Of a DNA stretch of 32,000 bases, positions 1-32,000 are shown in pieces. Location of the stretch: assembly GCF_009734345.1 (NCBI RefSeq), contig NZ_CP032551.1, forward strand, positions 30,001 through 62,000. Direction: 5' to 3'. Position 1 is the stretch's first letter. The number at the start of each line of letters is the position of its first letter. Both the position numbers and the translations under genes were made by a program. This DNA comes from Pseudidiomarina andamanensis. Its GTDB lineage: Bacteria; Pseudomonadota; Gammaproteobacteria; Enterobacterales; Alteromonadaceae. The notes under the pieces were generated by a model. The model was not told the DNA's origin. It saw only the letters and a list, made by a program, of their open reading frames with translations, and made no database searches.

Positions 1-1640
1 ACGATAATTATGAAAGTGGCTATTGGGGGATCTTGGCCGTCGTGAATGTGCCCAAGATGCTATCAAATCAAGCACTCGCTTATCGCTCGCCTATTTACAC
101 TTACACCGCAATTTCTAACGGCATGTTGCTTGACGAATATGGCCATTGGGTGTCTGACACCACACTGATGTATTTGCAGAAAAAAGCGCTGTTCTTGTAT
201 GAAAGTGCGCTCGATACCGAATTTACTAGCGGTACACCGATTTATTCGTACATGTATGATTTGTCGGAAATGCAGGCGCGTGCCAATTTGCAGACGTTGG
301 TGAGCTTCGCCGGAATTGCGATTGTGTTGTTCTTGGCGTTAACCATTGAACGTAACCGCGAGTTGGTGGTGCAGGGGCGTCAGCTGCGTTTTCAGGCGGA
401 ACACGATGCACTGACTGGGTTATATAATCGCACCACGATTGAGCGCATGATCGCCGATAGATTCCATAAGCAGCGCGATTTAACCGCATTGTTTATTGAC
501 CTCGACGGCTTTACGCTGATTAACGATAGCTTAGGCTTGCAGGTAGGTGACCGCTTACTACAAGTGCTAGCGCAGCGCTTAAGCAACATTGTTGGTAATC
601 GCGGTATGTTAGCGCGCTTTGGTGGCGATGAGTTCTTAATTGTGTTGCAGAACATGCATGAGAACGAAGAGGCGGTGACCGAGTTAACCAATAAGATTCT
701 GAGTGCCGTCGCGCAGCCTTATCGCATTATGCATCATAAGATTTATCTTACGGCGAGTATTGGCGTCGCGCATCAAACGGAAGACCAGTATGCGCCGCTT
801 GAGCTGATTCAGCGTGCCGATATGGCAATGCATCAAGCCAAGCGCCAAGGCCACAACCACGTTCAGATATACCAAGACAGCATGAGCTTGCAATTTAAGT
901 CATCGGCGGCGATGCGTTCGAGCTTGCAAGAAGCAATAGAAAAGAATCAGTTAACGCTGCATTACCAGCCGATTGTGCGTTGTAACGATGGTGCGACCAT
1001 TGGTTATGAGGCGTTGCTGCGCTGGGAGCGCGAACCTGGTAAGTTCATTTCGCCTACTGAGTTTATTCCGCTAGCCGAAATGACAGGGCAGATTATTCCG
1101 CTTAGCGAGTGGGTGTTCCGTCGCGCTTGTGAAACCGCGGTGAAATTGCAGGAGCACGGGCCATGCAAGATGGCGGTGAATTTGTCGACATTGCACTTTA
1201 ACCGTACCGAATTTACTCCGTTCCTAGAGCAAACCTTGGAAGAGACGGGCTGTAAGCCAGAGTGGTTGGAGCTTGAACTGACCGAAAGCATCTTGATGGA
1301 AAACACCGATTATGCGGTGGAAGTACTGCAAAACCTGCGTAATAAGAACATTACGATTTCGTTGGATGACTTTGGTACTGGCTTCTCGTCTTTGAGCTAT
1401 TTGAAACGGTTGCCAGTAGATAAAGTGAAAATTGATCGCAGCTTCGTGGCTGGTATTCGTACCCATCGTTCTGATCGCGTATTGATTGGCTCGGTGATTA
1501 AAATTGCACAAAGCCTCGATTTCGCCGTGGTTGCGGAGGGCGTTGAAACGCCACAACAAGCGGAATTTGTCACCGAGCTGGGTTGTAACTATATGCAAGG
1601 TTTTTACTTCGGCCGACCAGTACCATTCGAAGAGTTGTAA
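1..1640 (+). CDS. GGDEF/EAL dual-domain c-di-GMP signalling protein (5' end probably outside the window)
   Basis: ORF 33..1640 starts at TTG, but the same frame stays open back to nt 3, so it is likely 5'-truncated. TM stretch FAGIAIVLFLALTI; GGDEF motif RFGGDEFLIV; EAL motif YEALLRW with downstream DDFGTG and EGVE motifs. Confidence 0.9.
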   Translation, partial: DNYESGYWGILAVVNVPKMLSNQALAYRSPIYTYTAISNGMLLDEYGHWVSDTTLMYLQKKALFLYESALDTEFTSGTPIYSYMYDLSEMQARANLQTLVSFAGIAIVLFLALTIERNRELVVQGRQLRFQAEHDALTGLYNRTTIERMIADRFHKQRDLTALFIDLDGFTLINDSLGLQVGDRLLQVLAQRLSNIVGNRGMLARFGGDEFLIVLQNMHENEEAVTELTNKILSAVAQPYRIMHHKIYLTASIGVAHQTEDQYAPLELIQRADMAMHQAKRQGHNHVQIYQDSMSLQFKSSAAMRSSLQEAIEKNQLTLHYQPIVRCNDGATIGYEALLRWEREPGKFISPTEFIPLAEMTGQIIPLSEWVFRRACETAVKLQEHGPCKMAVNLSTLHFNRTEFTPFLEQTLEETGCKPEWLELELTESILMENTDYAVEVLQNLRNKNITISLDDFGTGFSSLSYLKRLPVDKVKIDRSFVAGIRTHRSDRVLIGSVIKIAQSLDFAVVAEGVETPQQAEFVTELGCNYMQGFYFGRPVPFEEL

Positions 1641-1672
1641 AACATTCGTTAATCCCGATCTTTTGGTCTATT

Positions 1673-1698
1673 AATTACATACACTTATGTATGTAATT
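1673..1698. promoter_or_regulatory. Perfect 10-bp inverted repeat AATTACATAC-N6-GTATGTAATT, 21 nt upstream of the pgsB ATG (candidate operator or weak AU-rich hairpin)
   Basis: Read directly: 1673-1682 is the reverse complement of 1689-1698. No U-tract follows, so it is not a canonical terminator. Confidence 0.3.
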
Positions 1699-1718
1699 TA
1701 CAATCTAAAGGCCAAAAC

Positions 1719-2924
1719 ATGTCATTTCCTGTGTTATTAAGCATTGTGGTGCTGCTGTGGCTGGTATTGGTTGCAGCAGGTGCTTTTGAAGCGCTCAGGC
1801 ACAAAATTCTACTGCGAAATATTCCCGTTCGGGTGCACGTGAATGGTACGCGCGGCAAAACCAGTGTCACGCGACTCATTGCTGCAGGTCTTCGTGGCGG
1901 CGGTAAGCGTGTTTGCGCGAAAACCACCGGCTCGGCGGCGGCCATGACCGACCCCGATGGTCGTGAATTCCCTATCTACCGCATTAGCGGTGCCAACATT
2001 ATTGAGCAAATGCGCATGCTAAAACGCATGGCAGTGCTGAAGCCGGAAATTGTGGTGGTGGAGTGTATGGCACTGCAGCCGCATTATCAGAGCCTCAGCG
2101 AGTTACGCATGGTGCGCTCAAACGTGGGCGTAATTACCAACGCGCGGGCTGACCATCTTGATGTGATGGGCCCCGGAGAACGTGATGTCGCATTGGCATT
2201 AGCCGGCAGTACGCCGGTGCGGGGGAATCTGTTCACCGCCGAGCGCGACTTGCTTGATGTGTTTGAAGACTCCTGCCAAGACCGTCGTAGCCAACTGCAC
2301 GGCGTCACCGAAGAGGAAGTGGCGGCGATACCTGAAGAAGTTCTCGCTGAATTTAAATACGCCGAACATGCCGAAAACGTCGCGTTAGCGTTGAAAGTAT
2401 GCGAGCACTTAGGCGTGAAACGCGAAGACGCATTGCAAGGCATGTTGTCATTAGAACCAGAAGCCGGTGCCATGCAGGTGCTTCACGTGCGTTATTTTGA
2501 ACGTGATTTGATTTTCGTGAACGCGTTTGCGGCAAATGATCCTGAATCCACCGGCCGTATTTGGGAGAACATGCTAGAGAAGCATGGCCGCGATCGGCAT
2601 TCCATTATGCTCATTAACTGTCGTGCTGACCGCCCCCATCGTTCGCAACAAATGGCAGAGGCTGTGGTGCAATGGACACCGGCCAGTAAAGTGGTGTTGA
2701 TGGGTTCAGGCTCATTTATTTTCGTGCGTGAGGCAATGAAGTTCGGTCTCGATCCCGACAAGTTATTAGTCATGGAAGGTGCTCATATGACGGAAATTAC
2801 TGAGGTATTGCTTGAGCAATCGCGAGGCAATGCCTTGATTGTGGGGATGTGTAACATTCATGGTGGCGGCGAAGAAGTCGCACGCTTTTTCCAAAACCGT
2901 GCAATTGATGAGGAAGACGTATGA
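1719..2924 (+). CDS. pgsB: Poly-gamma-glutamate synthase PgsB/CapB (Mur-ligase-like amide ligase)
   Basis: 401 aa. N-terminal TM helix, then P-loop NGTRGKTSVTRLIAAGL typical of PgsB/CapB. The stop overlaps the next start (ATGA at 2921-2924), and a CapC-like gene follows. Confidence 0.85.
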   Translation: MSFPVLLSIVVLLWLVLVAAGAFEALRHKILLRNIPVRVHVNGTRGKTSVTRLIAAGLRGGGKRVCAKTTGSAAAMTDPDGREFPIYRISGANIIEQMRMLKRMAVLKPEIVVVECMALQPHYQSLSELRMVRSNVGVITNARADHLDVMGPGERDVALALAGSTPVRGNLFTAERDLLDVFEDSCQDRRSQLHGVTEEEVAAIPEEVLAEFKYAEHAENVALALKVCEHLGVKREDALQGMLSLEPEAGAMQVLHVRYFERDLIFVNAFAANDPESTGRIWENMLEKHGRDRHSIMLINCRADRPHRSQQMAEAVVQWTPASKVVLMGSGSFIFVREAMKFGLDPDKLLVMEGAHMTEITEVLLEQSRGNALIVGMCNIHGGGEEVARFFQNRAIDEEDV

Positions 2925-3496
2925 TAGCGCTGAATATTCTTGCCGTTGCTATCGGCATCGGGTTGTTCTTTACGCTGCTACTCACCCAAACCTTGGGGTT
3001 AGCGGCTGGTGGTTTGGTTGTCCCTGGCTATGTGGCGTTGCAGTTAACAGATCCGCTGAGTTTGGCGCTAACTCTGGTGGCCGCATTCGTGACCTATTTA
3101 ATCGTCAAAATTGTTTCAAGTTTCGTGATTGTGTACGGTCGCCGTCAAACCATCATCATGATTCTAACTGGCTACATTATTGCTGGGTTGTTCGATATGT
3201 TTATTGGCAACTTAGTGAATTGGACTGACTTACAAATGATAGCCGGTGTTGATGAAGCTCAGGCGCAGGTACAGCCACTGGAATCGAGCCTAATGATGGC
3301 AGTGATGGAAAGTAGCATCATTGGCTACATCATTCCGGGTTTGATTGCCATTTGGTTTGAGCGTCAAGGCGTGTTGCAAACCTTATGTGGCCTGGCTGTA
3401 ACCGCTGTATTGGTACGCTTAGCACTGATTGCGATAATGCCCGAATCACTCAGTATGTATGAAGCAAGCCGCGCATTTCAGATGCCCGGCTGGTAA
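2921..3496 (+). CDS. pgsC: Poly-gamma-glutamate biosynthesis membrane protein PgsC/CapC
   Basis: 191 aa polytopic membrane protein. GGLVVPGYVAL motif as in CapC. Translationally coupled to pgsB. About 40 aa longer than the 149-aa Bacillus CapC because of a central hydrophilic insert (NWTDLQMIAGVDEAQAQVQPLESS). Confidence 0.8.
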   Translation: MIALNILAVAIGIGLFFTLLLTQTLGLAAGGLVVPGYVALQLTDPLSLALTLVAAFVTYLIVKIVSSFVIVYGRRQTIIMILTGYIIAGLFDMFIGNLVNWTDLQMIAGVDEAQAQVQPLESSLMMAVMESSIIGYIIPGLIAIWFERQGVLQTLCGLAVTAVLVRLALIAIMPESLSMYEASRAFQMPGW

Positions 3497-3523
3497 GTAA
3501 GCGCCAACAGGAGAATTATTCAA

Positions 3524-4675
3524 ATGAGTAAATTTACCAAGATTTATTGGCGCTCTTCAGGAGTGCCACTTTGGGGCCAAGTATTTCTGATTGCGCTGGC
3601 GGTGCTGGCATTTTTGCTGGCTGAAAACTTACGTCAACGTGACCCCGTGGTGGATAAGAATTACGCCACCATGGTGAACGCCGCAAAAATTATGCGCGAA
3701 GGTATGGATGTGTTGAAGCCATTGCGTGCCCAGCTTGCGCCGATTAATCCGGAGTTTGATCCGCAACGTTCTGGTTTAGTTGGGCTTGAGAACTCCATTA
3801 TTACCACCAACCAAGGTGGCCGCGAATCGAAGCAAACTACCGTGAACCCGAACTGGGCCGCAGTTGCCGTGAAATTGTTAGCAGATGCAGGGGTAGGCGA
3901 AGGTGATTTAGTGGCAGTGACCGTATCAGGCTCGTTTCCAGCGATGAACCTTGCGGTGTACTCGGCGTTAGAAGCGCTTGGTGCCGATGCGGTGATTATT
4001 GCGTCAGCATCGTCGTCGCAGTGGGGCGCCAACGTACCGGGTTTCGCATGGCTGGATATGGAGCGCGAATTGCGGCGCGCGGGTGTGATCTCGCTGAAGC
4101 CAATTTATGCTTCTCTAGGTGGTATTGAAGACCGTGGTATCGGTATTTCCGATGAGGGTATTGAGGCGTTGAAGCGCTCGATTGACCGCGCCGATATTAA
4201 CTTTATTGACCCTGCAAACTATCAAGAGGCAGTGGCTGACCGTATTGCGATTTTCCGTGAGTACTCTGCAGAGCGCAGTTACAAAGCTTTTGTGAACGTG
4301 GGTGGTGGCGCTACGATTGTAGGCCCTCCGGGCATTGATGACATGTTCAAATCAGGCTTACAAAAAGATGCACCAGCGCGAGCATTCGCGGTAGACACCG
4401 TAATGGGCTATTTCTTACAGGAAGAAATTCCGGGTATTCATTTCATCGGCATTAAGAACTTAGCGAATCGCTACGGCTTACCGATTGCACCGATTGAACC
4501 CGTGCCCGTTGGCAACGGCGGCATTTATTCCGCCACTGTGTACAACCGTTGGTTAGCAATTGCGCTTGGCCTTGGCCTATTCGGCATGACCTGGTTGATT
4601 GTGCGCTCAGCACGTATTACCAGCATCTTTAATCGCGCCGGCGGCCACGGCAAAATCACCAAACCAATGGTGTAG
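3524..4675 (+). CDS. Poly-gamma-glutamate system protein (third gene of pgsBC-type clusters, TIGR04332-like; not PgsA/CapA)
   Basis: 383 aa. AGGAG RBS at 3510-3514; N- and C-terminal TM helices. It sits immediately after pgsBC. It lacks the PgsA/CapA metallophosphatase-type motifs (GDIMMGR, GHHPH). The family assignment comes from context and memory, not from a search. Confidence 0.55.
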   Translation: MSKFTKIYWRSSGVPLWGQVFLIALAVLAFLLAENLRQRDPVVDKNYATMVNAAKIMREGMDVLKPLRAQLAPINPEFDPQRSGLVGLENSIITTNQGGRESKQTTVNPNWAAVAVKLLADAGVGEGDLVAVTVSGSFPAMNLAVYSALEALGADAVIIASASSSQWGANVPGFAWLDMERELRRAGVISLKPIYASLGGIEDRGIGISDEGIEALKRSIDRADINFIDPANYQEAVADRIAIFREYSAERSYKAFVNVGGGATIVGPPGIDDMFKSGLQKDAPARAFAVDTVMGYFLQEEIPGIHFIGIKNLANRYGLPIAPIEPVPVGNGGIYSATVYNRWLAIALGLGLFGMTWLIVRSARITSIFNRAGGHGKITKPMV

Positions 4676-4694
4676 CCCGGCGTTCTACGCCGGG
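4676..4694 (+). terminator. GC-rich hairpin CCCGGCG-TTCTA-CGCCGGG directly after the stop codon, preceded by GTAG (REP-like); no U-tract
   Basis: A 7-bp perfect GC stem read directly. The TAG stop is at 4673-4675. The hairpin is followed by the heptamer array, not by a T-run. Confidence 0.4.
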
Positions 4695-4704
4695 TAACGC
4701 GCAG

Positions 4705-4749
4705 CGTTGCTCGTTGTTCGTTGCTCGTTATTGGTTATTGGTTATTCGT
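4705..4749. repeat. Solo heptamer array: CGTTGCT CGTTGTT CGTTGCT CGTTATT GGTTATT GGTTATT CG
   Basis: Strict 7-nt phasing read directly. I found no complementary (CGAATAA)n partner arm nearby. Confidence 0.8.
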
Positions 4750-4891
4750 GGTGATATGCATGTAGAAGCATCGGAGGCATCCAGTTAGCCAATGAGCTGA
4801 AGCGGCAAGTGTAAGAGCAGCAGAGCATGGGTATGTAGAATCTATGCTTTGGGGCGTTTCATGAAAGGTATATGGGTGTGTGGTGTCTCTG

Positions 4892-4968
4892 AAAAAAGGC
4901 TGTTCAGTTGCAGCAAAAAAGTCGCATTTTGGGGTGCCTGATTTGTATCAAATTTGATGCAACTGAAC
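4892..4968 (-). terminator. Long-loop hairpin (11-bp stem GTTCAGTTGCA/TGCAACTGAAC, 45-nt loop) plus U6 on the minus strand, 45 nt downstream of the 5014..5595 gene
   Basis: Arms at 4902-4912 and 4958-4968 are perfect reverse complements. A-run 4892-4897 on the plus strand is a U-run on the minus-strand transcript. Confidence 0.4.
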
Positions 4969-5013
4969 ACTAAAATTTTTAGGGGGTATGCACACCTCTA
5001 TGATCTCCTGATA

Positions 5014-5595
5014 TCAGTCAATTAGGTTTTTTGCATAGATGCCGGTTACGTTGCCACTCTTGAGAAATATACGTAACGGTACCGCGCCGATGTCGCCGAT
5101 GGTGATTAAATAGGTTAACTCGGTGTCGGTTTCGACAGATGGTTGCCCTAGACGTTCTTTCAAACTCTTTGCGGTTGTACACAAGTATAATTGAAAATCG
5201 GAGAGGATATCGCAGTTTGAAATGAACACTCGTTTGACAAAACTACGTTGTTCATCAGTTGTTAATAATTCAATGGTTAAGCCATCATAAAATAACTGAC
5301 TTACTGTCATTTTATGTTCTGGCTGATGGCGGTTTGGTACTTGCTTTTCCGTTCGTTTCAGCGGTTCGCCGAGTACATTAATGATGTCAGCTTCGTTTTG
5401 TCCAAAGGATTTATATAAGCTATTTAATTCGTACGGCTGTGACCCTTCGTCATAGCGATGATGCGGCTGCTGCCAAATGCTGGTATCGGACGCTTGTGGA
5501 AACGTGAGTAGGTGATGATTGGTTGTTTCTGCATGAGAACTCGCGCTGAACAAACAACCTACTAAAAATATGACGTAATATTTTGCCTTCTGCAT
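5014..5595 (-). CDS. Hypothetical secreted protein or lipoprotein
   Basis: 193 aa. N-terminal signal sequence MQKAKYYVIFLVGCLFSASSHA, with a possible LVGC lipobox or cleavage after SHA. I recognise no family. Confidence 0.6.
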   Translation of the reverse strand: MQKAKYYVIFLVGCLFSASSHAETTNHHLLTFPQASDTSIWQQPHHRYDEGSQPYELNSLYKSFGQNEADIINVLGEPLKRTEKQVPNRHQPEHKMTVSQLFYDGLTIELLTTDEQRSFVKRVFISNCDILSDFQLYLCTTAKSLKERLGQPSVETDTELTYLITIGDIGAVPLRIFLKSGNVTGIYAKNLID

Positions 5596-5686
5596 GCGTA
5601 GTATCCCTTTGGTTTATTTTGTCTTTCCATATCTAGTCGTTGCAATATAGCTTAAATATCACTCGTTTTCTTGTTTGTTAGAGCAT

Positions 5687-5720
5687 AAAAAAATGGCCAG
5701 TCACCTAAATGACCAGCCAT
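5687..5720 (-). terminator. Rho-independent terminator of the porin gene
   Basis: On the minus-strand RNA, AUGGCUGGUCA-UUUAGG-UGACUGGCCAU forms an 11-bp stem with two G-U pairs, followed by U7 (plus-strand A-run 5687-5693). Confidence 0.7.
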
Positions 5721-5736
5721 TTTTGAGATGTATCTT

Positions 5737-5809
5737 CGTTTTTCGTTTTTCGTCCTTCGCTTTTCCGAATAACGAATAACCAATAACGAATAACGAATAA
5801 CGAATAACG
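5737..5809. repeat. Heptamer element in the porin 3' UTR: CGTTTTT CGTTTTT CGTCCTT CGCTTTT C | CGAATAA CGAATAA CCAATAA CGAATAA CGAATAA CGAATAA CG
   Basis: 7-nt phasing read directly. The T-rich arm (5737-5764) abuts the A-rich arm (5766-5809) with no loop. The element lies between the porin stop (5819) and its terminator. Confidence 0.8.
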
Positions 5810-5818
5810 CCTTCGCCT

Positions 5819-7012
5819 TTAGAACGTGTACATCGCCATGAACTGGAGGCGAGTCAAGTCACCATCGACGCCGGCGTCGTTTTCACGTTGCGCCAACGAT
5901 ACTTCGCCACCGAAGGTGAGCTTTTTGTCGACTGAGTGCATCACGTTGAAGCCAACGCGCTGAGTGAACTCAGTGGCTAGCGAGCCTTCGAGGTTGTCGG
6001 TGTTATCGGCCCAGCCGCGGCTGTAGACGATGTTTGAACGGGTTTTGTCGCTCCAATGATGACGATACGCGAAGGTAACGCCCATTACGTCGAGTGACTC
6101 GAGGCTGTTGTTCGGGTCAACATAAGCACCGTTGAAGGTGTTAAGCCCCAAGTAGCGGCCGATACCTGAGCCGGCGGTGAAGCTAGCACGGATGTCGTTG
6201 CCGTTATCAAATGCTAATTTACCGCCGAAGGTGACGCCGTAGCCGGTTGCTGTTTCGTCGCTACCGTCGCTATCGATGTCGTACGCTAATTGACGCACTA
6301 AGCCGGCAACACTGTAGCTGAAGTTGCCGCTCTTACCTTTATACTTTGCGGTAAAGTCAGGCATGATACCTTCGCTGGTGGCGGCACGAGATACCGCACC
6401 GGTACCCGCATCCACTAAGCTCACTGTGGTTTCTGGGTTCTCGATTGAGAAGCTCCATGCGCCGCTAGTGTAGCGAACTTGCGGTTGACGCATGAACACC
6501 ATACCGTCGGTTGCACCAACGAAATCGACTGATTCTGGCAAGATGCTTAAATCTTGGAAGTTTGACCAAGCTTGACCAATCAACCAGTTTTTGTATTGCA
6601 GGTAGGCTTGACGCAAGCGTGGCGCGTATGAGTTAGTGATACGCTCATCGCCACTTGGCACGGTCAAGAAGTCGATTTCGATACGACCGCTGATGTCTTC
6701 GCCATTATCGAGCTTTTGCTTTACGTCGAAAAAGAAACGCGATTGACGCGCATGGAAATCGGTTACGGCGTCGTCACCTTGACCGCCCACTGGCGTTAAG
6801 CTAGGAATATAGAACTGGCGACCGATGTTTTTGTCGGTACCCGAACCGGCTGAACCGTCACCATAGTCAGAGATCATGGCATCGAGTTTTACATAGCCAC
6901 TGAATGACCACTCTGGGCCCTCTGCAGCGTGAGCGTTTGTGGCTAAGCCGCCTGCTAAGCTGGCAAGTACTGCACTGGCAACTAGCGATTTGGTTAGTGT
7001 TTTTTGCAACAT
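5819..7012 (-). CDS. Outer-membrane beta-barrel porin
   Basis: 397 aa. Signal peptide ending NAHA-AE; alternating beta-strand pattern rich in G/Y/D; C-terminal ...FMAMYTF with a terminal Phe typical of OMPs; AGGAG RBS. Confidence 0.8.
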   Translation of the reverse strand: MLQKTLTKSLVASAVLASLAGGLATNAHAAEGPEWSFSGYVKLDAMISDYGDGSAGSGTDKNIGRQFYIPSLTPVGGQGDDAVTDFHARQSRFFFDVKQKLDNGEDISGRIEIDFLTVPSGDERITNSYAPRLRQAYLQYKNWLIGQAWSNFQDLSILPESVDFVGATDGMVFMRQPQVRYTSGAWSFSIENPETTVSLVDAGTGAVSRAATSEGIMPDFTAKYKGKSGNFSYSVAGLVRQLAYDIDSDGSDETATGYGVTFGGKLAFDNGNDIRASFTAGSGIGRYLGLNTFNGAYVDPNNSLESLDVMGVTFAYRHHWSDKTRSNIVYSRGWADNTDNLEGSLATEFTQRVGFNVMHSVDKKLTFGGEVSLAQRENDAGVDGDLTRLQFMAMYTF

Positions 7013-7035
7013 TGCTGTGCTCCTGTTTTGTAAGA

Positions 7036-7146
7036 CGTTGTTCGTTATTCGAAACTCGTTATTCGTTATTGGTTATTCGAAGTAAGACAAACACCATAAA
7101 TATTTAACTCGATGCACGAATAACGAATAACGAGTAACGAATAACG
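7036..7146. repeat. Heptamer-armed inverted repeat A: (CGTTATT-type)x6 7036-7079, loop, (CGAATAA-type)x4 7117-7146
   Basis: 30-nt arms 7043-7072 and 7117-7146 are complementary at 27/30 positions. The element starts 23 nt upstream of the porin start codon on the minus strand. Confidence 0.85.
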
Positions 7147-7247
7147 TTAGTGAGTAAGCTTTTAACATGCGGGCGTAATTATCAATCTAGACTATGGTCT
7201 AATGGCTTGATCGCGCGCAATAACTGAAGGTATACGCATCAAAAAAA

Positions 7248-7384
7248 CGTTATTCGATACTCGTTATTCGTTAATCGAAAAAGACGAGAAACCAAAGCTA
7301 GCGCACAAAGAAGTGAGCAAATCGTACTTCAATCTGCCGAGCGAGCTAAACTCACGAATAACCAATAACGAGTAACGAATAACG
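7248..7384. repeat. Heptamer-armed inverted repeat B: left arm 7248-7277, 77-nt loop, right arm 7355-7384
   Basis: Arms are complementary at 27/30 positions. The element ends 25 nt upstream of the acs ATG, just before the AGGAGG RBS. Confidence 0.85.
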
Positions 7385-7409
7385 ATTTAGCAGTTCAATA
7401 GGAGGTTTT

Positions 7410-9353
7410 ATGCAACATGACGTTTATAAAGTGCCGGCGGATGCGAAAGCGCGGGCATTGGTGAACAATGAACAATACCTGGCAATGTATGAGCAGAGCG
7501 TGAAAGATCCTGAGGGGTTTTGGCGTGAGCAGGGGCAGCGTATTAGCTGGTTTAGCCCGTACACGAAGGTGAAGAATACGAGTTTTGCGCCGGGTAATGT
7601 GAGCATAAAATGGTTTGAAGATGGCACCTTGAATGCGTGCTACAACTGCGTTGATCGACACTTGGCGGAGCGCGGTGATAAAACGGCGATTATTTGGGAA
7701 GGTGATGACCCAAGCGTCAGTGAAGAGATTAGCTATAAGCAACTGCATCACGAAGTGTCGCGCTTTGCCAATGGTTTGAAGAAGCTGGGCGTGCAAAAAG
7801 GCGACCGAGTGGCGATTTATATGCCGATGGTGCCTGAGGCGGCGTATGCCATGTTGGCGTGTGCGCGCATTGGTGCGGTGCACACGGTTATTTTTGGCGG
7901 CTTCTCGCCGAATGCCATTGCTGACCGTGTGAATGACTGCGGTGTGAAAGTGATTGTAACGGCTGACGAAGGCCGTCGTGGTGGCAAGAGTACACCACTG
8001 AAAGCAAATGTTGATGAAGCCCTACGTGGCGGTCGTTGCGCAACGGTTGAAAAGGTTGTGGTAGCGAAGGTTACGCACGGCGAAACCGAATGGGACGACA
8101 GCCGTGATGTGGCGTGGGATCAGTTGGTGAAAGATGTGCCTGCTGAGTGCCAGCCAGAAGTGATGAATGCAGAAGACCCGCTGTTTATTTTGTATACCTC
8201 AGGTTCAACCGGTAAACCGAAGGGCGTGTTGCACACCACTGGTGGTTACATGGTGTATGCGTCAATGACGCACGAGTTAGTATTTGATTACCACGAAGAC
8301 GATGTGTATTGGTGTGCGGCCGATGTGGGCTGGATTACAGGGCACAGTTATATTGTGTATGGTCCGTTAGCGAACGGCGCAACCACGCTGATTTTTGAAG
8401 GTCTGCCAACGTATCCGGGCGTGGGCCGTATTGGTGAAGTGGTTGATAAGCACAGTGTAAATATTCTGTACACCGCACCAACAGCGATTCGTGCGCTGAT
8501 GTCAAAAGGCACCGCCGCGGCAGAAACCTCAACGCGTAAATCGTTGCGTACCTTGGGTTCCGTCGGTGAGCCGATTAACCCTGAGGCTTGGGAGTGGTAT
8601 TACAAGGTGATTGGTGAGAGCCGTTGCCCGATTGTGGATACGTGGTGGCAAACCGAAACGGGCGGCATCATGATCACGCCATTACCGGGTGCGACTGATT
8701 TGAAACCAGGTTCAGCCACACGTCCATTCTTTGGTGTACAGCCAGCGTTGGTGGATGCTGATGGCAATGAGCTTGAGGGCGCGGTAGATGGCAACTTGGT
8801 GATTAAAGATTCGTGGCCAGGCCAAATGCGTACGCTTTGGGGTGACCACGAGCGCTTTGAGCAAACCTATTTCTCGGCGTATAAAAATATGTACTTCACT
8901 GGTGACGGTGCACGTCGTGATGAAGATGGCTTCTTCTGGATCACCGGCCGTGTCGATGACGTGTTGAACGTGTCGGGTCACCGTTTGGGTACGGCGGAAA
9001 TTGAATCGGTGCTGGTGGAGCATGAGAAGATTTCTGAAGCGGCAGTTGTGGGGTATCCGCACGACGTGAAGGGTCAGGGCATTTATGTGTATGTGTCGGC
9101 GATGGCTGGTACGGAGATTACCGACGAGCTGACCAAAGAGGTGCGTGACTGGGTACGCAAGGAATTAAGCCCAATTGCGACGCCTGACTTTATTCACTGG
9201 ACAGCTGATTTGCCGAAGACGCGTTCAGGTAAAATTATGCGCCGAATTTTGCGTAAAATTGCTGCCAACGAATTCGAGAATTTAGGCGATACCTCTACGC
9301 TTGCCGATCCGTCTGTGGTAGATTCGTTAATCGAAAACCGATTAAACAAATGA
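7410..9353 (+). CDS. acs: Acetyl-CoA synthetase (AMP-forming)
   Basis: 647 aa. Classic Acs sequence along the full length, including [11 protein letters not shown] (AMP-binding), WWQTETGG and the C-terminal [13 protein letters not shown] motif. AGGAGG RBS. Confidence 0.97.
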
Positions 9354-9360
9354 CGGTGGC

Positions 9361-10008
9361 ATGGCGAAATTTTTAATAGCAGATGATCATCCTTTGTTTC
9401 GCGAGGCCCTGCAGGGGGCACTCGCGAATCATTATCCTAAGCTTGAGTTGCGTGAAGCGGGCGATTTAGACGCGACGCTTGCGGCGCTTAACGAGGATGA
9501 CGATCTTGATTTACTTCTATTAGATTTGCACATGCCGGGCAGCGGCGATTTGTATGGGTTAATTCGTATTCGCGAAGATTATCCGTTACTTCCCGTTGCC
9601 ATTATTTCCGGCTCTGAAGACCCAGCCGTGGTTGGCAAATGCATTGGCTTCGGCGCGTTAGGTTTTATCCCGAAATCACTCTCGTCAGCAAAAATTGCTG
9701 AAGCGATCGATGTTATTTTACAAGGTGACACTTGGGTTCCGGCAGAGATGCGCGGACGCCTCGATAACATCACCGATGAAGATCAGGAACTTGCCAGAAA
9801 AGTCGCTGATCTTACCCCGCAACAATACCGCGTACTGTTCTTGCTTCACGAAGGCTTGTTAAACAAGCAAATTGCTTACCAATTAAACATTACTGAAGCG
9901 ACCGTCAAAGCTCACATCACGGCGATTTTCCGCAAACTTGGCGTGTACAGTCGTACTCAAGCGGTACTTTTGGCTGAGCGTCTGCAACTTGAACCGAATC
10001 CTACCTAA
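9361..10008 (+). CDS. crbR: NarL/FixJ (LuxR-type) response regulator, probable CrbR/ErdR orthologue
   Basis: 215 aa. Receiver domain (DDHPLF, LLLDLHMPG) plus a C-terminal LuxR HTH (LTPQQYRVLFLLHEGLLNKQIAYQLNITEATVKAHI). It lies 7 nt after acs, and a CrbS-type kinase gene lies 8.9 kb downstream. The orthologue assignment is by context. Confidence 0.65.
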   Translation: MAKFLIADDHPLFREALQGALANHYPKLELREAGDLDATLAALNEDDDLDLLLLDLHMPGSGDLYGLIRIREDYPLLPVAIISGSEDPAVVGKCIGFGALGFIPKSLSSAKIAEAIDVILQGDTWVPAEMRGRLDNITDEDQELARKVADLTPQQYRVLFLLHEGLLNKQIAYQLNITEATVKAHITAIFRKLGVYSRTQAVLLAERLQLEPNPT

Positions 10009-10126
10009 TTGTTACATCTTGTTACAAATTTGAATAAAAAATGATTCATTTGTTAATGAATTGTAGGTAATTTCTTCCTTTGCGACTGTCAATGTCGTAC
10101 ACATCTGACACAAACAAGGAAGAGCA

Positions 10127-13100
10127 ATGACAACAACTAAAACTGCTCGTTGGTCGACATTAGCGATAGCGGTTGCGGCGGCAACTTCGGTATCGGCATT
10201 GACGGCTCAAGAGTTTCAAAAAGTAGATGCGGCCATCAAAGTGACCGAACGCCAAGCCAATCAGGTTAGCGAAAAGCACAAGATGACCATTGAAGAATTC
10301 GCGGCAGCACAGCAATCAACGCGTTTTTTAATTGAGTTTGTTGAGCCGGCTGTGGCTGTTTATAAAGGCGGCATCGCCGGTTTCGAGGCGACGTCTGCAA
10401 AGACGACTGGCGCAGAACGTTTAGATGTCAAATCGCGCAAAGTTCAAAGTTATGCCCAGTATCTTCAGCGTCGCCAACAAACCGTTTTAGCGGAAGTAGC
10501 GAAGCGCGTACCAGAATTGAAAACTCAGTCTCATTTGACCTTCACGTTTAACGGCGCAATTGTTGAATATAAGGGTACTGACTTAAAAGAAAAATTACGC
10601 GGTATTCCAGGTGTGAAAGCAGTACATAACGATCATGTTGTTTATACCGATATGGATGCCTCGAATGACTTGATTAACTCACCAGAAGTTTGGCAACTGC
10701 TTGGTGGACAAAGTGCTGCAGGTAAAGGCGTTAACGTAGCGGTAATTGACACCGGTATTGATTTTGCTCATCCGATGTTTGCTGATAACGGTCATGAACC
10801 AGCAACGACAGCTGCAACCGATGATTATTGCGCATTAAATGCTGGAGTCTGTAACGACAAGATAGCCGTTGCACGGTACTACCCAGCACCTTCTACGGTG
10901 CATCCGAATGAGTACATGGATTCACCGCAGGATATGAACGGCCACGGTTCGCACGTAGCAGGTACATCGACGGGGAATCCTGTTAGTACCACTTTCAACG
11001 GTGTTGCCTTAAATTTCTCAGGTGTTGCACCGGGTGCCAATCTGTTTGTTTACAAAGGCTTATGGAATACCGTAGATGGTCGTGGCTCGGGATTGACATT
11101 AAGCCTCGCTGAGGCTTTGGAAGATGCCGCAGTCGATGGCGCTGACGTGATCAACAATTCATGGGGCGGTGGTGCTGGAAGTAGCCCTGCTAACAGCTAT
11201 TACACACCAATCATGAAATCGCTCGATGAAATGGGTGTGGTTACTGTTACTTCTGCAGGTAACTCCGGTCCGGGCGAGCAAACCGTGGGTTGCCCGGGTT
11301 GTATTGAAGAAACCATTACCGTTGCAAGTACGCGTACGGGTCGTGTTTTTGCTAATCCAGTTGACGTGGATGGTTTTGATGCCGTGTTATCGGTTCAAGG
11401 TTCTGGGAATTTCACAATCACGACAGCTATCACAGCGCCTTTAATGCCTGCTTTGCAAGTTGATGCGGCAAACTTCGAAGGCTGTAATGCTTTTCCTGCG
11501 GACGCATTCGCGGGCCATATTGCGATGATATCGCGCGGTACGTGTAGCTTCGAAGTTAAAGCAAACAATGCGCAAGCAGCTGGTGCTACCGCGCTTATTG
11601 TCTACAACAACGCGGGAGCGGCGGCCGGCATGGCTATGGCTGCGGCTACATTGCCAAGCGTTATGATTGGCCAAACCGATGGCGAAGCTATTTTAGCTGC
11701 TTGGACTAATGGGCTTAGCGCTACTATAAATCCGACTGATGCCATCATTGATGAAAGCAGCGTCGATGTGTTGTCTGCCTTTAGTTCACGCGGCCCGAAC
11801 GGCGATTCGAGTATGTTGAAGCCGGAAATTGCGGCGCCGGGGCACGATATTTTGTCGGCAGCGCCAGGGCAAAGCTACATGGCAATTAGCGGTACTTCAA
11901 TGGCAAGCCCGCATGTGGCAGGTGCAGCGGCGTTGTTGTTGGCTCACAACCCTGATTTACTGCCGCAACAGGTGAAGTCAATTTTAATGACGTCGTCGGT
12001 TGATGGGGTGCGCAAAGAAGATGGCGTGACACCGGCCGATCCGTTTGATGTGGGTGCTGGTCGTCTTGAACTTCCACGTGCGTTTAACACGGGTATTACC
12101 TTTGATGTGGCATCATTTGCCAACCCAATGTGCTTAAACGTTTGTAACTTCACACGTCAAATCACCAACCTCGATGATGCCGCGGGTGAATGGCAAGTCG
12201 CGGTAGCGTTCACTAATCCAAATGTCACTGCAACTTACCCAGAAACGTTAACTTTAGAAGCTAACGGTAGCGCAGAGTTCGCGCTGGAGGTTGTTGGTCG
12301 TCATGCCGATGAAGGTTGGCAATTTGGTACGGTTACACTTACCGATGCCAGTGGCACTTTTGCTGACGCTCGGTTACCAATCGCTGTATATACCGCAATG
12401 TCAGAAAACTCCGGTGCTATGAGTAGCGGTGTCACAGCGGGCGAAGTTGTGGCAAATGCACCAATGACACTGACCATGCTGAGTGCGCTTGGTGATACCG
12501 GTGAAGATGTGACGATTACGGCGCAATTCCCTAGTGATGAGAACTTTGTAGTAGACGAAGATTCAGTGGTTGTCACTGAAACCTTAAGCTCAACCACTAG
12601 CTCAACGCTGGATAGCACCGCGCGCACTTATACGTGGACCGGTACGCAAACTGATAATCCGGCGGTTGTGACACTGCAACCAGCAACAACCTTCCCATGG
12701 GTTGGCTTTGACTTCGATACAATTGGTGGTGCAACTTACACTGAATGTGCGAGTGGTTGTGATGAAGTAGCTTTCACACTGGATATTACTGGCCTTGCTA
12801 CGTGGGAATATGAGGGGACGCAATACACAAAACTCACCTTCTGGGAAAACGGTATTATTCAGCTTGGCGAACAAACCGTAGCGACCACATGGCAGTTGCA
12901 AGGTCTGCCAAATAGCGCAGAACCGAATAACGTATTGGCGCCATTGTGGGCAGACTTTGAAACTGAGGCTGGCGAAGGCGAACTGCGTTATGACATCGTT
13001 TTCGACGGCGTCGATAACTGGTTAGTTATTGAGTGGTATCGCGTGCAAGAGTGGGGCGATACAACGGGTGCTACCCATACGTTCAATATTTGGTTCCGCT

Positions 13101-14311
13101 TAAATGGCAGCGATGCGTATTTCAACTATATCGATGTTAACCAAACAGCGAACCTCTACGGTGTGATTGGTCTTGAGAACGCAGACGGTACGGTTGGCAG
13201 TATGGTTTATGCAGCAGGCGGCTACTATCCGGCGGATGGTGAGGCGTTTGAGATTGGCTTGACCAAAGGCGAATCAGCCTCTGTGCAAATTGATCTGGAC
13301 GCTACCGTGACAACCTTTGGTGATATATCGAGCGCAACCGGCAGTGGTAAACATAGCAACGCGATGACTATCGACTTAACTGATGCCGTGGGTGCGCCGC
13401 AGCGTGATTTGTTGACGCTGTTAAACATTACCAGCGGTACTGTGTCGTACGACGCTATTCTACCCATGCTGATTAAACCGGACGGCACCATGACGGTTGA
13501 AGTGACTGCGCAACCTGAGCACGGTACGGTGAGCTTTGATGGCATGATCGCAACCTATACTCCGGATTCAGGTTATGTCGGTAGCGACAGCTTCAGTTAT
13601 CGTGTAGTGGATGCTGCTGGCGCAACGTCAACGGAAAACACCGTATCTGTTAGCGTAACTAATACGGCGCCAACGGTAACGGCTACCGCACCAGAAACGG
13701 CTGAAAACGGTGATACTGTGGTGTTAGATGCGTCATCGGCGGCGGATGCTGAAGGCGATGCATTAACCTATAGCTGGGTACAAACCGCGGGGCCTGAGAT
13801 TGAGCTCAGTGGTGCTGATGCAGCACAAGCATCGTTCACTGCACCGTTGTTTGAGGAAAACGACACAGACTTCGGGTTTACCGTGACTGTGAGCGATGGC
13901 ATTGAATCGGTTACCAGTGATGTGGTTATGACTGTGTTGGCCGATCCGAACACTGCGCCGGTTATTAATATCAGTGCACCTAGTTCAGCGTCAGCTGACA
14001 CCATAGTGCGTCTCGATGCATCAGGCACAACCGATGCTGAAGACGACGTTTTAACCTTTAACTGGCAGTTTGCTGGCGGTACCACTGTCTCGTTGAACAA
14101 TGCGACTTCCGCGGTTGCAACGTTCACCGTGCCACGTGTATTTGAGCAGGCACAAGCGAACTTTGTGGTCACTGTTTCTGACGGTCGTGCGACCAGTCAA
14201 CAAATGGTAACTGTGACGTTTGAGCCGGAAGAAAAATCAAGTGGTTCAATGCCTTGGTTATTCACCTTGCTCGCGTTGCCATTGGTTTGGCTACGCCGTC
14301 GTAAAGGTTAA
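10127..14311 (+). CDS. Secreted multidomain S8 subtilisin-like serine protease (I9-like propeptide, PA-domain insert, NIDO-like module, Ig/cadherin-like domain, 2 PKD-like repeats, GlyGly-CTERM-like tail)
   Basis: 1394 aa. Signal peptide; catalytic motifs VAVIDTGID (Asp), HGSHVAGT (His), NNSWG and GTSMASPHVAG (Ser); PA-type insert (ISRGTCSFEVKANNAQAAGATALIVYNN) between His and Ser; C-terminus SSGSMPWLFTLLALPLVWLRRRKG. Confidence 0.9.
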   Translation: MTTTKTARWSTLAIAVAAATSVSALTAQEFQKVDAAIKVTERQANQVSEKHKMTIEEFAAAQQSTRFLIEFVEPAVAVYKGGIAGFEATSAKTTGAERLDVKSRKVQSYAQYLQRRQQTVLAEVAKRVPELKTQSHLTFTFNGAIVEYKGTDLKEKLRGIPGVKAVHNDHVVYTDMDASNDLINSPEVWQLLGGQSAAGKGVNVAVIDTGIDFAHPMFADNGHEPATTAATDDYCALNAGVCNDKIAVARYYPAPSTVHPNEYMDSPQDMNGHGSHVAGTSTGNPVSTTFNGVALNFSGVAPGANLFVYKGLWNTVDGRGSGLTLSLAEALEDAAVDGADVINNSWGGGAGSSPANSYYTPIMKSLDEMGVVTVTSAGNSGPGEQTVGCPGCIEETITVASTRTGRVFANPVDVDGFDAVLSVQGSGNFTITTAITAPLMPALQVDAANFEGCNAFPADAFAGHIAMISRGTCSFEVKANNAQAAGATALIVYNNAGAAAGMAMAAATLPSVMIGQTDGEAILAAWTNGLSATINPTDAIIDESSVDVLSAFSSRGPNGDSSMLKPEIAAPGHDILSAAPGQSYMAISGTSMASPHVAGAAALLLAHNPDLLPQQVKSILMTSSVDGVRKEDGVTPADPFDVGAGRLELPRAFNTGITFDVASFANPMCLNVCNFTRQITNLDDAAGEWQVAVAFTNPNVTATYPETLTLEANGSAEFALEVVGRHADEGWQFGTVTLTDASGTFADARLPIAVYTAMSENSGAMSSGVTAGEVVANAPMTLTMLSALGDTGEDVTITAQFPSDENFVVDEDSVVVTETLSSTTSSTLDSTARTYTWTGTQTDNPAVVTLQPATTFPWVGFDFDTIGGATYTECASGCDEVAFTLDITGLATWEYEGTQYTKLTFWENGIIQLGEQTVATTWQLQGLPNSAEPNNVLAPLWADFETEAGEGELRYDIVFDGVDNWLVIEWYRVQEWGDTTGATHTFNIWFRLNGSDAYFNYIDVNQTANLYGVIGLENADGTVGSMVYAAGGYYPADGEAFEIGLTKGESASVQIDLDATVTTFGDISSATGSGKHSNAMTIDLTDAVGAPQRDLLTLLNITSGTVSYDAILPMLIKPDGTMTVEVTAQPEHGTVSFDGMIATYTPDSGYVGSDSFSYRVVDAAGATSTENTVSVSVTNTAPTVTATAPETAENGDTVVLDASSAADAEGDALTYSWVQTAGPEIELSGADAAQASFTAPLFEENDTDFGFTVTVSDGIESVTSDVVMTVLADPNTAPVINISAPSSASADTIVRLDASGTTDAEDDVLTFNWQFAGGTTVSLNNATSAVATFTVPRVFEQAQANFVVTVSDGRATSQQMVTVTFEPEEKSSGSMPWLFTLLALPLVWLRRRKG

Positions 14312-14355
14312 GTTAAAACAATTTATTACAAAATTTATTCTTTTGTAATTTGGTC

Positions 14356-14390
14356 AAAAACGGCGATAGTATGAACTATTGCCGTTTTTT
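14356..14390 (+). terminator. Rho-independent terminator after protease 1 (ACGGCGATAG-TATGAA-CTATTGCCGT plus T6)
   Basis: 9-bp stem 14361-14369/14376-14384 with one G-U pair. The flanking A5/T5 can extend the stem. T-run 14385-14390. The terminator ends 19 nt before the protease 2 ATG. Confidence 0.75.
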
Positions 14391-14408
14391 ATGAGTATAA
14401 AAGTAACT

Positions 14409-17400
14409 ATGAAAAGACTACAGACAACACTAGCAGTAACAATTGTGGCTTTGCTCACGAGCGCAGCAACAAGTACCGTTTATGCGGCCGACATTCAGGT
14501 GAAAGTGAATGAGCGGACCATGACTGCGCCACAGCGAAAAATTCCGCAACCGGCTGAGCAGCGAGTAGGCGTCGCTGCGCCGAAGCGTTATTTGATTCAG
14601 TTGGAAGAGCCAAGTGTCGCGACTTATAAAGGCGGCATTGCAGGCTATGCGGCAACGTCAGCTGCGGTCACTGATAGCAAGCGTTTGCGTCTTGGCTCTC
14701 AAGCCGTATCGGATTATTCAGGATACGTGCAAAAACGGCAGAAAGAAATTTTTAACACCATCACACAACAGGTGCCTTCGGTTGCACTGAAAAAGCACAT
14801 GAAGTTGCTACTGAATGCGATGGTGGTGGAGTACAACGGTGATGATTTAGCTCAACAGTTGGCGGGTATGCCTGGTATAAAAGGCGTGTATGCTGATCGT
14901 GAAGTTTACGTACAAACGGATACGTCAAACGCCCTAATTGAGGCTCCAGCCGTATGGCAACAGTTAGGCGGGCAAGCGCAAGCTGGTGCAGGCGTTAAAA
15001 TTGCTATTTTGGATACGGGAATTGACCCTGACCATATCATGTTTGAAGATAACGGCCATACGCGACCTGATTTAGGGATCACTGACGATTACTGTGCCAG
15101 TACCCCTTCGTTTTGTAACGATAAATTGATTGTTGCTCGTTATTTTTTGCCAGCGGGATTTGATTTACATCCGGATGAGTTTGCTAATTCGCCAGAAGAT
15201 TTAGATGGCCATGGTACACACGTTGCTGGTACCGCTGCGGGTAATCCTGTAAGTACAACTTTTAATGGGGTTTCGGTGAACTTCTCTGGCGTAGCTCCGG
15301 GCGCTAATTTAATGATTTATAAAGCCTTGTGGGTAAATGCCGATGGCAGTACGACGGGGTCATCAATCAGTTTGGCTGAAGCGTTAGAGGCGGCAGCAAA
15401 TGATGGTGCAGATGTCATTAATAACTCGTGGGGCAGCCTAGATAACGGTGTCGCGCCCTATGAGGCAGATATAGTTCGCGCTATTGACGCGATGGGGATT
15501 GTGAATGTGGCAGCTGCCGGCAATGATGGTCCTGCAGAGAGTAGCATGGGCTGCCCAGCCTGTATTGATGAGATGTTGGCGGTTGCTAATACGCAAACGG
15601 GTCGTCGTTTTGCGGTGACAATGACGCATAGTGATTATAGCAATGCAATTCCGGTGCTGATTGGACAAGGGGATTTCACTATTTCCACAGCAATTACTGG
15701 TGCTTTTCGAACTGCGAAGCGCGACGCGCCGTCAAATTCACTAGCCTGTAACAGTTTTAGTGCTGGCTTATTTACCAACGAGATTGTACTGGTTGAGCGC
15801 GGTACTTGTACGTTTGAACAAAAAGCTAATAATTTGCAGGCTGCCGGTGCCCGAGCGATGGTGTTGTATAACAACGTCGCAGGCGCCATTAGCATGGACA
15901 TGGGGACGGCGACGTTGCCAAGCGTGTCACTTGATCAAGCCACCGGACAGCAGTTAGAAAGCGGTTGGGTAGCGGGAGAGCAAGTGACGATCAATCCGCC
16001 GACACGAGTGATAGATGAATCGCTTCAAGATCGTTTGGCGAGCTCGAGTTCACGCGGGCCGAATCGCGATAGCACCATACTGAAGCCAGAAGTTGCCGCG
16101 CCAGGTACTGATATTCTCTCGGCGTATCCAGGTAATCAATTGGCACTATTAAGTGGTACTTCGATGGCAAGTCCGCATGTAGCTGGTGCCGCTGCATTAT
16201 TACGAGATCTAAAACCTAGCTGGACGAATAACCAAATTAAATCGGTACTGATGACGTCTGCAAACGCGAATATCAGGCAGAGCGATAATGACGCGCAAGC
16301 AACGCCTCATCAAGTTGGCGCTGGTCGTATTGATCTCGCTGCAGCAATGGCATCTGGCATTAGCTTTGACCGCGCTTCGCTAAACAACAATGCGTGCATT
16401 GGCATGTGTGACTTTGACCGTGTCGTCACTAACTTAACTTCGGCAACGCAAACATGGAATATCACCGCAAGTTTTGATGATCCGAACATTACGGCGACTT
16501 TACCGGCGACAATTTCACTTGCCGCAAATGAGAGCAAAACCTTGTCGGTTACGATCAACACAGCTTTTGCCGATGAAGGCTGGCAATTTGGCGCCTTAAC
16601 GTTAACGTCTGATTCAGGTAATTACTCGTCGGCTCGATTACCGATTGCGGTTTATACGTCTCTTTCAGATGACTCGAGAATTATTTCTGGTGCTATCGCC
16701 TCCGGTGGCGCTGTTGCTGGAGAGGCGATGACGCTGCAGCTACGCGGCGGACTAGGATTTACAGATGGGGCGACCGAATTTTCGGTAGCGCTGCCAACGA
16801 GTGCAGGAATTTCTATTGATTACAACAACATTGGATTGCAGTTAACGCGCAGCACGCAAACTGCGTTTGATGTGAACGAAACAACGGGGATTTTGGTTTG
16901 GCAAGGCGACCAAAATGATGCCCCCGATTCAGCTAACATTGGTGCAGTTTCTGGTTTTGCTTATGCTGGGATGTCACTGGCTGATATTGCGCTAACGCAA
17001 GATATTAGTATTTCGAGTGTGTGCAGTGAAGGCTGTGATGATTTAGTCGCTGAAGTTGAACTAGAAGGCGATGGCGCAACTTGGAGTTTTGACGGTTTTG
17101 ACCATCATGTGTTCTCGATGTGGAGTAACGGTGTGGTTGAGCTTGGTGAAAGCCGAGCGTTATTTACAGCCAGTGCGGCAATGTTACCCAATGAAAACGA
17201 ACCAAACGGCATTGTCGCGCCGTTTTGGACCGACTTGGAATTTGTGAATGGCGATGGCGAAATGAATTACGCCATTGTGACCGAAGGCACCGATACATAC
17301 TTGGTACTTGAGTGGGAAAATGCACGGAGCTGGGTTGCTTCGGGCGCCACTGACAATGGTGTACGTTACACCTTTAATGTGTGGTTTAAATTAGGAACCA

Positions 17401-18332
17401 ATGAGGTTATCTATAACTACGTTGACATCAATGGTGGTACACCAACTTACAATACGGCTATTGGCTTAGAAAACTTCCGTGGCGATGTTGGCACAACCTA
17501 CTATTTTACCGGTACGGGTACATACCCAGCAAACGGTGCAACGCTTGCGGCGAGTTTCAATTATGGTGAGCGTGCCGAAGTTCTGATGAATGTTCCAGCG
17601 ACGGTGACTAACTTAGGTCCATTAGCGGATATTACCGTTTCAGGCACGGCGAACCGTTCAGTTGAAGTTGACTTTGCCGAAGCGAGTGTGGAGTTAGGGC
17701 GTGACTATGTGGTGCTGATGAATATTAGTAGCACCGATGCAGGTGAACCGCTTGAGTATGCCGCGCAATTGCCAATTTCAGTGCAACCGCAAGGAGCTCT
17801 GGTGGGTTCTCTAGTTAGTCAACCGGCAAATGGCGCAGCAAGCTTTAGTGGTACAACATTAACTTACTCACCCGATGACGACTTTACTGGTGCCGATAGC
17901 TTTGATGTGCGTTTAGTTGATGAGGCTGGTTCGCCGACGGCTACCGCGACAGTTACGGTAGAAGTGACAAATACAGCGCCTGTAGCGAGCGTTGATGCGC
18001 CAAACACAGCAACTTCAGGCGATACGGTGCGGCTTGATGCATCAGGCAGTTCCGATGCTGACGGAGATACGTTGACATACGACTGGCAGGTAGTAAGCGG
18101 AAGCGGTGTGACTTTGTCAGGTGCCAACTCTGCAACGGCAAGCTTCACTGCGCCTGAAGTGACGACTGCAACAACCGTGCAGGTGCGCCTCATTGTTTCA
18201 GACGGCATGGCAACGGCGGAGCAAACGGTTTCGGTGAGCGTGACGCCACCGGAGAAGAGCTCAGGTGCCATGGGATGGTTGTTGGTGCTGTTGGCGCTGC
18301 CATTGGTGTGGTTGCGTCGTCGTTACGTTTAG
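14409..18332 (+). CDS. Secreted multidomain S8 subtilisin-like serine protease, paralogue of 10127..14311 (1 PKD-like repeat instead of 2)
   Basis: The ORF track starts at TTG 14379. I prefer ATG 14409, which gives MKRLQTTLAVTIVALLTSAATSTVYA as the signal peptide. Motifs IAILDTGID, HGTHVAGT, NNSWG and GTSMASPHVAG; same domain order as protease 1; C-terminus SSGAMGWLLVLLALPLVWLRRRYV. Confidence 0.9.
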   Translation: MKRLQTTLAVTIVALLTSAATSTVYAADIQVKVNERTMTAPQRKIPQPAEQRVGVAAPKRYLIQLEEPSVATYKGGIAGYAATSAAVTDSKRLRLGSQAVSDYSGYVQKRQKEIFNTITQQVPSVALKKHMKLLLNAMVVEYNGDDLAQQLAGMPGIKGVYADREVYVQTDTSNALIEAPAVWQQLGGQAQAGAGVKIAILDTGIDPDHIMFEDNGHTRPDLGITDDYCASTPSFCNDKLIVARYFLPAGFDLHPDEFANSPEDLDGHGTHVAGTAAGNPVSTTFNGVSVNFSGVAPGANLMIYKALWVNADGSTTGSSISLAEALEAAANDGADVINNSWGSLDNGVAPYEADIVRAIDAMGIVNVAAAGNDGPAESSMGCPACIDEMLAVANTQTGRRFAVTMTHSDYSNAIPVLIGQGDFTISTAITGAFRTAKRDAPSNSLACNSFSAGLFTNEIVLVERGTCTFEQKANNLQAAGARAMVLYNNVAGAISMDMGTATLPSVSLDQATGQQLESGWVAGEQVTINPPTRVIDESLQDRLASSSSRGPNRDSTILKPEVAAPGTDILSAYPGNQLALLSGTSMASPHVAGAAALLRDLKPSWTNNQIKSVLMTSANANIRQSDNDAQATPHQVGAGRIDLAAAMASGISFDRASLNNNACIGMCDFDRVVTNLTSATQTWNITASFDDPNITATLPATISLAANESKTLSVTINTAFADEGWQFGALTLTSDSGNYSSARLPIAVYTSLSDDSRIISGAIASGGAVAGEAMTLQLRGGLGFTDGATEFSVALPTSAGISIDYNNIGLQLTRSTQTAFDVNETTGILVWQGDQNDAPDSANIGAVSGFAYAGMSLADIALTQDISISSVCSEGCDDLVAEVELEGDGATWSFDGFDHHVFSMWSNGVVELGESRALFTASAAMLPNENEPNGIVAPFWTDLEFVNGDGEMNYAIVTEGTDTYLVLEWENARSWVASGATDNGVRYTFNVWFKLGTNEVIYNYVDINGGTPTYNTAIGLENFRGDVGTTYYFTGTGTYPANGATLAASFNYGERAEVLMNVPATVTNLGPLADITVSGTANRSVEVDFAEASVELGRDYVVLMNISSTDAGEPLEYAAQLPISVQPQGALVGSLVSQPANGAASFSGTTLTYSPDDDFTGADSFDVRLVDEAGSPTATATVTVEVTNTAPVASVDAPNTATSGDTVRLDASGSSDADGDTLTYDWQVVSGSGVTLSGANSATASFTAPEVTTATTVQVRLIVSDGMATAEQTVSVSVTPPEKSSGAMGWLLVLLALPLVWLRRRYV

Positions 18333-18361
18333 AATGTTAAGTTGCTATAACTTATAAAGAA

Positions 18362-18388
18362 ACGGCGATAGGATGAAACTATCGCCGT
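18362..18388 (+). other. Hairpin ACGGCGATAG-GATGAAA-CTATCGCCGT after protease 2, near-identical to the one at 14360-14385; no U-tract
   Basis: 10-bp perfect stem read directly. It ends 20 nt before the lipoprotein ATG. Confidence 0.7.
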
Positions 18389-18407
18389 GAATCAACGAGG
18401 TGTTGCT

Positions 18408-18875
18408 ATGACAAAGGGACTATCTAAAGGCCTGAGCATTCTGGCTTTGGCGCTCGCAATTTCTGGCTGTGTTGACTCTGAACAAGCTAACAATGAAGGA
18501 GAGCAGCGTATGCCGAATGAGATCGAACAAGAACAAAGTGTGGACCCAGCAGCTGATGCCAACCGTGGTGCCCGCCTTGCTGAGTTAGATAACCAAATTC
18601 GCACTATGGTGGGGATAGCTCGCGCTGATTCATTTGATCAATGTCGTTTAACGGCGGTTGGTAAACGTGCCTGCGGTGGTCCGGAATATTATATTGCGTA
18701 TTCAACCAAGGTAACGGACGAGAAAGCGTTGCAGAAATTGGTGAACGAATACACGCAGTTACGCATTGAACATATTAATGCGACTCAAGAAATGAGCACC
18801 TGTGAGGTGATTCCTGAGCCGCAATTATCGCTTGAAAATGGTGTTTGTCGCGCAGTAGCGCACAGCACGATGTAA
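18408..18875 (+). CDS. Small hypothetical lipoprotein
   Basis: The ORF track starts at GTG 18387. I prefer ATG 18408, which has a GAGG RBS at 18397-18400. Lipobox LAISGC; 155 aa; four further Cys residues. I recognise no family. Confidence 0.65.
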   Translation: MTKGLSKGLSILALALAISGCVDSEQANNEGEQRMPNEIEQEQSVDPAADANRGARLAELDNQIRTMVGIARADSFDQCRLTAVGKRACGGPEYYIAYSTKVTDEKALQKLVNEYTQLRIEHINATQEMSTCEVIPEPQLSLENGVCRAVAHSTM

Positions 18876-18891
18876 AAATTACCGATAGACA

Positions 18892-21800
18892 TTATTGCCG
18901 CTCCAAATATTTCAGCAGTGATTTGAGAGCGGCTGGTTTTACCGGCTTAGCGAGGAAATGTAAGTTCTGCTCACGCGCTTGCTTTCGCACTGAATCGTCA
19001 CGCATCGCTGTCACTAACGCACCCGATAACGTATCCCCCCAGTAGTGCCTTAAAGCTTTAGCTAAACTTAATCCGTCATGTTCGTCATCACCCAATTGAT
19101 AATCGAGTAACATGCCATCGGGGCGTTGGTGGGTGCTAGCGTACTCAAGAGCTGTGGCGCTGCTGGTAAAGGTTTCAACGGTGCAACCCCACTTCTCAAG
19201 CAAGGCACGCAAGGCGTTTAAGTTTTCTTGATCGTCATCGACACAAACCATCACCATACCCCGATTCACGTCGGCAGTGCTTGGCTGTTGTGGCTTTTCG
19301 TATACCTGAGCAGGGCTACCGAGTGGCACCTGCACTGAGAAACAGCTACCCGAGCCTTCAACAGTTTTTAAGCGCAGTTCGCAATGCAATTGCTCGCTCA
19401 TGCGCTTCGCCACGCTTAAACCAAGGCCAACGCCTTCTACTCGCGTTTGTGAGCCTCGATAAAATGCATCGAAAATACGATGGCGTTGCTGTGCGGTGAT
19501 ACCAGGACCCGTATCGTACACCGCAATCAATAAATGGTTGCCACGTTGACGCACTGCTAAAAGTACCTTGCCATTGTCGCGATTGTACTTCACCGCGTTG
19601 GATAAGAAGTTTTGAATAATGCGGCGCAAGTAGGTTGGGTCGGTATACACCACACCATCGTGCAGATGCGTTTTTAAGGTGACGCCACGCTGTTCGGCCA
19701 ACACACCGTACTCATGCACTAGTGGCTCGAGAATGGTACTCAAGCGCACGTGTCGGAAACTTGGCTGCAGCGCACCTTGGTCCATTTTTGCAATTTGCAG
19801 TAGGGTGCTGAGCAAATGCTCGGTAGAAGCCAGAGCCGTATCGAGCCGACTAAGAAGCTGCATATTATTGCTGTTGAGATTGCTTTCATCCATCGCTGAC
19901 AAGTACAAGCGAGCTGCATTCAGCGGTTGCAAAATGTCGTGACTGGCAAGTGCCAAGAAACGTGTTTTCGACGCGTTCGCTTCTTCGGCTTCTTGCGTGG
20001 CTTTTTTGAGTTCCACTTCTACTTTGCGACGGCGCTCAATTTCTTCGGTGAGTTCGTTGTTAATTTCACGAATTTTCTTTTGACGCACATTGATGCGTTG
20101 CTCGAGATCGATATTGGCCTCTTCCAGCGCCTGTTGCGTCTCAACGTGTTCGGTTATGTCGGTGAATGAGGTCACAAAACCGCCGTTTGGTAGCGGATTC
20201 CCGACCATTTCAATCACTCGGCCATCACCACGACGGCGAATAAACCGGTGCGGCGAGCCCATCTGCATATGCTTTAAACGCTTGGCGACCAGCTCATCAA
20301 TTTCACCGGGACCACATTCACCGCGCTCCGCGTTATAGCGAATCAGTGTGGCTATTGGTTGCCCCGGCTTCACCATGCCGTCAGGGTAATCGAAAAGATC
20401 AAGGTAACGTTTGTTCCACGCCACCAACCGCAGTTCAGCATCAACTACTGATATACCCTGTGCCAAGTTCTCGAGCGAACTAAATAGAATGGATTGCTGG
20501 GTTTGCAAGGCTTGCGTGGTGTCATCGAAAAAGTGCACCACTTCTTCAAGGTGTAAACGGCGGTCACGCAATGCAGCCTCAACCAACGAGCGTGCAGTAG
20601 CCGCCCCGAGTACACCAGTCAACACGCGCTCGACGTAATCAATAAACTCGCGCGAAGCCACGTCTTCTTTGTTGGTGTGGCTGGTATCGTCACCTTGCGA
20701 CTCGGCAAAATAATCTAACAACTGAGTGGTGCGTTGCTCGCCCACGAAGGTTTGTAGCAACAGCATCATATCGCCATTCGTGGCTTGATGGTGCCGACCG
20801 ATGGTGTGCTCTTGCACGCGCGAACGCGGCTTTACAAATGCGGTGGCTTGAATGCGGTCAATTAGACGCGGCTGGGCTAGCAACGAGAACACGATATAGA
20901 AGGCCGTGTTGACCGCCAAACTAATTACCGTGCCTTGGGTAATGACGCTGGTATCGGTGCTGTCGTGTGGTAGATACATCGGTACTGCCACGGCAAATAG
21001 CCAAGCAATGAGGCCAGTGCCTAAGCCGACATACACACCACGCGCGTGGCCACGACGCCAATACAGACCGCCTAATACGGCGGGTAATAACTGCAACACT
21101 ACCGAGAACGCGAGTAAGCCGATGCTGACTAGCCCGGTGCCTGCCGCCCAGAAGTAATAGCATAAGTAACTGAGTAACAAGATAGTGGCGATAGCAACGC
21201 GACGAATAAACAGCAGATGTTTCTGGAAGCTAGTCGGGAAGCGACTGCGACGCTGTAAAATAACGGGCATGATCACGTCATTCGTAACCATGGTACTTAA
21301 CGTGACTGAGGCGATGATGACCATGGCGGTTGCGGCTGAGAAACCGCCAATAAAGATAAATACGGCCAGCCACGTCTGATCATGAAGCAACGGCAGGCGC
21401 AGCGCGTAAGTATCGCCATCGATGCCACTTCCGAAAAACAGCCCGCCACTCAATGCAATAGGAACAATGGCGACAGCAACCAGCACTAAGTATAAAGGGA
21501 AGCCCCAGCGTGCGGTTTTCAGGTGGTTCACATTAACATTATCGACCACTGCGACGTGAAATTGGCGCGGTAAACACAAGATAACACCAGCCGCCATAAA
21601 GGTTTGCACAATGAAATCAAACTCGGTGATGGCTTCCCAGCTCCACGCTTTCGAGGTTGGCGTGGTGACTTGTTCCCACATGCTAACCGGTGACACATCA
21701 TTGAATAAGATATAGGCAAACACAGCGGCCGCCAGCAATGCGACTAACTTCACGGCAGATTCAAAGGCAATAGCCAAAATCATACCATTGCGATACTCGG

Positions 21801-22338
21801 TCACCTCAATGTGGCGAGTACCAAATAGCATCGCAAAAGCGGCCATAATTGCTGCTGCGACAAGTTCGTTGATTGAAAATTGAGTGAGCGCCGAAGTGTT
21901 TTCGGTGAGCACCACAAAGGTTAACCCTACCGCTTTTAATTGCAGCGCGATGTAAGGAATTGTTGCCAGTGCGGCAATTAAGGTCACAAATAATGCCAAC
22001 CGCTGGCGTTTACCATAGCGGCTGGCAATAAAGTCGGCAATGGAGGTGATGTTCTGTTGCTTTGATACACTCACCAGTTTTTCTAGTAGCGGTAGCGCGA
22101 AAATAAATAGTAAGAAGGGCCCAAGTAGAATCGGAATATAGGCCCAACCGTCGGTTGCTGCATTACCCACTGCACCATAGTAAGTCCAACTGGTGCAATA
22201 TATCGCTAAAGACATACTGTAAATGATTGGTTTATAGCTGATTTTATTGGCCAAAGAGTTCGGTTTGTCGCCCCAATGTGCAACGGCAAAGAGCAAAGCG
22301 ATGTAGGCCAAAGAGGCTAAGATGAGTAGTAATGTCAT
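18892..22338 (-). CDS. crbS: Hybrid sensor histidine kinase with an N-terminal sodium:solute-symporter (SSS/SLC5) domain, CrbS/CbrA-type
   Basis: 1148 aa. About 500 aa of polytopic SSS-like membrane domain; PAS (GISVVDAELRLVAWNKRYLDLFDYPDG); coiled coil; H-box LALASHDILQPLNAA; HATPase motifs (DTGPGI, GVGLGLS); C-terminal receiver (VCVDDDQ...LLDYQL...KPV). This architecture defines CrbS, the sensor of the acetate switch. Confidence 0.8.
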   Translation of the reverse strand: MTLLLILASLAYIALLFAVAHWGDKPNSLANKISYKPIIYSMSLAIYCTSWTYYGAVGNAATDGWAYIPILLGPFLLFIFALPLLEKLVSVSKQQNITSIADFIASRYGKRQRLALFVTLIAALATIPYIALQLKAVGLTFVVLTENTSALTQFSINELVAAAIMAAFAMLFGTRHIEVTEYRNGMILAIAFESAVKLVALLAAAVFAYILFNDVSPVSMWEQVTTPTSKAWSWEAITEFDFIVQTFMAAGVILCLPRQFHVAVVDNVNVNHLKTARWGFPLYLVLVAVAIVPIALSGGLFFGSGIDGDTYALRLPLLHDQTWLAVFIFIGGFSAATAMVIIASVTLSTMVTNDVIMPVILQRRSRFPTSFQKHLLFIRRVAIATILLLSYLCYYFWAAGTGLVSIGLLAFSVVLQLLPAVLGGLYWRRGHARGVYVGLGTGLIAWLFAVAVPMYLPHDSTDTSVITQGTVISLAVNTAFYIVFSLLAQPRLIDRIQATAFVKPRSRVQEHTIGRHHQATNGDMMLLLQTFVGEQRTTQLLDYFAESQGDDTSHTNKEDVASREFIDYVERVLTGVLGAATARSLVEAALRDRRLHLEEVVHFFDDTTQALQTQQSILFSSLENLAQGISVVDAELRLVAWNKRYLDLFDYPDGMVKPGQPIATLIRYNAERGECGPGEIDELVAKRLKHMQMGSPHRFIRRRGDGRVIEMVGNPLPNGGFVTSFTDITEHVETQQALEEANIDLEQRINVRQKKIREINNELTEEIERRRKVEVELKKATQEAEEANASKTRFLALASHDILQPLNAARLYLSAMDESNLNSNNMQLLSRLDTALASTEHLLSTLLQIAKMDQGALQPSFRHVRLSTILEPLVHEYGVLAEQRGVTLKTHLHDGVVYTDPTYLRRIIQNFLSNAVKYNRDNGKVLLAVRQRGNHLLIAVYDTGPGITAQQRHRIFDAFYRGSQTRVEGVGLGLSVAKRMSEQLHCELRLKTVEGSGSCFSVQVPLGSPAQVYEKPQQPSTADVNRGMVMVCVDDDQENLNALRALLEKWGCTVETFTSSATALEYASTHQRPDGMLLDYQLGDDEHDGLSLAKALRHYWGDTLSGALVTAMRDDSVRKQAREQNLHFLAKPVKPAALKSLLKYLERQ

Positions 22339-22407
22339 TTGGGTGCGCGTTGTTTGGGTTTTGGTAGATTGGATTAGTTAAACGGAAACCTTTGAGAACT
22401 GCAAGAG

Positions 22408-22508
22408 CGTTATTCGTTGTTCGTTATTCGTTATTCGAAAAAGAAAAGCCAACAACGTTGTTTGTGTTTTGTGTTTACCGATTAACGAATAACGAATAAC
22501 GAATAACG
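22408..22508. repeat. Heptamer-armed inverted repeat C: left arm 22408-22437, 41-nt loop, right arm 22479-22508
   Basis: CGTTATT CGTTGTT CGTTATT CGTTATT CG faces CGATTAA CGAATAA CGAATAA CGAATAA CG, complementary at 28/30. The loop contains the 12-bp palindrome AACAACGTTGTT (22451-22462). Confidence 0.85.
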
Positions 22509-22581
22509 CCTTTGCTCGTTATATGATGTTTTTCGTCGCTAGGGGTTTTAATTTCGGCTCATAATTGCTACAAAAGGCTAT

Positions 22582-22600
22582 GTGTAACCTTCCGTTACAC
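22582..22600. promoter_or_regulatory. Inverted repeat GTGTAAC-N5-GTTACAC about 95-110 nt upstream of the TonB-dependent receptor start (candidate operator)
   Basis: Perfect 7-bp arms read directly. I recognise no matching consensus (not Fur-like, and the spacing is wrong for CRP). Confidence 0.25.
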
Positions 22601-22693
22601 TTTGTCACAAATTGGATGTGTGTCTTAAAATGGGATTCCCCGCTTCACATCCTCTTTAGAACAATAAAAATACAACCCATGGAGAATAACAGA

Positions 22694-25666
22694 ATGAAGA
22701 GTACTTTCTTTAGAAGTACGTTAGCTGCTGCAGCAGTTGCTTCTGCGCTTGGTGTTGCCGCTCCTGCGATGGCGCAGGATAGCTCAAAAGGCTTTTTACA
22801 AGGTCAATCAACTGACCAGTCTGGTCAAGTGATCAGCGAAGTAACGGTAACTATTACTAACCTTGAAACCGGTTTGACGCGTAGCGTATCAACAAACGAA
22901 GATGGTAATTTCCGTTTTCCATTGTTGCCGCCAGGCGCGTATTCATTAAAAGCTGAGAAATCAGGTTATGGCACTGTGGCTGAAGAGCGTATTGATGTTA
23001 GCGTTTCTGGCGCAACGAATATCACCCTGACTCTACCTACTGCAGATGCAATGGAAACGTTGACGGTTCGTGGTTCAAGCATTTCGATGATTGATACCTC
23101 GTCTTCTGAGTCTCAACTTGTTGTAACTCAAGATTTCCTTGAGAAGGTTCCAGTTCCGCGTGATATCGCATCTGTAGCGCTATTGGCACCAGGTACAACC
23201 AAAGGTGATTCATCATTTGGTAATTTGACCTCTTTTGGTGGTGCTTCGGTTGGTGAAAACGTTTACTACGTGAACGGTTTGAACGTAACTAACTTCCGTA
23301 ACGGTTTGGGTGGTTCTGAATTACCATTCGAAATGTACGAAACGTTTGAAGTTAAAACGGGTGGTTACTCAGCTGAGTACGGTCGTTCAACTGGTGGTGT
23401 TGTTAACGCAACAACTAAATCTGGTTCAAACGAATTTGAAGCTGGCGCTAGTGTTTACTGGGAACCTGATGCACTTGCATCACAAGCTCCTGACGTGATT
23501 CTGACTGATCCTGCTCAAATTGCGCGTAACGGTAGCCCGTATTACATCATCAACAACAAGAATAACTCGGAAGAAGCGAACGTTAACGTTTGGGCAAGTG
23601 GCGCTCTTATCGAAGACAAATTGTTCTTCTTCGGTTTGGTTAACCAGAAAAATCGTAACAGCGATTTTGTAACGGCGACGCAAGAGTATGATCGTGAATC
23701 AAGCGATTTACTCTATGCTGCGAAGTTAGACTGGTACATCACACCAGATCATATTCTTGAATTCACTGGTTGGAACAACTCAAGCGATTTAGATTCAAGC
23801 AAGTACATGTACAATGCTGAAACTGATACACGCGGCGATTTGTATGGTGACTACATTCTTGAGCGTGGTGGTAAGTCATACGCGTTACAATACACCGGTA
23901 TTTTGACCAGCGACTTAACTATGAGCGTGCTTTATGGTGTGAATAAAGCGAGCTACTCAAACGTTAACGCGTCAAGTGACACTGTTGCAATTTATGCATC
24001 TGGTTACTCTGGTCAGTTCACTAACTTTGGTTTAGCAACACCTTCAGAACAAAACGATAAACGTACTGCTTATCGTATCGACTTTGACTGGTACCTGTCG
24101 TTAGATCACACGTTACGTTTCGGTATCGACTATGAAGATATGGAAGCCGACGAAAATACAGCTCGTGCCGGTGGTGTAGCTTACACTTACTACGGTTGTG
24201 ACTCTGCAGCATTGCAAGAAGGTCGTTTAGAAGGCTGTAGCTTGGTTGACGAAAATATCTATCGCAACTCAGGTTCTTTCGAAACCAAATCAAACGCATT
24301 CTATGTTCAAGATACTTGGACTATTACGCCAGATATTACCGCGCGTATTGGTTTGCGTAACGAAACGTTCCAGAACTACAACAAAGCAGGCGAGAAGTTC
24401 GTTGACGTATCTGATCAGTGGGCACCACGTGTGGGTGTGAGCTGGGATGTATTCGGCGATGGCACCACGAAAGCATTTGCTAACTATGGTCGTTATTTCC
24501 TTCCTGTTGCAACGAACACCAACATTCGTTTGGCGGGTGATGAATACTACGTTGTCAGCACCTATGAAGTTGCTTCAATCAACCCAGATAACACGCCTGT
24601 TTATGGCGCGCTTGATGGTCGTTCTGTCTATGCAGACGGTACGTTGAAAGGCACTGCTGAAACCGTAAATGCTGACCTTGACCCAATGTATCAAGACGAG
24701 TTTATTCTCGGCTTCGAAACAATGGTCACTGACGAGTGGTCACTTGGCGTGAAAACCAGCTATCGTGAGCTAGGTAGCTCATTAGAAGACGTTGCAATTG
24801 ATGCGGGCTTCAATGAGTACTTGTTAGATGAGTTTGGTTCTGAATGTACAATGTGTGCGAGTGGTTTCCATTACTACGTACTAACCAACCCAGGTAACGA
24901 TGTAACTATTACAACTGATCCTGATGGTGATGCAGGCCCACTAGAGTACGCTCAGTATACAGTTCCTGGTTCTTACCTTGGTTACCCTGAAGCAGTGCGT
25001 AAGTACGCTTCTGTTGACTTCTCTGTGAAGCGCGCATTTGACGGTGTTTGGATGTTAGATGCAAACTATACGTGGTCACACAGCTGGGGTAACAACGAAG
25101 GTTTCGTTCGTTCAGACAATGGTCAGGATGATGCCGGCTTAACTACCAACTTTGACCAACCGGGATTAGTTGATGGCGCCTATGGTAACCTTCCGAACGA
25201 TCGTCGCCATATGGTTAAAATTCGCGGTGCTTATCAAGTTATCGAGAACTTAACCTTAGGTGCTAACTTCCGTTGGGAATCTGGTCGTCCGGTGAGCGCA
25301 TTTGGCTTCCACCCAACTGATACCTATGCGTCTCTGTATGGTGCTGAATCGTTTGTTTATAACAACGAAATCACGCCACGTGGCAGCTTTGGTCGTACTC
25401 CAAATAACTGGAGCTTCGATTTAACTGCTCGTTACGATATGCAGATTCAAGAGACTGACGTAACTTTCCGTTTAGACGTGTTCAACGTGTTTGATAATGA
25501 CACGCACACCGAAGTAAACGAAGTTGCAGAACGTTTTGCTGGATATGAAGCTGTTGATTATGGCTATGGCATAATCGCGCGTGGTCAACCGAATGAATTC
25601 TACGGTTTACCAACTTCATTCCAAGCGCCACGTTCAGTGCGCTTGAGTGCAGAAGTTAAGTTCTAA
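22694..25666 (+). CDS. TonB-dependent outer-membrane receptor, Oar-like (N-terminal carboxypeptidase-regulatory-like domain)
   Basis: The ORF track starts at TTG 22565. I prefer ATG 22694, which has a GGAGA RBS at 22681-22685 and gives the signal peptide MKSTFFRSTLAAAAVASALGVAAPAMA. CarboxypepD_reg-like segment (VTVTITNLETGLTRSVSTNEDGNFRFPLLPPGAYSLKAEKSGY); plug and barrel regions; C-terminal ...RLSAEVKF. Confidence 0.85.
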   Translation: MKSTFFRSTLAAAAVASALGVAAPAMAQDSSKGFLQGQSTDQSGQVISEVTVTITNLETGLTRSVSTNEDGNFRFPLLPPGAYSLKAEKSGYGTVAEERIDVSVSGATNITLTLPTADAMETLTVRGSSISMIDTSSSESQLVVTQDFLEKVPVPRDIASVALLAPGTTKGDSSFGNLTSFGGASVGENVYYVNGLNVTNFRNGLGGSELPFEMYETFEVKTGGYSAEYGRSTGGVVNATTKSGSNEFEAGASVYWEPDALASQAPDVILTDPAQIARNGSPYYIINNKNNSEEANVNVWASGALIEDKLFFFGLVNQKNRNSDFVTATQEYDRESSDLLYAAKLDWYITPDHILEFTGWNNSSDLDSSKYMYNAETDTRGDLYGDYILERGGKSYALQYTGILTSDLTMSVLYGVNKASYSNVNASSDTVAIYASGYSGQFTNFGLATPSEQNDKRTAYRIDFDWYLSLDHTLRFGIDYEDMEADENTARAGGVAYTYYGCDSAALQEGRLEGCSLVDENIYRNSGSFETKSNAFYVQDTWTITPDITARIGLRNETFQNYNKAGEKFVDVSDQWAPRVGVSWDVFGDGTTKAFANYGRYFLPVATNTNIRLAGDEYYVVSTYEVASINPDNTPVYGALDGRSVYADGTLKGTAETVNADLDPMYQDEFILGFETMVTDEWSLGVKTSYRELGSSLEDVAIDAGFNEYLLDEFGSECTMCASGFHYYVLTNPGNDVTITTDPDGDAGPLEYAQYTVPGSYLGYPEAVRKYASVDFSVKRAFDGVWMLDANYTWSHSWGNNEGFVRSDNGQDDAGLTTNFDQPGLVDGAYGNLPNDRRHMVKIRGAYQVIENLTLGANFRWESGRPVSAFGFHPTDTYASLYGAESFVYNNEITPRGSFGRTPNNWSFDLTARYDMQIQETDVTFRLDVFNVFDNDTHTEVNEVAERFAGYEAVDYGYGIIARGQPNEFYGLPTSFQAPRSVRLSAEVKF

Positions 25667-25678
25667 GTAGTACCTGTG

Positions 25679-25716
25679 AAGGTCGGAGACGTCATTGTCT
25701 CCGGCCTTTATTTTTG
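25679..25716 (+). terminator. Rho-independent terminator after the TonB-dependent receptor
   Basis: AAGGTCGGAGAC-GTCATT-GTCTCCGGCCTT forms a 12-bp stem with one G-U pair, followed by TTTATTTTT. Confidence 0.8.
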
Positions 25717-25739
25717 TGGATTAATGAAGGGAAATTTCG

Positions 25740-27185
25740 GTGGTTAAGACTTATTCACTTGACGATTTTTTGAAAGCTGTACGCCAAGGACATCGCGCCG
25801 AATCGCTTGCCATTCTCAATCATTTTATTGATAACAAAGAGCCATTAAAAAGTGATTGGATAAAATGTGCCGCACTTGCACTTAGAATTGGTGAGATTCA
25901 TAAAGCGAAACAAGCTGCTGATTTTTATCGTTCAGAAATGCCACAAACATTGCGCCATTTGATTAATTATTGTGGTGTTTATGCGGAAGCTGGTGACTTA
26001 ACTAAAGTACAAAAACTGGTAGAACCGCAAATAAAGAAAGATCTGAAAGATCCTAACCTATTCCATTTAGCTGGAACCGTTGCCGCGCAATTAGGGCAAT
26101 TAGATCGAGCTAGAAACTATTTAATAAACGCTTTAAAGCTAATGCCGCAATCCGGTATTACCTGGTTCACCTTAAGTAGTATTACTGATTATAAAAAGTA
26201 TCCTGAATTGCTCGATAAGCTTGAGCAATCATTTGCGATGGTGCCAGAAGCTGACGCGAAGAACCGGCAGCAATTTTTCTACAGCTTAGGTAAGGCCTAT
26301 GCTGATTTAGGGCGCTTCGATGACGCCTACAAAGCTTACGCGGCCGGCGCTGAAATTATGCAGCAGGCAAGTCGCTATTCGGTTAAAGCCGATGAACAGT
26401 TTGTGAATGACATTATTGCGAACCACAGCAGTGATGTCGTGGCGAATTTACCGCGTAGCCGATCGGGACATAACCGTGCCGTTGCGCTGCTCGGTTTGCC
26501 ACGTAGCGGCACCACGTTGCTTGGACAAATGTTAGCGGCGCACTCAAAGGTGAAAGGCGCTGCGGAAACTGGCGCCATTGGTTATGCCAGCATGCACCTG
26601 CGTAATGAAAACTTCGCTGATTTTCCGAGCTTCATAAAGCAACACGGTGATCCGCAAGGCGCGATTGATCATATTTCAGATGTGTATGCCCATGTGATTA
26701 ACCAGCAGTTTAGTGGGACGAATCTGGTGGTGGATAAAACCATTCAGTTGAGTCGCCACTTTGCGATTTGGGCGCAGGCGTTTCCGCAAGGCAAAGCGAT
26801 TTATATTCAACGTAACCCAGAAGACGTGGCATGGTCGTGCTTTAAGAGTAACTTCCGAGGTCGCGCTGACTGGAGTTGGAAAGCTGAAGATATTGCCAGC
26901 TACATGCGTCACGAAGAGCGTTTAATGCAACACTGGTTGGCGGTGTTTGGTGATCGCATTTTAAGTATTCGCTATGAAGACTTATGCCAAAACCCTGAAC
27001 AAACGTTGAAGCAAGTGTGTGCGCATTTGGGTTTGGCGTTTGAGCCGAGTATGCTGCACTTTTATAAAGATAATGGCCCAGTATTCACTTCGAGTGTGGG
27101 GCAGGTACATGAACCAATTCATCAAAAACGTATTGGTTTATCCGCTAATTTTAAAGACTTCCTGGATGCTTGGCGGCAGTCGTAG
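25740..27185 (+). CDS. TPR-repeat-containing sulfotransferase family protein
   Basis: 481 aa with a GTG start after AAGGGA. The N-terminal ~220 aa are helical and TPR-like. The C-terminal half carries the PAPS-binding 5'-PSB loop LLGLPRSGTTLLGQML and a 3'-PB-like segment YIQRNPEDVAWS. Confidence 0.75.
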   Translation: MVKTYSLDDFLKAVRQGHRAESLAILNHFIDNKEPLKSDWIKCAALALRIGEIHKAKQAADFYRSEMPQTLRHLINYCGVYAEAGDLTKVQKLVEPQIKKDLKDPNLFHLAGTVAAQLGQLDRARNYLINALKLMPQSGITWFTLSSITDYKKYPELLDKLEQSFAMVPEADAKNRQQFFYSLGKAYADLGRFDDAYKAYAAGAEIMQQASRYSVKADEQFVNDIIANHSSDVVANLPRSRSGHNRAVALLGLPRSGTTLLGQMLAAHSKVKGAAETGAIGYASMHLRNENFADFPSFIKQHGDPQGAIDHISDVYAHVINQQFSGTNLVVDKTIQLSRHFAIWAQAFPQGKAIYIQRNPEDVAWSCFKSNFRGRADWSWKAEDIASYMRHEERLMQHWLAVFGDRILSIRYEDLCQNPEQTLKQVCAHLGLAFEPSMLHFYKDNGPVFTSSVGQVHEPIHQKRIGLSANFKDFLDAWRQS

Positions 27186-27199
27186 CTCAGCGCTTTGCG

Positions 27200-27223
27200 T
27201 TGAGCTGCCGCTCAAGCTTTTTT
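27200..27223 (+). terminator. Small terminator hairpin TTGAGC-TGCC-GCTCAA plus GC-T6 after the sulfotransferase gene
   Basis: 6-bp stem and T-run 27218-27223 read directly. An overlapping alternative stem exists at 27185-27205. Confidence 0.5.
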
Positions 27224-27345
27224 CAACTTAGACCAATGTCTTATTTCCCCTATTGCCATATCCCATCTAGATTACATAAGTGATTCTATAAGTGAATAAA
27301 TCACTGATAACAACATAAACAATAACAGAACAATCTGGAGGGCGT

Positions 27346-27612
27346 ATGGCTTTCAAAAGCGAAGAACTCGCAAAAGCCTACTGGCGCGATAATATCAGCC
27401 TAGTACTGAAGTTGCTGGCTGTGTGGTTTATCGTTTCATACGGGTTTGGCATCATCTTAGTAGACTGGCTCAATCAGTTTACTTTCTTCGGCTTCAAGTT
27501 GGGCTTTTGGTTTGCTCAGCAAGGGTCAATTATCACCTTTGTTATTCTAATTTTCGTGTACGTGAAGCGTATGGCGGCGTTAGATAACAAATATGAAGTT
27601 CACGAAGAGTAA
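27346..27612 (+). CDS. DUF4212 small membrane protein (putative small subunit of the sodium:solute symporter)
   Basis: 88 aa with two TM helices. It lies immediately upstream of an SSS-family permease, the pairing known as the VC_2705-subfamily small/large subunits. GGAGG RBS. Confidence 0.8.
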   Translation: MAFKSEELAKAYWRDNISLVLKLLAVWFIVSYGFGIILVDWLNQFTFFGFKLGFWFAQQGSIITFVILIFVYVKRMAALDNKYEVHEE

Positions 27613-27623
27613 GGGGCCGAATC

Positions 27624-29336
27624 ATGGATATTCAAACTCTCACGTTTATTATCGTCGGCCTGACGTTCGCTCTCTATATTGCCATTGCAATTTGGTCACG
27701 CGCGGGCTCGACTTCTGACTTCTACGTTGCAAGTGGTGGTGTACACCCAGTCATGAATGGTATGGCAACAGCCGCCGACTGGATGTCTGCCGCATCGTTT
27801 ATTTCAATGGCCGGTATTATCGCTTTCGCAGGTTACGACGGTAGTGTGTACTTAATGGGGTGGACCGGTGGTTACGTCTTGTTGGCTCTATGTTTGGCGC
27901 CATACTTGCGTAAGTTCGGTAAGTTCACCGTGCCTGATTTCATCGGTGATCGTTACTACTCTCAAACCGCACGTACTATCGCAGTTATTTGCGCTATCTT
28001 GATCTCGTTTACTTATATTGCGGGTCAGATGCGTGGTGTGGGCGTGGTATTCTCGCGCTTCTTAGAAGTTGATATCGCAACAGGTGTATTCATCGGTGCG
28101 GTTATCGTGTTCTTCTACACCGTACTAGGCGGTATGAAAGGGATTACCTATACGCAGGTTGCACAGTACTGTGTACTCGCGTTTGCATACATTGTACCTG
28201 CGGTATTTATCTCAATTTATATGACTGGTCACGTACTGCCACAAACCGGCTTTGGTGCAACCATTGCTGAAGGCGTCGCGGGCGAGGGCACCTACTTGCT
28301 CGATCGGCTAGATGGATTGTCCGCTGAACTGGGCTTGGCTGCTTATACCTCCGGTATTAAATCGAAGATTGACGTATTCGCAATTACTTGTGCGTTGATG
28401 GTTGGTACCGCTGGTTTGCCACACGTGATTGTTCGCTTCTTCACCGTACCAAAAGTACGTGACGCGCGTCGTTCAGCTGGTTGGGCGTTGGTATTCATCT
28501 CAGTTGTTTACCTAACTGCGCCATCAATTGCTGGTTTCGCGAAAGTGAACTTGATTAACACAGTGAATGGTCCTGATCTGCAAGGCGTTGAGTATGACGC
28601 GGCACCAGACTGGGTGAAAAACTGGGAAAAAACCGGTTTGATCGCGTGGGAAGACAAGAACGAAGACGGCAAAATGTTCTATTCAGGTGATGCGCGCAAC
28701 GAAATGACCGTTGACCGCGACATCATGGTATTGGCAAACCCAGAGATTGCTAATTTACCAGCTTGGGTCGTGGCATTGGTTGCTGCTGGTGGTGTTGCTG
28801 CGGCACTATCTACCTCGGCAGGCTTACTGTTGGTTATTTCGACATCCATCTCGCATGACTTGTTGAAACGAACCTTAACTCCGAATATTACCGACAAACA
28901 AGAGTTGCTGTGGGCACGTGTTGCCGCTGCAGTGGCGATTGCGCTGTCGACTTGGTTTGGTATTAATCCGCCCGGCTTCGTGGCGCAGGTGGTCGCCTTC
29001 GCGTTCGGCTTAGCCGCAGCGAGCTTCTTCCCTGCCATTATTCTGGGTATCTTCTACAAGAAAATGAACAGCCAAGGCGCTATTGCCGGTATGTTGGTTG
29101 GTATTGTGTTCACCTTGGCGTACATTATTTACTTCAAGTTTGTGAACCCAGCCGCGAACAATGCTGATAACTGGTTGTTCGGTATCTCGCCAGAAGGTAT
29201 TGGTACCATTGGTATGTTGCTGAACTTCATCGTGTCTTATGTGGTACATAAGATCACAGGTGATGCGCCGCAAGATACGCAAGATTTGGTGGAGTCGATT
29301 CGTTACCCGCGCGGTGCGGGTGGTGCGACGCACTAA
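27624..29336 (+). CDS. Sodium:solute symporter (SSS family, VC_2705/ActP-related; probable acetate/monocarboxylate uptake)
   Basis: 570 aa, about 13 TM helices, ActP-like sequence (GGVHPVMNGMATAADWMSAASFISMAG). It follows DUF4212 with an 11-nt gap. The substrate is inferred from context only. Confidence 0.8.
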   Translation: MDIQTLTFIIVGLTFALYIAIAIWSRAGSTSDFYVASGGVHPVMNGMATAADWMSAASFISMAGIIAFAGYDGSVYLMGWTGGYVLLALCLAPYLRKFGKFTVPDFIGDRYYSQTARTIAVICAILISFTYIAGQMRGVGVVFSRFLEVDIATGVFIGAVIVFFYTVLGGMKGITYTQVAQYCVLAFAYIVPAVFISIYMTGHVLPQTGFGATIAEGVAGEGTYLLDRLDGLSAELGLAAYTSGIKSKIDVFAITCALMVGTAGLPHVIVRFFTVPKVRDARRSAGWALVFISVVYLTAPSIAGFAKVNLINTVNGPDLQGVEYDAAPDWVKNWEKTGLIAWEDKNEDGKMFYSGDARNEMTVDRDIMVLANPEIANLPAWVVALVAAGGVAAALSTSAGLLLVISTSISHDLLKRTLTPNITDKQELLWARVAAAVAIALSTWFGINPPGFVAQVVAFAFGLAAASFFPAIILGIFYKKMNSQGAIAGMLVGIVFTLAYIIYFKFVNPAANNADNWLFGISPEGIGTIGMLLNFIVSYVVHKITGDAPQDTQDLVESIRYPRGAGGATH

Positions 29337-29341
29337 TTAGC

Positions 29342-29368
29342 AAAGCCCGGCTTCACGCCGGGCTTTTT
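29342..29368 (+). terminator. Rho-independent terminator after the symporter (AAAGCCCGGC-TTCAC-GCCGGGCTTT, T5)
   Basis: 10-bp stem read directly. The T-run 29364-29368 runs straight into the heptamer array. Confidence 0.8.
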
Positions 29369-29448
29369 CGTTGTTCGTTATTCGTTAGTGGTTATTCGTT
29401 TTGATTTTTTGGCTTTTTCGAGTAACGATTAACGAATAACTAGTAACG
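29369..29448. repeat. Heptamer-armed inverted repeat D: left arm 29369-29398, 20-nt T-rich loop, right arm 29419-29448
   Basis: CGTTGTT CGTTATT CGTTAGT GGTTATT CG faces CGAGTAA CGATTAA CGAATAA CTAGTAA CG, complementary at 24/30. The element ends 15 nt before the ATG of the DUF294 gene. Confidence 0.8.
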
Positions 29449-29463
29449 CTTTTAAGGTGTTCA

Positions 29464-31488
29464 ATGCAGCCGGAATTTACTGAGGTTCAGCGCTTTTTAC
29501 TCGATTGCCCACCGTTTGACGAACTAACCGGTGAACAGCGCCAGTGGGTGGCGCAGAACATTGATGCCGCTTATGTCAATGAGCACAACGTGGATGCACT
29601 GTTTAAGCAACACAGCCCGGCGCTTTATATTGTGCGCTCTGGCGGCTTTGATTTGCTTGCGCCCGATGGGCATTTGATTGAGCGTTTAGAGTCACATGAC
29701 TTATTTGGCTTTCCATCGCTGCTAAGCGGGCGGCCTGTGGTGAATAAGCTCAAGGTGATTGAAGATGGGATTATCTATATTGTCTCGGCGGCGATGTTCG
29801 ATAAATTGCGCCAAAACGTGCGCGCCTTCGAACAATACTTCATTCGCGCCCACGGCCAACGCCTGCTAAGCGAAGTAGCCCGGCGTTCTCCTCGTGAGGT
29901 AGGGCCGGGACGTGGCGAAGCCACGGTTAATGCTGATGCGAGTAATAATCGCGATTTTAATGAAACGGAGAGATTAACCGCTAGCGCGTCCCGGCCTGCA
30001 GTGACAGAAAAGTCGCCGGGCTACGACACCCTCGAGCTTACCATTGCGGAAGTGATTAGCCGCGAGCCGGTGACGGTATCCAGCACAGCCTCTATCCGCG
30101 AGGCCGCCGAGCTGATGCGCGACGAAAAAGTCTCATCGGTGATGGTTACAGGTGCAGTCCAAGGTCTGACCCCCAAGGAGGGGGCAGACCTTGGACTGCA
30201 CCCCACCTCCTCCAAACTCTTCGGCATTCTCACCGACCGCGATTTAAGAAACCGCGTCATCGCTCAAGGCCTAAGCTACGACATTCAAGTGAATGCGGTG
30301 ATGACCCAAGCACCGGCAACGGTCTACGGGCGGCAAACGCTGATGGATGCGCTGACGTTAATGACCCAGCATAATATTCACCATCTGCCTGTGCTAAACG
30401 ATGACGACCAGCCAATCGGCATGATCACCAATACCGATTTGATGCGCCAACAGCGCAGCGAACCGGTGATGTTGATTAGTGCTATCAATAAGGCTGAAAC
30501 ACGCGAGCAACTAGTCGCAGAAGCTCAGCATATTCCGGCTTATATGCAGACGTTTGCGGCGCGCGTTCATGACACCACTATGGTGGGGCGTCTGTTAGCG
30601 TCGTTAACCGATAGTATGACCCGTAAGTTGATTAGCCTCTTTGAACAAGACCATGGCGTTGCGCCAAGTGCGTACTGTTGGATAGCGTTCGGCTCACAAG
30701 GCCGTGAAGACCAAGTGCTCAGCTCGGATCAAGACAATGGATTGTTGCTAGGCAATGGCTTGAACGAGCAACAACGTGAATGGTTTAAGGGGCTTGGCGA
30801 ATATGTCTGCACCGGCTTAAATGAATGCGGTATTCCGCTGTGCCCTGGCGATATCATGGCGTCGAACCCTGATTGCCGACGCACGCTAGACGGCTGGCTT
30901 GACCGCTTCCATACCTGGACCGAGAGCCCAACACCGAAAGCCCTCATGTACTGTCAGATATTCTTCGATTCACGCATGGTGCACGGCAATAAGCGTTTGT
31001 ATCAGCGCTATCGTGACGAAGTTGCCAAACTTGGCAAGAACGAGTTTTTCTTGGGCAATTTGGCACGCTTACAAGTGAGCGTTCAAGTGCCATTGGGATT
31101 ATTCAATCGCTTCCGTGGCACAGAATCTGGGAAAGATAGCGATTTGATTAACATAAAGCGCTACGGCATTGCGCTGATTAATGACATTGTGCGCATCTAT
31201 TCGTTGCAAGCAGGGCTTACGGTACCGCAAACATTAATGCGACTTGAGCAGCTGCGTGGCAGTAATCTATTGAACCGTAAGGATAACCAATCGTTGGGAG
31301 AAGCATGGCAGTTTTTAACCCAACTGCGGCTGCAGCATCAATTAAATATTTGGGGTACCGATAAATCGAAGAACGCTTTAGACCCTGATGAACTCAGTAC
31401 CTTGACCCGCCGACAATTAAAAACTGCATTTCGAATTATTAAAGATTGCCAGCAAGGCGTTGGTTTGAAGTTCGGGCGTATTGGCTAA
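29464..31488 (+). CDS. Cyclic-nucleotide-binding / tandem CBS / DUF294 nucleotidyltransferase protein
   Basis: 674 aa. N-terminal cNMP-binding-like domain; CBS pair (GILTDRDLRNRV, GMITNTDLMRQQ); Pol-beta-type NTase motif AFGSQGREDQVLSSDQDNGLL; C-terminal DUF294_C-like helical domain. It carries two apparent extra segments (see findings). Confidence 0.85.
   Translation: MQPEFTEVQRFLLDCPPFDELTGEQRQWVAQNIDAAYVNEHNVDALFKQHSPALYIVRSGGFDLLAPDGHLIERLESHDLFGFPSLLSGRPVVNKLKVIEDGIIYIVSAAMFDKLRQNVRAFEQYFIRAHGQRLLSEVARRSPREVGPGRGEATVNADASNNRDFNETERLTASASRPAVTEKSPGYDTLELTIAEVISREPVTVSSTASIREAAELMRDEKVSSVMVTGAVQGLTPKEGADLGLHPTSSKLFGILTDRDLRNRVIAQGLSYDIQVNAVMTQAPATVYGRQTLMDALTLMTQHNIHHLPVLNDDDQPIGMITNTDLMRQQRSEPVMLISAINKAETREQLVAEAQHIPAYMQTFAARVHDTTMVGRLLASLTDSMTRKLISLFEQDHGVAPSAYCWIAFGSQGREDQVLSSDQDNGLLLGNGLNEQQREWFKGLGEYVCTGLNECGIPLCPGDIMASNPDCRRTLDGWLDRFHTWTESPTPKALMYCQIFFDSRMVHGNKRLYQRYRDEVAKLGKNEFFLGNLARLQVSVQVPLGLFNRFRGTESGKDSDLINIKRYGIALINDIVRIYSLQAGLTVPQTLMRLEQLRGSNLLNRKDNQSLGEAWQFLTQLRLQHQLNIWGTDKSKNALDPDELSTLTRRQLKTAFRIIKDCQQGVGLKFGRIG
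30151..30202. repeat. 52-nt near-perfect palindrome inside the CDS (18-bp plus 5-bp stem, 1-nt bulge, 5-nt loop)
   Basis: GGTGCAGTCCAAGGTCTG-A-CCCCC-AAGGA-GGGGG-CAGACCTTGGACTGCACC read directly. It is translated in frame as GAVQGLTPKEGADLGLH. Confidence 0.9.
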
Positions 31489-32000
31489 TGTGGGATTTAG
31501 TCAAACGCTGGTGGCGGACGCATCAAGCTCGAAAAAAGGCGTGGACGGAACATCGCTATATTGCACTTGATATTGAAACCAGCGGGTTAGATCCTGCAAC
31601 CGATCAGATATTGGCGATTGCGTGGGTTGAGGTAGCACCGCCAGTGATTCATTATACAACCGGGCGCTACTATCTTATTGACCACGATGAGACTGATTTG
31701 AAGCAGTCTCCGGTTATTCACGGACTCGTCAAGAAGGACTTCATTGAGACCTCACAACTGTGTGATGTGATGGCACAACTTTCTGAACAGTTGAATAACA
31801 AAATATTAATTTGTCATCATATACAACTTGATTGGCGGTTTCTTAAACAGGCAGCCAAGCGGTGTGATATTGAACTTTCTCCTCTCGCGTTATTTGATAC
31901 GTTGGCATTTGAGGCTAGCCGATTAAAGCGTCAACAACATCATATTCAACGTGGCTCTTTAACCCTCACAGCCTGCCGCTCAAGGTATGGTCTCCCCGAA
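31488..32000 (+). CDS. DnaQ-like 3'-5' exonuclease (DEDD family; DNA polymerase III epsilon-like), 3' end outside the window
   Basis: It is absent from the ORF track because no stop falls within the window. The ATG overlaps the upstream stop (TAATG at 31486-31490), and the frame is open to nt 32000. ExoI motif IALDIETSGLDP; ExoII-like segment ICHHIQLDWRFL. Confidence 0.8.
   Translation, partial: MWDLVKRWWRTHQARKKAWTEHRYIALDIETSGLDPATDQILAIAWVEVAPPVIHYTTGRYYLIDHDETDLKQSPVIHGLVKKDFIETSQLCDVMAQLSEQLNNKILICHHIQLDWRFLKQAAKRCDIELSPLALFDTLAFEASRLKRQQHHIQRGSLTLTACRSRYGLPE

Follow-up and report, generated by a model that had tools for sequence, protein, structure and literature searches.

Hairpins with heptamer-array arms around the porin/acs regulatory region of Pseudidiomarina andamanensis: turnover, covariation and a link to PF05635 genes

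Introduction

What are the hairpins that stand on both sides of the regulatory region between the porin and acs genes of Pseudidiomarina andamanensis, and what might account for arms that are themselves tandem heptamers? We addressed this question in a window of 32,000 nucleotides (the whole stretch of DNA analysed; all coordinates below refer to it) and in related loci from other genomes and metagenomes. Heptanucleotide repeats are reported by Mrazek (2007) to be the commonest class of long simple-sequence repeats in prokaryotes. No mechanism explains their preference for a period of seven, their patchy distribution among phyla or their clustering just upstream of start codons. A second puzzle is posed by PF05635 (S23p, four helix bundle protein; the 23S rRNA intervening-sequence protein), a very common family with a solved structure, the function of which is not known. 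If the association between the two described below holds up, either puzzle offers a way into the other.

Results

Two hairpins flank a conserved core

The gap between the porin and acs genes and its surroundings are organised as follows.

5819-7012, (-) strand: DcaP-family porin gene
7036-7079: left arm of element A, six CGTTATT-type heptamers plus CG; porin start codon 23 nt off
7080-7116: loop of element A, 37 nt, unique sequence
7117-7146: right arm of element A, (CGAATAA)2 CGAGTAA CGAATAA CG
about 7155-7235: conserved regulatory core between A and B, about 80 nt, outside the repeat family
7248-7277: left arm of element B, four heptamers plus CG
7278-7354: loop of element B, 77 nt, unique sequence
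7355-7384: right arm of element B, four heptamers plus CG; acs ATG 25 nt beyond
7410-9353, (+) strand: acetyl-CoA synthetase (acs) gene

On re-reading the sequence, the coordinates of A and B, their heptamer arms and their distances to the two start codons proved to be as given in a preliminary description of this DNA. The left arm of A reads CGTTGTT CGTTATT CGAAACT CGTTATT CGTTATT GGTTATT CG, and TRF identified all four arms as period-7 arrays. The pairing of 27 out of 30 positions claimed for each element holds for B, and for A when 7043-7072 is set against 7117-7146. Shine-Dalgarno sequences (AGGAG and AGGAGG) were found 10-15 nt beyond the arms. With only 23-25 nt between hairpin and start codon, there is no room for a promoter there.

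One odd unit in the left arm faces a compensating unit in the right arm, which had been taken as a sign of selection on pairing or of shared origin. The arms do co-vary. However, pairing within an element is not the sole cause, since the arms of A and B are near-copies of each other (31 of 32 and 25 of 26 positions identical), and the shared odd unit therefore also reflects common descent of the two elements. Moreover, the two arms that face each other over the 97-nt core (right arm of A, left arm of B) are complementary at 94%.

The core holds an invariant 34-mer, TTATCAATCTAGACTATGGTCTAATGGCTTGATC, which includes the palindrome TAGAC-N4-GTCTA. It is invariant in the alignment with two relatives (loci L120 and L122) and present in two more (L160 and L094). 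The divergent promoters of porin and acs, and their operator, are likely to be located in this core; a scan of 6900-7500 for sigma-70 promoters returned no consensus match. Lying between the conserved core and the ribosome-binding sites, A and B most likely belong to both 5' UTRs. A search of Rfam gave no match at the gathering thresholds and, below them, plant miRNA-precursor hairpins only.

Heptamer arrays elsewhere in the window

The other sites at which such arrays had been noted (22408, 29369, 5737 and 4705) were all found again, and every one is intergenic. Altogether the window carries five convergent array pairs able to form stem-loops and one solo array. The members outside the porin/acs gap, with neighbouring features, are these.

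4672-4694, (+) strand: classical REP, in which GTAG precedes the palindrome CCCGGCG-TTCTA-CGCCGGG; a distinct repeat family
4705-4749, (+) strand: solo six-unit array (CGTTGCT ... GGTTATT), 10 nt past the classical REP
5688-5722, (-) strand: porin intrinsic terminator, a stem containing GC with T7 behind it, farther downstream than the heptamer pair
5737-5764/5766-5809: array pair in the porin 3' UTR, weaker pairing
22408-22437/22479-22508: four-plus-four-unit hairpin between divergent genes for a CrbS-like kinase and a TonB-dependent receptor
29342-29366: actP intrinsic terminator, adjoining the next hairpin
29369-29398/29419-29448: four-plus-four-unit hairpin between the actP intrinsic terminator and the DUF294 ribosome-binding site

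Allowing at most one mismatch, the window contains 29 occurrences of the pattern CGWWWWTCGWWWWTCG, where 0.21 would be expected, and TRF gave 4.3-6.3 copies of period 7 across the arms. Seven of the 11 arrays consist of exactly four units plus CG, i.e. 30 nt. Loops range from 20 to 77 nt; copies of them were sought across the fetched loci and none was found, each loop being unique. All discrete hairpins of the window have their CGTTATT arm 5'. We considered whether such a fixed polarity might be a general rule and rejected it, since in the unbiased genome sample about 5-7 pairs were CGTTATT-first and three had the opposite order among the matches listed.

Folding gave the result that stem-loops would lead one to expect: for A, B and the hairpins at 22408 and 29369, both strands are far more stable than shuffled sequences, with z between -5 and -11 (about -10.9 for 22408-22508). 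The 5737-5809 pair, which on the mRNA strand sets (CGTTATT)6 against three to four units of the CGAARAA/CGAARRR type, folds less well (z about -3).

Stable hairpins on both strands, located between genes, might suggest transcription terminators or insulators between neighbouring units. Nonetheless, we regard this as highly improbable. The stems are AT-rich and have no U-tract, and the terminator scan called none of the heptamer stems. Canonical terminators adjoin two of the hairpins (29342-29366 and about 5688-5722); the latter, that of the porin gene, was overlooked by the scan of 5560-5840 and revealed by folding. Furthermore, A and B stand between the promoter region and the start codons, a place at which a terminator would switch the genes off.

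Arms change together

Matched changes in the two arms, noted earlier for a single unit, extend to the family. Across 14 four-unit hairpins, both sides have changed in 13 of 30 pairs, a number equalled by none of 500 shuffles. In this alignment, for which the best pairing register was chosen, a choice that favours pairing, 90% of cells are paired; in slid controls, two-sided pairs number 1-4. Positions G2, T4 and T7 are invariant in every unit of the 14 hairpins, the consensus being NGNTRTT. A clear example is the actP-DUF294 site of a TARA relative, where the arms have become CGCTGTT/AACAGCG; they match each other at 0.87 and the orthologous arms of other species at 0.60-0.70 only. The arms thus covary, and this fits selection on pairing and recent copying from arm to arm alike.

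Turnover between relatives

Unit number, unit sequence and loop of the A and B hairpins all change between relatives, or else the hairpin is absent. A comparison of unit numbers, which the preliminary description had called for, revealed differences even from the closest relative (L160), the porin of which is 96% identical. The left arm of A has six units in the window and four in L160. Of the two porin 3' arrays, one counts 6 units in the window and 5 in L160, the other about 3 and about 9, respectively. The right arm of A is identical in both genomes, and the loop of A differs. More generally, where porins are 85-96% identical the arrays differ or are replaced, yet the core between them is invariant. 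Other sites behave similarly. The 22408-22508 hairpin is missing from the corresponding gap in two relatives (L161 and L163), and occupancy of the actP-DUF294 orthologous site varies among relatives. Some orthologous sites are empty and others hold a classical REP instead, a pattern that suits dispensable, selfish DNA no less than a functional element. In P. salinarum, 21.7 kb of sequence showed no hairpin of this kind.

The repeats are also widely distributed. Hairpins of the CGTTATT family occur in metagenome contigs of 37-62% G+C, and the same arrays are found at unrelated genes and in unrelated organisms, those of other phyla being mostly single and direct among the matches listed. Arms of four units recur in relatives, metagenomes, Nostoc and Xanthomonas. 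CGTTATT arrays are biased toward the proximity of start codons and toward one orientation: upstream of genes, the A-rich strand is the sense strand 45 times and the opposite holds 15 times. The window hairpins belong to a lineage-wide, fast-evolving family of non-coding palindromes with rapid turnover.

These observations bear directly on the proposal that the arrays are binding sites for CrbR, a response regulator of the NarL/LuxR family that would act on acs, the porin gene and actP. The window does carry crbR-like, crbS-like, acs and actP genes, and NarL-family proteins recognise heptamers. However, close relatives have exchanged the arrays for other heptamers, for other repeats or for nothing while the palindromic core stayed invariant, and the same arrays are present beside rpsT/murJ, in the metagenome contigs of such diverse G+C content and in many phyla. 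We accordingly abandon CrbR/NarL-type binding as an explanation that has next to no probability.

Elements of the REP/BIME (REPIN) type, mobilised by a RAYT and acting as stabilisers of mRNA 3' ends or as gyrase/IHF sites, would share several properties with the heptamer hairpins: both are abundant intergenic palindromes with quick turnover between relatives, true REPs fill the same gaps in relatives, and one heptamer pair is located in the porin 3' UTR. Yet each REP is itself palindromic, has a GTAG-type head and depends on a RAYT, whereas the heptamer arm is not self-complementary and has no GTAG motif. The genome also has a separate classical REP of the GTAG type already (4672-4694), and a scan of ORFs in the window brought up no gene of the RAYT type. 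A REP identity is therefore very improbable.

PF05635 genes between heptamer arms

In two relatives, a PF05635 gene sits between the CGTTATT and AATAACG arms. In one (L046), (CGTTATT)4 stands on one side of the gene (4881-5234; Pfam E = 1e-33) and (CGAATAA)7 on the other; in P. atlantica (L168) the gene is enclosed by a left arm of six to seven units and (CGAATAA)8. The minimum-free-energy fold pairs both heptamer arms around the PF05635 ORF. The ORF-bearing cassette of Pseudidiomarina is located between rpsT and murJ. Arms bracketing a PF05635 gene in close relatives suggest where repeats of this kind come from.

The connection is not confined to Pseudidiomarina. In viral contigs of IMG/VR, 16 of 27 distinct PF05635 genes were accompanied by a period-7 array no more than 130 nt away, compared with 4 of 180 control segments, as judged with a 21-nt comparison window, which suits four-unit arrays; a lag of 7 was the sole enriched period in the PF05635 flanks. 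Under a stricter definition, an inverted repeat with period 7, the figures were 10 of 27 for PF05635 genes and 0 of 23 for neighbouring ORFs. On cyanobacterial plasmids, most of the 10 PF05635 genes examined are bracketed by heptamer arrays. A Nostoc edaphicum plasmid is particularly instructive: the heptamer AGGGAGT flanks its PF05635 gene, and an ORF-less four-plus-four-unit hairpin of the same AGGGAGT lies 4 kb away. The PF05635 gene XCC0516 of Xanthomonas matches PDB 2GSC (E = 1e-27), and a 28-nt GGGAATC array overlaps its start codon. PF05635 genes are thus associated with heptamer arrays.

Seen from the side of the arrays, only 2 of the 159 array-selected loci listed carry a PF05635 gene within the fetched stretch (L046 and L072, found by tblastn; a profile search agreed), and the association is therefore one-way. 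Such one-way association could arise from cassettes settling into hairpins that already exist. The window itself yielded no PF05635 gene, and its loops no ORF remnant. A look-up of P0340 for multiple insertion sites gave ten matches, all at one locus.

The ORF-bearing counterpart in relatives lends something to the earlier suggestion that the elements are MITE-like relics, the rest of which did not stand. The arms are inverted, the elements are dispersed and intergenic, and the multi-unit order GATATTA GCTATTG GATATTA GATATTA is common to two genomes (L107 and L120), all of which would agree with elements of the MITE type. On the other hand, the flanks of five hairpins contain no target-site duplications, there is neither an internal sequence common to the copies nor a transposase nearby, and the unit number of the arms varies, unlike that of true terminal inverted repeats. 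An origin as MITEs is accordingly improbable.

Comparison with known repeats

Hairpins with arms that are heptamer arrays had been thought to be new. They are not: in Xanthomonas, GGGAATC arrays form 70-75 convergent pairs, the potential of which to fold into stem-loops was noted by Rehm et al. (2015, PMC4692102). The CGTTATT family itself appears to be undescribed, and a literature search for the literal repeat sequence returned no papers. The arrays of Xanthomonas campestris and X. axonopodis, also a gammaproteobacterial host, resemble ours in being intergenic, typically of about four units (28 nt) and arranged in convergent pairs, and in varying in length and sequence between related genomes while the single or paired type is kept; they are mostly transcribed (PMC4692102). 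They differ in their G-rich unit, studied as a former of G-quadruplexes, which the AT-rich CGTTATT unit is unable to form.

In Coxiella burnetii, the terminal inverted repeats of the intervening sequence (IVS) make up a stem of about 28 bp that encloses a PF05635 ORF, and the number of its GACAGAT heptamers varies between strains; IVS stems are cut by RNase III, and the IVS is regarded as selfish DNA (PMC4990558). S23p-bearing IVSs of 23S rRNA, for which helix 25 or 45 is the insertion site, are also found in Leptospira, Haemophilus and Xanthomonas. The 30-nt arms of the window hairpins, with 27 of 30 positions paired, are comparable to the Coxiella stem. However, the Coxiella-type IVS is located in helix 45 of 23S rRNA, whereas the window copies are located between protein-coding genes and have no ORF. 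In our literature search, the Coxiella IVS paper (PMC4990558) was the only one to join IVS/S23p/four-helix-bundle proteins with heptamers; S23p is unmentioned in the papers on heptamers of Xanthomonas (PMC4692102) and Beggiatoa (PMC4679880).

A further parallel is the 5'-UTR of H. influenzae hmw1A, where an (ATCTTTC)n array of variable repeat number forms a hairpin just upstream of a surface-protein gene; cleavage of this hairpin by RNase III increases expression and is a prerequisite for variation in the number of repeats (Rapun-Araiz et al. 2025, PMC12721329). Unlike the elements studied here, the hmw1A hairpin has heptamers in one arm only, the other being a G-rich region, comprises at least 10-11 repeats and constitutes a single phase-variation locus, not a dispersed family (PMC12721329). 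The TAACTGA repeats of Beggiatoaceae, Cyanobacteria and Bacteroidetes and the cyanobacterial STRR sequences are similar in their intergenic arrays of 2-6 units, placement mostly within a few nucleotides of the start codon on its upstream side, single orientation and patchy occurrence among phyla (MacGregor 2015, PMC4679880). Their unit is different and nearly all of them are direct, with one inverted case reported (PMC4679880).

Discussion

Given that the core between A and B is invariant while the hairpins around it change or are absent in relatives, we conclude that the hairpins are neither operators for CrbR nor terminators, and neither REPs nor MITEs of the classical kind. A more serious alternative is that they are by-products of replication: arrays would arise by slippage, their inverted partners by template switching or fold-back, and both would be tolerated between genes without function or any link to particular genes. 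Slippage has been proposed for prokaryotic heptamers, in the account of Mrazek (2007). Consistent with this alternative, unit numbers differ between genomes with nearly identical porins, loops are unique, orthologous sites are sometimes empty or otherwise filled, and the arrays listed from other phyla are mostly single and direct. Several observations speak against it. Arm length clusters at four units and shows no drift, complementarity of the arms survives changes of unit sequence, and three positions of the unit are invariant over 14 hairpins. The threefold excess of one orientation upstream of genes (45 vs 15) and the strong, period-specific tie to PF05635 genes point in the same direction. 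Taken together, these leave neutral origin unlikely, though with a probability that deserves respect.

The explanation that we favour, tentatively and with a little less than even confidence, is that the window hairpins are ORF-less counterparts of IVS-like PF05635 cassettes, which would be transcribed in UTRs and form duplexes of the kind that RNase III processes, thereby altering the mRNA. About four heptamers (NGNTRTT; in this case CGTTATT) would pair with their complement to make up the stem, a duplex of 28-30 bp with a variable loop. A and B, between the promoter core and each ribosome-binding site, would be transcribed within both 5' UTRs, and the pair in the porin 3' UTR and the hairpin in the actP-DUF294 spacer would be transcribed likewise. 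RNase III may be expected to cut so long and nearly perfect an RNA duplex, by analogy with the IVS stems and the hmw1A leader. Such a cut would process the leader and might change how stable the mRNA is or how well it is translated. In the DNA, arms would gain or lose whole units by slippage, and their complementarity would be maintained through arm-to-arm copying or through selection on pairing. We infer that the hairpins are transcribed, from where they stand in the sequence, and likewise which of the two forms, with or without the ORF, descends from the other; an effect on expression would follow from the proposed processing. A role of the hairpins in UTRs, at the level of mRNA, is plausible.

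The leaders of porin and acs probably each carry a hypervariable 30-bp duplex, so that expression of the two genes could differ between near-identical strains.

It is tempting to speculate further that the heptamer-armed hairpins are non-autonomous footprints or recognition sites of one widespread class of selfish PF05635 cassettes, which would be released by RNase III and the protein of which would act on its own arms. At present we consider this broader reading rather doubtful. Under it, transcribed spacers, UTRs, operons and rRNA would be the insertion sites of the cassettes, and it might perhaps extend to the cyanobacterial STRR, the Xanthomonas GGGAATC, the Beggiatoa TAACTGA and the CGTTATT repeats. 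The PF05635 protein (S23p) is related to Avd, a protein of diversity-generating retroelements.

Heptamer-armed hairpins in the window

Re-reading of the sequence upheld the preliminary description of positions 7036-7384, where two hairpins with arms of tandem heptamers, A and B, occupy the gap between the divergent porin and acs genes:

7036-7079, A left arm, six CGTTATT-type heptamers
between 7079 and 7117, A loop, 37 nt
7117-7146, A right arm, four AATAACG-type units
7248-7277, B left arm, four units
between 7277 and 7355, B loop, 77 nt
7355-7384, B right arm, four units

Pairing of the arms at 27 of 30 positions and the distances of 23 and 25 nt to the start codons were confirmed, with Shine-Dalgarno sequences lying just past the arms, and the remaining sites listed earlier proved to be real and intergenic. 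Tandem Repeats Finder reports all four arms as period-7 arrays and assigns this period to 14 of its 18 rows for the whole window, in which the two-unit pattern occurs 29 times versus 0.21 expected. In the folding check that had been proposed, A, B and the two hairpins at 22408 and 29369 all gave RNA z-scores of -5 to -11, whichever strand was folded. A is almost a copy of B (right arms identical at 31/32 positions, left arms at 25/26). Complementarity also extends across the non-repeat core (about 7155-7235) that separates them, at 94% between A's right arm and B's left arm. In the window, five hairpin loops begin at their T-rich-arm end with CGAAAAAG or something close to it, which gives polarity to otherwise symmetric elements. 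This start may be a decayed CGAAAAA unit, as in the porin 3' array. The sites are:

7078-7085
7276-7283
22436-22443
29419, minus strand
5766, minus strand

Covariation and constraint within the arms

When 14 four-unit hairpins were aligned, 90% of the cells were paired, and changes on both sides were seen at 13 of the 30 pairs, a number reached in none of 500 shuffles; sliding the partner by 1-3 columns leaves 1-4 such pairs. Heptamer positions 1, 3, 5 and 6 vary with compensation, while G2, T4 and T7 are invariant together with their partners. In other words, there is a 7-nt-periodic constraint on identity, for which pairing alone is insufficient to account. Heptanucleotides are reported to be the commonest long simple-sequence repeats in prokaryotes, and polymerase slippage has been proposed for them (Mrazek 2007, as cited in PMC4679880). 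The main rival reading is that the elements are neutral products of slippage with fold-back copying. This leaves unexplained both the invariant positions within units and the four-unit mode.

Orthologous gaps in relatives

The window carries genes for a DcaP-family porin, acs, a LuxR-type response regulator, two subtilases, a CrbS-like kinase, a TonB-dependent receptor, a DUF4212 protein with actP, and a DUF294 protein. The porin and ActP put the window within Idiomarinaceae, beside Pseudidiomarina; ActP shares 93% identity with its P. halophila counterpart, and porin homologues in uncultured relatives are 96%, 88%, 85% and 72% identical. When the porin-acs gap was compared with those of three relatives, the core, including the 34-mer TTATCAATCTAGACTATGGTCTAATGGCTTGATC, turned out to be almost invariant, and everything from the core to either ribosome-binding site was variable. 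In L160, the closest relative, whose porin is 96% identical, the right arm of A is exactly as in the window, but the loop and the B element are different. Unit numbers, which it had been suggested to compare, do differ: the left arm of A has six units in the window versus four in L160, and the porin 3' UTR arrays, downstream of which lies a genuine terminator, have 6 and about 3 units versus 5 and about 9. At the locus with an 85% identical porin (L120), hairpins stand at both the A and B positions but are built of other heptamers (GATATTA/GCTATTG). Two further gaps contain unrelated repeats with a classical REP among them (L122) and only direct arrays (L124). Similarly, in the actP-DUF294 gap a canonical terminator is followed by a structure that differs genome by genome.

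Structures following the terminator in the actP-DUF294 gap
Window: four-plus-four-unit hairpin
P. halophila: three plus four units, mixed sequence
TARA relative: four plus four units, CGCTGTT/AACAGCG
P. taiwanensis: eight plus eight units, GGTTATT
P. homiensis: REP pair
P. salinarum: nothing

Such variable occupancy shows the elements to be dispensable and fast-evolving, with arms that nonetheless stay complementary. Neutral slippage does account for this turnover. The suggestion that the arrays are bound by CrbR, a NarL/LuxR-type regulator, is rejected, since they turn over beside an invariant core and also stand at unrelated genes. The core is a better candidate for housing the divergent promoters of porin and acs as well as an operator for CrbR, although a promoter scan found no sigma-70 consensus match there. 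It holds the palindrome TAGAC-N4-GTCTA within ATCAA-N24-TTGAT.

Several known classes of elements were considered as well. The hairpins are not terminators, as their stems are AT-rich and lack a U-tract, and genuine terminators are adjacent. Nor are they REP/REPIN sequences: heptamer arms are not self-palindromic, and a separate GTAG-type REP is present in the genome at 4672-4694 and recurs in relatives. A classical MITE is unlikely, because target-site duplications are absent and loops are not shared among copies. The REP family (GTAG plus CCCGNNG-TTCTA-CNNCGGG) coexists with the heptamer hairpins, often abuts a heptamer array directly (window 4705, L094 2205, L115 248-283) and, in other species, can stand in the corresponding intergenic gap. 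Its copies are:

window, 4672-4694
L094, 2119-2206
L115, 308-330
L122, three copies
L165, 11761-11783

Other heptamer arrays in relatives, perfect or nearly so, include (AGACGTT)7.6 ending right before a start codon (L120 11485-11537) and (GAAAAGT/GGAAAAG)7 beside a CGAATAA-type array upstream of acs (L124 9887-9934); thus, several unrelated heptamers coexist in the lineage.

Distribution and novelty

Among the genome-scan matches listed, three exact CGTTATT units occur in many phyla, the hosts including at least five Pseudidiomarina species, an Idiomarina, Saprospiraceae, Kordia, other Bacteroidota, cyanobacteria and candidate-phyla-radiation bacteria; the majority of these arrays are single and direct. 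Hairpins of CGTTATT units occur on 21 metagenome contigs whose G+C ranges from 37 to 62%, and often end right before a ribosome-binding site. Of the 146 arrays among the matches listed for a genome sample, 137 are outside long ORFs. Where an ORF starts within 150 nt, 27 of 60 distances are at most 30 nt, and the sense strand carries the A-rich AATAACG form in 45 cases versus 15, a count that rests on crude ORF calling and may underestimate the other orientation. Neutral slippage leaves this orientation bias unexplained. Pseudidiomarina genomes also have longer composite palindromes, with outer CGTTATT/AATAACG arrays around GC-richer inner arms (CGTGCGCTTCGCTGTTCG ... CGAACAGCGAAGCG), and many seemingly single arrays there are outer arms of these palindromes:

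L096, 3112-3230 and 6480-6570
L120, 9790-9920
L046, 6806-6900
L160, 1-60
L023, L051 and L115

The architecture had been thought new, a view that does not stand: Xanthomonas has 70-75 convergent pairs of GGGAATC arrays per genome, capable of forming stem-loops (Rehm et al. 2015, PMC4692102). TAACTGA direct repeats are known just upstream of start codons (MacGregor 2015, PMC4679880), and the (ATCTTTC)n array in the hmw1A 5' UTR of H. influenzae forms a long hairpin, which RNase III cuts, raising expression; RNase III is also needed for changes in repeat number (PMC12721329). No paper containing a CGTTATT array was found in the literature searched. The feature is real and represents an apparently new sequence family, whose architecture of paired heptamer arrays had been described before.

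Association with PF05635 genes

The metagenome-assembled genome with the 85% identical porin of L120 has, between rpsT and murJ (L046), a 117-aa gene with (CGTTATT)4 at its left and (CGAATAA)7 at its right, the array encoding the last codons and the TAA stop. The product belongs to PF05635 ('23S rRNA intervening sequence protein', E = 1e-33) and TIGR02436 ('four helix bundle protein') and has a homologue in Xanthomonas XCC0516 (PDB entry 2GSC). P. atlantica has a PF05635 gene at the same site, with six to seven units at the left and (CGAATAA)8 at the right, and in the predicted fold the arms pair around the ORF. Other homologues are flanked by other units: (GTGAYGA)4 and (TCRTCAC)3-4 in an organism whose protein is 49% identical, and TCGTAAT/ATTACGA in Kaiserbacteria.

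An IMG/VR search with a profile of 22 homologues yielded 33 loci, with 27 distinct genes having full flanks. In 16 of these 27, a period-7 array lies no farther than 130 nt from the start or stop, versus 4 of 180 same-contig control segments, and lag 7 is the only one enriched among lags 4-12. A stricter test, requiring period 7 and an inverted repeat between the flanks, is positive for 10/27 PF05635 genes versus 0/23 neighbouring ORFs; at array-rich loci it is positive for 21 of 1272 ORFs, 12 of them PF05635 genes. The unit is lineage-specific on viral contigs (e.g. GGCAGAA, AGGGTGT, TAGTCTG, AGAGTGG, GGGAATT).

Plasmid matches are nearly all cyanobacterial. Arrays, mostly of heptamers, bracket 7-8 of 8 genes in one set; of two further genes, one has no array and the other a one-sided array. 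Several lie inside operons (cas6/cas4, cas10/cmr3, ribonucleotide reductase beta/alpha subunit genes), and the operon-wedged genes (L215, L216, L217, L219) each have their own flanking heptamer arrays. On Nostoc edaphicum plasmid pNe_5, AGGGAGT flanks a PF05635 gene and also makes up both a solo array and, at a distance of 4 kb, a four-plus-four-unit hairpin without an ORF, providing a second lineage with both forms. Published data contain similar cases: a 28-nt four-unit GGGAATC array overlaps the XCC0516 start codon (Rehm et al. 2015, PMC4692102, supplement, repeat #15), and in the Coxiella intervening sequence (IVS) a 28-bp stem that RNase III cuts encloses a PF05635 ORF, and the number of GACAGAT heptamers varies among strains (PMC4990558). 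In the reverse direction, only 2 of 159 loci from array-pattern scans have a PF05635 gene, so most arrays are ORF-less.

On the best-supported reading, A and B belong, as members without an ORF, to a family of heptamer-repeat palindromes, the ORF-bearing form being an IVS-like PF05635 cassette; the direction of descent between the two forms we can only infer. The PF05635 link is likewise unexplained by neutral slippage. This association does not appear in the literature searched, and we consider it the part of the A/B story worth follow-up. Since A and B lie between the only conserved non-repeat sequence of the gap and the ribosome-binding sites, they are probably within the porin and acs 5' UTRs and would then be transcribed. 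The IVS stems and the leader of hmw1A suggest, by analogy, that their 28-30 bp duplex would be an RNase III substrate, cutting of which would alter the leader and might affect expression. A stem of tandem units could re-pair in registers shifted by 7 nt and so tolerate gain or loss of whole units, which may be the reason why heptamer stems persist while evolving fast.

Many PF05635 homologues are on contigs of just 500-2000 nt, as would be expected if gene-flanking repeats break metagenome assemblies.

Neighbouring genes

Between the response-regulator and kinase genes lie tandem paralogues encoding large secreted subtilases (Peptidase_S8 with PA, Big_9 and PKD domains), at a place where relatives have a single subtilase:

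10127-14311, first subtilase
14379-18332, second subtilase

A Mur-ligase-like gene and a CapC-like gene at 1719-3496 suggest a poly-gamma-glutamate synthesis cluster adjoining the porin region.

Follow-up and report, generated by a model that had tools for sequence, protein, structure and literature searches.

In the window, by which we mean the whole stretch of 32,000 nucleotides that was analysed, a long palindrome lies inside a protein-coding gene and is translated together with it. This raises the question of how such a palindrome arises and what keeps it in place. The locus separates two look-alikes, namely a mobile palindrome inserted in frame, which would be selfish DNA of the RPE type, and a palindrome that is generated locally and homogenises itself. 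We suggest that the palindrome is probably a single-copy in-situ inverted duplication, the arms of which are kept complementary by template-switch homogenisation.

The geometry is the one described in the first-pass annotation. The sequence GGTGCAGTCCAAGGTCTG (30151-30168) is the exact reverse complement of CAGACCTTGGACTGCACC (30185-30202), and this 18-nt perfect inverted repeat is lengthened, as had been claimed, by CCCCC/GGGGG around the loop AAGGA, giving a stem of 23 bp with one bulged base. The bulge is A30169, the sole unpaired base, which corresponds to a C to A change (Pro to Thr) relative to a perfect allele (L011). The reading frame after VSSVMVT was also confirmed: the palindrome (30151-30202, 52 nt) is read in frame as G230-P247, in the context ...VSSVMVT-GAVQGLTPKEGADLGLHPTSS-KLFGILTDRDLR... 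of the open reading frame given in Table 1. The right arm is itself a small quasi-palindrome (GCAGACCTTGGACTGC). The whole palindrome forms one stem-loop, with no terminal inverted repeats set apart from an internal region.

Table 1. Features of the palindrome locus (positions in the window).
Feature	Position	Strand	Evidence	Remarks
Host gene, protein of 674 aa with cNMP-binding domain, CBS pair, DUF294 nucleotidyltransferase and DUF294_C	29464..31488	+	ORF, Pfam	
Lineage-specific loop expansion in the CBS1 beta2-beta3 turn (T229-S250)	30148..30213	+	Alignment A1, AF2, NJ tree	Contains the palindrome
Left arm	30151..30173	+		Encodes GAVQGLTP; putative 'slave' copy
Hairpin loop AAGGA	30175..30179	+		30174-30179 (CAAGGA) if paired without the bulge
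Right arm	30180..30202	+		Encodes GADLGLH and the first base of P

The predicted RNA hairpin has a dG of -52.0 kcal/mol (z = -7.8), a value equalled by none of 200 shuffles, and the DNA fold reaches -30.2 kcal/mol (z = -7.5). In sliding windows of 70 nt over the 32 kb (mean -15.8, sd 4.8) this fold is by far the strongest, at -52, the window that ranks second reaching -34.2. Another palindromic structure, larger and situated in the hypervariable linker (29903-29912/29987-29996 together with CGGTTAAT/ATTAACCG), was rejected, its fold being marginal (z = -2.2, with 6 of 200 shuffles as good). An intrinsic terminator was also rejected: no T-run is found 3' of the stem, which is followed by CCACCTCCTCCAAAC, and the terminator scan did not call the site. 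Behind the upstream gene, by contrast, the same scan did call a terminator-like site (29342-29366). When the region 29300-31600 was scanned with Rfam 15 at a permissive E-value, no family reached its gathering score, the best matches being generic and miRNA-precursor-like, with 20-32 bits against gathering scores of 70-99.

Chance similarity, or an assembly or sequencing artefact such as a fold-back chimera, has almost no likelihood as an explanation. Library preparation can generate palindromes, but here identical or covarying palindromes recur at matching codon positions in genomes of independent isolates, in MAGs and in assembled metagenomes (from NCBI, JGI, ENA and Logan), and these independent assemblies in effect refute an artefact. 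Moreover, the frame remains open. As for chance, the arm pattern is expected 0.02 times in the window according to shuffles, and with up to 3 mismatches it has no other match there.

The host protein carries the Pfam domains PF00027 (cNMP_binding), PF00571 (CBS, two copies), PF03445 (DUF294) and PF10335 (DUF294_C). Orthologues that are 98-40% identical exist in Pseudidiomarina, Idiomarina, Aliidiomarina and Pseudoalteromonas, those of P. marina and P. tainanensis being 95-98% identical to the window protein, and the gene order DUF4212-SSF-DUF294-RNase_T-like is conserved among the orthologue loci. In Idiomarina, Aliidiomarina, Pseudoalteromonas, Natronospira and most Pseudidiomarina the beta2-beta3 turn of CBS1 has 3-4 residues (VVDD-GxLVGILTDRD), and most orthologues in the alignment have just DDG or DEG at the expansion site. 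A lineage-specific insert, as had been proposed, is therefore borne out by the alignment. Its proposed length of about 17-18 residues, equal to that of the palindrome, has to be revised to about 20-21 residues (T229-S250) relative to the tight-hairpin orthologues. The inserted segment thus slightly exceeds the palindrome, and it consists of two parts of different age.

The AF2 model answers the question whether the insert occupies a surface loop: residues 233-248 have pLDDT <50 and lie in the disordered CBS1 turn, between strands 225-230 and 251-257, so that the insertion site fits the protein fold. The protein tolerates rearrangements of this loop because it is disordered and distant from the conserved G-h-h-T-x-x-D ligand motif, and we infer that at the protein level the loop changes are neutral.

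A mobile origin of the RPE kind, which had been put forward for this palindrome, would lead one to expect further copies, and these were not found. The exact 18-nt arm is present in 2 GTDB species-representative genomes (P. tainanensis PIN1 and the MAG Idiomarina sp. 34-48-12), once in each and in the same gene, in a scan that demanded an exact 18-mer, was hence blind to diverged copies, and covered a set of genomes outside which the window's own genome falls. The remaining 49 matches to the arm 18-mer are single chance matches in unrelated phyla. Uniqueness of the 52-mer in the genome and its relatives had been named beforehand as evidence against a mobile element, and this is what was observed within the limits of the searches (an exact 18-mer, with the window genome left out). 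Arm-like sequence with up to 6 mismatches in 23-24 nt was not found elsewhere in 135 kb of Pseudidiomarina DNA, and a blastn search of the 85-nt region against plasmid and phage collections gave nothing significant.

The encoded peptide was also not found in unrelated proteins by an exhaustive HMMER search of the 30-aa segment against 1.84 billion representatives, the power of which is limited by the use of one representative per 50% cluster. Its one match, P0121, was rejected as a relative, being a tandem-repeat protein with a chance TDGADLGCNPT motif. A three-frame peptide search of a 5.8-billion-protein word index returned zero matches, but as it also missed the known orthologues with the exact peptide, it is given no weight.

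It could still be argued that the insert is the relic of an RPE-, MITE- or REP-like palindromic element that entered once, in frame, at the base of the clade and belonged to a family since extinct or diverged beyond recognition. The palindrome shares with RPEs the general features of being palindromic, in frame and in a surface loop of a conserved protein (PMC10969869), the genome contains another dispersed palindromic repeat family (intergenic CGTTATTCG arrays), which indicates repeat-spreading activity in the lineage, and the origin of the initial loop expansion is unaccounted for. Besides the single locus of the arm and the lack of the peptide in other proteins, however, its 52 nt are far below the roughly 150 bp of RPEs (PMC10969869). 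Target-site duplications and distinct terminal repeats were looked for and are lacking, the flanks GGTTACA and CCACCTCC sharing no direct repeat. In addition, the centre and limits of the palindrome vary between clades, the right arm occurs alone in P. marina, and a dead element would be expected to decay, yet perfect stems are found. We therefore consider such a relic improbable. Nor can the insertion be called recent, as had been suggested, since the palindrome is older than the split of lineages with saturated synonymous sites.

In the neighbour-joining tree the loop expansion is monophyletic and arose once, with the two palindrome types (A and B) forming sister groups. The P. marina allele (L001) lacks the left arm and the loop and retains the right arm alone. 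Such right-arm-only alleles are nested beside a palindrome-bearing one (L010), to which L001 is 98.7% identical. The left arm of P. marina thus seems to have been lost recently and secondarily, by a deletion of 39 nt relative to this sister allele and of 30 nt relative to the window. As P. marina is a secondary loss on the tree, the pre-duplication state, with the right arm alone, is one that we infer. The reverse-complement repeat adjoins its putative source, the right arm standing alone in P. marina and both arms being present in the sister alleles. The right arm is the older, protein-constrained part, kept in P. marina, and its quasi-palindromic nature makes it a plausible seed for template switching.

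Other alleles are rearranged at the same place. In P. gelatinasegens (L002) the left arm is present twice owing to a direct duplication of 39 nt, while two further alleles (L010 and L035) have a 9-nt duplication at the palindrome site and two others (L008 and L066) 15-nt tandem repeats at the same spot. The palindromes of a sister clade (L005 and L006) are differently centred. That of L005 has arms of 24 nt around the centre CCGG, which reach into the flanking codons (GAGAG/CTCTC). Owing to the quasi-palindromic nature of the arms, each of the four possible alignments of its arms with those of the window receives the same score, so that it may be homologous to the left arm as well as to the right. 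Boundaries and a centre that vary between clades are hard to fit with one pre-formed element and easy to fit with repeated local template switching.

The complementarity of the arms is kept to a degree that neutral drift does not provide. The stems of two lineages, L011 and L034, are perfect over 24 bp (z of -8.7 and -8.6), yet they differ at two pairs that have changed on both sides, from U-A to G-C and from C-G to A-U. In the alignment of the stems (A2) 94.8% of the cells are paired, against 30-49% in slid registers, and four pairs show double changes (10 cells). The covariation is 0.170, compared with 0.061 in shuffles (0/500 as high), and pair 20/39 occurs as three Watson-Crick types (U-A, G-C and C-G). 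Sense-strand G-U pairs occur in some imperfect alleles, and mismatches of the non-wobble kind (A.G, G.G) are also seen. The lineages that share the palindrome have a gene-wide nucleotide identity of about 0.80 and a third-position identity of about 0.50, and in a simulation at the gene's own rates 4.3 pairs were broken per lineage, the probability of a perfect stem being 0.005. Within the arms, 14 of 16 third positions are identical. The stem is maintained non-neutrally, far above the neutral expectation.

The two arms are not equal at the protein level. The alleles agree in the right-arm peptide, GA(D/E/G)LGLHP, but not in that of the left arm, the residues of which (L/R/P, T/P/H/N) vary in step with the synonymous codon choice for GADLGLHP in the right arm. 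Thus the change from GGG GCA to GGT GCC in the right arm is synonymous (G A), while the mirrored change in the left arm, from CTG CCC to CGG CAC, replaces L P by R H. In P. gelatinasegens the right-arm GCG pairs with the left-arm CCG (P). As a template-switch product would, the arms bear multi-base changes on both sides, including such mirrored nonsynonymous changes.

From this pattern, template switching may be proposed as the mechanism of both origin and maintenance, in the following way. In an ancestor of one Pseudidiomarina subclade the disordered, solvent-exposed CBS1 turn would first have been lengthened by a short segment (about GADLGLHPTSS). This segment, already a small quasi-palindrome, would then have been copied inverted beside itself, most likely through a template switch during replication, with the nascent strand taking itself or its opposite strand as template before switching back. 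The inverted copy would have lengthened the gene in frame by about 30 nt (10 codons) and produced a stem of about 24 bp. Thereafter the arms would evolve in concert, a change in one being passed to the other by template-switch 'quasi-palindrome correction', so that the stem stays perfect or nearly so while its sequence drifts. In this geometry a third codon position in one arm faces a second position in the other, so that drift at synonymous sites of the constrained right arm would dictate replacements in the unconstrained left arm. The same hairpin-prone DNA would also be behind the other rearrangements, namely the in-frame loss in P. marina, the arm duplications of P. gelatinasegens, L010 and L035, and the shifted palindrome centres of L005 and L006.

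It is not obvious how homogenisation by itself could have preserved the palindrome in almost every lineage of a clade so old that its synonymous sites are saturated, since P. marina demonstrates that a deletion in frame is possible. Such long survival could be due to selection for the hairpin. The hairpin may indeed be a nucleic-acid structure that acts in cis and is under selection, housed in a dispensable loop of the protein and possibly of in-situ origin, with its pairing kept by compensatory substitutions and the peptide as a by-product; we regard this as possible, though rather unlikely. In the mRNA it could cause ribosome pausing at the CBS1/CBS2 boundary, be a site for RNase III or other processing, or act as a barrier to 3'->5' decay, and in the DNA it could form a cruciform. 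An operator or protein-binding site was rejected by reasoning, the arms covarying without a conserved sequence and most orthologues being without the stem.

Several of the observations above agree with a selected hairpin: the conservation of the stem beyond neutral expectation, with two lineages perfect, the covariation with three Watson-Crick types at one pair, the G-U pairs on the sense strand, the overriding of the left-arm amino-acid sequence by the pairing, and a similar strength (-51 to -65 kcal/mol) held at one site in four clades despite changes of sequence and centre. On the other hand, P. marina has lost the stem (z = -0.85) with the gene and operon otherwise intact, and there is no hairpin in the sister clade L007-L009 or in any of the more distant orthologues (z of +0.6 and -0.9). 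The lack of a T-run speaks against an intrinsic terminator and no Rfam family matches above noise, while the strictly Watson-Crick perfect stems and the A.G and G.G mismatches fit copying at the DNA level at least as well. It is doubtful, although conceivable, that the stem is a selected element 'parasitising' the dispensable loop, its pairing dictating half of the loop's amino acids and its role lying in the processing, stability or translational pausing of the DUF294-exonuclease transcript. If it were, it would represent a cis-element within a bacterial coding region that covaries clearly and for which P. marina supplies a natural knockout.

If the template-switch reading is true, the locus would be an unusually clean natural bacterial case of a mutational mechanism that makes a long perfect hairpin inside a gene and keeps it perfect by mutation over species-level divergence. 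'Compensatory' covariation and clustered amino-acid replacements would then have come about without selection, which would call for caution in covariation-based inference of RNA structure and in claims of positive selection based on dN/dS. Moreover, the perfect, imperfect, duplicated, re-centred and deleted alleles of close relatives constitute a natural experiment for the dynamics of palindromes, or for the function of hairpins, in a coding region.

Among known systems, REP/BIME elements and bacterial MITEs resemble the palindrome in being GC-rich hairpins of a few tens of nucleotides, but they occur in many copies, the great majority of them between genes, and MITEs in addition possess terminal inverted repeats and target-site duplications; none of this is seen at the window locus. 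The same genomes also carry dispersed intergenic palindromic CGTTATTCG arrays, to which the sequence of the palindrome is unrelated. REP/RAYT systems are recognised by high-copy intergenic hairpins together with a cognate RAYT transposase, and the palindrome, intragenic and single-copy, falls outside them.

Structured cis-regulatory RNA elements inside coding regions form a general class, with which the window stem has in common a conserved, covarying stem that overrides part of the amino-acid sequence. It differs from them in having no Rfam match, T-run or slippery site, in being dispensable in P. marina and in being absent from most orthologues.

RPEs, which are about 150 bp long, comprise ten families with dozens of dispersed copies (44 in R. 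conorii) and insert a conserved peptide into unrelated genes (PMC10969869). The likeness lies in palindromic DNA read in frame inside a conserved protein, in a surface loop compatible with the fold. The window element is different in its 52 nt, its single copy, a peptide that occurs in no other protein family and the presence of one arm alone in a close relative.

The Ripley model is that of quasi-palindrome or template-switch mutation, and the rates reported for quasi-palindrome correction were obtained with reporters in E. coli, another organism than that of the window. Template switching has been reported to turn quasi-palindromes into perfect ones in E. coli, with thyA and lacZ reporters (PMC7202029), to give perfect stems in one event together with multi-base compensatory changes (PMC8794818), and to homogenise the arms of inverted repeats in yeast coding genes, leading to clustered nonsynonymous changes (PMC8604942). 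The known coding-region cases are described as short inverted repeats and mostly single events, whereas the stem at the window locus is 24 bp long (-52 to -65 kcal/mol), is translated and persists with covariation across several species in which synonymous sites are saturated, its mechanism being deduced from the pattern. What these systems and the window locus share is a reverse-complement copy beside its source, arms that become or stay perfectly complementary, multi-base 'compensatory' changes, and clustered nonsynonymous changes in coding DNA without an adaptive cause.

The first-pass annotation had described a 52-nt near-perfect palindrome translated in frame within the DUF294 protein, and this was confirmed: positions 30151-30168 (GGTGCAGTCCAAGGTCTG) are the exact reverse complement of 30185-30202, and the stem reaches 23 bp once CCCCC/GGGGG is included. 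A single A (30169) bulges from this stem, which closes on the loop AAGGA. The palindrome folds at -52.0 kcal/mol as RNA (z = -7.8, 0/200 shuffles) and at -30.2 kcal/mol as DNA (z = -7.5). When the whole 32 kb is scanned in sliding windows of 70 nt (mean -15.8, sd 4.8), the palindrome is the extreme outlier, its -52 being followed by a second-best value of -34.2. An artefact is practically excluded, since the palindrome is present in independent assemblies.

The host protein contains a cNMP-binding domain, two CBS domains, DUF294 and DUF294_C, and its nearest relatives (95-98% identity) come from Pseudidiomarina marina and metagenomic Pseudidiomarina. In a 33-sequence alignment a tight turn (…SSVLVVDD-GxLVGILTDRD…) occupies the insert site in Idiomarina, Aliidiomarina, Pseudoalteromonas, Natronospira and most Pseudidiomarina, and inserts varying in length and sequence at exactly that CBS1 turn belong to one Pseudidiomarina subclade. 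This loop expansion is monophyletic in a neighbour-joining tree of 594 gap-free columns. In the AlphaFold2 model (mean pLDDT 80.5) residues 233-248 have pLDDT values below 50; they leave the beta2-beta3 turn of CBS1 as an excursion that separates strands 225-230 and 251-257. Alignment, model and tree thus support the earlier proposal of a lineage-specific in-frame loop insert.

The linker from the cNMP-binding domain to CBS1 (residues 139-187) is a hypervariable stretch: orthologues more than 90% identical still differ in its length and sequence, as in the REVGP indel and the ATVNADATVNGNAAVN repeats of the orthologue P0007. It is modelled as disordered (AF2) and holds nested short inverted repeats (GGCCGGGACG/CGTCCCGGCC, CGGTTAAT/ATTAACCG and CGTGGC-GAA-GCCACG), its overall fold being marginal (z = -2.2). 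The gene order DUF4212, SSF-family symporter, cNMP-CBS-DUF294, RNase_T/DnaQ-like 3'-5' exonuclease and TonB-dependent receptor is conserved across Pseudidiomarina; the DUF294 stop codon and the adjoining exonuclease gene lie no more than a few bases apart. At 6 nt past the SSF symporter stop codon starts a hairpin that resembles a terminator and ends in a T-rich tail (AAAGCCCGGCTTCACGCCGGGCTTT TTCGTTGTTC), a hint that transcription of the DUF294 gene may be separate from that of the DUF4212-SSF pair.

Coordinates of the features and fold energies of the window-type (type A) palindromes; L numbers are orthologous loci from other genomes and metagenomes
Feature	Locus	Position	Strand	Description	Fold (kcal/mol)
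Host ORF of palindrome	window	29464..31488	+	translation ...VSSVMVT-GAVQGLTPKEGADLGLHPTSS-KLFGILTDRDLR...	
Type A	window	30151-30202		one bulged A	-52
Type A	L010 and L035			9-nt extra duplication	-62 and -63.5
Type A	L011			perfect 24-bp stem	-62.5
Type A	L034 (P. tainanensis)			perfect 24-bp stem	-59
Type A	L004			imperfect by 1 position	-50.9
Type A	L003			imperfect by 2 positions	-54.5
Type A	L064			P. gelatinasegens-like	-56.3
Type A	L002 (P. gelatinasegens)			direct duplication of left arm, 39 nt	-64.7
Arm duplication	L002	3640-3730			
9-nt duplication	L010	2964-2975			
9-nt duplication	L035	~5360-5375	-		
Tandem-repeat insert	L008	3688-3831			
Tandem-repeat insert	L066	1591-1734			
Linker 139-187	window	29878-30024			
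Terminator-like hairpin	window	29342-29366			
Conserved gene order	window, L001-L011	27624-32000 (window)			
CGTTATT clusters	window	5766-5801, 7027-7377, 22401-22515, 29369-29448			
CGTTATT clusters	other loci	L002 ~2969, L004 ~252, L005 603-731, L006 586-723 and 2975, L010 2185-2199, L034 2168			

Orthologous DNA was obtained for 11 loci by exact-protein look-up, and more came from genome and metagenome scans. The bulged A of the window amounts to a single C->A change (Pro->Thr) from the perfect L011 allele. In the sister clade (L005, L006) a palindrome lies at the same codons with another centre (AGAGAGGGGTGCAGACCCTGGTCC|GGACCAGGGTCTGCACCCCTCTCT); its perfect 24-nt arms reach into the flanking codons and it folds at -53.8 (z = -9.2). 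Farther out, the inserts of the next clade (L007-L009, L066) are long, contain 15-nt tandem repeats and show no significant folding (z +0.6 and -0.9). Since the inserts of L008 and L066 (ACTGCGGTAAACGAG-like; TAVNE/TAVND) occupy the same CBS1 loop, are longer and are unrelated to the palindrome, this loop is a general hotspot of in-frame repeat expansion, beyond palindromes. P. marina (L001) has the right arm alone (GGGGGCAGACCTTGGACTGCACC, GADLGLHP; z = -0.85). Because its allele is nested in the tree beside a palindrome-bearing allele to which it is 98.7% identical over 1200 nt, we infer that P. marina lost its left arm recently, by a secondary deletion. In P. gelatinasegens the left arm and loop are duplicated directly (GAVPVPNPEEGAS), abutting the palindrome, and in L010 and L035 a 9-nt unit (GGTGCCGCG/GGTGCAGCG, 'GAA') is duplicated against it; these duplications are consistent with hairpin-associated slippage.

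Perfect 24-bp stems occur in both the window/L011 and the P. tainanensis lineages, although between the two the gene shares only ~80% of its nucleotides, and 50% of those at third codon positions. At the gene's per-codon-position divergence 4.3 broken pairs would be expected per lineage (P of no broken pair = 0.005), and the arms of L011 and L034 are identical at 44/48 positions, including 14/16 third positions. In an alignment of eight alleles (A2), standard pairs fill 94.8% of pair cells against 30-49% in slid registers, and both-sided changes affect four pairs (10 cells). The covariation score of 0.170 against 0.061 +/- 0.018 for shuffles (0/500) is, with 8 related sequences, indicative and not a formal probability. 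Column i pairs with column 59-i, so that third codon positions of one arm face second positions of the other, and synonymous variation in the right arm is therefore mirrored by replacements in the left: Ala GCA/GCC/GCG by Leu CTG/Arg CGG/Pro CCG, and Gly GGG/GGT by Pro CCC/His CAC/Asn AAC. Alleles agree in the peptide of the right arm, GA(D/E/G)LGLHP, and differ in that of the left arm (GAVQGLTP, GAVQGLPP, GAVQGRHP, GAVPVPNP). On these comparisons the stem is actively maintained, with pairing overriding protein sequence. A selected RNA or DNA hairpin could be invoked, as the palindrome has persisted long although deletion is possible and a strong stem is retained in four clades with different sequences. 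We regard this as unlikely, however, since the P. marina deletion allele is intact, most orthologues have no stem, no T-run follows it, no Rfam family matched, and imperfect alleles hold non-wobble mismatches.

The first-pass annotation had also proposed a mobile element like the Rickettsia palindromic elements (RPEs), which are defined by dozens of dispersed ~150-bp copies encoding a conserved peptide in unrelated genes (PMC10969869). When one genome of each GTDB species was scanned for the arm GGTGCAGTCCAAGGTCKG (596 Gb in all, the window's own genome not among them), 51 stretches matched; as an exact 18-mer was required, old diverged copies could escape. Single matches in unrelated phyla made up 49 of these, against ~35 expected by chance on our own estimate. 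Both arms occurred only in P. tainanensis PIN1 and the MAG 'Idiomarina sp. 34-48-12', at one locus each, the same DUF294 gene. No arm copy lay off the orthologous site in 135 kb of Pseudidiomarina DNA (Hamming scan, four arm variants, <=6 mismatches in 23-24 nt), and blastn gave no significant match to the palindrome region in plasmids and phages. Thus the proposal was not borne out: the likeness to RPEs is one of form, and their defining dispersed, multi-copy state was not found for this exact 18-mer or in the other searches. The likeness in form also speaks for a relic of a mobile palindromic element, which is improbable, as copy number, size and boundaries are all contrary and the stems are in perfect state.

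An exhaustive HMMER search of 1.84 billion cluster representatives with the 30-residue insert segment gave one match, P0121, a metagenomic protein of 1593 aa with at least 9 near-identical repeats of ~85 residues containing 'ATTATDGADLGCNPTVTPPTF'. It was rejected as a relative, since its tandem repeats carry the motif 'TDGADLGCNPT' by chance and it is unrelated to the palindrome. Intergenic clusters of the repeat CGTTATT (period 7 nt, seen as CGTTATTCGTTATTCG) lie between divergent or consecutive genes, one just upstream of the DUF294 gene, and their inverted arrays give imperfect palindromes of 30-56 nt. Other Pseudidiomarina species also have the motif between genes. It appears to be a REP-like family dispersed throughout the genus, and its sequence is unrelated to that of the intragenic palindrome.

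We consider it probable that the palindrome arose by in-situ inverted duplication and was kept by arm homogenisation. The inverted copy would have arisen in place, abutting its source, and the right arm, itself a small quasi-palindrome (GCAGACCTTGGACTGC), is a plausible seed for template switching. Replication template switching would then keep the arms complementary during drift, and the protein may tolerate the palindrome because the loop is disordered. In this pattern an inverted copy abuts its source, the arms stay perfectly complementary as they drift, compensatory changes span several bases, and nonsynonymous changes cluster in the less constrained arm; deletions, duplications and re-centring are further local events. 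This origin is favoured because such a pattern is the product of replication template switching at quasi-palindromes.

The feature represents no new class of system. It is a striking natural case for interpreting covariation and clustered replacements, with a built-in allelic series among relatives usable for experiments. It is best described as a palindrome that is long, translated and present in one copy, and that behaves as a self-homogenising quasi-palindrome over species-level time. In E. coli, template switching turns imperfect inverted repeats perfect (PMC7202029), and it is able to make perfect stems in one event as well as multi-base compensatory changes (PMC8794818). In yeast protein-coding genes it homogenises inverted-repeat arms, with <=5 adjacent amino-acid replacements (PMC8604942).
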